From assembly GCA_963665815.1 (NCBI GenBank), contig OY762463.1, forward strand, positions 352,001 to 416,000: a stretch of 64,000 bases of DNA, written 5' to 3'. Made by a program: the position numbers and the translations under genes. Below the pieces are notes generated by a model. It made no database searches. It saw only the letters and a list, made by a program, of their open reading frames with translations, and was not told the origin of the DNA. The stretch comes from Candidatus Cloacimonadales bacterium. Lineage in GTDB: Bacteria; Cloacimonadota; Cloacimonadia; Cloacimonadales; JAIOQZ01. Shown in pieces: positions 1 to 64,000 of the stretch. Position 1 is the stretch's first letter, and each line of letters opens with the position of its first letter.

Positions 1-1
1 C

Positions 2-3000
2 ATGAACCTTCTTAATGCTACAACGAATCTGGTGAAAGTCGAATACAATAGTATACAATATAGTAATAATTCTATGCTGGAGAATAGAAAAACAGATCTG
101 AAGACAAATGTGAAATTTTTGATAAAGTTTATGGATAGCGTTTATAGAGGATACAGGAACAGAAGAATTTCGGAAGATTTAGCTAAGGAATATGTAATAA
201 ATTACATTAAAAATCTGCGTTATAATGAAGGAGTTGGTTATTTCTGGATAAATGATATTGGACGACCTTACCCCAAAATGATAATGCATCCTACAATCCC
301 CGAGTTAGACAACTCGATTCTTGATAATCCTGAATTCAATTGTGCTTTAGGAAAAAACGAAAATCTGTTTAAAGCTTTTGTCGATTCCTGTCTTCATGAT
401 GGTAGTGGTTTCATAGATTATTATTGGCCTAAACCTACGAAGGAAGGATTAACGGAATTACAACCTAAATTATCGTATGTTGAACTTTATGATAAATGGA
501 ACTGGATTATTGGTACCGGTATTTACATGGATGATCTCGAAATTGAGAAAGTGAATAGAATTGATGCTGTAGTTGAGAATCTTAACGAGGCACTTAAACA
601 ACAAAAGGTAGGAGAACATGGTTATCTGTTTATTTTCACTGATGCAAATCAAATATTAGTTCATCCTACAATGAAAAAGTCCGATCTTATTACATTTGTC
701 AATCTGGAGACAGGCAATTTTCTGATGGATGATTTGCGACAGACTGTTAAATCTGGAAAACATACACTTGAATATTCATATGGTAGACCGGGATTTGATG
801 AACAGAAATACATAAAAGATCCACGCAGTAACGAAGACATACTTGTTCGTAAAAAGGCATATATCAACTATTTTGAGCCACTTGGATGGTATATTTGCAG
901 TTCTGTTTATATAGATGATATGAAAAAGAATGTAAATCATCTATTGCATGCGATTATATTATTTTCATCAATTTTCTTAGTAATCGCTGTTATTGTATCG
1001 TATTTACTTTCCAAAAGTATAGTGAATCCAATTAACAAACTTATAGAATCTTTGCATAATTCAGATTCTGAAGGGTTCCCCTTAAGTTCTGTACCGGTAG
1101 TTGGTACGGCAGAGATAAAAATATTCGCCTCAACTTTGAACAAAATGCTGAATTCTGTAATTGAATCAAGAAGCAGGCTGAAACAGAGTGAAGGACGTTT
1201 CAGGGGGCTTATTGAGTCATCCTGTGACCTTATCTGGGAGCTTAACGGGAAAGGTGAATTCACTTATATCAGTCCTCAGGCATTTGAAATCCTTGGGTAT
1301 GAAGAAGATGAACTGTATGGTAAGAAATTTCATGACATTCTTGTTCCGGGAGATAAGGATATTAATCCTATAATGTATGGGAAAATCTCTGAATTTAAAG
1401 ATCCTATTGTCCAGAAGGAGTATATCGGAGTACATAAGTCAGGTAAGAAGATTATTCTTGAGACAAGTGGTCTGCCTGTTTACAATGACGAAAATGAGAT
1501 GATTGGATTCAGAGGTGTTACTCGCGATATAACTGAGAGAAAAGAAACTGAACAGTTCATGCGACTTGTTCAGTACGGAGTAAATAAGGCAAGGGATAGT
1601 GTAATCTGGTTTAATAGTGAGACTCAAATTGTATATGTAAATGATGCTGCTTCGGATATGCTTGGTTATTCCAAAGATGAATTGCTTAAAATGAAAATTC
1701 CTCAAATAGACTCTCAGTTCCCTTTGACAAATTGGGAAAAGCATATGACTGCCTTGAGACATGCAGGTTTCAAGAAGTATGAATCAGTATTTCTCAGTCG
1801 TGATAATATGGAAATCCCTGTTGAGATTACAAGTAATTATCTGGAATTTGAGGGAGAAGAAGGAGCATTTCTTTTCGTAAGGGATATTACACTAAGGAAA
1901 GCAACTGAGAATGCATTAAGAGAAAGTGAATCAAAATACAGAGGGTTGATTGAATCATCAAGTGATTTGATTTGGGAAGTCAACAAAAAGGGTCTGTATA
2001 CTTATGTAAGCCCTCAGATTGAATCTATTCTGGGCTATTCTCCTGAAGAAGTGATAGGAAAAACACCTTTTGACTTCATGTCTGAATCTGAGAGCGAAAA
2101 AATCGAAAATGATTTTACCGTAAGGTTCAGGAATAAGGAAGTTCTTAGAATGCTTGAAAATATAAACATTCATAAGAATGGTAATGAGGTTGTGCTTGAA
2201 ACAAGTGGAGTCCCGATATTCAGTGAAGAAGGGGAATTTGTGGGCTACAGAGGAGTAGATAGAGACATAACTCAGAAAAAACTTCAGCAGAAAAAAATTC
2301 AGGAAAGAACAGAACAGCTATCTAAGGCTAATCAAGAACTTTTAAAGCATAAAGAACATTTGGAAGAGCTTGTAAATGAAAGAACAGAAGAGTTAAGGGA
2401 TTCTTTGATAAATCTCAAAAAAGCACAGGATTTCCTTATTCAGTCAGAAAAGATGGCAGCTCTGGGTGGATTAGTTGCCGGTGTAGCTCACGAAATAAAT
2501 ACACCTGTAGGTATTGGGGTTACTGCAGCATCCTTCCTTGAGGTGAAAACAACTGAAATTGAGGAAAAATTTAACACAAACGGTCTTAAGAAGAGTAACC
2601 TTAAGGAATACTTCTCTATTGCGCGTGATAGCTCCAGAATGTTGCTGTCAAACATGAAGAGAGCTGCTGATCTGATTCAGAGTTTTAAACAGGTTGCTGT
2701 TGATCAGGCAAGTAAAGAAAGAAGAAAATTCATGATGAAGGAATACATGACAGAGATTCTTGCTAGTCTGAGTTCAAAGTTTAAGAGATCAAAACATACA
2801 ATCAGTATCCAATGTGAAGAAGATATTGAGGTAAATAGTTTTCCGGGTGCTTTTTCTCAAATAATGACAAATCTTATCATGAATAGTCTTAAACATGGTT
2901 TTGAAGATTTAGAAGCAGGTCATATAAACATTAGAATTGAAAGAAGTGGGGAAAATGTTAAACTTGTTTATACTGATAATGGTAAAGGAATTCCACAGAA

Positions 3001-3202
3001 AAACCTGATAAAAGTGTTTGATCCTTTCTTCACAACTAAGAGAGGTCAGGGTGGAAGCGGATTAGGTATGCATATTGTATATAATCTGGTCACTCAATCT
3101 CTCGGTGGAAGCATAACCTGTGACAGCGTGGAAAGTGAAAGTACTGAATTTGTTATTGACTTTCCTGTAGATTATAAAATAACTGATGAAATAAATGAAT
3201 AA
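2..3202 (+). CDS. Cache/HAMP/3xPAS sensor histidine kinase (probably 5'-truncated by window edge)
   Basis: Cache-like 'GYFWI...MHP', 'W.WIIGTGIY'; TM helix; three PAS domains; H-box 'GVAHEINTP'; N-box 'NLIMNSLKHG'; G-boxes 'DNGKGI', 'GSGLG'. Confidence 0.92.
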   Translation: MNLLNATTNLVKVEYNSIQYSNNSMLENRKTDLKTNVKFLIKFMDSVYRGYRNRRISEDLAKEYVINYIKNLRYNEGVGYFWINDIGRPYPKMIMHPTIPELDNSILDNPEFNCALGKNENLFKAFVDSCLHDGSGFIDYYWPKPTKEGLTELQPKLSYVELYDKWNWIIGTGIYMDDLEIEKVNRIDAVVENLNEALKQQKVGEHGYLFIFTDANQILVHPTMKKSDLITFVNLETGNFLMDDLRQTVKSGKHTLEYSYGRPGFDEQKYIKDPRSNEDILVRKKAYINYFEPLGWYICSSVYIDDMKKNVNHLLHAIILFSSIFLVIAVIVSYLLSKSIVNPINKLIESLHNSDSEGFPLSSVPVVGTAEIKIFASTLNKMLNSVIESRSRLKQSEGRFRGLIESSCDLIWELNGKGEFTYISPQAFEILGYEEDELYGKKFHDILVPGDKDINPIMYGKISEFKDPIVQKEYIGVHKSGKKIILETSGLPVYNDENEMIGFRGVTRDITERKETEQFMRLVQYGVNKARDSVIWFNSETQIVYVNDAASDMLGYSKDELLKMKIPQIDSQFPLTNWEKHMTALRHAGFKKYESVFLSRDNMEIPVEITSNYLEFEGEEGAFLFVRDITLRKATENALRESESKYRGLIESSSDLIWEVNKKGLYTYVSPQIESILGYSPEEVIGKTPFDFMSESESEKIENDFTVRFRNKEVLRMLENINIHKNGNEVVLETSGVPIFSEEGEFVGYRGVDRDITQKKLQQKKIQERTEQLSKANQELLKHKEHLEELVNERTEELRDSLINLKKAQDFLIQSEKMAALGGLVAGVAHEINTPVGIGVTAASFLEVKTTEIEEKFNTNGLKKSNLKEYFSIARDSSRMLLSNMKRAADLIQSFKQVAVDQASKERRKFMMKEYMTEILASLSSKFKRSKHTISIQCEEDIEVNSFPGAFSQIMTNLIMNSLKHGFEDLEAGHINIRIERSGENVKLVYTDNGKGIPQKNLIKVFDPFFTTKRGQGGSGLGMHIVYNLVTQSLGGSITCDSVESESTEFVIDFPVDYKITDEINE

Positions 3203-3221
3203 TATTAGCATGGGATGATTT

Positions 3222-4511
3222 ATGGAAACACTAAACGATAAAGATACTGATTTTCTGACATTTCTTGATGATGACGACAGTTCAGAATCAGATATGAGTA
3301 ATCCATGGAAATTACTGATTGTCGACGATGATGAAGAAATTCATAACATTACTTCAATTGTTCTGAGTGGATTTTCATATGATAGTCGATCATTATTGTT
3401 TCTTCACGCTTATTCCGGGGATGAAGCTGAGATGATTGTAAAAGATAATCCTGATATAGCTGTTATTCTTCTGGATGTTGTTATGGAAACAGAAGATTCA
3501 GGCTTAAAAGTTGTAAAACATATCAGAAATAAGCTGATGAACAAATATGTGAGGATAATCCTGAGAACAGGACAACCAGGGCAGGCCCCCGAACAGCATG
3601 TTATTGAAAATTACGATATTAATGATTACAAGGAGAAAACAGAACTAACTGCTCAGAAACTTGTTACTTCAATTGTTGCTTCTCTCAGAACATATGAAAG
3701 CATGCAGACCATTGTCAGGCTTAATGCAGAGCTTGAACAGAAAGTTCTTATACGAACTGCCGAACTTCAGGAATCACTGGAAGTTATTAAACGAGATGAG
3801 GAAGCAGGAAGGAAGATACAGTTCAAACTCCTGCCTGATAAATCAAAAAAGATTGCTCAATACAAGTTTTCGCATAGAATTATTCCATCTCTATATCTCA
3901 GTGGAGACTTTCTTGATTACTTTGAAATCAATAAAAATACGATTGGATTCTATATTGCAGATGTTTCAGGGCATGGTGCCTCGTCTGCATTTGTAACTGT
4001 TCTTCTTAAGGGATATGTTAACAATATGGTTGAGAAATACAGAGCTGATAAAGATGACATTATCTGTAGACCGGATAAACTTGTTAAAGCTGTTAATAAA
4101 CTTCTGTTATCTGAAGATATTGAGAAACACCTTACATTGTTCTATGGAGTTATCGATACAGCAAAAAACACATTGAAATTCTCAAATGGTGGACAATACC
4201 CCTTCCCATATCTATACAATCAGGATGAGATAGAAATACTTGATTATAAAGGATTCCCAGTTGGATTACTTGAGTTTGCAGAATTTGACCTGCATGAAGT
4301 AATGCTTCCGGGGGTATTTAATTTAACATTCTTTTCAGATGGGATACTCGAAATCTTAGATGATCAGAATATGAATATGTCAGAAGAACTGAAAAATCTT
4401 GTGACAAAAACTAAGGGAGATATTAACTCAATGGTCAGGAATACAAGAGCTGATAAACTTAAGAATATTCCTGATGATTTGACTTTTTTTACAATCAGTA
4501 AAGGAATTTAA
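3222..4511 (+). CDS. Response regulator receiver + PP2C/SpoIIE phosphatase (RsbU/RssB-like)
   Basis: REC 'LIVDDD..LLDVVME'; PP2C motifs 'SGDFLD', 'ADVSGHG', 'SDG', 'PDDLT'. Confidence 0.9.
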   Translation: METLNDKDTDFLTFLDDDDSSESDMSNPWKLLIVDDDEEIHNITSIVLSGFSYDSRSLLFLHAYSGDEAEMIVKDNPDIAVILLDVVMETEDSGLKVVKHIRNKLMNKYVRIILRTGQPGQAPEQHVIENYDINDYKEKTELTAQKLVTSIVASLRTYESMQTIVRLNAELEQKVLIRTAELQESLEVIKRDEEAGRKIQFKLLPDKSKKIAQYKFSHRIIPSLYLSGDFLDYFEINKNTIGFYIADVSGHGASSAFVTVLLKGYVNNMVEKYRADKDDIICRPDKLVKAVNKLLLSEDIEKHLTLFYGVIDTAKNTLKFSNGGQYPFPYLYNQDEIEILDYKGFPVGLLEFAEFDLHEVMLPGVFNLTFFSDGILEILDDQNMNMSEELKNLVTKTKGDINSMVRNTRADKLKNIPDDLTFFTISKGI

Positions 4512-4525
4512 CGAGGTAAAATATA

Positions 4526-5014
4526 ATGAATGATGCTGAATATCTTATTGCAGAAAGAAGCGGTAGAATATTTATCAAGATAGTAGGAAACGCTCGCTAT
4601 ACAAACTCAGCAGAGTTTGGCAATTTTGTATTAAATGATCTCTTAAAGAAATCACATTCTGAAGAGGTATTGCTTGATCTTTCGGAAACTAAATTCATGG
4701 ACAGTACGGTAATGGGATTGATAGCCAGACTTGCTGGATATTCTATCTCGAAGTTTCAGGCAAAACTTAAAGTGAAATCTCAGAATAAGGTAATTAATGA
4801 CTTGTTATACAACACCGGTTTCAACGATTACATTCTGATTATTGATGATATAGATGAGCAGAATTATAAAGGTCTAAATTGTAGTGATAATCATGATAAC
4901 TCGCTGGAAAAACTGATACTTGAAGCTCATAAAGCCCTGTCAGAAATGAATGAAATTAATAGAAAAGAATTTAAAACTGTTATTGAAATGCTGTCTAAGT
5001 CTCAGGAGGACTAA
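4526..5014 (+). CDS. STAS-domain anti-anti-sigma factor-like protein
   Basis: 'LDLSETKFMDSTVMGLI' STAS phosphoserine motif; follows the PP2C gene. Confidence 0.85.
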   Translation: MNDAEYLIAERSGRIFIKIVGNARYTNSAEFGNFVLNDLLKKSHSEEVLLDLSETKFMDSTVMGLIARLAGYSISKFQAKLKVKSQNKVINDLLYNTGFNDYILIIDDIDEQNYKGLNCSDNHDNSLEKLILEAHKALSEMNEINRKEFKTVIEMLSKSQED

Positions 5015-5461
5015 ATGGGAAGATGTAACACAAATAAATTTGAAAAAAATAACAGAACATGGAAAATCCTGATTGTTGATGATGAGCAGGATATTCATAA
5101 AATAATTAAAATGATTTTCGATAATCATAAAATAGATGACATGAATCTGGAGATTTTCAGTGCATGCAATTCAGATGAAGCTATCTTTTTACTGAAGGAG
5201 AACAGTGATATTGCTGTTGCCCTGGTTGATATTGTCATGGAAACAGAGGATGCCGGTATAAACTGTGTAAGGAGAATAAGAAACGAGCTTAAAAATGATA
5301 AAATCAGATTGATTCTTAAAACAGGCTATCCAAGTCAAATACCAGGACCAGAAATTCTGGAGGCATTCGATATAAGTATGTTTAAGCAGGAAACGGATCT
5401 TACAACACAGATTATTATTGAGATGATATGTACTTCTATTAAGGAGTTTCAGACAAAATAA
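5015..5461 (+). CDS. Single-domain response regulator receiver
   Basis: 'ILIVDDE', 'LVDIVME'; clearly paralogous to the REC of 3222..4511. Confidence 0.8.
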   Translation: MGRCNTNKFEKNNRTWKILIVDDEQDIHKIIKMIFDNHKIDDMNLEIFSACNSDEAIFLLKENSDIAVALVDIVMETEDAGINCVRRIRNELKNDKIRLILKTGYPSQIPGPEILEAFDISMFKQETDLTTQIIIEMICTSIKEFQTK

Positions 5462-5549
5462 AACGAAAAATCAATTTTAGACAATTTTCACTGTATAGAT
5501 CAGGAAATGGATTGATTTTGATTACATATAACATAAAAGGAGACAATAA

Positions 5550-5921
5550 ATGGAGTTATCCAATATAGAAGGAATTGAATGTATTACAACTGATTCTGGA
5601 CTTAAATATTACATTACACATAAATCAGAGAGTTCAGATAAACCAAGAAGAGGATCTAAAGTTGATGTTCATTACAGTGGTTTTCTCACAAACGGGAAAA
5701 TGTTTGATTCTTCACACAGCAGAAATAAGAAATTCACTTTCACTCTTGGAGTCGGACAAGTAATCAAAGGTTGGGACGAAGGTGTTCAGCTGATGAATGT
5801 AGGGGACAAATTTCAGTTTCACATTCCTTACAAACTTGCTTATGGTGAAAGAGGGTATCCGGGAGTAATTCCTGCAAGAGCAACATTGATTTTTGATGTT
5901 GAACTTCTTGGATATAAGTAA
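5550..5921 (+). CDS. FKBP-type peptidyl-prolyl cis-trans isomerase
   Basis: 'VHYSG.L.NG..FDSS', 'VIKGWDEG', 'LAYG', 'TLIFDVELL'; AGGAG RBS. Confidence 0.95.
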   Translation: MELSNIEGIECITTDSGLKYYITHKSESSDKPRRGSKVDVHYSGFLTNGKMFDSSHSRNKKFTFTLGVGQVIKGWDEGVQLMNVGDKFQFHIPYKLAYGERGYPGVIPARATLIFDVELLGYK

Positions 5922-5936
5922 ACATTTTTTAAATAT

Positions 5937-5982
5937 AAGCGCCCTTAAGTCCGGATAGATTTTTTAAGGGTGCTTTTTTTTT
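5937..5982 (+). terminator. Intrinsic terminator after FKBP gene
   Basis: AAGCGCCCTTAA...TTAAGGGTGCTT stem followed by a long T run. Confidence 0.7.
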
Positions 5983-6154
5983 ACTTTTTTTCAGAACAAT
6001 TAGAATATATCATCCCCTTAGTATGGAAAAGGTTATATATGTTCAGTGAATCACATTCATCAATATATGTGATAAATAAATTGACATTGTTCATACACTT
6101 TTATCTTATAAAATTTGCTATTTTTTGCAAAAAATAATACTTGGGAGTATTTTA

Positions 6155-9100
6155 ATGATAAAAAAGTTATCTTTAATTATTAGTTTTGTCTTAACAACAA
6201 TTCTGTTTGCAGTCCCTGTTTCAGGAACAAGGACAATTGGACAGACAGGATATTATCAAACATTAGAAGAAGCCTGTGACTCGATTATGGCTTATGGAAT
6301 AGATGGCGATATTGTTTTACTGCTTTCTGCCGGAACATATGATGGACGTGTAGACTTAGGTTATACAGATCCTGCATACGATATTACTATCACAACGAAT
6401 GAACCGGAAGGCAGCGTTATTCTGACAAACAGTCAATCCACAAGTTCCATAAACTGGATCATGAGACTTTACGCAGCAAATAATGTAGCGATCAGCAATT
6501 TGACTTTCCAATCTGATGCAACTTATGGTTGTGCAATATTAATGAATGGTGACTGCGATGATATTCTGATTGACAATAATGTATTTAATGGTGTTGTAAG
6601 TACTAATACTTCAAACCACAGCTTGATCAGACTTAATGCAGATTCTGAAGCTCCTGACAATGTGCAGATTTCTCATAACAAGTTTTATGATGGAGCGTAT
6701 CAGATTTTTAACAGCTCTAATACATATACTGAAGAATTAAACACGCAAAATTTAACTATCACTGATAATGAATTTTACAGAAGCTATAAACACATGTATC
6801 TTTCCAGAGCAATGGGTGCGTATATTTCAGATAACATTTTTGATGGTTCAAAATATGGATTTGAGTTAAGAGGATGTAAATGGGTAGACGTTTTAGGAAA
6901 CTCACTTAAAGCTAAATTGTTCGGTATAACACTTTCTTATTGCGGTGATGGTGATGACTACTGCTATATATACAACAATAAAGTCAGAGTGACCGGTGCA
7001 AATGATACTTATACTACCTTTACAGGAGAAGCACATGGGATAACTGTTTCAAACGGAACAGGGAATAGCGTAAGACACAATACTGTCGTCAATACATCCG
7101 ATCATTCATGGTCTAATGCAATGAGTATTTCAGGTACGCAAAACTATGTTAAAAGCAATCTTATTGTTAATTATGGTAAAGGATATGGAGCTTATTTTAA
7201 CAATCTCATTGGTGATAATGATGTTGTGAATATTGAAGATTATAATAATATCTTCTCAAAGTCAGTCTACTCTGTAAAAGTAAGTAATACATATTATAAG
7301 ACACTATTTGATTTCCATGCTGCAATATATATTGATCCTTCCCAGAGAAATGATAAGAATTATGATCCTGTACTGGATACAACTATGACAATGATTCCTC
7401 AGAGTTGTGCAATGGAAGATCAGGCATATTATACGGGATACCAGAGCTTTGATTTCTACGGCAATCCAAGAAGCAACTCTCCTGACTTTGGAGCAGTAGA
7501 ATATTCTTCTACAGGACTGGCACCTCTTAGCGGAGTCTTTACTATCGGATCTGCAGGAAATTACACGTCAATTCAAGCTGCATCAGACGATTTAACTCTT
7601 AGAGGTGTTAATGGGCCAACTCAGTTCATACTCGACGGAACAGACTTTAATGAGAAGATAGATATTGGTTTCATATCAGGAACATCTAGTATCAACAGAA
7701 TTCTATTTAGTGGTTCTCAGTTTACAGATACAAGAATTATAGCAGCTGGTACATCAGACAAGCCTTATGTTATGAACTTAATGAGAACTCAGCATGTTAT
7801 TTTTGAAGATATTGAGTTCAGAAACGTGCATAACTCTTATGGAGTTTGCTTCTATATTACATCCTTTACTGATGATATAACAGTCAGAAACTGTGAATTT
7901 TATCAGGACACGGGAGCAGTTAATGAATATTACAGTAACAATATCTTTGTAGATCAGCCTGGAGAAGCAAATGATTTTACTGTTACTAACTGTACATTTG
8001 AGAATGGGAACAGAGCTTTTTACGATCACAGCTACACGAACAGTAGTGAAGTTGAGTTTCTTAACTGTACAACAAACAATCACCGTATAGCAGTTAATGT
8101 AGCGAATGTTAAAGGATTGAAAATTAAAGAGAATACAATAAACAATGTAACTTACGGTGGAATTATTGCTAATTATTGCGACTATTTCGAAGTTGAGAAA
8201 AACAAAATAACAGGTAGTTCCAGAGGTATAGATGTAAGTTCAGCAAGTGGAATCATTCCACAGTCTCCTTATCAGAATCTGGTTGCCAACAATATAATAA
8301 ACTTAAGTGGAGGAATGGGGATTAATATTGCTGGGAACTACATAGATATTCTTAACAACAGTATATCCATTACAGGTACAAATCTGTATGGAATTTACCA
8401 GTATAATCAGTCCTCAGATTTAAATATTTTTGCAAATGCAATCAGAGTTGAAAATGGATATGTTATTTGGTTAACTAATTCAACAACAACCAGTAACTAT
8501 AATATAGACGGAAACTCATATTACTCAGAAAATGCAAAATTTGTTAAGCTGGATAATATAAGCTATAATGATTTACAAGAGTGGTGCGCAGCCGATCCCA
8601 CTCAAAACATCCATTCCGTAGAAGCAGACCCACATTTCGATTCCTTTGGAATGGCTACATCTCCATGGTTGGTTAACAGAGGCTTTGGAGCATCAAGAGT
8701 TACTGAAGATTTTAATGGAACAAGTAGAGATGTTTTTAATGATATTGGTGCCAACGAACAGGTCGGTGCTGTGTTCCTATTCCCGGAAAGAAATGATAAT
8801 GTGCTTACTGTGGGGCCGGGGTATGAGTATTCGACAATTCAGGAATGTTTTGATGATATTGCCTTTCATGGACTAAAAAGATTATCTCCAACTGACGAAA
8901 CACATAAAGACACTCTGTTTGTCAGAATTGCTGATGGGTTATATGGTGAACTGTCACAGCTTAATCACATGCCAAGAGAGATTCATGAGTTAACATCTGA
9001 TGATGAAGCTGTTCTTGTAATCGAATCTATGAATGATAATTGTTTCCTTGGCTATCCTGATGATTCCGATAATCAGGATCCAATATTCCTGCTCAATGGT

Positions 9101-11689
9101 ATCGATAACGTTATTATCAGGGATCTAAATTTCTTATCAGATGGTTCACAATTATCAAGTTTTATAAAGAGTATGTCCTACATCAAAAATTGTGAAATAA
9201 GTGGTTGTAACTTCACTGTTACAGAGAATACAAATGGTGTTATTGCTGTAAACTTCACAGATTCACCTTCAGAGAACACTGTTTTCAAACACAATGTTTT
9301 CAACAACGGACAATACGGCTATAACGTATCTAAAGAATATTATAGTTCTTTGTATCACAAAAATATGATTCTTCACTCAAACGTTTTCTACAATACCGAT
9401 TATCCGATTCATATTCAGAATGTTACAGGATTGAATGTACATAGATCAGACATCTATGATGCATCACAAGGATTATGGATAACCTATTGTAACGGTTTAA
9501 CAGAAGTATATAACAATAAAGTGGAAATGAGCGGTTTCTCCGGTTCTTATACAAGAGTTACTGCAAATTATATGGGAAATATTCAATCTGATATTGACGG
9601 GGAAGAGCTGAGATTCTACAATAATATTATCAGAGTATTTGATAACACATGTCAAGCTATGACAGGTATTCAGTTCCAGTATTGCGATGATGCCTTGATA
9701 GCAAACAACAACGTTGAAGTTGAACATGATTACTCTTATGGCTGGTCCTATGCTGCAAGCTTTTCATCCTGTCCGGATGTTATCTTCAAGAACAATATTC
9801 TTTCAGGTATGAAAAAGACTTATGCTTTAACCTATGACTCTAACAACACTGTAGATTTCCTTAACAATTGCTTCTACTCAGAGAATCAATATTTCGGTCG
9901 TACAGGAAGTACAGATTATAGAACATTCGAAGATTTTGAATCTGATCATTTCACTAATGATTCTAACTTCCAGGCATACCCATTTTTTGATAACAATGGT
10001 TTTGCTCAATCTCAGTTCTTGAAAGACAGAGGTATAACACCTGTTGCGTCCTTTGACTTTTTGACTGATGCAAGAAGTCATCCGTTTGATGTTGGTGCTA
10101 CGATTATCAGCAATAATGATTTCTTTAGCACAATATATCAGGATATTTATGTTGGTAATGGCTATGCAACACTTGACGATGCTTACGAAGCTCTTATGAA
10201 AAGAGGTGTTTCCGCACACATAAATATTTATCTACCGGAAGGAGATTTCTCGGGGAATCATATCTTCAGATATATACCTTATAGTTCAGATCAAAGCACA
10301 GTAACAATCAGACCTGTTGATGGAGCAGATGTCACACTTCGCTATACTGCAAGTTCTGAAGATGATAACTATGTTGTAAAAATGATTGGAACGAAAAATC
10401 TTATCCTGGATGGACTGACACTTGTAGCAGAAGGAAATACATACAGCAGATGTATTGATATCTCAGGTGTCACTGATAAAATAAAAATCAGAAATTGTGA
10501 TATTACCGGACCGGTAATTACTTCTTCTGATATATATGACAGACGTCCTTTGATTTTTGCTGATTATGATAATTCGTTCCTTACAACATTAGAAAACAAT
10601 GCCCTTAACAATGGTTGTTATGGTTTCTCCAGGGGAAGCAATTCAATTGCTGCAAATGACAGAATCGAGAATAACACTTTCTATGCTAACTATCAGGCAA
10701 TCAACTTGCTTGCAGGTGAAGGTCCCTGGATAAGAAATAATACTATGGATGATAATTATTTCTATAGTATTTACATGCATGATGTTACTGGTTCATACAT
10801 CATCTCAGAAAACGAGATTGAAGCCCTGAGTGGAACAGTTGTGAACATTTATGATTGCAGAAGTGATGTTCCCAAATATATCTTCAACAACTATATATAT
10901 GGAGGTTCAGACGGTCATACACTGAATGGAGCTCTTAAAGTAAGTGATACAAACAATCTTGAGATTGTGAACAATACATTGAAGGGGAATTGCTCATCTA
11001 ACAACCATGTATTTAAGAAAGATGGTGATGTTGACAGCCTTAAGTTCATCAACAATATTGTTTACTGCAGCGAACAGGGAAGAGCTGCCGGTTTCTCATC
11101 AACAGATGAAATTTCCGAATGCAAAAACAACATCTTCTATTCTGAAGGACCGGAAGCGATGATCTGGGGAAGTACTATTGTACATAACAACGCTGAAATG
11201 GTTACAGACAGTAATGTCCAGAACTGTTTCGTTACTGACCCAAGATTTGACGGGGATTCCGGTCAGGTTCTCTCAGCTTCAACTGCTGTGGATAACGGAT
11301 GGGATGTTTCATACATTACGGAAGATATTCTTGGAAACGCAAGAGATGAAAACACAGATATGGGAGCTTATGAGTATATCGTTATCTCTCATTTGGATTC
11401 ACCTCAAAATGTTGTAATATCTGCTGATAATGCGTCAGGTGAAGTTACGATAAACTGGGATTCAGTAGATAATGCGGATTCATATAAAATTGAGATTTCG
11501 GATAATCCTGAAAACGGCTTTTCTGTACAGGCAACGGTTACTGAAACAAGTTATACTTTCACACCTACAACTAACGCAGGATTCTTTAAGGTTACTGCTC
11601 AAAGAAATGAGAATACAGTACTCAGAGCAGCTCAACCACAATTCAGGGCAGATAAATCTGACAATAGAATCAGACGAGTTAACAAATAA
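6155..11689 (+). CDS. Large secreted protein with four tandem parallel beta-helix modules and a C-terminal FN3-like domain
   Basis: Signal peptide from ATG 6155 (GGGAG RBS); N/I-rich beta-helix repeats; four 'T.G...Y.T...A' starts and four 'D....R...D.GA' ends. Confidence 0.8.
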   Translation: MIKKLSLIISFVLTTILFAVPVSGTRTIGQTGYYQTLEEACDSIMAYGIDGDIVLLLSAGTYDGRVDLGYTDPAYDITITTNEPEGSVILTNSQSTSSINWIMRLYAANNVAISNLTFQSDATYGCAILMNGDCDDILIDNNVFNGVVSTNTSNHSLIRLNADSEAPDNVQISHNKFYDGAYQIFNSSNTYTEELNTQNLTITDNEFYRSYKHMYLSRAMGAYISDNIFDGSKYGFELRGCKWVDVLGNSLKAKLFGITLSYCGDGDDYCYIYNNKVRVTGANDTYTTFTGEAHGITVSNGTGNSVRHNTVVNTSDHSWSNAMSISGTQNYVKSNLIVNYGKGYGAYFNNLIGDNDVVNIEDYNNIFSKSVYSVKVSNTYYKTLFDFHAAIYIDPSQRNDKNYDPVLDTTMTMIPQSCAMEDQAYYTGYQSFDFYGNPRSNSPDFGAVEYSSTGLAPLSGVFTIGSAGNYTSIQAASDDLTLRGVNGPTQFILDGTDFNEKIDIGFISGTSSINRILFSGSQFTDTRIIAAGTSDKPYVMNLMRTQHVIFEDIEFRNVHNSYGVCFYITSFTDDITVRNCEFYQDTGAVNEYYSNNIFVDQPGEANDFTVTNCTFENGNRAFYDHSYTNSSEVEFLNCTTNNHRIAVNVANVKGLKIKENTINNVTYGGIIANYCDYFEVEKNKITGSSRGIDVSSASGIIPQSPYQNLVANNIINLSGGMGINIAGNYIDILNNSISITGTNLYGIYQYNQSSDLNIFANAIRVENGYVIWLTNSTTTSNYNIDGNSYYSENAKFVKLDNISYNDLQEWCAADPTQNIHSVEADPHFDSFGMATSPWLVNRGFGASRVTEDFNGTSRDVFNDIGANEQVGAVFLFPERNDNVLTVGPGYEYSTIQECFDDIAFHGLKRLSPTDETHKDTLFVRIADGLYGELSQLNHMPREIHELTSDDEAVLVIESMNDNCFLGYPDDSDNQDPIFLLNGIDNVIIRDLNFLSDGSQLSSFIKSMSYIKNCEISGCNFTVTENTNGVIAVNFTDSPSENTVFKHNVFNNGQYGYNVSKEYYSSLYHKNMILHSNVFYNTDYPIHIQNVTGLNVHRSDIYDASQGLWITYCNGLTEVYNNKVEMSGFSGSYTRVTANYMGNIQSDIDGEELRFYNNIIRVFDNTCQAMTGIQFQYCDDALIANNNVEVEHDYSYGWSYAASFSSCPDVIFKNNILSGMKKTYALTYDSNNTVDFLNNCFYSENQYFGRTGSTDYRTFEDFESDHFTNDSNFQAYPFFDNNGFAQSQFLKDRGITPVASFDFLTDARSHPFDVGATIISNNDFFSTIYQDIYVGNGYATLDDAYEALMKRGVSAHINIYLPEGDFSGNHIFRYIPYSSDQSTVTIRPVDGADVTLRYTASSEDDNYVVKMIGTKNLILDGLTLVAEGNTYSRCIDISGVTDKIKIRNCDITGPVITSSDIYDRRPLIFADYDNSFLTTLENNALNNGCYGFSRGSNSIAANDRIENNTFYANYQAINLLAGEGPWIRNNTMDDNYFYSIYMHDVTGSYIISENEIEALSGTVVNIYDCRSDVPKYIFNNYIYGGSDGHTLNGALKVSDTNNLEIVNNTLKGNCSSNNHVFKKDGDVDSLKFINNIVYCSEQGRAAGFSSTDEISECKNNIFYSEGPEAMIWGSTIVHNNAEMVTDSNVQNCFVTDPRFDGDSGQVLSASTAVDNGWDVSYITEDILGNARDENTDMGAYEYIVISHLDSPQNVVISADNASGEVTINWDSVDNADSYKIEISDNPENGFSVQATVTETSYTFTPTTNAGFFKVTAQRNENTVLRAAQPQFRADKSDNRIRRVNK

Positions 11690-11711
11690 CACATTAACTG
11701 ACAATAAATTG

Positions 11712-11739
11712 AAAGGCTGTCCGTAAAGGCAGCCTTTTT
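11712..11739 (+). terminator. Intrinsic terminator
   Basis: AAAGGCTGTC-CGTAAA-GGCAGCCTTT followed by T run. Confidence 0.8.
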
Positions 11740-11902
11740 GTATATTGAGATTATAACATATTAACCCATAAAGCAAACTGACGTTTGACTCAGTCTTTAA
11801 AGTGGTATTAAAACATTAAGTAACAGAGCGAGATTATTTCTTAACCCTGGAAAGAAGAATCTACTATAGGTAGTCTGTCTAACATAGAGATATATTCATG
11901 CT

Positions 11903-12823
11903 CTAATATCCCTTCTTAATATCAACTTCGAGTTCTTTTGCCTTATTGTTAAGGATTCTATTAAATGACTCAGTTACATCAGTCAATTCTGTCAAGGCCG
12001 CCTGGTGGGGAGTGATGGTTACATCGGGTCTGTCCCAGAGTGTGGATGATGCAGGTAGTGGTTCTATTTCTACAACATCAAGAGTTGCATGTCGTAGGTA
12101 GCCTCTGTCCAAAGCTTCTATTACAGTATTGTCTCTCGCTGTTTTACCTCTGCCAATGTTAATGTAGTGGATTCCTTTAAACTGTGAGAAAAATTCGATA
12201 TTAAGTAGATTGTCTGTTGTTCCTGACCATGGCAGAGCATTTATCAAAAAATCAGCCTTACATGTTGCTTCCTCAACTTTGTTCATAGGTATAACAAGAT
12301 CAAAGCTTTTTGACGTACTACCTGATCTGTTAACACCAACAGTTTTGATATTCAGAGTTCTGAGCAAAATGGATATAGCTGTTCCAATCGTACCGGTTCC
12401 CAGGATAATGACAGTTGTGTCTTGTAGATAACGTTGGCTGGTGCGTCTCCATTCATGCCTGATCTGATTAGTTTTCAGCTCAATTCGATTCAGGTTATCA
12501 CTGAGGATATGGTTCAGGCAGTATTCCGCTATTTTGCGTCCCATAGAACCTGATGAACGGGTCAAGCGTGTAGCATGTGAAAGGTCTTTGCGTGAAGTAT
12601 AGCCATCTACACCTGCACCAAAGCAATGTATCCATTCAAGTTTGGAGATATCGGCTGGGGGAGGATTGAATCCGGCATATGCATTATATTCTGAAAGGTC
12701 TGTTAAATCTGGTTTTTCTATATAAAAAGCATGTATTTTTTCTGGTTTAAAATTGCTGTCTATATATTCGGCAAACTCTTTTCCTAAACGCCCACTTGTA
12801 GCAATTTTCCATTTATTTGACAT
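11903..12823 (-). CDS. D-2-hydroxyacid dehydrogenase family protein
   Basis: 'GAGVD', Rossmann 'GTGTIG', 'INIGRG', 'LDV..EPL', 'TPH'; ATG 12823 has a GAGGGG RBS. Confidence 0.88.
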   Translation of the reverse strand: MSNKWKIATSGRLGKEFAEYIDSNFKPEKIHAFYIEKPDLTDLSEYNAYAGFNPPPADISKLEWIHCFGAGVDGYTSRKDLSHATRLTRSSGSMGRKIAEYCLNHILSDNLNRIELKTNQIRHEWRRTSQRYLQDTTVIILGTGTIGTAISILLRTLNIKTVGVNRSGSTSKSFDLVIPMNKVEEATCKADFLINALPWSGTTDNLLNIEFFSQFKGIHYINIGRGKTARDNTVIEALDRGYLRHATLDVVEIEPLPASSTLWDRPDVTITPHQAALTELTDVTESFNRILNNKAKELEVDIKKGY

Positions 12824-12940
12824 TTGTGTTCCCCTCAATTAAATTATTTGTGTGTTACAGAATATGAGCAAACAAAACTGTTGCAAAAATATGTTAAGTA
12901 ATTTGAATTGACAAGACATAAATTATCAGGATTGCGAACT

Positions 12941-14407
12941 ATGAAAGAAACAGAGAAAAAATATAAAGATATGGATAGCGATTATATTAAAGCTCAGATT
13001 GATAGCACTGAGTCAGTTGAGGATAAAATTGATTTTCTATATAGATTGGCTGCACATTATTATGAAAATGGCAACTATAAGGAATCAATAATCTATGGAG
13101 AGCAAAGTTATGATTTAATGGATGAGGATCATAAAAATCGAGGTAATCTTGTTCAGTTAATTGGAACCGTGAGATTCAATCTGTGCAATTACAGAAAAGC
13201 AATAGAGTATTTCAAAGAACATATAGAATATGCTTTTAAGGGAATGAGTAATTTAAGCGTCGAAATGACATTGAATTATATTGGACTAAGTTATCGAGAA
13301 CTTGGTGAATTAGAACAGGCAATAAATTATTACAAAAAAGCAAATGAAATTTTTGAAAAAAACGGAAACATTGAAGGTGTAGGGGGAACACTTCTTAATA
13401 TTGGTCATTTATATATTTCTATAAATGATCTCGAAACGGCTCAAAAGTACTTTACTCAATCTCTTGTGTATATGAAAAAAGTAGGTAAACCTGCTAATAT
13501 TGCAATGGTTTATGGATCTTTAGGAAATGTATGCAGACGAAAAAAAGATTATGAGAATGCCGAAAAGTACTTTCTGAAAGCAATGGAGCAAAGCAAAATT
13601 TGCAATAATCAAGTTAAAATTCTGTTTGCGCTGAATAATCTGGGATTGTTGAATATTAATAATAAGCAATACGTTAAGGCAAAAGAGTATTACATCGAAG
13701 GACTGAAAATAGCTGAAAATGGTAATGACTCTAAGATAAAGGCAATCTTGTATTCAAACATTGGAAATGCATGCATTTATTTGAAAGAGTTTGATAAAGC
13801 TGAAGAGTACCTCAAAAAAGGTATGTTATTGGCAGAGGAAATCAAGTCACAGGAGATTATTGCCAAGAACTACAAAATGCAATCAGAACTATACAAGGAA
13901 ACAGATAATTCTCAGAAAGTTTATGAAACTCTTATGAATTATATTAGGATCACTGAAGAGATTGATAACAATAAAGAATCAGAAAAAATTCGTGAATTGG
14001 AAGTCAGGCTTGAAACCAAACAGAAAGAGCATGAAGCAGAAATCTATAAGTTGAAGAATACAGAGTTAAAAAATGCCCTTATGGAGCTTCAGGAAGCTTA
14101 TGTAAGACAGGAAGAGGCTCATCAGGAAATTCTCGATCTTGAACGAAAAAACTCTATTCTTGCTATGGCAGTGACAGCTAATCATGAGATTACACAACCA
14201 TTGATGGTTCTCTCAGGCAATATTGAAATGCTGCATATGAAACTGGAGATGGAAGATTCAAAATACTTGAATGATAAAGCATGGGGAAGAATAACTGAGT
14301 CTATTGGCAATATAAAGAAAATTCTCTCTGCTTATAAAGAATCGACTCATTTTGAATTTGATAAATACACTGATAACATTAACATGGTAAACCTGAAAGA
14401 TTCCTGA
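12941..14407 (+). CDS. TPR-repeat protein with C-terminal HisKA/DHp-like helix (no ATPase domain)
   Basis: Multiple TPR repeats 'LNNLG...Y..A..YY..GL'; C-terminal 'TANHEITQPL'; start uncertain (12941 or 12971; the TTG at 12908 is part of a TTGACA box). Confidence 0.75.
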   Translation: MKETEKKYKDMDSDYIKAQIDSTESVEDKIDFLYRLAAHYYENGNYKESIIYGEQSYDLMDEDHKNRGNLVQLIGTVRFNLCNYRKAIEYFKEHIEYAFKGMSNLSVEMTLNYIGLSYRELGELEQAINYYKKANEIFEKNGNIEGVGGTLLNIGHLYISINDLETAQKYFTQSLVYMKKVGKPANIAMVYGSLGNVCRRKKDYENAEKYFLKAMEQSKICNNQVKILFALNNLGLLNINNKQYVKAKEYYIEGLKIAENGNDSKIKAILYSNIGNACIYLKEFDKAEEYLKKGMLLAEEIKSQEIIAKNYKMQSELYKETDNSQKVYETLMNYIRITEEIDNNKESEKIRELEVRLETKQKEHEAEIYKLKNTELKNALMELQEAYVRQEEAHQEILDLERKNSILAMAVTANHEITQPLMVLSGNIEMLHMKLEMEDSKYLNDKAWGRITESIGNIKKILSAYKESTHFEFDKYTDNINMVNLKDS

Positions 14408-15673
14408 TTATTCAGAATTCAATGACTCAGCAGCATGTTTTCCTGCAACCCATCCGGTTGAGAAAGCAATCTGCAGGTTGTATCCGCCTGTATCAGCATC
14501 AAGATTGATAACTTCTCCTGTAAAATACAAGCCCGGGCATACCTTAGATTCCATAGTCTTTGGATTTATTTCTTTAAGATTAACTCCACCTGCAGTGATA
14601 ATAGCCTCATCAATAGGACGATGATTTTTCACGGTAAATCTGAAATCTTTCAATATATTCTTTAATTTTTTGCGTTCATCAGAGGTTACTTTGTGACATA
14701 GTTTCTCCCCATTCAAAGAGGTTTCTTCAATAAGCACAGGAATCATCCTGTTAGGAACCAGTTTTTTCATTAGTGTTTTCAGTTTGGTTTTGCTGTTTTG
14801 CTCAAATTCTCGTATCAGTCTTGCATCAAGAGTTTTATGGTCCAGGGCAGGCTTAAGATCAATTGATAGTTCAACTTGTTTCTTCTCTCTCAGAGCCTGA
14901 ACACATTTACGGGACAGACTAAGAATTATTGGACCTGATACTCCATAATGTGTAAACAGCATTTCTCCGAAAAGGGAATCATTTTTTTTCCCATTAACAA
15001 ACACTGTTGTACTAACATTCTTCAGGCTTATTCCCTGCATTTTCGACGCTTTATCGGTGATGGTTTCCAGTGGAATCAGTGCCGGAAAAATATCGGTAAC
15101 TGTATGTCCGGTCTGAATAGCAAGTCTGTATCCATCTCCTGTTGATCCTGTAAGTGGATAGCTTGTTCCTCCTGTAGCTACAATGACTTTTTCTGCATAA
15201 AATTCCTTATCCATGTCATTGCAGATTGCTCCTAATACAAATCCATTATCAGATTTCTTTATCTTAATGACATTGGCGTTGTTAATGATCTCGACATTGT
15301 TCTTCTTACAGGAATTGATCAGTACAGAAACAACATCAGAGGCTTTGTCTGATTCAGGAAATATTCTTCCTCCGCGTTCTGTTTTAACTTTAAGATTATT
15401 GGATTCCAGAAAATCAATAATATCCTGACTGAAAAACTGTGAAAAGGAATTGTACATAAATTTTGGTTGTGGATATATATGTGTAAGAAATTCTTTCAGA
15501 TTATCTGTATTGGTTATATTGCATCTGCCTTTACCTGTTATTCTCAGTTTTTTGGCAGACTTACTCATTTTTTCCAGAATCAAAATTTTTGATTCTTTTT
15601 TTTCTCCGGCCTTGACTGCTGCAAGAAGCCCTGCTGCACCGGCTCCTATAATTATAATGTCATATGTTTTCAT
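14408..15673 (-). CDS. HI0933/BaiN-family NAD(P)/FAD-dependent oxidoreductase
   Basis: 'IIGAGAAG', 'ITGKGRCNITN', 'ATGG.SYP.TGSTGDG', 'LFTH.GVSGP', 'TGGYNLQ.A'. Confidence 0.93.
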   Translation of the reverse strand: MKTYDIIIIGAGAAGLLAAVKAGEKKESKILILEKMSKSAKKLRITGKGRCNITNTDNLKEFLTHIYPQPKFMYNSFSQFFSQDIIDFLESNNLKVKTERGGRIFPESDKASDVVSVLINSCKKNNVEIINNANVIKIKKSDNGFVLGAICNDMDKEFYAEKVIVATGGTSYPLTGSTGDGYRLAIQTGHTVTDIFPALIPLETITDKASKMQGISLKNVSTTVFVNGKKNDSLFGEMLFTHYGVSGPIILSLSRKCVQALREKKQVELSIDLKPALDHKTLDARLIREFEQNSKTKLKTLMKKLVPNRMIPVLIEETSLNGEKLCHKVTSDERKKLKNILKDFRFTVKNHRPIDEAIITAGGVNLKEINPKTMESKVCPGLYFTGEVINLDADTGGYNLQIAFSTGWVAGKHAAESLNSE

Positions 15674-15908
15674 TAAACCTCAATATCGATGTTATTTTGT
15701 GTGTCAGTGTTTTGGCTTTACTTCATGTAATTTTCATTCTGATTCGGTTGATTGTTATTGTACGGAGATCTTACTTTCTCTTTCTTTTTCGGTATACTTT
15801 TTTATTCCCCTGAAGAATTTCCAGAAACTCAGTTATAAATCGGAAACCGGCATATATTATAATGATTCGGAAAACCAGTCCGGACAAGCTATATAATAGT
15901 CTAAGCAT
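15673..15908 (-). pseudogene. Small membrane-anchored ORF (45 aa, 15771..15908), possibly a degraded longer gene
   Basis: MLRLLYSLSGLVFRIIIIYAGFRFITEFLEILQGNKK... with AAGG RBS; another frame continues through one TAA to a stop overlapping the next ATG (TAATG). Confidence 0.4.
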
Positions 15909-15992
15909 GTTTTACCTTTTTTCGATAATGTAATACAAAAGTAGTCTTTTCGCTAATGATAACATTACATTTTACATGTTCAAAGTAATATT

Positions 15993-16256
15993 CTATCTCT
16001 TCTTAGCCTGGCTGAGTCTTACAAGATGTCTTTTTACTGCTATATTTCCCAGAAACTGGAGTATACCAAATAAGATTACTCCTCCAATAAAGCAGATCAA
16101 GCTCTTGAAAAACCAGTTTTCATCAGGTACAAACAGAAAGTGTTTTACCCCAAAGAAAATTGTTGATACAGGTCCAATGAGGAGACAATAAAATGAAGAA
16201 ATCATAATTGTAGCATTTCTTTTTCTCTTTTTTGTATGACTAATTCTTTGTTTCAT
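15993..16256 (-). CDS. Hypothetical membrane protein (2 TM)
   Basis: Two hydrophobic stretches; ATGA overlap with upstream gene. Confidence 0.6.
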   Translation of the reverse strand: MKQRISHTKKRKRNATIMISSFYCLLIGPVSTIFFGVKHFLFVPDENWFFKSLICFIGGVILFGILQFLGNIAVKRHLVRLSQAKKR

Positions 16257-16711
16257 TTTTTTCCACCCTTCAATTTTAAAATTATATAATTTACTGAAAA
16301 TGCTTTGTAGTCAGATCCAATACTCAATTTCTTCTCTAATAAAAGTATGTTTTTCTCCTGCTCATTCACTCTGACAAAATCAGCGAAACTCACTTGAAGT
16401 TCTGCGGCTTTTTTCAACTCAGATGTTAAAAACTCAATGTTTATTCTGTAATTTTCAACTCCGGATGGGAATAAAGTATCCCAGTCAAAATCAGAGTCGG
16501 TCTGGAGAAAAATATGGTATGAGTTGTCAATCAGCTTCATATGTGCTTTAAGTCCTGAATCTTTTGCTCCTAATTGCTCTTTTACAAACACTGGCTTAGG
16601 ACGAGACTTCAGATCGAAACTTTTTACCTTGACATCATTTTTACTGTAACATGATAATCCGACCATAAGCATTAAAACAAGTAGTGTACTTTTTTTAATA
16701 AATTTGTTCAT
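16253..16711 (-). CDS. Hypothetical exported protein / possible lipoprotein
   Basis: N-terminal basic + hydrophobic segment ending 'GLSC'; GGAG RBS before ATG 16711. Confidence 0.65.
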   Translation of the reverse strand: MNKFIKKSTLLVLMLMVGLSCYSKNDVKVKSFDLKSRPKPVFVKEQLGAKDSGLKAHMKLIDNSYHIFLQTDSDFDWDTLFPSGVENYRINIEFLTSELKKAAELQVSFADFVRVNEQEKNILLLEKKLSIGSDYKAFSVNYIILKLKGGKK

Positions 16712-16773
16712 CTTTTTCTCCGAAAACATTAAATTATAATAAGCGAATTTTGTAAATATATTTTGGAGGTTTT

Positions 16774-19700
16774 ATGAAAAGAAATTTCATACTATTTTTG
16801 ATTTTTATAATATCACTCACTTTACAGGCAAAAGACTATATTAATCTTAACAAAGATTTTAATAAGGTCTCAACTTCAATTGTCAAACTCATAGACAGCA
16901 ATTATTTTAATTCAGATTCCGAACGTGATAAGTACTTAACTTCTTCTATTAAAGCTGGTTTCGTCAAAACAGAAATAACGAGATCCGGTACAGAAGAGCA
17001 ACTTTTTGTATATCTCAAACTAAAAGATGAGGGATCGCTTCAGACTCTTAACAGTTCATTTGCGATGCTGCAGGATTATGACAATAAAAACCATATTGCC
17101 GTAGTCTGGATTAATGAAAGTAATCTGAAAAGCATAATATCTTCTGATGAAGTTCTATCTGTTAAGCCTGTGCTGAAACCTGTTGTTAACACAGGATCAG
17201 CTTTAACTGAAGGTGACGGAATTCATAATGCAGATGATGTCAGATCAATTTATGGTGCAGCTGGACAGAATATAAAGATCGGTATAATATCAGATGGGGT
17301 TACATCCAGAGCTACAGCCCAGGCTTCAGGTGATCTACCAGCTGACGGATCGGGACTTACAGTTCTTGACAACTCAATTGGTGGAGAAGAAGGAACAGCA
17401 ATGCTGGAAATAGTCCATGATATTGTTCCGGATGCTGAACTTTATTTTCATTCATGTGGAAACAATACTGTAGCTTTTAACTCAGCAATTACAGATCTTG
17501 TTAATGCCGGATGCGATATTGTTTGCGATGATATTGGCTGGCTTACCCAGCCTGCTTTCTATGACGGCACTGTTGCCCAACATGTAGAAAGTATTCTGAA
17601 TGACAATAATGTTATTTACGTTTCATCTGCTGGTAATGCCGGAGCTTCACATTATCAGGGACAATTCTATAATGATGGTTCAGATTATCATGACTTCAGT
17701 GAAGGATCTGTTTTTAACAATGATCTTAGAATTGGTATGTCTACTAATACAAGTGTAAGAATTGTACTGCACTGGAACGATGAAGACGGTGCATCTGATA
17801 ATGATTATGACCTTTTTCTATTAAATTCTTCTGACACAGTTGTTGAGTCATCTGAGGATTCACAAAGTGGTTCAGGCACTCCGGTTGAGTTTATATCATT
17901 TGACACAGATGGTACTAATGACGGAACATATAAAATCAGAGTCTTGAATTACAGTGCTACCGGAAATGAGGAAATAGAAGTTTTTATTTACGGAAACTCA
18001 GGAGTTTCAATATATGGTGATAACATATCTCCTGTTGATGCTATTTTTGGTCATCCCGCAGTAGAAAATGCTGTAGCGGTTGGTGCAATCCGGGCAAGTG
18101 ATCCCGGGAACAATGATATTGAATACTTTTCATCTCAGGGCCCTGTAACAATAAGTACAGATCCATCTTCATCGACAATGCGAAGTAAACCTGATATCTG
18201 CGGAATAGATGGTGTTGCAATTACAGGATCAGGTGGATTCCCGAATCCTTTCTACGGCACAAGTGCATCAGCACCGCATATTGCGGCCTTAATGGGACAA
18301 CTTTGGAGTGCTAAACCTGAACTTACAGGTGATGAAGTCAGAGATGAGTTCTTACAGAATGCAGTAGATCTCGGTACAGCAGGATTTGACTATGTTTATG
18401 GAAATGGTAGAGCAGATTCTTATGATACGTTCACTGCAAATAAACCGGATGCTCCTGATTTGGTTACAGCCCTTAGTGTTAATCAAACTGATTTTACATT
18501 ATCATGGAACAGTGCAGTAAATGCTGATTCTTACAGGATAGATATCGCATCAGATGGTAACTTCACTTCTTTTGTTTCATCTTATCAGAATTATTCTGTT
18601 TCAGGAACAAGTCTGCTTGTTAATAACGGATTAACTTCCGGAACAGATTATTACGTAAGAGTAAGATCTGTTGACGGCATGATTTTCGGTGATAATTCGC
18701 ATGTTCTGGTTGTTCATACCAGTGAGAGTGCTGATAATTCATCTGGAGAAGTTACGGTTACTGCAAATCAGTCCGACGGAGGAGATGCTTTGAGTATTAC
18801 GTTTGCAGCAGAATCCGGAACGAGTTCCAATCCAGGACAGGTTTCAATATCTGTCTCTGAAAACGTTATGCCTGACAATATACCGGCAGAGCATACTGCG
18901 AGAGTTGTCAGAAGGGGAGTTGATATTGTTCCTCAGAATGATGCAGATAATGGCAACTTCGACTGTAGTATTGTATTTCATTATACAGATGAAGAGGTAA
19001 CCGGATTGACAGAAGAAGATCTGGTTTTATATAATTATTTTGATGGTGCATGGCATTATATTGGCGGAATAGTAAACACCTCTGCAAACACAATAACAGT
19101 TAATAATGTTAATCATCTCTCTGAATGGGTAGCATTTGACAGTGAAGGTGGAAGTCAGACCCTGCCAGTTGAAATGAGTTCTTATAACGGTGTTTATACA
19201 GGTGGTTCAATTTTATTGACATGGATCACAGAAAGTGAAAGTGATATGCTGGGTTATAACGTTTATAAATCTGAAAACATGGACATCATTAACTCAGAAA
19301 AACTGAACAGTACAATAATTCAGGCACAAAATCTTCCAAGTACTCATGAATACACATTTTATGATGATTTCCCCGGTGAAAAAAGTGAATACTGTTATTG
19401 GATAGAAAGTATTGGACTGGATAACAATTCCAAAATGTATGGACCTGTAAAAGTTTATATACCAAGAGAGAAAGATATTGAAGGATACAGTGTACGAGAA
19501 ACTTTTATTTATAATGTCTGTCCGAATCCATTTAACCCATCAACTGAAATCATGTTTGATTTAGCCGGTGAAAGTACTGATCTTGTAGATGCCAAAGTTA
19601 CGGTATATAATATAAAAGGTCAGAAAATTAAAACACTTCTTGACGAAAAGATAAATCCGGCATATAAATTCACTCTGCATTGGAACGGTGATGATGCTTC

Positions 19701-19788
19701 AGGTAAGCATTGTTCTTCCGGCATATATTTCATTATACTTGAGACTGACAATTTCAAGATGACAAGAAAAGCTGTTTTATTAAAATAA
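16774..19788 (+). CDS. Secreted S8/S53-like serine peptidase with FN3 and C-terminal FlgD-Ig (sorting-tail-like) domain
   Basis: Signal peptide; 'GIISDG', 'EGTAMLEIVHD', 'SSAGN', 'FYGTSASAPH'; tail 'PNPFNP...VYNIKGQ...WNG...SGIYF...K..LLK'. Confidence 0.88.
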   Translation: MKRNFILFLIFIISLTLQAKDYINLNKDFNKVSTSIVKLIDSNYFNSDSERDKYLTSSIKAGFVKTEITRSGTEEQLFVYLKLKDEGSLQTLNSSFAMLQDYDNKNHIAVVWINESNLKSIISSDEVLSVKPVLKPVVNTGSALTEGDGIHNADDVRSIYGAAGQNIKIGIISDGVTSRATAQASGDLPADGSGLTVLDNSIGGEEGTAMLEIVHDIVPDAELYFHSCGNNTVAFNSAITDLVNAGCDIVCDDIGWLTQPAFYDGTVAQHVESILNDNNVIYVSSAGNAGASHYQGQFYNDGSDYHDFSEGSVFNNDLRIGMSTNTSVRIVLHWNDEDGASDNDYDLFLLNSSDTVVESSEDSQSGSGTPVEFISFDTDGTNDGTYKIRVLNYSATGNEEIEVFIYGNSGVSIYGDNISPVDAIFGHPAVENAVAVGAIRASDPGNNDIEYFSSQGPVTISTDPSSSTMRSKPDICGIDGVAITGSGGFPNPFYGTSASAPHIAALMGQLWSAKPELTGDEVRDEFLQNAVDLGTAGFDYVYGNGRADSYDTFTANKPDAPDLVTALSVNQTDFTLSWNSAVNADSYRIDIASDGNFTSFVSSYQNYSVSGTSLLVNNGLTSGTDYYVRVRSVDGMIFGDNSHVLVVHTSESADNSSGEVTVTANQSDGGDALSITFAAESGTSSNPGQVSISVSENVMPDNIPAEHTARVVRRGVDIVPQNDADNGNFDCSIVFHYTDEEVTGLTEEDLVLYNYFDGAWHYIGGIVNTSANTITVNNVNHLSEWVAFDSEGGSQTLPVEMSSYNGVYTGGSILLTWITESESDMLGYNVYKSENMDIINSEKLNSTIIQAQNLPSTHEYTFYDDFPGEKSEYCYWIESIGLDNNSKMYGPVKVYIPREKDIEGYSVRETFIYNVCPNPFNPSTEIMFDLAGESTDLVDAKVTVYNIKGQKIKTLLDEKINPAYKFTLHWNGDDASGKHCSSGIYFIILETDNFKMTRKAVLLK

Positions 19789-19799
19789 AGGAGGATCAC

Positions 19800-20135
19800 A
19801 TGAATTTAGATCGTGATCTGCTGATTAAAGCACAATTTGTAGATAAGGCTTCAGGAAAACCTATAACTGGAGAAAAGTACTGGGTTAAAGTCATGGATAA
19901 AGACTTTCTTAAAGACGACTTTATTGACGCACCAAAGCTTGACGAAGAAGGAAAAATAGCAGTATTAACAACCAGAAGAGTAGTTAAGGAAGCCAATCCT
20001 GATATTTATTTCATTCTTCATATGGATGATAAAGTTATCTATAAAAGCAAAGTATTCAAGAATTCAAGATTTGATGATGGAGATGACAACTCTACTGCAC
20101 CATTAGAAAAAGATTTTGGTGTATTTAAAGTTTAA
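19800..20135 (+). CDS. Hypothetical protein, probably small beta-sandwich, co-transcribed with the peptidase
   Basis: AGGAGG RBS; 111-aa ORF followed by a terminator. Confidence 0.7.
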   Translation: MNLDRDLLIKAQFVDKASGKPITGEKYWVKVMDKDFLKDDFIDAPKLDEEGKIAVLTTRRVVKEANPDIYFILHMDDKVIYKSKVFKNSRFDDGDDNSTAPLEKDFGVFKV

Positions 20136-20145
20136 TATTCTGTTT

Positions 20146-20184
20146 AGAAAAGCTGATGTTGTTTACGACGTCAGCTTTTCTTTT
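20146..20184 (+). terminator. Intrinsic terminator
   Basis: AGAAAAGCTGATGTTG...CGACGTCAGCTTTTCT stem + T run. Confidence 0.75.
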
Positions 20185-20290
20185 GATAGAATAATAAGTG
20201 TAACATCTAATTTCTGAACTAGTATAAATAGATTGACAGAAAAATTCAATGGCTGATATTGATAATACTAATTGAATTCAAGGAGATAAA

Positions 20291-21649
20291 ATGATAAATC
20301 AACAAATATTCAGGCAATATGATGTGAGAGGAATTGTAGATAAAGACCTTACAGACGAAACAGTATTTTTACTTGGTAAGGGATTTGGAACTTTTGTACG
20401 AAGGAAAAACATGAACACCGTAACGATTGGTGGAGATGCCAGATTAAGTTCACCTCGATTTAAGAAACAGTTTACTGCCGGCCTGATTGAAACAGGTTGT
20501 AAAGTATTTGATGTTGGTATACTTGCTACTCCTGTATTGTATTTTTCAATTGCTGAGTTAAAGTGTGATGCTGGCGTTATGATTACAGGAAGCCATAATC
20601 CTCCGGAATTTAACGGTTTTAAAATGAATATTGGATTAATGAGTATTTTTGGTGATGATATTCAGGAAATATATAAGATTATCAGTGAAGAATCCTTTGA
20701 GAAGGGAGAAGGTACTGTTGAAGTAATAGAAGGGATGATTAAGATCTATCAGGATTATATCGTTAATAACATAAAACTGGAAAGAAAGGTAAAAGTAATT
20801 GTTGATGCCGGTAATGGAGCCGGAGGTCCTATAATTCCTGATATCTTAAGAAGAATCGGTTGCGATGTTATTGAGTTATATTGCGAAATGGACGGAACAT
20901 TCCCTAATCATCATCCGGATCCTACAGTTATTGAGTATATTCAGGATTTAATCAAAAAAGTTAAAGAATCAGACGCTGAAGTTGGTCTTGGTCTTGACGG
21001 AGATGCAGACCGTATCGGTGTAGTTGATGAGAACGGCGATATTCTTTTTGGTGATCAGATTCTCAATGTTTTTGCAAGAGATTTTCTGGCAAACAATCCC
21101 GGTGAAAAAGTCATGGCTGATGTTAAAACATCAAAGGTATTTTATGATGATATTGCCAGACATGGTGGTATTCCAATGATGTACAAAACCGGTCACTCTA
21201 TGATTAAAAAACAGATGGTTAAGGAAAATGTTAAAATGGGTGGTGAAATGAGTGGTCATATCTTCTTCAAGGATCGTTTCTTTGGATTTGATGATGCTAT
21301 TTATGCTTGCTGCCGATTTGTAGAAATTATGTCCAAGACTGATAAAAAAGTCAGTGAGTTTCTGGCTGATCAACCAAAAATGTTTAATACACCTGAGATC
21401 AGAGTGGATTGTCCTGATGAAATCAAGTTTGATATCGTTGATAAAGTAAGAGATTCATTCATTGATGAAGGTGCAAATGTAAACGATATTGATGGTATGA
21501 GAATTACCTTTGATGATGGGTGGGGGCTTGTAAGAGCTTCTAATACACAGCCTGTTCTGGTTACAAGATTTGAAGCTGAGACTGAATCTCGTCTTCTGGA
21601 AATAAGAGAGTTAATTGAAAAAAGAATAGAAAAAATAAAAAACTCATAG
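20291..21649 (+). CDS. Phosphomannomutase/phosphoglucomutase
   Basis: 'FRQYDVRG', active-site 'TGSHNP', metal loop 'DGDADR', 'GEMSGH', 'RASNT'. Confidence 0.96.
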   Translation: MINQQIFRQYDVRGIVDKDLTDETVFLLGKGFGTFVRRKNMNTVTIGGDARLSSPRFKKQFTAGLIETGCKVFDVGILATPVLYFSIAELKCDAGVMITGSHNPPEFNGFKMNIGLMSIFGDDIQEIYKIISEESFEKGEGTVEVIEGMIKIYQDYIVNNIKLERKVKVIVDAGNGAGGPIIPDILRRIGCDVIELYCEMDGTFPNHHPDPTVIEYIQDLIKKVKESDAEVGLGLDGDADRIGVVDENGDILFGDQILNVFARDFLANNPGEKVMADVKTSKVFYDDIARHGGIPMMYKTGHSMIKKQMVKENVKMGGEMSGHIFFKDRFFGFDDAIYACCRFVEIMSKTDKKVSEFLADQPKMFNTPEIRVDCPDEIKFDIVDKVRDSFIDEGANVNDIDGMRITFDDGWGLVRASNTQPVLVTRFEAETESRLLEIRELIEKRIEKIKNS

Positions 21650-21661
21650 AAGGAGAAGGTT

Positions 21662-22474
21662 GTGCGGATAACAAAACTTTTACTTGCATTAGTATTCGCA
21701 GTATTGTTTTTTCCATTACTGAGTCAGGTGCCTGACAGTCTCGTATTTGTGAAAGGCGGAGAATTCATGATGGGAAACTCTAAAGGTGGAGCAGATGAAG
21801 ATCCTCCACACAAGGTTAGTGTCAGCAGTTTTTATATTTCTAAGTATGAAGTTACTCAGAAAGAATGGGAAGAACTTATGTCTCATAACAGATCCTATAG
21901 TAAGGATCCGAATAATCCTGTTGAGAAAGTCAGCTGGTACGAAGCTGTGGATTTTTGTAATAGAATGAGTTTGAAGCAAGGACTTCAACCATGTTATATT
22001 ATCAAGGGAATAGACGTTAAATGTGATTTCACTAAAAATGGTTACAGGTTACCAACTGAAGCCGAGTGGGAATATGCCGCCCGTGGTGGTAATTTAATGA
22101 AAGACACATCCTATTCCGGTGAAAATAAAGTAGACAAAGTTGCATGGTACGCTTCGAATGCAAATAAATTGACCAGTGTTCCAGGTAAGAAAATACCTAA
22201 TGAACTTGGTTTGTATGATATGAGTGGAAATGTCTGGGAATGGTGCTGGGACTGGTATCAGGACAACTATTACAGGAAATCTGAATCAAGGAATCCTAAA
22301 GGTGTTCAAAATGGTGCATATGCTCCATCCGGAAGTTCCTATAAAGTAAGAAGAGGCGGAAGCTGGAATTATGGATCTGATGGTTGCAGAGTTTCATTCA
22401 GATACATGGGAGTTCCATCTTTCAGGAGTTATGATATTGGTTTCAGAGTTGTAAGATCTGCAATAGAAGACTGA
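21662..22474 (+). CDS. Secreted formylglycine-generating enzyme (FGE-sulfatase/SUMF1) domain protein
   Basis: 'GG.F.MG', 'YEVT', 'RLPTEAEWEYAARGG', 'GLYDMSGNVWEW', 'RGGSW', 'IGFR'. Confidence 0.92.
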   Translation: MRITKLLLALVFAVLFFPLLSQVPDSLVFVKGGEFMMGNSKGGADEDPPHKVSVSSFYISKYEVTQKEWEELMSHNRSYSKDPNNPVEKVSWYEAVDFCNRMSLKQGLQPCYIIKGIDVKCDFTKNGYRLPTEAEWEYAARGGNLMKDTSYSGENKVDKVAWYASNANKLTSVPGKKIPNELGLYDMSGNVWEWCWDWYQDNYYRKSESRNPKGVQNGAYAPSGSSYKVRRGGSWNYGSDGCRVSFRYMGVPSFRSYDIGFRVVRSAIED

Positions 22475-22533
22475 TGTTTAATAAAAGTGCAATTAATTGT
22501 TGCATAAATATCACAAAAAAATAGATTTTGATT

Positions 22534-22568
22534 GAGGGAGAGAAACGCAAACTCTCCCTCTTTTTTTT
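22534..22568 (+). terminator. Intrinsic terminator
   Basis: GAGGGAGAG-N9-CTCTCCCTC followed by T8. Confidence 0.8.
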
Positions 22569-22590
22569 CGGGAGACTAAAGGAAGTTGAA

Positions 22591-25479
22591 GTGAAGAGTT
22601 CAGAGTATAGTAATTTTAAATTGATTAATGAGCGGTATATATCAGAGATTAAATCAGATGTTTATCATTTTATACACAATGTTACTAAAACTCCAATAAT
22701 TTATATTTCCAATGATGACAATGATAAATTTATGAGTATAAGCTTCAACACTCCCCCTGAGGATGACTCCGGCAAATCTCATATACTTGAACATCTTGTG
22801 CTTAAGAAATCAAAAAAATACAGGACGGAAAATCTTATTGCAAAAGTAAGTGAGGAAGCTCTGGTAAATTATGCTCAGGCATTTACAATAAATGATAAAA
22901 CCGTTTTTCCATTTTCAACTTCAAATGAAAAGGAATTTATCAATGTAATGGATTTCTATCTAGATAGTGTTTTTAATCCTGCTTTTTACGATGAACCGGA
23001 ATTATTCAGGAAAGAAGTCTGGAGATACATTTATAACGTAGATGAAGATGAATTGAAATTAAATGGTGTTGTTCTTAATGAAATGCTGGGTTATTTTGCA
23101 AACCCGGAGCAACTATTATACATATTGTCTGCTAATTCTTTATTCCCTGACACAAATCTCAAATACAATTTTGCAGGATTACCACGTGAAATTATTAAGC
23201 TATCTAATCAGGATATCATCAACTATCATAAAAAACATTTTCATCCTTCAAACAGTTGTATTGTGATATATGGAAATGGTGAAATAAGTGAGCATCTTAA
23301 ATTTATTGATGAGAATTACCTTAGTAAGTACGAATATCTTGAACCGGTTAAAACTATTCTACAGAATTGTAGATTTACTGAACCGTGTATAGGACGTTAC
23401 AAATATAATATTGATGAATATGATGAGAGAGAAAACAAGAGCTTTTATAATATAAATTTCCTGCTGAAAAACAGTGATCCTATAGATATTGCCGGATTCA
23501 AAATACTAAAAACAATATTGTGTGATTTACCGGGATCACTTGTTAAAAAACATTTTGAAGAAAAATATCCGGAATGCAGTATTTCTGCTGAATTGGATTA
23601 TTTTTCTGTACAGCCATTTTTCTGTGTATCTGTTTCCGGATTGAACGAAGGCATGCATAGTGAAATTTATAATCTTCTTATAACTATACTTGAAGAAGCT
23701 GTTAGAAATGGTATTAATACTGAACTGATTAATTCCGCTGTTCATATGTTCGAGTTTAAACAGCGTGAAAACCATCATAATTTTTTCTCTAAAGGAACAA
23801 TATATACTCTCAATATTACAAACAGAATTTTCTCAGGTAAATCCCCAATGGATATCCTTCAATACGAAGGAATTATTGATACAGTTAAAGAGAGAATGAT
23901 GTCCGGTTTTTTTGAAGATTTGATCAAAATGCACCTGCTGGATAATCCCCATGCCGGTGTTACATCAACTGAGCCTGATTATGATGTTGATCAGAAACAG
24001 AATACTGAAATGAAGGTTTACCTTGAGCAGACCAAAAATTCTTTCGATAAATCAAAACTCTTACAGTTTTCTTCTGAATATCTGTCAGAAAGTGATAAGA
24101 AAGCAGAGACTCTTTCAAAATTGTATAAAATTGATATTGATGATGTTAAATATGAAGAGGAAATTGTATTTTCAGAATCTTGTATAAACTCAATCAATAT
24201 TAAAGTATCAGAGCATTTTACAAATAAAATTGTTTATGCTGATTTCTCGTTTGATATTTCTGACTTCAGTACTGATGAAATGCAGCGTGCAGTTGTTTTA
24301 ACTGAGATTTTAGGAAAATCTTTTAATGATAACGATCCCAATTGTAACTTAATCTATAAATTGAAGAATTCCACAGGTTATTTTGAGTGTTTGGTTGAGC
24401 CTTACGAAAATGTAAAAAACAACACCGTAAAAGTATTTTTTAATGTTAAGACTAAATTCCTTTATGCTGAGACATCACAAGCTATAAAGGCAATTGCAGA
24501 TGTTTTGTCAGAATTTGAGATAAGTAATACGGAAATGCTTAAAACATCAATTAATAAAACTGAAATGCAGCTCAACAGAATATTTCTTTCGAATACTTAT
24601 TCTACAGCATTAACAAGAGCCGGATCTTATATAAACAAATTTTTTCACAAGAGAGATATAGTTGCGAATATCAGTCTTTACAGGAAACTGGAGCAGTTTT
24701 CAACTGAAATATCCGATTCAAAATTTGTAAATATTTTCAAGACTGTTATGAAGAAAATATTATGCAGAAATAGACTCACGACAATAGTAACTACTGATTC
24801 AGGAACTGGGAAAATCGTTGCTGAGGATATTGCAAAAACTTTCTCAGTCTTTCCAGTAGATGATATCACATCAGTAAAAAATGATGAGTTTGGCAGGTTT
24901 CATAATGAAGCTTTTATCGTTCCCTCTCATGTACAGGATTTATCATATTGTGTTGCATTAAACCTCAAAGACGAAGAAACTCCCGGTTCAATAATGCTTT
25001 TTAACAAAATTATCAGGAAATTGATGTTTGATTATTCAAGAAGCGAAGGTGGGGGATACGGAGCATTTTCAACAATAAATATGAATGGTGATTTCTTTAT
25101 TACTTCTTATAGAGATCCGGATTTTATGAGAACCATAGAGAAAATTGAAGATCTTAAAAAAGTATTCTTTTCACTAGGGCATAATGATGACTCATTGAAA
25201 TCTCAGAAATTGAATGTTCTTGGGAAACTAAACGCTCCTCTAAGTCCTGATCATTTTCATAACAGAAATGTTCGCAGGGTTTATGGTGGATACACTTACC
25301 AGTATCTTACTGAGATTACAGATAGTATTAAGCATGCTGATATTGATTCTATCAGCAGAATCGTGGAGAAGTTTGATTCACTTTCTGAAAAAGGGATGTA
25401 TTGTGTATTCGGTGACGAGAAAGCTTTTTCCGGTAAGACATTCATGTTTCAGTCGATTGAGAGATTAATAAATAGATAA
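22591..25479 (+). CDS. M16C (presequence protease/insulinase-like) zinc metallopeptidase
   Basis: Inverted zinc motif 'HILEH', 'GVVLNEM', 'GGGYGA', 'SYRDP'; start placed at GTG 22591 because 22528 lies upstream of a terminator. Confidence 0.88.
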   Translation: MKSSEYSNFKLINERYISEIKSDVYHFIHNVTKTPIIYISNDDNDKFMSISFNTPPEDDSGKSHILEHLVLKKSKKYRTENLIAKVSEEALVNYAQAFTINDKTVFPFSTSNEKEFINVMDFYLDSVFNPAFYDEPELFRKEVWRYIYNVDEDELKLNGVVLNEMLGYFANPEQLLYILSANSLFPDTNLKYNFAGLPREIIKLSNQDIINYHKKHFHPSNSCIVIYGNGEISEHLKFIDENYLSKYEYLEPVKTILQNCRFTEPCIGRYKYNIDEYDERENKSFYNINFLLKNSDPIDIAGFKILKTILCDLPGSLVKKHFEEKYPECSISAELDYFSVQPFFCVSVSGLNEGMHSEIYNLLITILEEAVRNGINTELINSAVHMFEFKQRENHHNFFSKGTIYTLNITNRIFSGKSPMDILQYEGIIDTVKERMMSGFFEDLIKMHLLDNPHAGVTSTEPDYDVDQKQNTEMKVYLEQTKNSFDKSKLLQFSSEYLSESDKKAETLSKLYKIDIDDVKYEEEIVFSESCINSINIKVSEHFTNKIVYADFSFDISDFSTDEMQRAVVLTEILGKSFNDNDPNCNLIYKLKNSTGYFECLVEPYENVKNNTVKVFFNVKTKFLYAETSQAIKAIADVLSEFEISNTEMLKTSINKTEMQLNRIFLSNTYSTALTRAGSYINKFFHKRDIVANISLYRKLEQFSTEISDSKFVNIFKTVMKKILCRNRLTTIVTTDSGTGKIVAEDIAKTFSVFPVDDITSVKNDEFGRFHNEAFIVPSHVQDLSYCVALNLKDEETPGSIMLFNKIIRKLMFDYSRSEGGGYGAFSTINMNGDFFITSYRDPDFMRTIEKIEDLKKVFFSLGHNDDSLKSQKLNVLGKLNAPLSPDHFHNRNVRRVYGGYTYQYLTEITDSIKHADIDSISRIVEKFDSLSEKGMYCVFGDEKAFSGKTFMFQSIERLINR

Positions 25480-25630
25480 TAATCACAGATTACAATTTTA
25501 TGTTTACACTGTATTAACACTAATTTAAAATAAATTTTGGTTGTATCGGATAAAAAGCTTGACTTTATTCCTTAAACGGTTGTTTTTTTTATTGTAGAAA
25601 AAAATTCAATATAGTGAGAACTAATACATC

Positions 25631-26968
25631 ATGAATAACATTGATAATCCACTGAACGTAATTATTATTGATGACGAACCTGTCGTAAGACACATGATCG
25701 TCAGCATACTGAACAGATATGAATATCAGGTTCAGGAAGCCTCTAATGGTAGAGATGGTATCAGTTACATTCAGAATCATGATGTGGATATCGTTATTGT
25801 TGATTTAATGATGCCGGAAATCTCAGGTTATGATGTTATTAGTTTTGTTACAAATTATGATCCGGATTTACCGATTATTGCTGTTTCAGGACTGGAAGAT
25901 GTGTCTAAAATTATGCAGGCTATAAGAACCGGTGCATGGGATTTTCTGCTCAAACCAATATCTTCAATGGGGATACTTAACTTATGCCTTAAACGTAATT
26001 ATGAAAGATCATTATTGCGTCGGGAAAACAGAAAATACAAGGAAAATCTGGAAATCGAGATCAAGAACAGAACTATTGAATTAGAAAAACGAACAATTGA
26101 GCTTGAAAAAGAGGTTGTTAGCAGAAAGAGTGCCGAGGAAAAACTTAAAGAACTCAATCTGAATCTGGAAGAACTGGTTAATAAGAGAACTCAGGAGTTA
26201 AAGTCAACAAATGAAGAGCTTAAAGAGACTCTTGAAAAACTGAGACAGGATGAGAAATCCGGAAGATCAATTCAGTTTAAACTGCTACCTCCCGAGAAGA
26301 AAGTTATCAATGGTTATGAGTTCAGCAGGTATCTGATTCCATCAACCATTCTGAGCGGTGATTTTCTTGACTATTTTGAGATTGATGATGATAACATCGG
26401 TTTTTACATGGCTGATGTATCTGGTCATGGTGTTTCTTCTGCCTTTGTAACTGTATTACTGAAATCATTTGTTAATCAGATGTTGACTAACTACAAAACA
26501 GATAGAGACAGAACAATCCTTAACCCGGCTGAACTACTCCGAAAACTAAATCTCGAAGTTATATCACAGGATCTGGACAAGTTTCTTACAATGTGTTATT
26601 CAGTAATAAACAAAAAAACAAATATTATGGTCTCATCCAATGGCGGCCAGTTCCCATTTCCAATACTTATCAGTAAGGATAGGAAGTCCTATATCAGAAA
26701 AAAGGGATATCCTGTTGGTGTGTTTGATCATTTTACATATGATGAATATAAGATTGAACTGCCGGAAGAGTTTACATTTATTCATGTTTCAGATGGTATT
26801 TTTGAAGTGATGCCTTATGAAAATCCCGAAGAAATGCATAGTTATCTTCTTGATAAACTCTCGGAACCTGATATTGAGCTTGTCGATCTGATCAAGAAGT
26901 TAGAACTCAGTGAGTTTAACAATCCTGATGACATCACTTTCCTTAAGCTGAAAAAAAGAAAATTCTGA
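25631..26968 (+). CDS. Response regulator receiver + coiled coil + PP2C/SpoIIE phosphatase
   Basis: 'IIDDE', 'VDLMMP', 'LKP'; 'SGDFLD', 'ADVSGHG', 'SDG', 'PDDIT'; paralog of 3222..4511. Confidence 0.9.
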   Translation: MNNIDNPLNVIIIDDEPVVRHMIVSILNRYEYQVQEASNGRDGISYIQNHDVDIVIVDLMMPEISGYDVISFVTNYDPDLPIIAVSGLEDVSKIMQAIRTGAWDFLLKPISSMGILNLCLKRNYERSLLRRENRKYKENLEIEIKNRTIELEKRTIELEKEVVSRKSAEEKLKELNLNLEELVNKRTQELKSTNEELKETLEKLRQDEKSGRSIQFKLLPPEKKVINGYEFSRYLIPSTILSGDFLDYFEIDDDNIGFYMADVSGHGVSSAFVTVLLKSFVNQMLTNYKTDRDRTILNPAELLRKLNLEVISQDLDKFLTMCYSVINKKTNIMVSSNGGQFPFPILISKDRKSYIRKKGYPVGVFDHFTYDEYKIELPEEFTFIHVSDGIFEVMPYENPEEMHSYLLDKLSEPDIELVDLIKKLELSEFNNPDDITFLKLKKRKF

Positions 26969-27075
26969 TTTCTCTATCAACACTTAGCAATTCTTTATCT
27001 ATTCTCTCAAAAAAAAACTTGCATTTAATTACGATATTATGAAATTCTTGGACCAAATAAAAATTTGGAGGATCC

Positions 27076-28155
27076 ATGTCTGGAAGAATCGCGAATTTCA
27101 GTGCAGGACCGGCTGTATTACCGGAATCAGTTATTCTTGAAGCTCAAGAAAATCTGTTTAATTACAAAGGGAAAGGCTTATCAGTAATGGAAATGAGTCA
27201 CCGTTCTCAGAATTTCCAGGAAATTATTGATGGTGCAATGGATTTGGCAAAAGAACTGATGGGACTTAAAGACGATTATGATATTCTGTTTTTAGGTGGA
27301 GGAGCCAGTACTCAATTTTTAACTATTCCTCTTAATCTTTGTCCGGATGATAAAACTGCTAATTATGTTGATACAGGTACCTGGTCAACAAAGGCATTGA
27401 AAGAAGCAAAGAAAATCGGGAAGAAAATGCATGTTGCGGCTTCTTCGGAAGATAAAGCTTTCACTTATATCCCAAGAGAATTCAATCTTACTGATGATGC
27501 AGCTTACCTTCATATCACGACAAACAATACAATTAGAGGAACAGAATATACATTCATTCCTGAAGTAAATGTTCCACTTATTGGGGACATGTCTTCTAAT
27601 TTCCTCAGTAAACCAATGGATTTCACAAAATTTGCTCTTATTTATGCTGGTGCTCAAAAAAATATCGGACCTTCCGGTGTTACATTTGTAGCTATCAGAA
27701 AAGACATTCAGGATAAATTAAACCCGGGACTTCCTACAATGCTTGATTATAAAACTCATATCAGCAAAGGAACCATGTTTAACACTCCTCCAACATTCCC
27801 AATCTACATTGTTGGTCTCGTTCTTAAATGGATAAAAGCAAATGGTGGATTAGAAGGTATCGAAAAAATCAATAAAAAGAAAGCCGGATACATCTATGAT
27901 GTAATCGATTCAACTGATTTCTATAATGGTCCTGTTGTTCCTGCAGACAGATCACTCATGAACATTCCTTTCAGACTTGTTAATGAAGATCTTGAAAAGA
28001 AATTCATAGCTGAAGCTGCTGAAGCTGGTATGATCGGTCTTAAAGGTCACAGATCAGTTGGTGGATGTAGAGCTTCCGTATATAATTCATTACCACTTGA
28101 AGCTGCTAAGAAATTATCAGATTTCATGGTTGAATTCGAAAAGAAAAACGGTTAA
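27076..28155 (+). CDS. serC: Phosphoserine aminotransferase
   Basis: 'NFSAGPA', 'MEMSHRS', 'DMSS', PLP lysine 'GAQKNIGP', 'GHRSVGG.RAS.YN'. Confidence 0.97.
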   Translation: MSGRIANFSAGPAVLPESVILEAQENLFNYKGKGLSVMEMSHRSQNFQEIIDGAMDLAKELMGLKDDYDILFLGGGASTQFLTIPLNLCPDDKTANYVDTGTWSTKALKEAKKIGKKMHVAASSEDKAFTYIPREFNLTDDAAYLHITTNNTIRGTEYTFIPEVNVPLIGDMSSNFLSKPMDFTKFALIYAGAQKNIGPSGVTFVAIRKDIQDKLNPGLPTMLDYKTHISKGTMFNTPPTFPIYIVGLVLKWIKANGGLEGIEKINKKKAGYIYDVIDSTDFYNGPVVPADRSLMNIPFRLVNEDLEKKFIAEAAEAGMIGLKGHRSVGGCRASVYNSLPLEAAKKLSDFMVEFEKKNG

Positions 28156-28170
28156 TTAAAAACTATATAA

Positions 28171-28202
28171 ACGGCATTGCATTGCAATGCCGTCTTTTTT
28201 TT
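28171..28202 (+). terminator. Intrinsic terminator after serC
   Basis: ACGGCATTGC-ATT-GCAATGCCGT followed by T8. Confidence 0.8.
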
Positions 28203-28205
28203 GAT

Positions 28206-28952
28206 ATGGAAAAATTATCTGTTACAATCATCACTAAAAACGAAGAGAATAATATTGATAGATGCCTTAAATCTGTTGCATGGGCTGATGAGATTATCAT
28301 TGTTGATTCAGGATCTGTTGACAGAACTCTGGATATATGCAAAAATCATAAGTGCAGTATTTTATCAATAGAATGGCTTGGTTTTGGAAAAACAAAGCAG
28401 TTTGCCGTTGATCAGGCCTCGTATGAATGGGTATTTTCAATCGATGCAGACGAGGAAGTAACTCCAGAATTGAAAGCTTCAATATTGAAAGTGCTTAAGG
28501 ACAATCCCGAAACTACAGGATTCAGAATATCAAGAAGATCATTTTATGTTGATAAATGGATAAAGCATTCCGGATGGGATAACGATGCTCCATTGAGACT
28601 TTTCAGGAAATCCGGAGGTGGATTTAACGATAAGGAAGTTCACGAAAGCATAGAGGTAAATGGTAAAGTTGATAAGCTCGCAGGCAAAATGCTGCATTAT
28701 ACTTATCCGACTATCAGTTCACACATAGAGAAACTTGACAGATATTCTGAATTGAATGTGAAGAAACAATATAAATCAGGAAAAACATATTCTGTGGGTA
28801 AAGCTGTATCAAGAGGTTTTGCTAAATTCCTGAAAATGTATTTTATTCAGAAAGGCTTTCTTGATGGACAGACAGGACTTGTGCTTGCATTGAACTCAGC
28901 GTTTGGAGTATATCTGAAATATATCAAATTGTGGGAAAGAACAAAAAAATGA
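28206..28952 (+). CDS. GT2 family LPS glycosyltransferase (WaaE/KdtX-like)
   Basis: 'LSVTIITKNEE', 'VDSGS.D.T', 'SIDADE', 'VHE', 'GFLDG'. Confidence 0.9.
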   Translation: MEKLSVTIITKNEENNIDRCLKSVAWADEIIIVDSGSVDRTLDICKNHKCSILSIEWLGFGKTKQFAVDQASYEWVFSIDADEEVTPELKASILKVLKDNPETTGFRISRRSFYVDKWIKHSGWDNDAPLRLFRKSGGGFNDKEVHESIEVNGKVDKLAGKMLHYTYPTISSHIEKLDRYSELNVKKQYKSGKTYSVGKAVSRGFAKFLKMYFIQKGFLDGQTGLVLALNSAFGVYLKYIKLWERTKK

Positions 28953-29968
28953 GGATACTTATTACTCAAACGGCTTTTTTGGGAGATGCAGTTATTCTGA
29001 CGGCGTTAATCAGGGAGTGTCATAGAGTTTTTGAGAACAGTAAGATTGATGTATTAGTGTGTCCTCCGGCAGATCAGTTATTGAAAAACAATCCATACAT
29101 AAATGATGTCTTAGTATTTGATAAAAAGAAAGAAAAACTTAAAAGTTTTATAAGCAATCTGAAAACTATTAGAAATAACAAATATGATTTATCACTTAAT
29201 GCACATAGCTCATTCACAACTATCCTGTTCAGTGTTTTAGGAGGAATTCCTGAAAGAACAGGTTTTGACAGGCGATCTTCCAGATTTCTTCTTACAAAGA
29301 GAGTTCCTTTTGTTGAAAGTAAAAAAAGAGTACTTAAGAATCTGGATTTACTCAGTCCATTCAGTAATAAAGAAATGTCATTTCAGACAGAGCTGTTTCC
29401 TTCAAAAGAGGATTTTAACAGAACTGTAAGTTTGATAGTCAGTTTTACGGGAAAGAGGAAAAAGGTTGTAATATTCCCAGGTTCAGTCTGGAATACAAAA
29501 AGATGGTGTGAAGAATATTTTGTGGAGTTGGTTAAACTTCTTTCGGTAGAGGATATTAGTATCATCTTCTCAGGGAGTAATGGTGAATATGCTCTATGTC
29601 ATGAGATTATTAACCAGTCTGGTATAGATTGTCTTAATCTGGCAGGTAAATGTACATTGCTGGAGACGGCTGCAGTTATTGCTGAATCTGATGTTGTTGT
29701 CTGTAATGACAGTGGAGCATTGCATATAGCCAATGCAATGAAGACAGATGCAGTCGTTTTCTTTGGGCCTACCGTAGAAAAATTAGGTTACTTTCCTCTT
29801 GGCAAAAAAGATGTTGTTCTTGAAACTGACCTTGACTGTAGACCTTGTGGACTTCATGGAAGCAAGGAATGTCCTTTGGGGCATCATAACTGCATGAAGA
29901 AGATTAAACCAATTACTGCCTTTAATGAGGTAATGAATTTATTGAATATAGAACAGGAATTAAAGTAA
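28949..29968 (+). CDS. GT9 family LPS heptosyltransferase-like
   Basis: 'FLGD', 'PGS.W.TKRW', 'NDSG..HIA.A', 'FGPT', 'CRPC'; ATGA overlap with upstream gene. Confidence 0.9.
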   Translation: MRILITQTAFLGDAVILTALIRECHRVFENSKIDVLVCPPADQLLKNNPYINDVLVFDKKKEKLKSFISNLKTIRNNKYDLSLNAHSSFTTILFSVLGGIPERTGFDRRSSRFLLTKRVPFVESKKRVLKNLDLLSPFSNKEMSFQTELFPSKEDFNRTVSLIVSFTGKRKKVVIFPGSVWNTKRWCEEYFVELVKLLSVEDISIIFSGSNGEYALCHEIINQSGIDCLNLAGKCTLLETAAVIAESDVVVCNDSGALHIANAMKTDAVVFFGPTVEKLGYFPLGKKDVVLETDLDCRPCGLHGSKECPLGHHNCMKKIKPITAFNEVMNLLNIEQELK

Positions 29969-31056
29969 TGAGATTACTTGATAAATATATTATAAGAGAA
30001 TATTTACGAACACTTTTCATAATTCTGATGTCTTTCTCTGTTATTTTTATTATTGTTGATATTTTTGATCAGCTTCCGAGATTATTAAGGAATGGTGCTG
30101 AATTCAATCAGGCAATAATATTTTTCATTCTCAGAATTCCATACTTGTTTATAATGACTTCAGCTCTTGGAGTCTTACTATCGGGTTTATTTCTTATGAA
30201 TACATTATCGAGATATAATGAGTCTATTGCGATAAGAGCTGCCGGAATAAGTATTACAAGAATGGTTTTACCATTGTTTGTTTTTGCGTTTTTATACAGT
30301 ATTCTGATAATGATAGTAGGAGAATTTGTTCTACCAAAAACGGAAAGCTATAGAGACTATGTCTATAATGTTGAGATTAAAGGGAAAGAACGGCAGGACA
30401 ATAGAGTTCGATCTAATATTCATTATCCGGGTAAAGACAATTATCTGTTTGCAATAAATTATTTTGATGGTTACAAGAACGAAATAAGGAATCTTGATAT
30501 TTCTCAGTTCGATTATGATACCGGTGAAGTGAAAAGGCAGATTATCAGTGAAAGAGCATTATGGAAAGATAATATCTGGATTGGTCAGAAGTGTTATGTG
30601 CGGGAAAGAAACAAAGATGGTCGTGTATACAATCAATACTATGATAAGCTGAGGATACCTGAACTTGATGTTACTCCTGAAGGCTTCATTAAGAAAATGA
30701 AAGATCCGAATTCTATGAATTTCTTCGAGCTTTACGATTATATTAAGAGACTTAAACATATCGGAGAAATTCATAACAAAGAACTGGTAGATCTGCACTT
30801 CAAAGTTGCATTTCCTTTTGCTAACTTCATAATCATTCTGTTCTGTGTTCCTCTTGCTTCTGCATCAACAAGATCCAAAGGGCGAGGGATCGTTTTCCTT
30901 ATAGGACTATTGATTTGCTTCCTGTACTTGTCAACGCTCAGAATAAGTCAGAGTCTTGGTCATAATGGTGTGCTGGAACCCTGGCTTGCAGCCTGGATGC
31001 CTAATATAATATTCCTGTTAGCCGGTATTGGATTTGTTGTTAAATCTGAGATTTGA
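29968..31056 (+). CDS. LptF/LptG family LPS export ABC permease
   Basis: 'LLDKYI', 'NE.IA.RAAGIS', 3+3 TM layout with periplasmic domain, 'AAW.PN'. Confidence 0.9.
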   Translation: MRLLDKYIIREYLRTLFIILMSFSVIFIIVDIFDQLPRLLRNGAEFNQAIIFFILRIPYLFIMTSALGVLLSGLFLMNTLSRYNESIAIRAAGISITRMVLPLFVFAFLYSILIMIVGEFVLPKTESYRDYVYNVEIKGKERQDNRVRSNIHYPGKDNYLFAINYFDGYKNEIRNLDISQFDYDTGEVKRQIISERALWKDNIWIGQKCYVRERNKDGRVYNQYYDKLRIPELDVTPEGFIKKMKDPNSMNFFELYDYIKRLKHIGEIHNKELVDLHFKVAFPFANFIIILFCVPLASASTRSKGRGIVFLIGLLICFLYLSTLRISQSLGHNGVLEPWLAAWMPNIIFLLAGIGFVVKSEI

Positions 31057-31074
31057 TATGAGATTTCGCAGAAA

Positions 31075-32955
31075 TTAATATGTAAAAACTACTCCACTGT
31101 TAGGGAATACCCACTCATCTGTGGAAGTACTGACAATAATTTCCGTTGCTGCTTCTTTCACTTCCGGAAACTTGTTCTGCCCTGAAAAGATTAGTACAGG
31201 TTCAACTTGATTAAGTACATTCTCGTAAACAAATTTGATATATATACCTTTCGTTAACTCATTAATGAACACACTCATCTGATGCTGTGATTTTGGATAG
31301 TACGTTGCTGTTTTAATCAAAAAAGTTACTTCATTACCTATCATATTTTGCAATGATTCATGTGAACAGTTTATTTCCAGACAACCGGATTTTATTGATG
31401 TTTCAATATTAAGGGAGATATCATTCACCTTTATTTCATTCACCAGGAACGTTTTGGAGCTTAAAGGGAGTTTATCATCCAAAAGCCATCTATATTCGAC
31501 ATTTTTCTTCAGAAAGTAACGTGACAGTTTTTTGGAATCTGTTGCACAAGCGATAATAAAGCTTTTATCATCAAGTAGTTTGTCAAAAGATAAGGAGGTT
31601 TCGACTTTGTAATAATTAGAAAATTCCTGTTCTTGAGGAACACTGAATTTAATCGTGTGACGAAAGTTTCTTCTGTAATGAATATCTCTGTCTTTATCGC
31701 GGAATAATTTCTGTATAATTTCATGCACAATGATTCCGGACACTTCATCATTACCAAGTTTCTGATTTAATGATGCTTTTATTACATCCCTCAGTTTTCG
31801 ATCTGAGAAATCTTTCGGAAAGAAGTTTCTGAGGAGCAGAGGTGAGGAATGTATTAGTTTACCGTTTCTGTAATATTCACGAGGAGCACGTCTTCCAACC
31901 TGACAAAGAAGTTCATATGGAGAACCTTTGAATTGACTTGCAGCTTTCTCAAAACATGCAGTTTCATTTTCGCTGCCAAGTATAACAACTTTTGAGCCGA
32001 CTCTGCAATTATCTAATTTAGTAACATCAACTGTTATCATGTCCATGCTTACTTTTCCAATAACAGGACATTCCGTATTATTAATTAAAACTATTCCCTT
32101 ATTAGACAACAAATAGTCATAACCATCGGCGTAACCAATAGGAATAACTGCATACTTAATGTGATCTCTCACTTGATATGTTTTGTTATATCCTATATAT
32201 TCACCGGGGTCGGCAGACTTGATGAGACTCACTTCAGACTCAAAAATCATTACAGGTTTAAGATTCAGTTTCTCTCTCAGTTCATCAGTTGAATATATTC
32301 CGTAGGACAGAAGACCAATTCTTACCATATTAGCAATGTTATTGCTTATGTTAATCATTCCTGCACTATTCGAAATATGAATATACTCAGGTTTGAATTT
32401 CAGTTCTGATAATATCTCTTCAAACTTTTTCAGTTGATAACTTGAATATTCTATGTCATTCTCACTTGCAGAATAATGTGAGAAAACTCCCTGTATGTCT
32501 ATGTTCTTGAGTTTTGAAGTTTTTTCTATCAGCTCAAGAGACTTTATATATTGAACTCCACTTCGTCCCATACCTGTATCAATATTTATATGAACAGGAT
32601 ATAAAGAGCTGAGAACAGAGTTAAACTCTTCGGCAAACTCAATATCTGAAATGGATGGTATTAAGTTGAAACTGATTATATCAGATATCTCTGATTTTAA
32701 TGAGGGAGAAAGAATAAGAATTGGAGCTGCAATACCTTGATACCTTAAGAATGTACCTTCTTCAGCATTTGCAACTCCCAGAAATTTTACATTGTTTTCA
32801 AGTGCAGTTTCAGCAATCTCAAGAGCACCATGACCATAGGCATCTGCTTTCACAATCTGCATAATCTCTGTCTCAGGAGAAATGAATGCTTTCAATTCCC
32901 GGAGGTTATGCTCGTAGTTATCGAGATTTATCTTTAATCTGCTTCTTCTGTTCAT
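31075..32955 (-). CDS. alr: Alanine racemase with ~250-aa C-terminal extension
   Basis: 'VKADAYGHG' (PLP Lys), 'DTGMGR', 'NSAG', 'IGY' (catalytic Tyr), 'GYADG', 'SMD'. Confidence 0.9.
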   Translation of the reverse strand: MNRRSRLKINLDNYEHNLRELKAFISPETEIMQIVKADAYGHGALEIAETALENNVKFLGVANAEEGTFLRYQGIAAPILILSPSLKSEISDIISFNLIPSISDIEFAEEFNSVLSSLYPVHINIDTGMGRSGVQYIKSLELIEKTSKLKNIDIQGVFSHYSASENDIEYSSYQLKKFEEILSELKFKPEYIHISNSAGMINISNNIANMVRIGLLSYGIYSTDELREKLNLKPVMIFESEVSLIKSADPGEYIGYNKTYQVRDHIKYAVIPIGYADGYDYLLSNKGIVLINNTECPVIGKVSMDMITVDVTKLDNCRVGSKVVILGSENETACFEKAASQFKGSPYELLCQVGRRAPREYYRNGKLIHSSPLLLRNFFPKDFSDRKLRDVIKASLNQKLGNDEVSGIIVHEIIQKLFRDKDRDIHYRRNFRHTIKFSVPQEQEFSNYYKVETSLSFDKLLDDKSFIIACATDSKKLSRYFLKKNVEYRWLLDDKLPLSSKTFLVNEIKVNDISLNIETSIKSGCLEINCSHESLQNMIGNEVTFLIKTATYYPKSQHQMSVFINELTKGIYIKFVYENVLNQVEPVLIFSGQNKFPEVKEAATEIIVSTSTDEWVFPNSGVVFTY

Positions 32956-34299
32956 CTATTTAAAATATTTCGCTGCAATGTCTGCAAGATGTGATCTTTC
33001 ACCTTTTACAAGGGTTACATGTCCAACAACATCTTCATATTTAAGTTTCTCAACAGCGGTACTCAAACCATTTGATTCTGAGTCAAGATAAGGGATATCT
33101 ATCTGGTATGGATCTCCAGTTAACACAATTTTAGTGCCTTCACCTGCACGAGTTATAATAGTTTTCATTTCGTGAGGAGAAAGATTCTGGGCTTCGTCAA
33201 TTACAATGTATTGATTTGGCAGAGATCTACCTCTGATGTAAGTAAGCGGTTCCAACTCAATAAATCCGAAATCAAGATAGTCTTCTATTGTAGGTCTTTT
33301 TTTACTGAAAACCTTCCCATTAGACATACCGTCAATCTTGTCACTTTTACCTGAAATCAGGATATCCATATTGTCATGAATTGGCTGCATCCATGGTTTA
33401 AACTTATCTGCTTTTGAACCAGGAAGAAAACCAAGATCTTTACCAAGTGGAAAGATTGGTCTGGAAACAACAAGTCTTGTGTACTTGCTTTCTTCTACAA
33501 CCTGATTCAATCCGGCAGCCATAGCGAGTAATGTTTTACCGGTTCCCGCCTGTCCAACAAGACTTACAAGCTTTACATTTTCATCACAGAGAAGATCCAG
33601 AGCACATCTTTGTTCCTCGTTCCTTGGAGTGATTCCGAATATTTCTCCACTTTTACAGCTTTTAAGTGGATATAAAGTTTTATTGGCTTCGTTGTATCTT
33701 GTTAAAATACTGTCTTCTTTATAGTAAACTTTTACAAACTCATTTGGAAAGTATTTTTCTCCCTGAACATTCAGATAGTCATTTCTCATTAACGAATCAA
33801 ATGTTTTTTGAACTACACGTTTTTCTCTGATTCCTGTATAAAGTTCATCAAACTTAATCTTGTCATGTTCGTAGTTTTCTGAATCAATACCAAGTGCATT
33901 TGCTTTTATTCTGACATTTGCATCTTTAGAAATGAGCCATACAGCTTTATCCGGATATTTATCCTTCATATTTATTGCAGTGCTGAGTATCCTGTTATCA
34001 TTATTGTCTTCCATTTTATAGCCGGAGATTGATTTTGCAACAGTATTAGCAAGAGTAACTTTAATAATTCCGTCGTGTGGAGTGGCAACGCCTTCCTGAA
34101 GAGAACCTTTTGTTCTGAGATCATCCAGAATTCTACCAATTTGTCTGGCGTTTCTGCCTTTTTCATCCTGACCTTTTTTAAAATTATCAATTTCCTCAAT
34201 TACTGTAATAGGAATAACAACTTCATTATCCTCAAAGCTGAACAATGCCTGAGGATTATGAATTAATACATTTGTGTCTAAAACAAAAATCTTTTTCAT
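32956..34299 (-). CDS. PhoH-family protein (PIN domain + ATPase)
   Basis: 'VLDTNVL' PIN; Walker A 'GQAGTGKT'; 'YIRGRS', 'IDEAQN', 'TGDP.QID'. Confidence 0.93.
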   Translation of the reverse strand: MKKIFVLDTNVLIHNPQALFSFEDNEVVIPITVIEEIDNFKKGQDEKGRNARQIGRILDDLRTKGSLQEGVATPHDGIIKVTLANTVAKSISGYKMEDNNDNRILSTAINMKDKYPDKAVWLISKDANVRIKANALGIDSENYEHDKIKFDELYTGIREKRVVQKTFDSLMRNDYLNVQGEKYFPNEFVKVYYKEDSILTRYNEANKTLYPLKSCKSGEIFGITPRNEEQRCALDLLCDENVKLVSLVGQAGTGKTLLAMAAGLNQVVEESKYTRLVVSRPIFPLGKDLGFLPGSKADKFKPWMQPIHDNMDILISGKSDKIDGMSNGKVFSKKRPTIEDYLDFGFIELEPLTYIRGRSLPNQYIVIDEAQNLSPHEMKTIITRAGEGTKIVLTGDPYQIDIPYLDSESNGLSTAVEKLKYEDVVGHVTLVKGERSHLADIAAKYFK

Positions 34300-34332
34300 A
34301 TTGTCTCCAATTGATACTCAAACAAAATTATG

Positions 34333-34908
34333 TTATTGTATGCTTTTCTTTAAATCTTCTGGTGTATTTATATTATGTAAGATACTGCAATCTTCCGTTC
34401 TAAGCAAATCTGTTGAATCAATTTTATTAATAACGGATTTCAAATTATCAGTCATTTCAGCATTCTCAACAGCTTTAAGAGCTTCCGGTTTAAGTACAAC
34501 CGGATGTCCAAATCTTTTTCTGTCAAGTTCAACAAAAGGAATTACAACATCTTTTTCAGTTATAAAATCCTTCATATTTTTCAACACAGTTTCAGTTACA
34601 AACGGGCAGTCTACGGGGTGTATAAATGTCTGATATTCTCCATTGAGTAGAGTTATTCCGGTTTTCACGGAAGAAAACATTCCAAGTTCTCTGTTATTGT
34701 TGAGGATTATGCTGCAACTATAGTTCTGTAGAGCTTCTGTAACCGATTTATGATTATCTCCTGTTACAACAATAATCTTATCTGCAATATTTTCATATTT
34801 TTTTACAATATGTACAATAAAAGGCTTATCTTTAAATGTTGTCAAAGCTTTATCTTCACCCATTCTTGATGACTTACCTGCACATAAAATTACAACTGCT
34901 GTTTTCAA
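34333..34908 (-). CDS. MocA/MobA-like nucleotidyltransferase family protein
   Basis: 'LCAGKSSRMG.DKAL', 'GMFSSV', 'VDCP', 'GHPV', 'NINTPED'. Confidence 0.85.
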   Translation of the reverse strand: MKTAVVILCAGKSSRMGEDKALTTFKDKPFIVHIVKKYENIADKIIVVTGDNHKSVTEALQNYSCSIILNNNRELGMFSSVKTGITLLNGEYQTFIHPVDCPFVTETVLKNMKDFITEKDVVIPFVELDRKRFGHPVVLKPEALKAVENAEMTDNLKSVINKIDSTDLLRTEDCSILHNINTPEDLKKSIQ

Positions 34909-34914
34909 TATAGC

Positions 34915-35442
34915 CTACTTGACGAGTTTGGATATGTCCTTAAATTGAGGGATATTTGCATCTTGTATCATCTCGAAAATAAACATTTCTGTCGAAGATA
35001 TAATACATCCTTCCTGTCTCAGTCTGTTAATTGCAATATCTTTGTTCTCCATTGTTCTGGAGGAAACAGCATCAGCTATCACGTATACATCAAAGCCTTT
35101 CTTTTTTGCGTCAAGAGCGGTTTGAGTAATACAAATATGAGCCTCAATACCATATATAACAACATTGGTTTTTCTATGAATAAATCTGTCTATTTTGTCA
35201 TCAAAGATACTGAAACGGGTTTTTATGAATGGTTTGGCATGAGATGGCACATATATATCTTCCAGTGTTTTTCCAAGTCCCTCAGGGTATTGCTCAGTAA
35301 CGAATATAGGTATGTTCTGCATTTCTGCAAACTTATTTAAAATAGAGCTGTTTTTAATAATTTTGTCCATTTCAGGTATTACATTTCTGAATTTTTCCTG
35401 AATATCAACCATCAGGAAAAGTGTGTTTTTTGACGTAATCAT
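34915..35442 (-). CDS. Isochorismatase-family hydrolase (YcaC-related)
   Basis: 'VDIQE', 'TEQYP.GLG.T', 'K..FS', 'GIEAHIC..QT'. Confidence 0.9.
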   Translation of the reverse strand: MITSKNTLFLMVDIQEKFRNVIPEMDKIIKNSSILNKFAEMQNIPIFVTEQYPEGLGKTLEDIYVPSHAKPFIKTRFSIFDDKIDRFIHRKTNVVIYGIEAHICITQTALDAKKKGFDVYVIADAVSSRTMENKDIAINRLRQEGCIISSTEMFIFEMIQDANIPQFKDISKLVK

Positions 35443-35475
35443 CTATTCTCCTTAGTAATCAAAAAATAATATATA

Positions 35476-35524
35476 TATTGACATAACTAATTACCTTAAT
35501 TAGTTAATTATTAATATGTCAATA
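35476..35524. promoter_or_regulatory. Divergent promoter region with nested perfect inverted repeats
   Basis: TATTGACATA/TATGTCAATA (two opposed TTGACA) and TAACTAATTA-CCT-TAATTAGTTA. Confidence 0.5.
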
Positions 35525-35553
35525 GATTTAAATAAAAATATTGGATTGAATGC

Positions 35554-37194
35554 ATGATGAGAGGAAATATGAAAGATAAATTAACGGGAAACAATAATTC
35601 CAGCGATAATATAACAAGTAATCAGATACAGCATTTTAAGAATTTGACAAATATTGGTATAGCATTGTCAGTGGAAAAAGATACTGACAAAGTTTTTGAT
35701 CTTATACTGGAAGAAGCACTTCTCTTTACAAATGCCGATGGTGCAACAATATATACATTGTCAGATGATCGTAAAAAACTGGATTTCAAGCTTGTTTATA
35801 ACAGAACAATGAATATTATCATGGGTGGTAAACACTCTGATATTACATGGCCAAGCCTTGTTCTGAAAGAGGAAGATGGAGCTGAAAGTCACAAAAACAT
35901 GGCTACTTATGCAGCAAATACAGGTAAGGCAGTTAAGTTCGATGATGTATACAAGCAAACCATGTTTGACAACTCCGGCACAAAAAAGTTCGATGAAATG
36001 AATAATTATCGTTCTAAGTCAATGGTGGCAATTCCTCTCAAGGATCATGAAGACGATATTCTCGGAGTTATTCAGTTAATCAATCCAACTGATGCTGAAG
36101 GCAAAATTATTACATTTACAGATGATCACATGGAACTCTTGTCTTCTCTTTCTTCTATTACAGCTATGATAATGACAAACAGAAAGCTGATAGAGGGTCT
36201 TGAATCACTATTACACCAATTCATCAGGTCTATCGCAAAAACAATTGACCGTAAATCTAAATATACCGGTGGACATATCGCACGTGTTGCACTTTTAACT
36301 GAGAAGATTGCTGAAAGAATCAATACTACTAATAGAGGCTATTACAGAAATATTTTCTTTGATGATAACGAGATGAAAGAAATCAGCATGTCCGGCTGGA
36401 TGCATGATCTCGGTAAAATTATCACTCCTGAATGCATCATGGATAAAGGCACTAAGCTGGAATGTATCAATGATAGAATAGATCATGTTAAAACTCGGTT
36501 CAGTATGATAAAATCATTGATTAAGAAAGATATTAAAATAAAAGAAATTCAGAATGAAGATGCCGGTCATTTGAAAGATTTGCTTGCACAACTTCAAGAG
36601 GATCAGGTATTTATAGAACAGTGTAACATCGGTTCAGAGTTTATGGAGGACTGGGAGCTTGACAGAATTAAGAGTATTGCAGATTTCAGATACACATCAG
36701 ATGGTGAAACATATCACCTGATCAGTGAAGATGAATCTCGCAATCTTTGCATCAGAAAAGGAACTCTTCTTGGTGAAGAATTCGCTAAAATGAAGGAACA
36801 TGCTTCTGTTACAGCTTCAATGCTTAGTGAGTTGAGTTTCCCGCATAAATATGAAAATGTTGCTTTGTATGCATCTTCTCACCATGAGAAGATAAACGGA
36901 AAAGGTTATCCTGCCGGACTTTCCGGTGAAAAACTTCCGTTGCAGGCAAGAATAATTGCTGTCGCAGATTTGTTTGAAGCTTTGACAGCTGTTGACAGAC
37001 CTTATAAAAAAGGTAAAAAGCTTACGGAAGCTTTGACAATTATGGCATTCATGGCTAAAGATGGTGAGATTGATAAAAATCTGCTTGATTTGTTTATTGA
37101 TGAAAAAATGTATATTGATTATGCTGAAAAATACCTTGTAAAGGCTCAGATAGATGATGTTGATACTCGTGTGATAAAAGCATTATACAGATAA
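35554..37194 (+). CDS. GAF + HD-GYP phosphodiesterase
   Basis: N-terminal GAF; 'YTGGH', 'HDLGK', 'HHEKINGKGYP', 'AD.FEAL...RPYK'. Confidence 0.92.
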   Translation: MMRGNMKDKLTGNNNSSDNITSNQIQHFKNLTNIGIALSVEKDTDKVFDLILEEALLFTNADGATIYTLSDDRKKLDFKLVYNRTMNIIMGGKHSDITWPSLVLKEEDGAESHKNMATYAANTGKAVKFDDVYKQTMFDNSGTKKFDEMNNYRSKSMVAIPLKDHEDDILGVIQLINPTDAEGKIITFTDDHMELLSSLSSITAMIMTNRKLIEGLESLLHQFIRSIAKTIDRKSKYTGGHIARVALLTEKIAERINTTNRGYYRNIFFDDNEMKEISMSGWMHDLGKIITPECIMDKGTKLECINDRIDHVKTRFSMIKSLIKKDIKIKEIQNEDAGHLKDLLAQLQEDQVFIEQCNIGSEFMEDWELDRIKSIADFRYTSDGETYHLISEDESRNLCIRKGTLLGEEFAKMKEHASVTASMLSELSFPHKYENVALYASSHHEKINGKGYPAGLSGEKLPLQARIIAVADLFEALTAVDRPYKKGKKLTEALTIMAFMAKDGEIDKNLLDLFIDEKMYIDYAEKYLVKAQIDDVDTRVIKALYR

Positions 37195-37205
37195 AGAGAG
37201 AAAAA

Positions 37206-37937
37206 ATGAAACCTGTTGCCCTTGGTCAGAAAAGATATAGAGAGATTATAAAGTATCAATCTAAACGAAACAGAAAGAAAGATCGACTTGTTGTTGTTTC
37301 GGGAGAAAGATTGATGGAACAGCTTGCTGAAAAGAATGTGTTTCCAATTGAGGTGTTTGCAGTAGAGAAACGGCAGAAGTATCTCAGTATGTACTCTAAA
37401 TGCAAAACATTCTACTCTGTCAGTGAATCACAGATGAAGAGAATAACAGATGTTGTTACTCCACAGAAGATTGCAGGATTATATTTTACCGGAAGACGCA
37501 ATCAGGAGAAATCTGATAGATACGTCTATCTGGATAATATTAGTGATCCTGGAAATCTTGGTACAATTTTGAGAACAGCCTGTGCATTTGATTTACCTGT
37601 TTTAGTTTCCGATAGTTGCGCTGAACTGTACAATCCCAAAGTTGTCAGATCATCCATGGGAGCAGCTTTGTATCACAGTATAAAGCCTGTGAAGCTTAGT
37701 GAGTTCAAGTCTGATTATAAGATATATCTCGCAGATATGAACGGTACGAACATGAATGAAGTGAATGTTACTGATGAAAAATGGATATTGGTAATTGGCT
37801 CGGAAGCTCACGGACTTTCTGATTCCGTAAGAGAGCTTGGAGATGAAATTGTGTCTATCCCTATAGGGGATTCTATGGAATCTTTGAATGCATCAGTTGC
37901 AGCAGGAATTTTGATAAATAGATTTGTAACAAAATGA
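37206..37937 (+). CDS. TrmH/SpoU-family RNA methyltransferase
   Basis: 'DPGNLGTILRT', 'GSE..GLS', 'ESLNASVA'. Confidence 0.92.
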   Translation: MKPVALGQKRYREIIKYQSKRNRKKDRLVVVSGERLMEQLAEKNVFPIEVFAVEKRQKYLSMYSKCKTFYSVSESQMKRITDVVTPQKIAGLYFTGRRNQEKSDRYVYLDNISDPGNLGTILRTACAFDLPVLVSDSCAELYNPKVVRSSMGAALYHSIKPVKLSEFKSDYKIYLADMNGTNMNEVNVTDEKWILVIGSEAHGLSDSVRELGDEIVSIPIGDSMESLNASVAAGILINRFVTK

Positions 37938-38896
37938 ATAACATTATTAATGATATAAAGAAAGGTGTGGTTTTTTTGGCACCTTTGGCAGGATTTACTG
38001 ATCTGCCTTTCAGGATACTGTGCAAGATGAACGGGGCAGATGTACTTGTTACCGAAATGGTCAGTGCTGACGGTGTTATCAGAGATCAAAGCAAAACTCT
38101 TGATTATACTGTTTTCAGAGAGATAGAAAGACCTCTGGGAATTCAGTTATTTGGGTCTGATCCTCTGATTATGGCAAAAGCTGTAGAGAAACTGCTGCCC
38201 GATAAACCGGATTTCTTTGATGTTAACATGGGTTGTCCGGTTAAAAAGGTTGCAAAACGCTTTGCCGGGTCAGCATTAATGAAAACAGGCGAAATTGCAG
38301 GAGCTATAGTGCGTGAAATGAAACGGGCTCTCTCAGGAACTGATATTCCATTGTCTGTTAAAATCCGATCCGGCTGGGACGCAAACTCAATCAACGCTGT
38401 TGATTTTGCTAAATGCCTGGAAGACTCCGGTGCGGACTTTTTAACAGTTCACCCGAGAACAAGAGCTCAGATGTATTCCGGGGAAGCTGACCATAATGTA
38501 ACTGCTGCGGTAGTTGCAAATGTTTCCATTCCGGTTGTTGCAAATGGAGATATCAGAACTGTGGAGGATGCTGACAAAGTTAAAAAACTTACAGGCTGCT
38601 CATCACTGATGATAGGTCGGGGAGCCTTGGGCAAACCATGGATTTTTGATCAAATTAAACAATATTACTTGACTGGTGAGGTGAAGGAGTATTCTAAAGA
38701 GTTCAAGCTTGAAACGCTTAGAAAGCACCTTGAGCTGGCTATAGGTTATAAAGATACAAAAAAAACTGTTGTTGATCTGCGTTCTCATTTAGCTTATTAT
38801 ACAAAAGGTACTAAAGGTGGATCCAGAATCAGAGCTTTCATCAATAAATCGGAAAGTATGGATGATATTTACGAAGCAGTTGCTGAATTATGGTAA
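37934..38896 (+). CDS. dusB: tRNA dihydrouridine synthase
   Basis: 'LAPLAG.TD.PFR', 'NMGCP', 'VKIRSGW', 'H.RT', 'NGDI', 'MIGR...PW'. Confidence 0.9.
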   Translation: MNNIINDIKKGVVFLAPLAGFTDLPFRILCKMNGADVLVTEMVSADGVIRDQSKTLDYTVFREIERPLGIQLFGSDPLIMAKAVEKLLPDKPDFFDVNMGCPVKKVAKRFAGSALMKTGEIAGAIVREMKRALSGTDIPLSVKIRSGWDANSINAVDFAKCLEDSGADFLTVHPRTRAQMYSGEADHNVTAAVVANVSIPVVANGDIRTVEDADKVKKLTGCSSLMIGRGALGKPWIFDQIKQYYLTGEVKEYSKEFKLETLRKHLELAIGYKDTKKTVVDLRSHLAYYTKGTKGGSRIRAFINKSESMDDIYEAVAELW

Positions 38897-38912
38897 TAAA
38901 GGTTTTTAATAA

Positions 38913-39809
38913 ATGAATACAATAGAAAATATTATCTGGCAATCAAAATTCGAAGCAAAAAAGAACTGGCTTAAAGCTGTAAAAATACTTGAAGACGGAG
39001 TTATAGAATTCGGAGCTGATGTTGACTTGTTCCTTCAGTTAGCCGATGTTTACTCCGCGAAAAAGATTTATAAAAAAGCTATAGAATACTACCAGAAGGC
39101 ATCCGAACTTGATACAGAGAACATGAATATCCTGTTCAGATTGGGAAATTGCTATCTGTCCATGAACGAAATTACTGTTGCTTTGTATTATTATGACAAG
39201 ATAGAGCCGATGTTCCCGGAAGCAATGTACAACAAAGCTATTGCCTATTCCAAGAAAGGAAAACTTCTTCAGTCAATCAAAGTTCTGGAAGATATTGCCA
39301 AAATGAAACCTGACTCCGAGTTACCTTATTTCTTCCTGATAGAACAATACCTTTCCAGTAAAGAGTATAATAAGGCTATCGAAAAGCTGAATGTTGTTGA
39401 AACCAAATTCGGTAAAAACGGTAAGGTCTGCTTTCTGAGAGGAATAGCTTATTCATATCTGAAAAACTGGCTTAAGGCTTATATCGAGTTTCAGGCTGCT
39501 GAGAAGCTGAAATACAGCACAGCAAATTATTTTCGTGCTTACGGCATTACTGCTTCCAAGATAGGGAAGAGCAACCAGGCTGTCGATCTTCTGCTGGAAA
39601 GCATCAAACTGGAACCATTCAACCTGGCAACATATCTGGATTTGATCAACATCTATATCACGCAGGAGAGACTTCTTGAAGCATATAAAATTGTAGAACA
39701 TGCTAAAAGGATAGGTCCTTTCTCCGATGCCCTCTCACTTATCCATAATAAAATCATCCACATGATCAAGAAAAAGTACGGAGATTCTCATCCGATCTTT
39801 GATGATTAG
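38913..39809 (+). CDS. TPR-repeat protein
   Basis: Repeated 'A..YY.KA.EL', 'LGNCY', 'RG.AY' helical pairs. Confidence 0.8.
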   Translation: MNTIENIIWQSKFEAKKNWLKAVKILEDGVIEFGADVDLFLQLADVYSAKKIYKKAIEYYQKASELDTENMNILFRLGNCYLSMNEITVALYYYDKIEPMFPEAMYNKAIAYSKKGKLLQSIKVLEDIAKMKPDSELPYFFLIEQYLSSKEYNKAIEKLNVVETKFGKNGKVCFLRGIAYSYLKNWLKAYIEFQAAEKLKYSTANYFRAYGITASKIGKSNQAVDLLLESIKLEPFNLATYLDLINIYITQERLLEAYKIVEHAKRIGPFSDALSLIHNKIIHMIKKKYGDSHPIFDD

Positions 39810-40158
39810 GACTTGGAAGAGCATATCCTGTAAGAGCCTGTGTAGAACTGAGTTCCTTTGTATGAGTCGTAGAAACGTATAGGTATCATTTAGCTGCTGC
39901 ATGCAACGGCTATACATCAATCACATTCTCTGCAACTCTGCTTGATGCGTATAGGCAAACGGACGATTCCTCAAAATACACCTTTGGATGGTTGAAAACC
40001 TTCCCAATGGGGTGGATATTCTAACTTTTTTTTGCGAGTTATATCTTCGCATTGACAAAGATAATTTTCCTCAAGCTTATGATAGAAACCAACCAATTCC
40101 ACCTATTGCATTTGACTGGATATATTCTTATACATTTTCCGTATCTACTAATCCCCTT

Positions 40159-40575
40159 CTAATCTATCTTCAGAAGTTCAACCTCGAATTTCAGATCAGC
40201 ATTAGGGGGAATCACACTGCCTGCACCACGAGTTCCATATCCAAGTCTGGAAGGAATAACAAGACGTCGTTTCTCACCGACTTTCATACCAAGGATTCCC
40301 AGCTCCCAGCCTCGAATTACTTTACCTTTTCCAATTGTGAATTTGAAGGGGCTTTTACCGATAGATGTATCAAAAAGGGTGCCATCCATAAGCCATCCGG
40401 TGTAGTTCATTATTAGCCTGTCATTATTCTGTACTCCACGACCTTCACCCTGTTTAAGAATTGTTATCTCAATGCCGGTATCAGTTACCCAGCGATTTTT
40501 GGATATTTTTTTTCCTGAACTACATGCTCCAAGTATTAGTATTGCACTGATAAGTAATAATAAGGTTTTTTTCAT
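40159..40575 (-). CDS. FKBP-type PPIase, lipoprotein
   Basis: Lipobox 'LGAC'; 'YTG.L.DG..FD.S', 'VIRGWE.G', 'GYG', 'L.FEVELL'. Confidence 0.92.
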   Translation of the reverse strand: MKKTLLLLISAILILGACSSGKKISKNRWVTDTGIEITILKQGEGRGVQNNDRLIMNYTGWLMDGTLFDTSIGKSPFKFTIGKGKVIRGWELGILGMKVGEKRRLVIPSRLGYGTRGAGSVIPPNADLKFEVELLKID

Positions 40576-40655
40576 AATTTTCTCCTTTATCTGAGATAAC
40601 TTTAAATTTAGTGTTGAATGTCAATGAAAATTGAATAGTCTCTGAAAATCTATTA

Positions 40656-42065
40656 CTAATTTATAGTATCCTGATCAATTGATTTAGCTGCAATATCAAG
40701 ATATTTCTTAGAAAGGTTATAGTAATTATACATAGAGAATTTCATTGATAGTTTTTCCGAATCACTTTTCTTTAATCTGGATTTCTCCAGAATAATACTA
40801 TAAAGCGTATCAGCAATTTCGGGTGAGTTGTTTCTTAAATGAAAATCAGCCAATATTTGATAACTTCTGAAACACTTGGGTTTAAACCCAAACAAGAGAT
40901 TTCTGTATTTTTCTTTGTCAGATGATTTTCCATTCTCTGCAAGCTGAATATAGGTATTCAGTATCGTAATCTCAGGATTTTCAAAGCTTATGTATGGTTT
41001 ACCTGATTTAAATACTTTTCTGGTCTTGCTCTTGGGTTTCGAATACACATTTTCCGAGACTTGCTCTTTATGTCTGAAGATACTTTCAAATTTCTCATTG
41101 TGCATTATATAATCATCGGGATTGTTGTTCAGGATAAGCTCACATAACTTCAGTGTTTGCTCTGTGAGCCAACGCAGCATTATACTATCTCCTTTTTGGT
41201 CAAAATACATTATTGCCTGACAGAATGTTAGACTTTCATTACCGGAAACATTTTGGGATTTAGATATTTTTTCATAAAGTGAGTTCACAAAGTTTGTCAC
41301 ATGTTTCTTGTAATCACTTGAATCTTTTGAATGTTTTCTGTAAAATCCCTGTAACATAAAGTTTGCATATTGCTCAAACTGTTTTTCCCTGCTGAATTCA
41401 ATGAGTAATTTCTCTTTCATATCCTCATCATACATACTGAGAATACTATTCACATAAACCCTGTTAATACTTTCTCTATTAGTACTTAGTTGCGCAGCAG
41501 ATTCAAGATATGCTCTGGATTCGCTTAGCATATCAATCTTATAGTAAATGGCTGCAAGCTGAATGTAATAGTCAGCACGAATCCCCTGTTCCTTCTTACC
41601 AAATTTCATCAGATTATCCTCAAAGGTCTGAAGCACTTCTATAGCCCTTTTCCTTTTATTCAAATGAACAGCATAAATCTCTGCGAGGTAACCATACGCC
41701 TGAAAATGAAATGATTTACGTTCTATAGCTTTCTCAAAGCATATTATAGCTTCGTCAAAACGTTTCCATTCAATGTAAATTTGTCCTAACCCCTCATATG
41801 CAAAACGGAATTCTGGATCAATTACCTTAGCCTTTAAGTACATTTTTTCAGCATTAGTGTAGTCTTTACTCCGCAAGTATCGGTCACCAAGTTCTACATA
41901 GGGGACAGGTGAAGATGGATCTGATTTGACAAACTCCCTCAGCTCATTAATCTTCATCCTGCGGTATTGCTCGATTTCACTATTGTACAACTGATTGGCT
42001 GACAAAACAGATATTGTACATACAAACACTGCAACAAGCACACTTAGTCTTATCAGACTCCTCAT
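40656..42065 (-). CDS. Secreted TPR-scaffold protein, array member E (469 aa)
   Basis: Signal peptide, 'N.LYN.EI..YR.M', 'SP.PYVELG', 'FRFAYEGLG', 'EKAIERKS.HF'. Confidence 0.8.
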   Translation of the reverse strand: MRSLIRLSVLVAVFVCTISVLSANQLYNSEIEQYRRMKINELREFVKSDPSSPVPYVELGDRYLRSKDYTNAEKMYLKAKVIDPEFRFAYEGLGQIYIEWKRFDEAIICFEKAIERKSFHFQAYGYLAEIYAVHLNKRKRAIEVLQTFEDNLMKFGKKEQGIRADYYIQLAAIYYKIDMLSESRAYLESAAQLSTNRESINRVYVNSILSMYDEDMKEKLLIEFSREKQFEQYANFMLQGFYRKHSKDSSDYKKHVTNFVNSLYEKISKSQNVSGNESLTFCQAIMYFDQKGDSIMLRWLTEQTLKLCELILNNNPDDYIMHNEKFESIFRHKEQVSENVYSKPKSKTRKVFKSGKPYISFENPEITILNTYIQLAENGKSSDKEKYRNLLFGFKPKCFRSYQILADFHLRNNSPEIADTLYSIILEKSRLKKSDSEKLSMKFSMYNYYNLSKKYLDIAAKSIDQDTIN

Positions 42066-42094
42066 TACTCCTCCTTATGCTGAATCGGGAAGGT

Positions 42095-44869
42095 TTATTT
42101 AATTACCCTGTTATCTCTCAACTTTTTAAACTTATCTTCGTATTCCTTAGCTTTTTTCTCGTCTTTCATCTTGTCTCGATATAATGCTATGATTTTCTTA
42201 TAAGTACTATCCTCTTCAACTTTATCAAGGAGAGTTAAATACTGTTCTTCAGCTAACTTGTATTTCTTCAGTTTAACAAACAAGTCAGCAAGTCTTTCAT
42301 ATCCATAGTTAGAAGGTCTGGCACTTTCATGTTTCTTCATAAACTTATATAATTTTTTTGCTGATTTATAAGCTTTTTTAGGCTCTCCAGTCTCGTATAA
42401 TGCTACACTGAATGTTATCCTCATATTTGTAATTGCACCACTCAAATTATTCTTTGTCAGCATGTTATATCCATTACTTTCAAGCAGGTAAACGTAATCC
42501 ATTGCAATATCATGCAATTTTATCAAATCATTATATTGTTCAAGCCCGTAAAGTATTCCATTAATTTTGAAGGCCAGACGTAATGATTCTTGATTCATAT
42601 CTTTGGCGGTTATGGATTCAACAAGTTCAGATAAATGTTTCTTGCTCTCACCATAACGTCGTTCCCCAAAGTAAAATCCCGCAAGATTGAACTTCGCATA
42701 TATATCATCAGAATCAATTTCTGCCATCTTTTTGTAAGTTGCTTCCAGTTTGTCTGTGTAGTACTTGTAAGAAGCATCATTAATTCTTCCCTGACGGCAA
42801 AAACTGAGTATTGATTTGTAAGAGTTTATCTTGAATTCATTATCGTGAGTATCACGAATCAGTTTTTCAAGCATGTTGATCGCCGTATCGAAATTTCCTT
42901 TTTTTCTACCGAACTTGTTAATATTCTTTAAGATTTTTTCCTGAATGTTCTTATCGGCAGGATTGGCATCAAGTAGGTCAGCATAGCAGGTGATTGCCTT
43001 CATATACTCTTTGTTCTCTTCGTATTTTTTGCATTCAGCCAGCTTTTTTTCTGATATTTGCTTTGCCGTGAGAGTTTTACTGATGAATAATTCTCTTTTT
43101 TCTTTCAGATTGAGAAAATTGCATATATCTGCCAGTCTTTTATAATAGTATTTCTTGTTACTATCTTCCAGTAGATTCTCAAATTTGTCATAATATGCAA
43201 GGTATTCAGCAGCTTTAGTAGCATTGTCCTGTTTCTCTGCAAGAAATGTCATGTAATTGATGTAGATATCTACGATGATCCTCTTTGCCTTCATTAGGTC
43301 ATTCTTGCTCGCATTGGACTTAGAGTTGTTAAGATTCTCTCTAAAGCTCATTTTAGATTCGATATTCTCAAATCTCTTATCAATTGCTTTATCAGTTATG
43401 TACGGTTCAAGAATTGATGATATAAACTGATTTGCTTCATCAAAAAGGTCTGAATCCATATAGCATTTTGCCATGGACTCAATAACTTTGAAGTGCTGAT
43501 TGTTCATCTTGTAGGCTTTTTTCAGGAAATGTAGACTGTTCCTGTAATCCTTAGCATAGTAGAATTTTAATCCGGCATCATGATTAGCACGTATCTTGTT
43601 ATCCATAACTTCTATAGCTTTTGTATAGTAGCTGTTAGCTTCATCGGACATTTGCAGATGAAGATACATCTCAGCCATATTGATCATGTTATATTGAGTT
43701 GAAGGGTTGTACTTCTCCACTTCAGCTAGGTACTGCAATCTTGTGTTCTTGTCACCATTTGCTTTAAACAGGATATAGTAAGTATCGATAAGCATTTCTG
43801 AGGGATTATCGAAATTGAAGTTGGTCATCGTAAGTCGTGGATTACCAGGTATAAGTTCATATACAATTCTATCTGAGATAATCTGCTTGAACGGTATTGC
43901 TACTTCACCGTCTTTTCTGTTGATATTTACTTCAACACCTTCATTGATGATTCTTGTGCACAGATCAATAATTTTCTTGTGTACAATCGTCATATCAACA
44001 TTGACTCTTTTCTTCAAACTCTGAAAACAGAAGTTTCTGTATACACGAAGATCTTGAGTTTCCAGGGGAGCAGCAGCAAGTCGGTCTAATTCCTTGTAGA
44101 AAAGTTCTTCTTTTCTGCCCTTTCTCATATCATATCCGGCAGTATATTCTATTTTCGCCAATGCAATTTTATTGTTGTTCGGATACTTTTTCTCGAGCTG
44201 GTAAATAATGGTATCTGCTTCCAGAACATTAAATTTAGCATACTGGTGTATGAATTTAAGCTGAGGGAACTCGTCTTCCGGATATAGTCTGGAGTATCGT
44301 GCAACACATGAATCTATAAGGGATAGTTCTTTAATCTGTGCATATATGTCCCCCAGACCTTTGTAATAGCTGAGTCTGGACTCTTTATCTTTATCTCCGA
44401 AGTCCATCAGGTTGTTTTCAAAAGTCTGCAGGAGCTCAACAGCTTTTTCTCTATCATCAAGGTGAACAGCATATATCTCTGCCAGCTTCTCATAAGCTTC
44501 GAAATGCAGAGATTTTTTCTCTATAGCTTTTTCAAAACATTTAACAGCTTCCTCAAACCTTTCCATCTCCATATAAGTCTTACCAAGTCCTTCATATGCA
44601 TAACGGAACTCATTATCAATATCTTTAGCTTGTAAATAGTATACTTCTGCAATATCGTAGACTTTGCTTTCAAAGTATTTGTCCCCCAGAGCAACATAGG
44701 GAACAGGTGAGTCCGGCTTGGTATTTACAAACTCTTCCAGCTTTTTGATTGGCATGATGCGGTATCGACCGATTTCCGTGTTGTAGAGAGTGTTCGCTGA
44801 AAGGTTTGTTATGATAAAAATGGATATTATCCATGAAAAGATGTGTTTTGTAATGTTGCTATTAATCAT
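42095..44869 (-). CDS. Secreted TPR-scaffold protein, array member D (924 aa)
   Basis: Same conserved N-terminal block; additional C-terminal TPR repeats. Confidence 0.8.
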   Translation of the reverse strand: MINSNITKHIFSWIISIFIITNLSANTLYNTEIGRYRIMPIKKLEEFVNTKPDSPVPYVALGDKYFESKVYDIAEVYYLQAKDIDNEFRYAYEGLGKTYMEMERFEEAVKCFEKAIEKKSLHFEAYEKLAEIYAVHLDDREKAVELLQTFENNLMDFGDKDKESRLSYYKGLGDIYAQIKELSLIDSCVARYSRLYPEDEFPQLKFIHQYAKFNVLEADTIIYQLEKKYPNNNKIALAKIEYTAGYDMRKGRKEELFYKELDRLAAAPLETQDLRVYRNFCFQSLKKRVNVDMTIVHKKIIDLCTRIINEGVEVNINRKDGEVAIPFKQIISDRIVYELIPGNPRLTMTNFNFDNPSEMLIDTYYILFKANGDKNTRLQYLAEVEKYNPSTQYNMINMAEMYLHLQMSDEANSYYTKAIEVMDNKIRANHDAGLKFYYAKDYRNSLHFLKKAYKMNNQHFKVIESMAKCYMDSDLFDEANQFISSILEPYITDKAIDKRFENIESKMSFRENLNNSKSNASKNDLMKAKRIIVDIYINYMTFLAEKQDNATKAAEYLAYYDKFENLLEDSNKKYYYKRLADICNFLNLKEKRELFISKTLTAKQISEKKLAECKKYEENKEYMKAITCYADLLDANPADKNIQEKILKNINKFGRKKGNFDTAINMLEKLIRDTHDNEFKINSYKSILSFCRQGRINDASYKYYTDKLEATYKKMAEIDSDDIYAKFNLAGFYFGERRYGESKKHLSELVESITAKDMNQESLRLAFKINGILYGLEQYNDLIKLHDIAMDYVYLLESNGYNMLTKNNLSGAITNMRITFSVALYETGEPKKAYKSAKKLYKFMKKHESARPSNYGYERLADLFVKLKKYKLAEEQYLTLLDKVEEDSTYKKIIALYRDKMKDEKKAKEYEDKFKKLRDNRVIK

Positions 44870-45600
44870 ATTATGATTTTCTCCTGTATTGTATGAATCA
44901 CCAATAGTGTTCCATGTTTTTTTATATTTTTGTATATGATATGGAATCTCTTGTTATCTTTTATGTCTGCATCATCAGTCTGATTGAGTAGATTAAGCTC
45001 TTATAGAATAAGATTACTGTCGGGAAATAGTTCCAACGCTTTATCGTACAACTTTCTGGCTTCGATTATATCTCCTGCATACAGGTACGATCTTGCCAGA
45101 AATAAGTAGGCTCTATCGCTTTTATTACAACTGTCTGCTTTGACTTCCGAATCAAAATATGTCCTGAGATTACTCAAAACTATCTGAGTTTCATTTATAT
45201 TATTGTCAATATAATACGTTTGAAGCCTAATCAATTTAAGGAATTCTGATTCCTGTTCTTCTATCAAGATCACTCATAGTGTGTGAAAAAAGTAATTTTT
45301 GTCAATTGAATCAGTTAAAAACTAATCTCCTTTCCCGACTTAATCGGGACTCAGGGGACTTTCAACTCTATCTTTATCAGTAATTTAAGTTGATTGAGTG
45401 GAGTCGAAATCTACGACACAAATTACTATTAACTATAAGAAAACTTACGTTTTACACAATCTGTCAATGGAATCGAATTCCATTATATGGTATCTACTTA
45501 TCTCTGTATTGTAAAGAGTATTAGCCGAAAGATTAATATTTACCAGAAGCAACGATAATACTGCAAATAATGTAAGTCTTATGACTTTCAGTATGTTCAT
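44866..45600 (-). pseudogene. Array member C: N-terminal fragment + inserted element + C-terminal fragment with nonsense codon
   Basis: 45600..45464 reads MNILKVIRLTLFAVLSLLLVNINLSANTLYNTEISRYHIMEFDSI; 45273..44866 matches the C-terminus of members A/B with TAA at 45001-45003; ATGA overlaps at both ends. Confidence 0.85.
45277..45463 (-). mobile_element. MITE-like hairpin element, copy 1 (~187 bp)
   Basis: Homologous to 51754..51930 (reverse orientation); terminal inverted repeats; TCA on both flanks. Confidence 0.8.
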
Positions 45601-47438
45601 CTGACCCATCTCACCCTTCTTTTTATATCAGAAATTGCACTTTTGTCTTTGATGTTGGTGTTACCATTTTCCTTCATATCCTCAAGTTCGGTTTCAGGAA
45701 AACTATAGTGTATTTTATACTTTATTGCTTCCCGATAAATCTTCTCAGCTTTTTCAAAATCATTTATAAATCTGTAGGACCTGGCCATATATAAGTATAA
45801 CTGCACAGGAATGTCATCTTTCTTAATCTTTCTGAAGTACTTATACATCTTTTTAACATTCTTCCGGGCTTTCTTCTCATTACCCGGGTAGAAGCATGTA
45901 TAAAGACGAGTCAATTCATAATGAAGAACTATCTTAGTGTAAAATTCTTTTTCATAGTAATAGGGTTTGATTTTCAGTGTATCCAGATAACCGAAAGCTT
46001 TTGAGGGCAGATTGAGGTAATCCACAATAACCTTTGCGGCATTGGCATAATCCTGGAGTTCGAAATAGTCTTCATATAAATTCATAACTGCTTTAAAGAA
46101 GGCAGGATTTGCCTTTACAGATCTCTTGAGAAGCTCTATAGTATACAGGGGGTATTTATATGAAGTTTTTATAGATAAACCGTAGTAATCTAGTGCAGGA
46201 TTGGTCGAGAAAGAAAGAGCATATTCGAAGAATTCTTTTGCTGTTTTGGTGTCACTGTGTCGTAGGTGAAGATTTGTCATTTCCTTCAAGATAGAAGCTG
46301 TTTTGGGTTTTATCATCAATAGTTTTCGGATATACCAATCTTTTAATTCAGGATTTTTTATTTTTGTTACAGGATTATAAAGCATCCATTCAGCTTGCCC
46401 GGGACTGGTTATTTTCAGTGTACCCGGATCAAGGATATGTATTACATCTGTCGGTTCAGGGAAGATAATGAACTTTGTTGATCGTTTCTCAACTATTACT
46501 GAATCAGGCAAGTTATTCAGATAATTTACTATTCGGTCAATTTCTCGTGATAGTCTTTCCTTAAGATCGAAATCAACGTTATAATCAATACAAAAGGAAT
46601 GAAGCTCACAAATTTCCATCATAGATTTGTTCTCAAGAGGTTGTTTATCCATCTGGTCAATGAAATCCCGAAGAAGGTTTTGGATATCTGCATCAGCTCT
46701 GTATTGATTTCTGTAAGAATAATATAAACCCCTGTACCACTCAAATTTATAGCCATTCTGATTTATTAATTGTTTAAAATTGTCTTCCACCAAATTATAC
46801 TTTCCCATTCTGTTGAGCATATTCGCTTGTTTTTCAAAGTCATCAGGTGTAGATGGTACAAGTCTGGAAGACTTAACCTGCATGGAATCTGCAAGCTCAG
46901 GCTCATAAATTCTTTTATATATGCTTTTTAGTTTGTTGTAATACCAGGTTTTGCTTTGGTAGTCTTTTTTTCCATACTTCAGAAGATTATTTTCAAATGT
47001 CTGCAGCACTTCAATTGCTTTATCTCTGTTGTTCAGGTGTTCCTTATATATTTTAGCCAGATACCTGTACGCCATAAAATGCAGAGACTTTCTTTCAATA
47101 GCCTTTTCAAAGCATGCGATAGCCTCATCATATCGCTTCCATTCAATGTATATCCGCCCAAGTCCTTCATAAGCGAAACGAAAGTCAGGATTAATGGCTT
47201 TTGCCTTAAGAAACACTTGCTCAGCTTCCTTGTATTTCTTCTTACTAAGATATCTGTTTCCTAATTCTACATAAGGGGTTGGTGATGATGGGTTAGTTTT
47301 GACTAAAGACTCGAGTTGTTTCATTTTCATTATGCGTAAACGCTCTATATCTCTATTGTATATTGCATTTGCTGCCAGATTTACCGTAGAAGCAAACATA
47401 AATGAAATCACAAAAACTTTCAGAAATCTATGTACCAT
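45597..47438 (-). CDS. Secreted TPR-scaffold protein, array member B (~613 aa)
   Basis: Conserved N-terminal block; start ATG 47438 (AAGGTGAG RBS) or GTG 47450. Confidence 0.8.
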   Translation of the reverse strand: MVHRFLKVFVISFMFASTVNLAANAIYNRDIERLRIMKMKQLESLVKTNPSSPTPYVELGNRYLSKKKYKEAEQVFLKAKAINPDFRFAYEGLGRIYIEWKRYDEAIACFEKAIERKSLHFMAYRYLAKIYKEHLNNRDKAIEVLQTFENNLLKYGKKDYQSKTWYYNKLKSIYKRIYEPELADSMQVKSSRLVPSTPDDFEKQANMLNRMGKYNLVEDNFKQLINQNGYKFEWYRGLYYSYRNQYRADADIQNLLRDFIDQMDKQPLENKSMMEICELHSFCIDYNVDFDLKERLSREIDRIVNYLNNLPDSVIVEKRSTKFIIFPEPTDVIHILDPGTLKITSPGQAEWMLYNPVTKIKNPELKDWYIRKLLMIKPKTASILKEMTNLHLRHSDTKTAKEFFEYALSFSTNPALDYYGLSIKTSYKYPLYTIELLKRSVKANPAFFKAVMNLYEDYFELQDYANAAKVIVDYLNLPSKAFGYLDTLKIKPYYYEKEFYTKIVLHYELTRLYTCFYPGNEKKARKNVKKMYKYFRKIKKDDIPVQLYLYMARSYRFINDFEKAEKIYREAIKYKIHYSFPETELEDMKENGNTNIKDKSAISDIKRRVRWVR

Positions 47439-47463
47439 TGCTATACTCACCTTTATTCACAAA

Positions 47464-49313
47464 TCAAATATATAACTTCATCTTTTCTCTGCTTCTGGGA
47501 ACATTCCGGTAGTTTTTCAAATTTTTCAAGTCAATACTCTCATATCTCTGCATTTCTCTTTGCTCATAGATCAGGCTTTGATAATCAGGGAATAGTTTCA
47601 ATGCTTTTTTATACAGCTTATTAGCTTTTCTCTTTTTATCAATAATTCTGTATGCTCTTGCCATCAGAAGATAAGATCGTTCGCATTGGTCATTATTACT
47701 CCCCGATCTAAAATACTTTGCCATCTTTTTCACAACTGCCTTTGCATCAGATTCCTTTTCATCCCAGTAATACGCATATAGTCTTACCAGTTTATAGTAT
47801 ATCATTAACTTTGATAAAAACTCTGTTTCTCCTTCATAGCTGTTATTGAATTCCGGTTCGGGGAATTGTCTTGATGAGAATTTTTCAGATGGTAGTTCAA
47901 GGAAACTCAGGCATGTTTTTTCAGCGTCAAGATAGAATTTCCAATCAATGTATGTATCTATTACTGATACGGCAGCTAAGACAGCAGCAGGATCGTGCTC
48001 CAGGGTCTTCTTAAACAAGTACATTTTAGTTTCTTTATCTTCAAGTTTCACTCTTTTAGCCAACCAGTAACTGTCTAATGCAAGATTAGATGAGAATCTC
48101 AGAAAGTATACTGCATGAGCAATTGCTTCCCCCTCAGGACAATTGTGAAGATGAGTTGAGATTAATCTTTTTGCTCCTGCTGTAGTTCTTGGATAATACT
48201 GAGCAAGTCTTTCATAATACCATTCTCTAAAATTCATATCAAGAATCGGTCCTGTAGCACTATGTAAAAGAAGCTCTGCCTGTTCCGGATTTTCAATCTT
48301 AAGGATATATGATTTCATACCACCATGATGTCCCTTTTTACCTTGTGATAGAATTGTCTTATTATTGTATTTTTCAAAACTGGAATCCGGCAGGCTATTT
48401 AGATAATTTTCAATTCTGTCCAGTTCATTAGATATTCTGGTTTGCAAATCATAATTGTATTTATAAGTGTGGCAAAGCATCGACAAATCAACGTAATCAC
48501 GGAAACGTTTTTTATCAAGAGGAAGACTATCCAGTTCCTCAATGAGTTTGTTTAATGTTCTGATTGCTTTGGCTTCATCTTGTGCATATTTTTTGTAAAA
48601 ACTGATTAAACGTTTATAGGTATCAAAGCTGAAGCCTTCTTCCTGAAGAAGGTCCAGAAAAATTTTCTCTACTTTATCAAACTGCTTTGTTTTAATGTAT
48701 AAACCAGTCAGGAGTATTTTATCTCCTCTGTCAGCCGGTTTAATCTTAAATTTCTTTTTCTCTATTTCAATGGCAATTTCAGGCTCATCAATTCTGTTAT
48801 AGATTCTTGAAAGAAGCTCGTAGTTCTGACATTTAGAGTCAATGTCCTGTTTTCCGTACTTCATTAGATGATCTTCAAATGTCTGCAGGATTTCAATAGC
48901 CTTATCTCTTTTATCAAGTTGTAGTGCGTATATCCGGGCAAGCATGGAATATGCATGAAAATGAAGAGACTTTCTCTCGATAGCTTTCTCATAGCATTTT
49001 ATAGCTTCATCGAAACGTTCCCACATAAAATAAATACGCCCCAAACCTCATAAGCGAAACGAAAGTTAACGTCTTTTTCAATTGCTTTCAGGTATGCAGC
49101 TTCAGCTTTCTCCAGTTCCTGTCTATGAACATAACGTTTTCCCAGTTCCACATAAGCAGTTGGTGAGTCTGTACCCTTTGTTGTAAGTTCTTCCAAGTCC
49201 TCAAAAGACATAGGACGATAGATTTTAATTTCACTATTGTATCTTGGATTTGTGTACAATGCTGAACACAATAAAACTGTAACTATCAACCCGAAAAATA
49301 CTCTCTTTCCCAT
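47464..49313 (-). pseudogene. Array member A, split by a 1-bp deletion (~616 aa if repaired)
   Basis: ORFs 48999..49343 and 47464..49044 join at 'FAYE/GLGRIY'; GAG-GT-TTG where GAG-GGT-TTG is needed (~49046). Confidence 0.8.
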
Positions 49314-49449
49314 AGTGTTTGCTCCCTTGTAAGATTGCATCAAGTTTCATGATAATTTCAAGATTATTCTTAAAAAGAAATTACTGATCAGAACTTAAAT
49401 ATATTTGTAATCAATTAAGAGTCAAGGAAATTATATTGCTGCTACCACA

Positions 49450-50352
49450 CTACCCTATCCTGCTGCGGAACCACTCCATTTTGAATTTTAGCTGACTGAA
49501 GAAAAGCCCAAAAATAACGACACCCATTCCAGCTACTTTTTGCAATGTAAATAGTTCATCAAAAAAGAAGTAGGATATTACTCCTGTAAAAACAGGGATA
49601 AGGTTAGAGATTAGTCCTGTCATGTTAATCCCCAGATCACGGATAGAGATTGCCAGAAAGATATATGCTACACCGGAAGCCATCACACCCAGACCTAGTA
49701 GAGAAAACGTCTGATACATTGTGTAACCACTCATTATCGGATGTCCCCAGTGGAATGTCAGAAGCAAAGGCAAAAATAAAAGTGTACTGATTGAATTCTG
49801 GTAAGCTACAAGAGTGATGCTCGAGTACTTCGTAACCAGGTGTTTTGTAACAATGGAATAACCTACTGCTGCAAAGATTGCCAGTGTCATGAATGCGATG
49901 CCTTTGAGGGTTGCTCCTCCTTCAAAATTAGAGGTTACAATCATTAAGATACCGCCAAAGGAGACAATCAGACTGATGATCTCACGCAGGGTTACTTTTT
50001 CCTTAAGAAGAAGCCATGTAAATATAGGATTGAACAGTGGAATAGTTGCAATGAGCACAGCTGCAAGAGAAGCCGATATGAGTCTTAGTCCAAAGCTTTC
50101 ACCTATGAAATATAAGAAGGGTTCGAAGAATGCTGCAAGGAAAATAAAAAATCTGTCTTTCTTCTCAATTCGCATTGATCTCTTAGATATAAGTATAATC
50201 AGGAAAAGAAATACTGTTGATATACTCAGACGTTGGAACAGAATAACAATTGGTGGATTGCTGTCCAAAAGGCTTTTTAATACAACAAAGCTGGAACCCC
50301 AGATCGTCATTGCTATTATAGAAATCAGAAAAGCAAATTTGTTACTCTTCAT
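49450..50352 (-). CDS. DMT/EamA family transporter
   Basis: 'IWG.SF', ~10 TM segments, 'L.E' and 'NLIPV...F..E' EamA repeats. Confidence 0.9.
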   Translation of the reverse strand: MKSNKFAFLISIIAMTIWGSSFVVLKSLLDSNPPIVILFQRLSISTVFLFLIILISKRSMRIEKKDRFFIFLAAFFEPFLYFIGESFGLRLISASLAAVLIATIPLFNPIFTWLLLKEKVTLREIISLIVSFGGILMIVTSNFEGGATLKGIAFMTLAIFAAVGYSIVTKHLVTKYSSITLVAYQNSISTLLFLPLLLTFHWGHPIMSGYTMYQTFSLLGLGVMASGVAYIFLAISIRDLGINMTGLISNLIPVFTGVISYFFFDELFTLQKVAGMGVVIFGLFFSQLKFKMEWFRSRIG

Positions 50353-51683
50353 TTCATTGTTCCCATAATGTATTTTTTTACCAGTTTATGCAGCAGTTCT
50401 TCTCTCACATCAAGTACCTGATAAGATCTTTTATAATTAATAGCAATACTGAATAAGTACTCTTTATCATTGTGAATAATCATACCGGAAAGAGCAGTTT
50501 TCCCGTCAAGATAACCTGTTTTCGCTCTAATCTGCACACCATCCAACTTTTCCTTTTCACTTAATGTGCCTTCACTTCCATGAATTGGTAGAGTTGAGAA
50601 AATGTCCCATTTTAACTCTGGTTTTCTGTAGCAGTATTTCAGTAGTTTTAGAATATCCATTGTACTTAACAGATTACTGTCGTGGTACAAGCCGGATGCA
50701 TTTGCTATCTTTGCATTATGTATGTGCAGGCTGTCTGTAAGCCATGATTCCGGAACATGAGTCATGTTTATCGAATCAGCTGTTTCTGTATGTCTCAGGA
50801 GAGTCTCAGCTATAAAGTTAGAGGAATAGATATTCATCATCTTGACCATGCTTCTCAGGTTCTGTTTGGAAATATGTGTATAGGTTGGATCATCAAAACA
50901 ATCGATACTGTCTGCGTATGAAACGATCTTCAAATCAGCATCAATGTTCAGTTTAGCTGTTAAGGCAGCGTGAAAATATCTGACAGGCTCGTAGACTTTG
51001 CGGTAATAGACCGGATGAAAACTGATGTCCTTTCCTATTGTCCCGGTAAGAATAATCTCCTGCTGAGTTCCTGTATTATTGAACTCTACTTCCAGCCTTT
51101 TTCTTTTTCCATCAATCGTTTTAGCCTTATTATTGATCTTGAAATAACTGATTCCGTCAAAGACTATTATCTCCGGTTTTTCGTTAAGCTCTCCCGGAAT
51201 AACAGTAAACTTGAATGTGTTATAGTTGAATGATAAAGGACAGAACGATGCCTGATAAGATTTCATTGGTTCTTTGTGAATGAGTAGAGAGTCGTATTTA
51301 GCAGGTATATAATAACAGACAGTATCGACTTTTGTCAGATCATGTTGTTTGAGTATATATGCGATCTTCAGCAGGTTATCAGATACTAAAGATGGATCCA
51401 TGCCTGAAACAACACAAAGCTTATTTTCCTGCAGGAAGAACCAGGTCTTGAATTCGGTACCCGGGTCAAGATTCTCAAGCACATAGGCACTGGTAAATAA
51501 TTTAACATTGGAAGCAACATTGAATTTTTTATCAGTGTTATGCTCAACAACCAGAGTATCGCTCGCAATGTCGTAAAGGATGTAGCTGTAATCGTCCGGC
51601 TGAATATCTATTGTATAGGCATTAAGGCAGAAAAGCTGTATTGCTGTGAATGTGAGTAAGAACAGTATTAAGTATTTTCTCAT
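50349..51683 (-). CDS. dacB: D-alanyl-D-alanine carboxypeptidase/endopeptidase (peptidase S13, PBP4)
   Basis: SxxK 'ASNVK', 'DPSL', SxN 'SSN', 'KTG'; signal peptide. Confidence 0.85.
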   Translation of the reverse strand: MRKYLILFLLTFTAIQLFCLNAYTIDIQPDDYSYILYDIASDTLVVEHNTDKKFNVASNVKLFTSAYVLENLDPGTEFKTWFFLQENKLCVVSGMDPSLVSDNLLKIAYILKQHDLTKVDTVCYYIPAKYDSLLIHKEPMKSYQASFCPLSFNYNTFKFTVIPGELNEKPEIIVFDGISYFKINNKAKTIDGKRKRLEVEFNNTGTQQEIILTGTIGKDISFHPVYYRKVYEPVRYFHAALTAKLNIDADLKIVSYADSIDCFDDPTYTHISKQNLRSMVKMMNIYSSNFIAETLLRHTETADSINMTHVPESWLTDSLHIHNAKIANASGLYHDSNLLSTMDILKLLKYCYRKPELKWDIFSTLPIHGSEGTLSEKEKLDGVQIRAKTGYLDGKTALSGMIIHNDKEYLFSIAINYKRSYQVLDVREELLHKLVKKYIMGTMK

Positions 51684-51753
51684 AGTGTGAGTTCCTGATA
51701 AATTAAATCTCTGTTTATTATATGGCAGTTTGTCGAGATCTCGAGTCTGCTCA

Positions 51754-51930
51754 CAGTGTTTAAAAAACGTAAGTTATTTCAAAGTTTATAGTAATTTATG
51801 TCGTAGATTTCGACTCCGCTCAATCAACTTAATATACTGATAAAGAAACATTTGAAAGCTCCCTGAGCGGAGTCGAAGGGATATGCTTTTAACCAAAAGA
51901 ACGACAAAAATTACATATTTATACACACTG
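51754..51930 (+). mobile_element. MITE-like hairpin element, copy 2 (~177 bp)
   Basis: CAGTGTTTAAAA...TTTATACACACTG termini flanked by TCA/TCA; internal perfect 14-bp IR TTCGACTCCGCTCA/TGAGCGGAGTCGAA. Confidence 0.82.
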
Positions 51931-52002
51931 TCAATGCATTCGAAACAACATCAATAATACTGTTTTGTATCAATTAAAAAACAAAGAACCTTATAAAAAA
52001 TC

Positions 52003-52026
52003 AAAGCCCCGAATTAACGGGGCTTT
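52003..52026 (-). terminator. Intrinsic terminator after M3 peptidase
   Basis: AAAGCCCCG-N6-CGGGGCTTT with T-rich tail on the minus strand. Confidence 0.75.
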
Positions 52027-52036
52027 AAAAGTAAGT

Positions 52037-54082
52037 TTATATCAAACCATCCCGTTTCAGGAGAGAATCAACCTCAGGTTCATGCCCTCTGAACGCTTTA
52101 TAGAGTTCCATAGGATGTTTTGAGTCACCTTTTTCAAGGATTTCAGTTCTGAATTTAGCTGCAGTTTCTTTGTTGAAGATTCCTGTGTCTTTAAAATACT
52201 GGAATGCGTCAGCTTCGAGAACTTCAGCCCATTTATATGAATAATAACCTGCAGAGTATCCACCGGCAAAGATATGTGCAAATGCACATGACATGTTAGA
52301 TTCGTCTGAAGCAGGGAAGAGGGATGTACGAGCAAGCAGTTTGTCTTCGTATTCTTTCACATCTTTAACTTCGGAAGTATCTTTATAGTGCCAACCCATA
52401 TCAAGGTCACCAAAAGCAACCTGTCTTATATTCATATAACCTTTATTATATGTTTCTGATGCCTGAACTTTCTTGATCAGTTCTTCAGGGATTCTTTCAC
52501 CTGTTTCGTGATGTACTGCAAACATATCCAGAGCTTCTTTTTCTTTGATCCAGTTTTCCATAATTTGAGATGGAAGTTCAACAAAGTCCCAGAGTACGTT
52601 AGGGCTTGCCACTGCTTTATATTTACAATTGGAAAGCAAACCGTGAAGTGCGTGACCGAACTCATGGAAGAGTGTTCTTAACTCACCATAAGAAAGCAGA
52701 GCAGGTCTGTCGCCTGTAGGAGGTGTAAGGTTAGCAACTATTGCTACGTGAGGACGTTTGATAACGCCGTCGCTTAAACCCTGATCTCTGAATGTAGTCA
52801 TCCAGGCTCCACCGCGTTTGGTAGCTCTTGGGAAAAGGTCGAGATAAAGAATACCAATATCTTTTCCTTCTTCATCTGTTACATCGAAAACTCTTACATC
52901 TTCATGGTAAACAGGGATATCATGTAATTCTTTATATTTAAGCCCGTAAAGCTTTGAGGATACATCAAATACACCTTGAATACAATTATCTGCTTTAAGG
53001 TATGGTCTTAATTCTTCTGAATCAAAATCGAATTTCTTTTTCTTAAGGATTTCGCTGTAATAGCCAAAGTCCCATGTCTCAAGTTCTTCGATTCCGTCCA
53101 TTTCTTTGGCGAGATCTTTAATTTCCTGAAGTTCTTCTTTTGCTTTAGGGTAAGCAACTTCATAAATTCTGTTGAGGAAATTAATTACGTTTTCAGGTGA
53201 TTCTGCCATTCTTTCGGTAATAACATAGTCTGCATGTGTATTGTATCCGAGAAGTTTAGCTCTTTGTGTTCTCAGTTCAACAGTTCTGAGTACAGTTGCC
53301 TGATTGTCAAACTCATCTCTGAATGCTCTTTTTTTGAATGCACTGGAGATTTGCTGTCTTAGCTCACGTTTCTTTGCATAAGTAGAAACAGGCAGCATGC
53401 TTGGGAATTGCAGTGTGAATACCCAGCCGTCTTTTCCTCTCTGCTCAGCAGTATGCTTTGCAGCCATCTTAGCATTTTCAGGGATTCCCTCAAGGTCTGC
53501 TTCGTCTGTGATGTGCATTTCGTATGCATTTGTAGAGTTAAGCAGGTTCTGATTAAAGGTAGGACTTAATCTGGAAAGCTCCTGATCTATTGCTTTGAGC
53601 TTTTCTTTGTCTTCATCTGACAGTAAAGCTCCGTTTCTTGTAAATCCTTTATAGCTGTTTTTTACGATTCTCATTTCTTCTTCGGAAAGATTGAGAGAAT
53701 CTCTTTTGTCATAAACAGCTTTTACTTTTTCAAATAATACAGGATCAGTAGAAATACTGCTACTGAATGCAGCGATTTTGGGGGAGATTTCCTGGGCAAG
53801 CGCTTTGAATTCGTTATCAGATTCAGCACCAAGTAAGTTGAAAAATACTGTTGTAGCTTTGTCAAGAGCCGGGGAGCAGTTGCTTAAAGCAAAGATTGTG
53901 TTTTCGAATGTCGGTTCTTCCGTATTTGCTTTAATTGCTTCAAGATTGTTTTTAGCCTCTTCAAGACCAAAGTCTACTGCAGGGATGTAATGTTCCTTTT
54001 TGAAAAGATTAAAGGGAATTGCTTCGTACTTTCCAACCCTTTCTGCGAACAGAAGTGGATTTTTTTGAATATCACTCATCAT
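52037..54082 (-). CDS. M3 family metallopeptidase (peptidyl-dipeptidase Dcp/oligopeptidase A)
   Basis: 'NPLL', 'KRGGAW', 'FHEFGHALH', 'DFVELPSQ', 'GGYSAGYYSYKWAEV'. Confidence 0.95.
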   Translation of the reverse strand: MMSDIQKNPLLFAERVGKYEAIPFNLFKKEHYIPAVDFGLEEAKNNLEAIKANTEEPTFENTIFALSNCSPALDKATTVFFNLLGAESDNEFKALAQEISPKIAAFSSSISTDPVLFEKVKAVYDKRDSLNLSEEEMRIVKNSYKGFTRNGALLSDEDKEKLKAIDQELSRLSPTFNQNLLNSTNAYEMHITDEADLEGIPENAKMAAKHTAEQRGKDGWVFTLQFPSMLPVSTYAKKRELRQQISSAFKKRAFRDEFDNQATVLRTVELRTQRAKLLGYNTHADYVITERMAESPENVINFLNRIYEVAYPKAKEELQEIKDLAKEMDGIEELETWDFGYYSEILKKKKFDFDSEELRPYLKADNCIQGVFDVSSKLYGLKYKELHDIPVYHEDVRVFDVTDEEGKDIGILYLDLFPRATKRGGAWMTTFRDQGLSDGVIKRPHVAIVANLTPPTGDRPALLSYGELRTLFHEFGHALHGLLSNCKYKAVASPNVLWDFVELPSQIMENWIKEKEALDMFAVHHETGERIPEELIKKVQASETYNKGYMNIRQVAFGDLDMGWHYKDTSEVKDVKEYEDKLLARTSLFPASDESNMSCAFAHIFAGGYSAGYYSYKWAEVLEADAFQYFKDTGIFNKETAAKFRTEILEKGDSKHPMELYKAFRGHEPEVDSLLKRDGLI

Positions 54083-54209
54083 ATTCTCCTTGTTAGATTG
54101 ACTTAAGTGAATCCTCCCTCGATCACTTTAGTTTGAAACCAATAAAAAAAATGGACAAAATTATGCAATCAATTTCTTGTTAATTTAAAATCATTACAGG
54201 ACGGACACA

Positions 54210-54782
54210 ATGAGCAGAAAACATTCTGTTGTTTTAATTTTATTGATAATATCAATTACTCTCGGTGCTGTGGACACATATATACAGGAAGTCTACAGAA
54301 AAATGTACCTTAGCGACTATACGGGAGCGCTGGAACAGGTGGAAAAAGCACTGAAAAAAGAACCCCTTAATATAGAAGTTCTGGAGCTGAAGGCCTATGT
54401 TTTTTTCCAGATGGAAAAGTACGACAAAGCCCTTATCTGGATTGAACAGGCAATAGCTCAGGATTCCACTAAAATCTCTGCTGCCATGCTTAAAGGCTCG
54501 ATATACGATCTGCAGAACAAGAACAAGAAGGCTATAGCTGTCTACGATAAAATCCTTGCTATAAACTTTGACAATGATACAGTCTGGGAAATGAAAGCTG
54601 TTTCTCTGGAAGGCATGGAAAAATACGAGGATGCTATTAAGAGCATTGACAAGGCGATCCAGTTCAATCCGGAAAAACCGGAATACCTGTACACTAAAGC
54701 CCGAATCCTGGAGAAAACCGGTAAAAAAGCCGAAGCCAGAAAACTACGCGAGGAAGCTAAGAAGATTGAGATAAGGATGTAA
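54210..54782 (+). CDS. Secreted TPR-repeat protein
   Basis: Signal peptide and ~4 TPR repeats. Confidence 0.8.
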   Translation: MSRKHSVVLILLIISITLGAVDTYIQEVYRKMYLSDYTGALEQVEKALKKEPLNIEVLELKAYVFFQMEKYDKALIWIEQAIAQDSTKISAAMLKGSIYDLQNKNKKAIAVYDKILAINFDNDTVWEMKAVSLEGMEKYEDAIKSIDKAIQFNPEKPEYLYTKARILEKTGKKAEARKLREEAKKIEIRM

Positions 54783-54805
54783 AAATTGATTTTAGGAGAT
54801 TTTTT

Positions 54806-56218
54806 ATGGGTAGAGTGATACTGATTGTTTTAACACTTGTGATAGCTGTATTATGTTTTGGTGGTTTTGAAATTGACTCGCTATATAATATAAATCCTGA
54901 AGTGAAGAAATTTATTGATGTTAACGGGATTCTCGCAAAGAAAATTGGAATAACAAGCGATAATAGCATTGTGATTTTTGGAGATTACAAAAGCTACAAT
55001 GACTCTCCTTGCTATATTGACAAATATAAATGTATTTCTACTAATAAAAACGGTTGCTTTATTGCAAAATATGATAGTCTAATGATTTTACAATGGGTTA
55101 AAGATATCAATATTACTCAAATAACATCTCTTATAGGCAATACGAGATTCGGTAGTGTCTCAGCTGTCGATCTTGAAATTGATAGTAAAGATAACATTGT
55201 TGTTTCAGGAACTTTCTCTGGTAATCTGAACATTGATAATGAGTTAGTTCTGAAATCTTCGAGATGGCAGACTTCATTGAAATCGTATATCATTAAAATC
55301 TCAAATCATAGTGAAATTTTGTGGTCAAAGAAACTTAAGTACAACTTATCATGCAAGATCAAAAATATATGTCTTGATAGTTCAGATAATATATATATGA
55401 CTGGAAGTTACGTAAAAGAATTTTTTAACTTCTCATTTGGTAAATCGTTTTTAGATAGTTTTTTTAATGATAATTTATTTATTGGCAAAATATCTGCTAA
55501 TGGAAGAAGAAAATGGTTCAGAAAATTTAAATCTGAAAAGCAGAATTCTGGAACAGATTTGTGTTATCTTAATGGTAATTTATATGTAATTGGTTATTAT
55601 GAGAAAGACTTGCAATTTAGCAAAGGGAAAATCTTAAAAATTGATTCTGAAGTTCAACAACATTGTGATGTATTTATTGCTAAGCTTTCAGCTTTAAATG
55701 GTGAAAAGAAAGACATCAGAAAAACAAGTTACAGACTATTCTTCAGTAAATCAAACCCAACCGTGCAAACAAGTTCAGATTTCTACACATTCAATATTGA
55801 CTTGAAAATATTCCCGGATGGAGACAATCTATATGTTACAGGATTCAAAGACATTTACACTTATCTTTTAATTTTGACATCTGATCCTGTTTGCATGATT
55901 TATCCTGAGCAAATACTGACAAAAGTAAGTGAGAAACTTGAGATCAAAGATTATGAACTTCAATTGAAAAAACTTCAAAACTTCTCATATCAGGAAGGAG
56001 ACACTATCTTTACCTCATATCTGTATAGACATATGCATGGAATTATAAAGAATAATGAACTGTATTCTGAGAAATACACAAAAGAGATTACATTTCTTGA
56101 TAGCACAATTTCAGGAAACTACTACTACTTACTAACATCAGAAATTTCGAGTAATACTGGGATGAAGAGTAATTTAGTTCTTAAGAAATACAATCTGAAT
56201 CGACCAAGCAGGATATAA
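54806..56218 (+). CDS. Hypothetical secreted protein, probable beta-propeller repeats
   Basis: Signal peptide; repeats 'DS.DNI...G..', 'FI.K.....W.K'. Confidence 0.6.
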   Translation: MGRVILIVLTLVIAVLCFGGFEIDSLYNINPEVKKFIDVNGILAKKIGITSDNSIVIFGDYKSYNDSPCYIDKYKCISTNKNGCFIAKYDSLMILQWVKDINITQITSLIGNTRFGSVSAVDLEIDSKDNIVVSGTFSGNLNIDNELVLKSSRWQTSLKSYIIKISNHSEILWSKKLKYNLSCKIKNICLDSSDNIYMTGSYVKEFFNFSFGKSFLDSFFNDNLFIGKISANGRRKWFRKFKSEKQNSGTDLCYLNGNLYVIGYYEKDLQFSKGKILKIDSEVQQHCDVFIAKLSALNGEKKDIRKTSYRLFFSKSNPTVQTSSDFYTFNIDLKIFPDGDNLYVTGFKDIYTYLLILTSDPVCMIYPEQILTKVSEKLEIKDYELQLKKLQNFSYQEGDTIFTSYLYRHMHGIIKNNELYSEKYTKEITFLDSTISGNYYYLLTSEISSNTGMKSNLVLKKYNLNRPSRI

Positions 56219-56220
56219 TT

Positions 56221-56964
56221 ATGCATAAAATTGCCCCCCAAAAGCTACTAACCTCCATGGCAGCCACAGAGTACACCATTTTCTATCATCCGGAGTACAC
56301 TGTAGACACAGAATACGGCAGGTTTGAGCATATTCCTCAGTTCCGGGAAAGACACGATGCACACCAGATTTTCAATTGCAACCTTAAAGGTCGAGATATT
56401 AGTGACTTCATCAATTATGCTGAGAAGCTGTTTAAAGAAAATGAATTGGATTACATTAAATTTACAGGGCATTGTCAGGAAACATATCAGAGACTGGTTG
56501 ATGCGGGATATAATCCTGAACGCGAATGGATGATGCTCAAGAAGAATCCCTCTTCCAAATCGGATAATCCTGATGTAACAGTTGAAATCGTAGAGCCTAA
56601 TTCCAAACGGGAGCAAGAATTAGACAAAGATTGTCCTGAACTCAGGAGATGCGATTACTATAAAAACGCTGACTCCCATCTCGAGGGTAAACTGGTGTAT
56701 GCATTCCTTAATAACAAGTTAGCCGGATCAACAGGCTGGTACTTTGCAGGTGATTTTGCCAGATTCCGTTTTGTGCAGACCTTACCTGAATTCCGCAGAC
56801 AGGGCGTTGCTACAACAATGATTCATCATGTACAGAACCATAGAGATATACTAGCTAAAAAGGGCCTGGTAATATTCTGTGACGATGAAAACACAATAAG
56901 GCTATATGAAAGTCTGGGATTCAAAAAGCAGGGATTTGTCTGGTCAGTGAGGAGGGAGATGTGA
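56221..56964 (+). CDS. GNAT-family N-acetyltransferase (C-terminal GNAT)
   Basis: 'V.T.PEFRRQGVAT', 'LYESLGF'. Confidence 0.85.
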   Translation: MHKIAPQKLLTSMAATEYTIFYHPEYTVDTEYGRFEHIPQFRERHDAHQIFNCNLKGRDISDFINYAEKLFKENELDYIKFTGHCQETYQRLVDAGYNPEREWMMLKKNPSSKSDNPDVTVEIVEPNSKREQELDKDCPELRRCDYYKNADSHLEGKLVYAFLNNKLAGSTGWYFAGDFARFRFVQTLPEFRRQGVATTMIHHVQNHRDILAKKGLVIFCDDENTIRLYESLGFKKQGFVWSVRREM

Positions 56965-59348
56965 AAAGAATCAACTATTACGGTATACTAATATTTTTGT
57001 TATACTGTACATATTGTTTTAGCACTGCTGTAAGTATATCTAGATTTCCTAGCAAAGGTCCAACAGAAATGAGTAGATATTCACACGATTTTTTTGATAT
57101 AGAGGGTGCAGAAAAAATTACTGAAATATACAAAGGTACTCTTTGGGACGATCTTGACACATTATCTGTTACTGAATGCGTAAATTTAGAATATTTTGAT
57201 GTATCAGGTACAAGGATAAATTGCATTAATGGTATTGATACTTGTATAAAGTTGGAAAAACTATTTATTGATTACTCAAACATTAAGGATTTTTCATTTA
57301 TTGGAAAGTTGGAGAACCTTACTCATCTTTCTATCGCAAGCAATAATCTATCTGATGTCTCATTTCTGAAAAATCTTAAAAAACTGGAATATCTTGATAT
57401 AAGCGCAAATAATATTTCTGATATCAGTGTTTTAGCTGATTTACACAATCTTAAGTCACTGTATTTTGCAGGAAACAATATTGATGATATATCAATAATT
57501 TCATCTCTGAAACAACTTGAAGTTCTTGATCTTAATTACAATAACATCAGAATGCTTGATTTTCGCTCAAGTTTCCCAAACCTGAAGTATTTTACTGCTG
57601 CTGAGAATGCAATTGATAGTGTTCTTAATTCTGAATCTCTGTTAAATCTGGAAGAAATCAATCTACAGCAGAACAGAATAAATGATATATCATTCCTGAG
57701 AAATTCAACAAAACTTAAGAAAATCTGGTTGGACGGAAATAATGTTTCAAATCTTGAGCCATTAAGCAATTTGGCATCGTTGAAACAATTGTGGATAAAT
57801 GAAAATCCCCTGAATGATTCTGATTTAGCAGCTTTACAGAATGTAGGCTGGATATGGTTCAACAACAATCCGATTATAAATCTTGCAGATGATGATCCAA
57901 TTGAATTTGCTGATTCTAATTTTAAGGAGGCGTTAAAGATATATTTTGACATTGGAGATCGGGATATACTTCTGAGAGACTGTAATAAGCTGGAATCTAT
58001 ACATTTAATAGGTTCATTCACCAGTTTTGATGGGATTCAGTACTTCAGGAATTTAAAAGAGGTATGGATTGAGAAGGAGATTTGTAATGTAAATGATATT
58101 ACTGATATTGGTGTAAGTACATTAGAAGGAATGACAATTGATCCTGATAAAAAGACATGTTTCAAAACCTATAAAACGCTGTATTTTAATGAGATACAGT
58201 CAATGACAAATTGTACTAATCTCAGAATATCTGGGTTCAACATAAATTATATTCCTAAGTTGACTAATTTCTGTAAATTAAATTACTTAGTAGTTGATGA
58301 TGCTAAACTCTACCATCATTTGCATTTGGAATGCCCTGATTTGAAAGGTTTACTGCTTCGCTCCAATTACTATAGGGATTTTGATTTTTCTACTATACCT
58401 GAATCTTTAATTAACCTTTATCTTAGAGGAAACAGCTTCAGAGACATAAGCCTGAAAGAAAATGAAGCCTCAAAACTTAAAAGACTGGAATTAGAGGATT
58501 GTGAAATTCAATCATTCTCTTGCAGTTCAGATATGGAACTAAAAGAACTTAATCTGGGATTGAACTACATTTCAAGTTTTGATTGTAGTTTCGGAAAAGA
58601 TCTAGAAGAACTTCTGTTAAATAATAATCAAATTGATAGTGTTCTGCATTTGAATATGTTGGCGAACCTGAAAGTTATTAATCTTTCAAATAATAACTTC
58701 ACATCTTTAAACGGTTTAAATGATTTACTTTCATTGGAAATCATACATGCTGATAATAACAGAATAAAATCTATGAAGGCTTTATCAAATCTCCCTAAAC
58801 TCAGCACTCTGAACTTGAATTATAATGAAATAGAGAAGCTCCCGAATTTTAAAAAGAAAAACATGCTTGCAATAGAGGTTTTAGAAATAAAATCAAATAA
58901 TCTCTCAAAAATAGATAATTTGAAGTTTCTGAATAAACTAAGAGAATTGGATGTAAGTTCAAATAGTATAAAGTCTTTTAGTATTTTGAAAAAACTGAAG
59001 AATATTGAACAGCTATTTATCTCAAGGAATAAAGTGAAAAATATAAATTTTGCTTCTAAGATGAATAATTTACTTGTATTCACTGCTAATGGTAGTAAAA
59101 TCAAGAAAATTCCTAAATTCAAAGGTTTTAATCATGGAGTTCGTTTGTCTTTACGTAACAATGAGATTGAAGATATTAAAAACCTAAATCTTCTTGATGA
59201 AAGTAGTAGTATAGATTTGACTAATAATAAGATACAAAGTCTAGAAGATTTGGAGAAGAAATTTCGTATCCTATGGATTGGAGGTAATCCGTTAAATGAG
59301 GAATCAATTAGAATTGCGGAAGATAGTAACAAGATCAATTTAGATTAA
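56961..59348 (+). CDS. Secreted leucine-rich repeat protein (internalin-like)
   Basis: Many 22-aa 'L..L.L..N.I.D...L' repeats; internal cap 'I.F.D.NF..AL'; signal peptide. Confidence 0.88.
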   Translation: MKRINYYGILIFLLYCTYCFSTAVSISRFPSKGPTEMSRYSHDFFDIEGAEKITEIYKGTLWDDLDTLSVTECVNLEYFDVSGTRINCINGIDTCIKLEKLFIDYSNIKDFSFIGKLENLTHLSIASNNLSDVSFLKNLKKLEYLDISANNISDISVLADLHNLKSLYFAGNNIDDISIISSLKQLEVLDLNYNNIRMLDFRSSFPNLKYFTAAENAIDSVLNSESLLNLEEINLQQNRINDISFLRNSTKLKKIWLDGNNVSNLEPLSNLASLKQLWINENPLNDSDLAALQNVGWIWFNNNPIINLADDDPIEFADSNFKEALKIYFDIGDRDILLRDCNKLESIHLIGSFTSFDGIQYFRNLKEVWIEKEICNVNDITDIGVSTLEGMTIDPDKKTCFKTYKTLYFNEIQSMTNCTNLRISGFNINYIPKLTNFCKLNYLVVDDAKLYHHLHLECPDLKGLLLRSNYYRDFDFSTIPESLINLYLRGNSFRDISLKENEASKLKRLELEDCEIQSFSCSSDMELKELNLGLNYISSFDCSFGKDLEELLLNNNQIDSVLHLNMLANLKVINLSNNNFTSLNGLNDLLSLEIIHADNNRIKSMKALSNLPKLSTLNLNYNEIEKLPNFKKKNMLAIEVLEIKSNNLSKIDNLKFLNKLRELDVSSNSIKSFSILKKLKNIEQLFISRNKVKNINFASKMNNLLVFTANGSKIKKIPKFKGFNHGVRLSLRNNEIEDIKNLNLLDESSSIDLTNNKIQSLEDLEKKFRILWIGGNPLNEESIRIAEDSNKINLD

Positions 59349-59534
59349 CAATAATCCTCAAAAATAGTTTGATACAATGTTTTTTTATGGAAAGTGTGAA
59401 GCAATATTTGATATTATTAAAAGGTGTTGGAATATATATGTATGGATTTAGTGCTCAGGTTTTTCTCGTAACTATACTATTAATATCATGTCATTTAATC
59501 AGTATTGATAATCTTTAATATACAAGCTCTCTGA

Positions 59535-59722
59535 CAGATCGTGTAAAAACGTGTTTTTCATTTTAATTTATTAACATATTTTGTCGCAGATTTTCCCGAA
59601 TTATCGGGACTCAATCAACTTAACCTGCTGAAAAAAATATAAATATAAGCTCCCTGAGCGGAGTCCAAGGGGATTAGTTTTAAGGGAATGAAACGACAAA
59701 AATTACGTTTATGTACAAACTT
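59535..59722 (+). mobile_element. MITE-like hairpin element, copy 3 (more degenerate, right end approximate)
   Basis: TGA|CAGATCGTGTAAAA start; shares TGTCG.AGATT, CTCAATCAACTTAA, AAGCTCCCTGAGCGGAGTC, ACGACAAAAATTAC with copy 2. Confidence 0.75.
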
Positions 59723-59872
59723 TATGCAGAGTCGAAAACATAGTAAGATTAGTTATCCAGATTTTCAGAAATCTTCTTTAAATAGTTAGTATGTCAGTGA
59801 GTTCAATATAAAAACTATTATAGAGAACTCAAGTCATTCTGATAATTCGTAACAACTCAAATTCTTAAATCT

Positions 59873-60355
59873 TTATTTCATCCTCTTTTCCATATTGTAG
59901 GATTCTTCTTCAGGGTCTCCCGGATTAGAGATGCTGACAATATGGAATCCGCATTTATTAACGTAGAAATTATGATTACGTTTAGAGAATCCGGGTGTTT
60001 CAGTCTTCCACATAATTGTATCGGGGTACTTCTCTTCAATCATTTTCCAGACATGTAAGCCAAGACCTTTGTCCTGCAGGTTAACATCGAGATACAGACA
60101 ACCAAGCATGTTAATGTTGTCAGGGCGAATCCAGAGGATAGCAGCACCTATTGCTTTTTCGTTCTGCTCAATAACATAAGCCGTGCTATGTTGGTGCAAA
60201 GCCCACTTTCTGAGAAAGTCACCATTGTCGTATCCGGGAGGTCCACCTTCCGGCTTGTTAAGGTGTCGTCTGGAATCTTCATCAAAAGAGCGTTTCATAA
60301 TAGCTGTGAGTTCTTCTATATCGTTTTCCGAAAAAGGTCTGAATTTTATGTCCAT
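59873..60355 (-). CDS. GNAT-family N-acetyltransferase
   Basis: 'LQDKGLG', 'N..FY..KCGF'. Confidence 0.85.
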   Translation of the reverse strand: MDIKFRPFSENDIEELTAIMKRSFDEDSRRHLNKPEGGPPGYDNGDFLRKWALHQHSTAYVIEQNEKAIGAAILWIRPDNINMLGCLYLDVNLQDKGLGLHVWKMIEEKYPDTIMWKTETPGFSKRNHNFYVNKCGFHIVSISNPGDPEEESYNMEKRMK

Positions 60356-60594
60356 AATTATCTCCTGATAAAGAAAAGCAGCAGCAGCGAATTTATTGTC
60401 AATTTATTTGTAAGCCATGGAATGAATGAAAAAAATGGAAGAAGATATCAAGCATAATCCCTTGCAAATGGGCAAAGTCCTTCGCAATGGCTGACTTTAT
60501 CTATCGAGTAAATTGTACCTGACGGATATACTTCTGCAATATATGTAAGTTGCTCAGGAAGAGCTAAATGTCTTTAGAAAAACCATGGTCAAAA

Positions 60595-61209
60595 TCACTC
60601 TCCTTCAAGTTCTTCCATCTGGGGTTTGATATGTTTTTCCATACAATCTGGGCAGATACTATGGCTGAATTCAGCAGAGGAGTGACTGGCAATGTAGCTT
60701 TCTATTTCCTGCCAGTAATTCTTGTCATCACGGATTTTCTTACAGTAGGAGCAAATAGGGAGGAGTCCCTGCAGTGTTTTAACTTCGCTGAGTGCTTTCT
60801 GAAGCTCCTGTCTCTGCCATTCAACTTTCAAAGCGTTTTTAATTCGCATTACCAGTTCAATCTCATCGATAGGTTTCTTGAGAAAATCGGATGCACCTGC
60901 TTCAAAGCTTTGTCTGAGGGGTTCAGAGTTATGCATGTCAGCTGCTGTAATCATGATAATCGGGACATTGCGCCATTCTTTCACAGATTTCACTTTCTCA
61001 CATAATTGATATCCATTCATTTCCGGCATCATTATATCAGAAAGGATTATATCCGGAATATCTTCACCAAGCTTCCTGAGCAGACTTTCAGCTTTCAGGA
61101 ATTCCTGAGTATTACGGAATCCGGCTTCCTTAAGAAGCTCGTTTATCAGTAAAAGATTATATTGGTCATTATCCAGAACATATATTCTTGCATCAGTGTA
61201 ATTTCTCAT
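60595..61209 (-). CDS. Response regulator with C-terminal Cys-rich domain
   Basis: 'SDIMMP', 'ITA', 'KP'; tail 'LLPICSYCKKIRD...FSHSICPDC'. Confidence 0.88.
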   Translation of the reverse strand: MRNYTDARIYVLDNDQYNLLLINELLKEAGFRNTQEFLKAESLLRKLGEDIPDIILSDIMMPEMNGYQLCEKVKSVKEWRNVPIIMITAADMHNSEPLRQSFEAGASDFLKKPIDEIELVMRIKNALKVEWQRQELQKALSEVKTLQGLLPICSYCKKIRDDKNYWQEIESYIASHSSAEFSHSICPDCMEKHIKPQMEELEGE

Positions 61210-62765
61210 TTGGACTCCTGTTTAATCATTGCAAAGATGTCTTCCTTATTCTCGGAATTATTGATTATACTCAGTGCTTTTTGCACCTGTTGGTCTCTTG
61301 TCAGTAATTCCTTATATTTGAAATCTTCTCCGTGTTCCAATCCCATAAATTCTGATTTTATCAGATAAGAAATTGTTGATTTATTTTTATATATCTCTTT
61401 TGTGTTGATGTTCTTTATTGAAGATTTGGCAAAAGCTGCAAACTCTTTGAAAATATTGTCAGAAAGAATAAAATCTTCAGTCACATTTAAAGAATTTTTG
61501 CTAAAATAATCCACGGCAAAACTAAAATATATATGTTTTTCAAGTAATTCTGTCGCAACATCAGTAAGTTCAAGTTGTGTTACTTCGAGATCCGGCTTTA
61601 TTCCATCACCGGAGTTAACTTCTCTTCCATGCAAAGTATAGTACTCTGTAGAATCATCAATTTCTGCATTTTTCTGTATACATCTGCCGGATTTAAGGTA
61701 ATAGTGAGATGTTGTAATTTTGACTCCACCGGTTGAAACAGGGAATATTTGCTGAACAGATCCTTTTCCATAAGATTTCTCACCAATAACCAGGCCAAGA
61801 TCATAATCCTGAATCGTTCCTGCAAAAATTTCAGATGCACTTGCACTTGTATTGTTGATCAATATAATAATAGGGTATTTCTTGTCATATTCATCATCTT
61901 TAGTAAGATAAACAGATGATTTCTTTCCGTCTCTACCTTTTGTGTAAACAATCTGTTCACCTGAATCAATAAATTCATCGAGGCATTTAACGGTTTGAGA
62001 AAGAATTCCACCCGGATTAGATCGAAGATCAATAATCAGTCCCTCGATATTTTCATACTCCAGTTTTCTCAAACTTTCTTCGAACTCCTGCCCGGTGTTT
62101 GAGTTAAATGTAGATATTCGTATGTAACCTGTATTACTTATTGTAAATGCATAGGGGACACTTGGAACAATGATTTTTTCACGTTTCAGGTATAAATCCA
62201 CATCCTCGTTTTCATTTGGGTGTCTTACCGTAATTTTAATCTGAGTTCCGGCATCTCCTCTTATAAGAGTAGAAGACTTTTCAATAGTAATGCCTTTGAC
62301 ATCAATATCATCAACTTTTGTGATTATATCACCGGCTGTTATTCCGGCTCTCGATGCAGGAGAACTTTCCCTTATGGACTTAACAGTAATATAATCGTTT
62401 ATAGTATCGACATTAACACCGATTCCATAGAACAATCCTTGAGAATCATCTTTAAACTCATCAAGCTGATAACCATTCATATAATAAGTGTAGTTATCGA
62501 ATTTTGACATTATGCCATCAATTGCAGCCTGCAATAGAGTATCGGAGGGAATTTCTCGAAAATATTCGTCTTCAAGTTTTTGAATAACTTCAGAGAGCAG
62601 CTGATATTTTCCGGATATATTTCCTTCAGAAAGGTTATGTTTTATCCTTTTGTCAATCTGAGTAAATATAGCCTTACCAATTATAACCCAGATTATTATA
62701 GCAAGAACAGTAAGGACAATATACTTTACGGCCGACTTCTCCGAGATATTCAAATTACTCACCAA
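61206..62765 (-). CDS. S41A carboxyl-terminal processing protease (CtpA-like, PDZ)
   Basis: 'GIG' PDZ, 'DLRSNPGG', 'SASASEI', 'SYGKGSVQ'; start uncertain. Confidence 0.92.
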   Translation of the reverse strand: MVSNLNISEKSAVKYIVLTVLAIIIWVIIGKAIFTQIDKRIKHNLSEGNISGKYQLLSEVIQKLEDEYFREIPSDTLLQAAIDGIMSKFDNYTYYMNGYQLDEFKDDSQGLFYGIGVNVDTINDYITVKSIRESSPASRAGITAGDIITKVDDIDVKGITIEKSSTLIRGDAGTQIKITVRHPNENEDVDLYLKREKIIVPSVPYAFTISNTGYIRISTFNSNTGQEFEESLRKLEYENIEGLIIDLRSNPGGILSQTVKCLDEFIDSGEQIVYTKGRDGKKSSVYLTKDDEYDKKYPIIILINNTSASASEIFAGTIQDYDLGLVIGEKSYGKGSVQQIFPVSTGGVKITTSHYYLKSGRCIQKNAEIDDSTEYYTLHGREVNSGDGIKPDLEVTQLELTDVATELLEKHIYFSFAVDYFSKNSLNVTEDFILSDNIFKEFAAFAKSSIKNINTKEIYKNKSTISYLIKSEFMGLEHGEDFKYKELLTRDQQVQKALSIINNSENKEDIFAMIKQESK

Positions 62766-63999
62766 TATCGTTTATAATAGACATCGCTTCGTCGATATAA
62801 ATGTCCTTTTTGAGGTTAGATGTCCAGTTGTTGAATTCATCCAGTTTAGCGGAATCTTCTTTTTCTATGTTATCATCAATATTTGGATTAATTATGTTGA
62901 GGTATGGAAGTTCCTTAGTCTTTTCTTTAAGGCTTTCAACGTCACTGCTGACATTTAATCGCTCATTCAGGATATCATCGAATTTCAAGTTCAGTTCAGT
63001 ATCTTCCATTTTAGCTCTAAGTTTAGCATTTCTTTCTTTAATCATCTGGAATGCTTCATTGGATGTCACTCTGTTTTCGCTTCTCATTCTTAGTTTATCC
63101 ATATTGTAGATATTACGGTTATACCATTTCTCATATTTTGCAGCTTCAATCTTATCCCACTTCAGGGGGTAATCCAGATCTTTTTCTCCCATATCAAGAT
63201 AATCGTAAGTTGTTGGAACTTTTATATCCGGGATAACACCCTTATACTGGGTTGATCCACCATTGATTCGATAGAATTTCTGAATAGTCAGTTTAATACT
63301 GCCAAGTGGTTTAAACTTGTTGAATGATCTGAAAAGGCTTCTGTCAAGAGGGAGCAAAGACTGGACTGTTCCCTTACCAAAAGATTGATCAGGACCAAGA
63401 ATTACCGCTCTTTCATAATCTTGAAGGGCAGCAGAAGTAATTTCAGAAGCAGAAGCACTGAGCTGATTAACCAGAACAACAAGAGGTCCATCATAATAAG
63501 ATTCGAAATCTCTGTCATTTCTTACTTGTCTTCCATAAAGATTATCATTTACCTGAACCATTGGACCATCCGGAATAAACAATCCGGCAACACCAATAGC
63601 ATCAACAAGAGCTCCACCACCATTGTTTCTTAAATCGAGAATAACTCCGTCGACATTGTAATCTTTAAATTGAAGAAGAGCTTTTTTAACATCATCAGTT
63701 GCATTTCTGGAGTTTCTGTTCTGAAAATCTCTGTAATATTTTGGCAGATAAATATATCCGTACTTTTTACCATACTTATCGTTTTTTATAATAACATCTT
63801 TCGCATATGTTTCTTCCAGCACAACTACATCTCTGATAATAGGAACGACCTTTATTTCACCAGTAGGTTTTTTAATAGTCAATCGGACTTCCGTACCCTT
63901 TTTACCTCTGATATGCTGTACTGCTTCGGAAAGTGGAAGATCAACAACATCAAGTGGTTCTTCATCACCTTGGGCAACTTTAATTATAAGATCTTCAGG
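62755..63999 (-). CDS. prc: Tail-specific protease Prc-like S41 peptidase (5' part outside window)
   Basis: Frame is open to the window edge (PDZ 'IRGKKGTEVRL'); 'DLRNNGGG', 'SASASEI', 'GKGTVQ', 'FYRINGGSTQ.KGV.PDI'. Confidence 0.88.
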   Translation of the reverse strand, partial: PEDLIIKVAQGDEEPLDVVDLPLSEAVQHIRGKKGTEVRLTIKKPTGEIKVVPIIRDVVVLEETYAKDVIIKNDKYGKKYGYIYLPKYYRDFQNRNSRNATDDVKKALLQFKDYNVDGVILDLRNNGGGALVDAIGVAGLFIPDGPMVQVNDNLYGRQVRNDRDFESYYDGPLVVLVNQLSASASEITSAALQDYERAVILGPDQSFGKGTVQSLLPLDRSLFRSFNKFKPLGSIKLTIQKFYRINGGSTQYKGVIPDIKVPTTYDYLDMGEKDLDYPLKWDKIEAAKYEKWYNRNIYNMDKLRMRSENRVTSNEAFQMIKERNAKLRAKMEDTELNLKFDDILNERLNVSSDVESLKEKTKELPYLNIINPNIDDNIEKEDSAKLDEFNNWTSNLKKDIYIDEAMSIINDIGE

Positions 64000-64000
64000 T

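Follow-up and report, generated by a model that had tools for sequence, protein, structure and literature searches.

The window, the whole stretch of 64,000 nucleotides analysed here from a Candidatus Cloacimonadales genome (G000), contains three copies of a repeat at positions 45264-45477, 51740-51944 and 59535-59736. All three are intergenic and lie just downstream of genes in the open reading frame map, and they align as homologs over ~130-210 nt, including an inverted repeat of 127 nt (I1, 81% complementary) and a second repeat of 83 nt (D4, 75%). Their arms occur in a short form of 14 nt, TTCGACTCCGCTCA (hereafter S), and a long form, TT-TCCCGA-N4/5-TCGGGA-CTCA (hereafter A). The preliminary description had reported both forms, the partner arms with one change and the TT...CTCA boundaries, and each was recovered exactly at the coordinates claimed. 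These features are far above chance: TCCCGA-N3-6-TCGGGA occurs twice in the window (0.01 expected) and the S 14-mer with up to two mismatches four times (0.13 expected), and at least as many occurrences were reached in 0/100 shuffles in either case. Copy 1 lies on the minus strand, and its long-form arm is the right arm. Across the family the outer ends consist of the 14-mer or a CTCA/CTGA remnant, followed by CAG(A/T)(C/G)TGTGTAAAAACG (Table 1).

Table 1. Components of the three repeat copies in the window
Feature	Positions	Strand	Remarks or basis
Copy 1, degenerate outer end	45264..45276	-	terminates in CTCA (45273-45276), read from sequence
Copy 1, outer module A' (right-arm side)	45277..45330	-	aligns with the same modules of copies 2 and 3
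Copy 1, right arm, form A	45331..45353	+	TT TCCCGA CTTAA TCGGGA CTCA, 5-nt loop
Copy 1, 41-nt centre	45354..45394	-	G000 397333
Copy 1, left arm, S with one change	45395..45408	-	TTCGACTCCACTCA on minus strand
Copy 1, outer module A (left-arm side)	45409..45463	-	sequence, alignment, G001 comparison
Copy 1, degenerate outer 14-mer	45464..45477	-	TCAATGGAATCGAA on plus strand; within I1
Copy 2, degenerate outer 14-mer	51740..51753	+	CTCGAGTCTGCTCA; alignment
Copy 2, outer module A	51754..51808	+	sequence and alignment
Copy 2, left arm, perfect S	51809..51822	+	TTCGACTCCGCTCA
Copy 2, 41-nt centre	51823..51863	+	G000 403809
Copy 2, right arm, perfect S	51864..51877	-	exact reverse complement of left arm
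Copy 2, outer module A'	51878..51930	+	alignment, row 403930
Copy 2, degenerate outer 14-mer	51931..51944	-	TCAATGCATTCGAA on plus strand
Copy 3, outer module A	59535..59591	+	begins CAGATCGTGTAAAAACG; row 411535
Copy 3, left arm, form A	59592..59613	+	TT TCCCGA ATTA TCGGGA CTCA, 4-nt loop
Copy 3, 41-nt centre	59614..59654	+	G000 411594
Copy 3, right arm, S with one change	59655..59668	-	TTGGACTCCGCTCA on minus strand
Copy 3, outer module A'	59669..59722	+	alignment, repeat D6
Copy 3, degenerate outer 14-mer	59723..59736	-	TATGCAGAGTCGAA on plus strand

Some resemblances of the unit to known RNA elements were followed and set aside. The 14-mer is similar to the TTCGA(A/G)TCCTCTCA of two real tRNA genes, but its flanks cannot form a T-arm, and ARAGORN found no tRNA in the window. 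The hammerhead ribozyme core was compared with the unit by eye and does not fit. No member of the 23S-rRNA-IVS protein family was found in G000.

A search with nhmmer gave 45 matches in G000, which we read as 34 distinct loci of a nested-palindromic repeat of ~210 nt with the order outer 14-mer, module A, left arm, 41-nt centre, right arm, module A', outer 14-mer. The family is also present in G001, the single congener searched, and was not found in the other relatives searched save for a marginal 27-nt match in G003. Copies are typically just 75-88% alike over flanks and centre. The exact string TCCCGA-N4/5-TCGGGA-CTCA and the exact S 14-mer each occur 23 times in G000, and TT precedes TCCCGA in the listed family copies of this genome; the TT...CTCA boundaries, first proposed from the window as those of a fixed slot, hold genome-wide. 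The long stem shows T:G and compensatory C:G variants at its first pair (e.g. TCCCGA/TCGGGG and CCCCGA/TCGGGG). No conserved GTAG tag is present at the arm feet: left flanks are mostly GTCGCAGAT, with few GTAG (e.g. 397408, 403809 and 980531), and none of the right-arm flanks of family copies has GTAG. Nor was any arm found to lack its core in the normal flank context, the core-less junctions being only module-to-centre joins at TCA.

All four combinations of arm forms occur. In G000, 28 doublets are complete, each an inverted pair around a 41-nt centre; they are A/S (left/right) in 9 cases, S/S in 8, A/A in 6 and S/A in 5, and the 21 complete doublets at the loci fetched from G001 are A/A in 11, A/S in 6 and S/S and S/A in 2 each. 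The two arms match in form in 27 of the 49 doublets, with ~24 expected by arithmetic from the arm-state margins. A is commoner in the congener than in G000 and, among 41 relatives, is found in this genus alone; S is found in eight.

The long form differs between arms in its loop, which is 4 nt long in 31/32 left arms and 5 nt long in 23/24 right arms; the two exceptions belong to one element with an inverted centre. This arm specificity, overlooked in the preliminary description, argues for an exchange guided by the flanks. Arm-to-arm copying (palindrome correction) and a double inversion swapping both arms are ruled out because the loop length of the long form stays different between the left and right arms. 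In a nearest-neighbour test on the centre, the left arm had the same state in 53% of cases (53% under the null) and the right arm in 57% (49%). Being near the null, this result indicates, as had been supposed, that arm types do not track a single ancestral element lineage. There is a weak link between arm state and the adjacent outer module (p = 0.003 and 0.001 in G000; p = 0.003 and 0.039 in G001) and none between arm state and the centre (p = 0.08-0.37), and the identity matrices of left module, centre and right module correlate weakly with each other (r = 0.03-0.35).

Orthologous loci of G000 and G001 differ in arm state with conserved flanks at copy 1 (both arms), at G000 2321059 (right arm) and at G000 3274848 (left arm). 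At copy 1, outer module A' is ~90% conserved in the G001 orthologue (L011) and 34/41 positions of the centre are identical (0.83); the right slot, A here, is S in the orthologue, and the left slot, S here, holds a decayed long form. The left slot of copy 3 is A in both genomes (orthologue L018). Of the seven colinear orthologous loci, five differ in both arm slots, two in neither and none in just one, which is odd for independent arm-wise events. By our reading of this comparison of two species, eight of the differing slots are A in G001 and S in G000, and two are the other way round. A directional spread of A is possible, given its restriction to this genus and its excess in G001.

Several apparent swaps are the gain or loss of a whole unit of hairpin plus module. 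Units of A hairpin plus module A are present or absent between TGAG...TGAG at L028, L035 and L041, which accounts for their left-slot differences, and the right-slot difference at L038 is a deletion. At three loci, units of module A, long hairpin and CTCA are positioned after CTCA. A centre inversion at G000 2306478-2306560 is bounded by CTCA/TGAG, a centre has been replaced between modules otherwise 92-97% alike (G000 2858150 and L033), and in one paralogous pair a whole module with a second S replaces the right-arm long hairpin. At five loci, G001 has a family copy and G000 an empty site. The possible direct repeats at two filled sites (6 nt at L026 and 5 nt at L044) are unconvincing and may be due to chance, and extra sequence at the G001-filled insertions blurs the element ends.

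Both cores extend far beyond the genus. An S 20-mer occurs in at least 127 genome stretches from many phyla, against ~1 expected (2 x 596 Gb / 4^20), and at least 120 metagenome contigs, with a GC content of 29-63%, contain the A pattern. In other taxa S and A occupy the same kind of slot and often adjoin, and intermediates exist. The S instances have 39 distinct stems, a set biased by the CC...GGGA fixed in the search pattern, and the A flanks show direct pairing of at least 3 bp in 38/74 instances, against 2/74 with shuffled partners. Perfect palindromic stems of 10-13 bp bear the S unit at their tip in the sister genus, and in other taxa S units lie within long open frames at 6/80 loci. Units of the sister genus and of metagenomes are followed by TGAC(A), that is, by TGTCA on the opposite strand, a tag that the arms in G000 lack. 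Viral contigs with the S 20-mer contain 14 loci with the same hairpin type. Neither core was found by string search of the papers available, and peptide read-throughs of the motif gave no relevant match.

We examined Y1 transposase and GIY-YIG genes as candidate partners of the repeat. No Y1 locus had S or A within 1.5 kb (0/33): S was missing from this range at the Y1 loci of five S-rich genomes of other phyla (0/19), S and A were missing from those of relatives (0/12), and the two Y1 genes of G000 have other hairpins at their flanks. G005, in which S occurs 39 times, yielded no Y1 match, and the presence of Y1 does not track the repeat across relatives. Inspection by eye revealed no convincing 5' hairpin of IS200/IS605-type ends, and such ends were found at none of the Y1 genes. 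These results, together with the lack of a conserved GTAG, speak against the HUH (RAYT-like) enzyme proposed at the outset.

The other enzyme class gave a mixed result. S brackets a small GIY-YIG gene at 3/8 small GIY-YIG loci in five relatives (L354 in G003, L363 in G005 and L367 in G007) and at 0/6 large ones, and it brackets all three of the closest homologues of this gene (L368, L369 and L370), which come from three genomes of other phyla. The gene also lies beside 2/80 randomly matched S loci (L064 and L077) and beside A at 0/80 loci. Its product matches only PF01541 in Pfam and nothing in NCBIfam, and the nearest solved chains are the UPF0213 proteins 1ZG2 and 1YWL. In G000, tblastn found no homologue of the S-linked gene (E <= 0.01), and the Pfam GIY-YIG matches are three ORFs, none of them near listed family copies: one of 609 aa, for which size alone suggests UvrC, one of 349 aa, and a weak one of 95 aa that contains a stop codon. 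The only relative in G001 is 34% identical and has a hairpin other than S or A at its flanks, and tblastn found no S-linked GIY-YIG in the viral contigs with the S 20-mer. The idea that GIY-YIG genes are bracketed by these units thus holds for S in the sister genus and in other phyla and fails in G000. A literature search for YhbQ, UPF0213 or GIY-YIG together with palindromic repeats gave nothing relevant.

As far as the available text of the relevant papers describes them, REP/BIME-RAYT systems and REPINs share with this family the inverted pairs of short hairpin units with a linker in intergenic regions (PMC3333891, PMC3116915, PMC3337134). Also shared are several unit types in mixed, chimeric mosaics (as in E. 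coli, where REPs of types y, z1 and z2 combine into chimeras and mixed BIMEs), tandem amplification to copy numbers that differ between strains, and a variability attributed, as a proposal, to recombination at unit and linker sites (PMC3333891). Unlike REPs, the repeat described here has neither a conserved GTAG nor a flanked RAYT gene, its conserved part is the core or 'loop' whereas the stem varies, and its units are embedded in a larger palindrome of ~210 nt with extra modules. The accessible part of the survey of GTAG and CGTC superfamilies by Di Nocera, De Gregorio and Rocco (2013, PMC3733652) describes GTAG-3 REP families in which short and long self-complementary loops coexist and units of different loop length form dimers. 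The superfamilies resemble our family in these short and long loops (up to 6-7 paired bases) and mixed dimers, in units inside small palindromes, in intragenic copies and in CGTC/TGTC-tagged families without a dedicated transposase. In contrast, our core does not appear in that text (0 GAGCG strings), and the arms in G000 have no CGTC/TGTC tag; related units of the sister genus and metagenomes carry their TGTCA on the other strand.

The Ssn/SRM system (NTS/dRS3 of Neisseria; Chenal et al. 2025, PMC11893778), as presented in the available portion of that report, likewise pairs a small single-domain GIY-YIG with a bracketing, genome-scattered hairpin, as S does outside G000, and its hairpins act as single-stranded DNA; the A stem TTCCCGA...TCGGGA resembles the NTS stem ATTCCCGCG... 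of the same source. However, the degenerate SRM pattern given there, which recovers two instances of the NTS consensus, matches 0/28 doublets, and its eight matches in G000 are at chance level (1-4 per Mb in shuffles). The nuclease of that report is placed in the cd10448 clade; the S-linked nuclease is nearest to solved UPF0213 proteins, may belong to another clade, and is absent from G000. MITEs are similar in their length of ~200 nt, long inverted ends, lack of coding capacity and presence or absence at loci (five here), but our family has no clear target duplication, a search for a full-length parent with the same ends found none, and its modules reassort rather than being copied as a whole.

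We consider the following explanation, to which as a whole we give a probability of about 0.5, to fit these observations best. The two arm forms would represent an old loop dimorphism, comparable to the REP types of E. coli, that is reshuffled by recombination among copies; recombination, rather than a dedicated enzyme, is what we infer to move the forms. S and A would behave as alleles of each arm slot within the family. The arm is a tiny REP-like hairpin unit with a short, subfamily-variable stem that encloses a conserved core, and the A core is the same TT...CTCA frame as S with a self-contained 6-bp hairpin. Flank-guided exchange (i.e. ectopic recombination, gene conversion or template switching) would reassort S and A among the ~35 copies, concentrated at hairpin junctions and above all at CTCA, which would yield all four arm combinations and the state differences at orthologous loci. 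The three window copies are members of an old, genus-restricted, modular repeat like a BIME or MITE, and the short-loop/long-loop dimorphism is ancient and cross-phylum instead of created in the window. Under this explanation, what looks like a 'swap' in the window would be how a REP/BIME-like repeat that is modular, recombines and has two loop forms shows itself, with its precedent in the E. coli REP types. The two independent conversions first proposed for the window are not needed, both forms being old and cross-phylum.

Against recombination stand four clean orthologous swaps that are limited to the core, with both sides conserved, so that ordinary conversion tracts must end within conserved stretches of ~15 nt on each side. 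Because arm state is unlinked from the adjacent centre, recombination among copies also calls for numerous events or for a hot spot of breakpoints at CTCA, which an enzyme would account for equally well. Of the site-specific, templated hairpin exchange originally suggested, the single fixed slot and the absence of lineage tracking stand, but the arm-specific loop lengths and the link of arm state to the outer module go against it. We weighed the possibility that a dedicated enzyme, a nuclease or recombinase with single-stranded hairpins as its substrate (either the small GIY-YIG nuclease bracketed by S units or, in trans, a Y1 transposase), cuts the unit and drives a templated, site-specific core exchange. 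The genome-wide uniformity of the TT...CTCA frame, the CTCA/TGAG limits of the centre inversion and of unit gains and losses, the four swaps and the S-bracketed GIY-YIG genes all suit such an enzyme, as do, in the available text of the respective papers, the cutting of single-stranded DNA beside cognate hairpin repeats by Ssn-family GIY-YIG (PMC11893778) and the strand swapping between REP sites by TnpA-REP in vitro (PMC3333891). Nevertheless, we think this possibility unlikely, since G000 has no homologue of the S-linked gene, G001 has only the distant one beside a different hairpin, no Y1 locus is accompanied by either form, the arm-specific long forms argue against a flank-blind cassette, and units elsewhere have beside them a GTCA-type tag that is missing from the arms in G000. 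Moreover, in the accessible text Ssn is shown to cut and to affect transformation, not to exchange repeat cores or to transpose (PMC11893778). A more specific and decidedly speculative version, for which we see only a slim chance, is that S is the recognition hairpin of an uncharacterised, UPF0213-like branch of small GIY-YIG single-strand nucleases and A a cleavage-resistant, homing-like variant that replaces S when a cut at S is repaired with other copies as the template. If true, this would explain the presence of A in the exact S slot and in this genus alone, the excess of A in G001 and the role of unit junctions as rearrangement hot spots, and S with its GIY-YIG gene would be a counterpart to the Ssn-SRM and RAYT-REP pairs.

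Alternatively, S and A might be separate tiny mobile hairpin elements with the same kind of target, e.g. the tip of a palindrome, and arm differences at orthologous loci would then reflect the loss of one element and a fresh insertion of the other. Conserved cores between short, variable, complementary flanks, the S units at the tips of sister-genus stems or within open frames, and the five loci where G001 alone has a whole family copy are in line with this scenario. It appears quite doubtful, however, given that every arm found in normal flank context has a core, that arm-specific loops would need two A elements each preferring one arm, and that the variety of S stems comes from a biased set. 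It is also conceivable, though very improbable, that the element forms a structured RNA, or contains RNA hairpin modules, in which a short or long inner stem is interchangeable and kept by selection. S and A do share an outer stem, a TT/CTCA internal loop, an inner stem of 2 or 6 bp and a loop of 4-5 nt, and the T:G and compensatory C:G variants and the position of the window copies just downstream of genes are compatible with a role in RNA. But Rfam gave no match at gathering score in the window, and at E <= 1 on six loci nothing beyond the sub-threshold, microRNA-type matches expected of any hairpin; the two arms carry the unit on opposite strands, so a single transcript cannot have both in sense; matching and non-matching arm pairs are about as common as expected by chance; units occur within coding regions in other taxa; and the related hairpins of Ssn systems act as DNA, according to the available text (PMC11893778). 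The wobble-pair asymmetry that might separate RNA from DNA comprises too few cases (6 C:A and 0 G:T).

For the window alone our result is modest. Its reach lies in the letter-for-letter conservation of both cores across many phyla and metagenomes while the stems vary, and in the small GIY-YIG gene bracketed by S, a testable enzyme partner that parallels Ssn and is missed by the published SRM motif. Core replacement within conserved flanks in two species provides a natural system for the in-place rewriting of hairpin repeats.

Contigs from three runs of the source sample agree with the window throughout the three copies and show no other arm form, so that no current activity was seen, although contigs drop rare variants. 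No relatives of the neighbouring S13 peptidase were confirmed in metagenome contigs. In sediment run X4 there is a relative in which the joints at copies 1 and 2 look like the arrangement in G001.

The three window copies of the ~210-nt intergenic repeat carry two arm cores, a short 14-mer (S) and a long form (A, TT-TCCCGA-N4/5-TCGGGA-CTCA), and on re-reading of the sequence the arms and coordinates reported for all three in the preliminary description proved exact. Both motifs are far above chance in the window, where the long one occurs twice (0.01 expected) and the short one, with up to two mismatches, four times (0.13 expected); neither count was reached by any shuffle. Alignment of the copies places the arms as the inner pair within a larger nested palindrome of ~210 nt. 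All three copies lie between ORFs, each just downstream of at least one gene, and the genes around them are ordinary (TPR proteins, peptidases, acetyltransferases and an LRR protein). No tRNA or Rfam family was found within the 64-kb window.

Arms of the window copies, parts of the element and arm states at colinear loci in the genome under study (G000) and its congener (G001)
Feature	Position	Sequence or state	Remark
Copy 2, left arm (S)	51809-51822	TTCGACTCCGCTCA	perfect reverse complement at 51864-51877
Copy 3, left arm (A)	59592-59613	TT-TCCCGA-ATTA-TCGGGA-CTCA	
Copy 3, partner arm	59655-59668	standard form, one change	
Copy 1, A arm	45331-45353	TT-TCCCGA-CTTAA-TCGGGA-CTCA	minus-strand element; A on other arm than copy 3
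Copy 1, partner arm	45395-45408	standard form, one change	
Element, part 1		degenerate outer 14-mer copy	
Element, part 2		module A, start CAG(A/T)(C/G)TGTGTAAAAACG	~55 nt
Element, part 3		left arm	
Element, part 4		centre, left side ATCAACTTAA..., right side ...AAGCTCCC	41 nt; sides distinct
Element, part 5		right arm	
Element, part 6		module A'	
Element, part 7		outer 14-mer	other strand
Copy 3 / L018		arm states same	
L030	G000 2009884	arm states same	
Copy 1 / L011		both arm slots different	
L028		both arm slots different	
L035		both arm slots different	
L038		both arm slots different	
L041		both arm slots different	

Copy 1 is located within a minus-strand run of paralogous TPR-repeat genes (40656-49343) containing 4-5 conserved repeated blocks at a spacing of 1.9-2.8 kb. 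Two overlapping minus-strand TPR ORFs in this array (47464-49044 and 48999-49343) are probably a single gene split by a one-base assembly error, because an extra T stands behind position 49047, at full depth, in each of the three source-sample runs. The LRR-protein gene beside copy 3 (56961-59348) is 98% identical to a sequence elsewhere in G001 (G001:C8:808276-810619) and its window neighbours match G001 at 78-94%; the comparison suggests that this gene was recently transferred or relocated to its present place.

A profile built from the three copies gave 45 matches in G000, a single contig of 3.96 Mb and 36% GC on which the window spans C1:352001-416000; we read these matches as 34 distinct loci, 28 of them complete doublets. 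All four left/right arm combinations are present among the doublets (A/S 9, S/S 8, A/A 6, S/A 5), and the exact A pattern ending in CTCA and the exact 14-mer each occur 23 times. The shared boundaries first noticed at two arms hold genome-wide, the TT...CTCA frame being constant. The long form is arm-specific: across both species, 31 of 32 left arms with this form have a 4-nt loop and 23 of 24 right arms a 5-nt loop. A single element, G000 2306478-2306560, accounts for both exceptions; its centre has been inverted between CTCA and TGAG. Most copy pairs are 75-88% alike, and the copies of the family are old. At G000:C1:266680-267030, 2957588-2957960 and 3201160-3201520, [module A + arm + centre] units are repeated in tandem at a spacing of ~120 nt, and adjacent units differ in arm form and module subtype.

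A DNA search of 41 genomes found the composite repeat in three, namely G000, G001 and, as one marginal 27-nt match, the relative G003. We fetched 31 loci from G001 and mapped their flanks onto G000. Five sites are empty in G000 and filled in G001 (L007, L026, L027, L032, L044), the element has opposite orientations at two loci (L029, L042), two loci are rearranged between the species (L012, the copy-2 locus, and L036), and seven are colinear. At single loci, for which the preliminary description had suggested consulting related genomes, arm state does differ between these two: four arms show a clean swap of the core between flanks that are conserved on either side (copy 1 left and right, G000 2321059 right and G000 3274848 left). 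The left slots of L028, L035 and L041 differ because G001 carries an entire [long hairpin + module A] unit there, bounded by TGAG at each end, and the right-slot difference at L038 is a deletion between two centres. Copy 1 is the clearest real in-place swap, with S left and A right in G000, a decayed A left and a perfect S right in G001, and flanks 91-92% identical. No within-sample polymorphism at the copies was seen in the contigs of the source-sample runs. Within G000, the paralogs 2009815-2010023 and 2525914-2526190 indicate that slots can hold different contents: one has a whole module with a second S at the place of the other's right-arm long hairpin, and their left arms also differ in form (S against A).

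Arm state does not follow the lineage of the centre. For 49 elements, with the nearest neighbor chosen by centre sequence (mean identity 88%), left-arm states agreed between element and neighbor in 53% of cases (null 53%, p = 0.58) and right-arm states in 57% (null 49%, p = 0.22). Arm state does show an association with the outer module beside it (p = 0.003 and 0.001 in G000, 0.003 and 0.039 in G001). The identity matrices of the three modules correlate only weakly (r = 0.03-0.35), which makes the family look like a product of reassortment and not of the copying of entire units; its main seam seems to be where arm meets centre (CTCA).

The right-arm S 20-mer (CCTTCGACTCCGCTCAGGGA) was found in at least 127 stretches of GTDB genomes, where about one match is expected by chance from our own arithmetic; record labels among the matches listed are Bacteroidota, Spirochaetes, Gammaproteobacteria, Desulfuromonadales, Cyanobacteria, Aquificaceae, Patescibacteria, Margulisbacteria and others. 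At least 120 metagenome contigs, with GC contents of 29-63%, contain the A pattern (TTTCCCGA-N4/5-TCGGGACTCA). In the S and A sets alike, the conserved block is flanked by short, variable, complementary stretches: at least three directly abutting pairs are present in 38 of 74 distinct A instances versus 2 of 74 with shuffled partners, and 39 different stems surround the S instances, a set biased by the search pattern. S adjoins A in other taxa (L046, L216, L227, L230, L237, L247, L257, L264, L270), and intermediates combine TTCGAC, a 6-bp hairpin and CTCA (L046) or TTCGA, a hairpin and CTCA (L250). S and A therefore share one architecture, consisting of an outer stem, a TT / CTCA internal loop and an inner stem of either 2 bp (CG...CG) or 6 bp. 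Of the 41 relatives, eight carry exact S (up to 64 copies) and only G000 and G001 carry exact A; a reversed-pattern control was found in none. In the sister genus the unit takes the form TCC-S-GGA-TGACA and caps perfect palindromic stems that are part of a different repeat.

A palindromic element of ~110 nt, centred on an S / reverse-S pair, is nearly the same in MAGs labelled as two very distant phyla (L048, L054, L055, L058, L059, L078, L080, L086, L092 (Leucothrix MAG), L116 (Aquificaceae MAG)); its sharing between the two labels reflects either horizontal spread or one contaminated bin. In six of 80 loci a frame is open across the whole 820 nt including the S unit (L049, L056, L066, L084, L102, L117), and five of them have Pfam domains of housekeeping proteins flanking the unit or close to it (Mur ligase, ABC transporter, RNB/S1, GATase); these units look like in-frame copies within genes. 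In the relative G007, a direct tandem of three S units at a 44-nt spacing precedes an inverted variant unit (G007:C4:89327-89428, L332).

The precise swap is real as a pattern. Its best reading is that of an old hairpin unit with two forms, carried by a repeat that is modular and recombines, and not, as initially proposed, that of two fresh conversions in the window. Arm forms would be moved by flank-guided exchange among copies, which we favor because A forms are arm-specific, arm state is linked to the outer module, whole units are gained and lost and one centre is inverted. A structure- or enzyme-directed process behind the core exchange is kept alive by the limitation of orthologous swaps to the core, by the CTCA seam and by the confinement of A to this genus among the relatives. 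In E. coli, REP types y, z1 and z2 are described as combined into BIME-1, BIME-2 and chimeric mosaics, and TnpA-REP as mediating strand exchange between REP sites in vitro (PMC3333891). Among the REP families of Di Nocera et al. are some that have both short loops and long self-complementary ones and that form dimers from units of different loop length; CGTC/TGTC-tagged families without a transposase are described as well (PMC3733652). According to Chenal et al., NTS/dRS3 of Neisseria, a member of the tagged class, and related motifs flank small GIY-YIG nucleases (Ssn), which cut them as single strands (PMC11893778). The published degenerate Ssn pattern gives eight chance-level sites in G000 and none on the doublets, so that any relationship of the S/A units to that class is at best a divergent one.

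As for the enzyme, the suggested HUH (RAYT-like) nuclease fails. Neither S nor A was found at 12 Y1 loci of relatives, nor S within 1.5 kb of Y1 at 19 loci from five genomes of other phyla that are rich in S. Of the 41 relatives, 29 have Y1 genes, irrespective of S, and the relative G005 has 39 S copies without a Y1 gene. The two Y1 genes of G000, both RAYT-like (G000:C1:2133821-2134156, L021; 3509551-3509868, L022), are each flanked by their own different hairpin repeat and are separate REP-type systems. The alternative of a GIY-YIG gene bracketed by the units stands for S in relatives and other phyla but not in G000, where no homologue of the S-linked gene was found. Among five relatives, S doublets bracket three of eight small GIY-YIG ORFs (intact at 105 aa in G003, broken in G005, a fragment in G007) and none of six large ones. 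S or near variants flank all three closest homologues, from three genomes of other phyla, and do not flank five weaker ones. This GIY-YIG gene ends at the unit in 2 of 80 randomly hit S loci, 0 of 80 A loci and 0 of 14 viral loci.

The proteins nearest to the S-linked GIY-YIG protein among solved structures are two UPF0213 proteins, and no NCBIfam model matched it. Small UPF0213-like GIY-YIG genes bracketed by S doublets were observed at L354 (G003:C1:2784155-2787370), L363, L367, L368, L369, L370, L064 and L077, the hosts being Cloacimonadota relatives and records labelled Moraxellaceae, Pseudomonadota, Bacteroidales, Margulisbacteria and Lewinella. In G001, the sole relative of the S-linked type is a 34%-identical small GIY-YIG gene (L356, G001:C13:1239772-1242990). 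Another hairpin brackets it in direct copies, with a stem, TCCCGAG/CTCGGGA, that equals the A stem plus one pair; G000 has a single copy of this hairpin without the gene (G000:C1:2530569-2530589).
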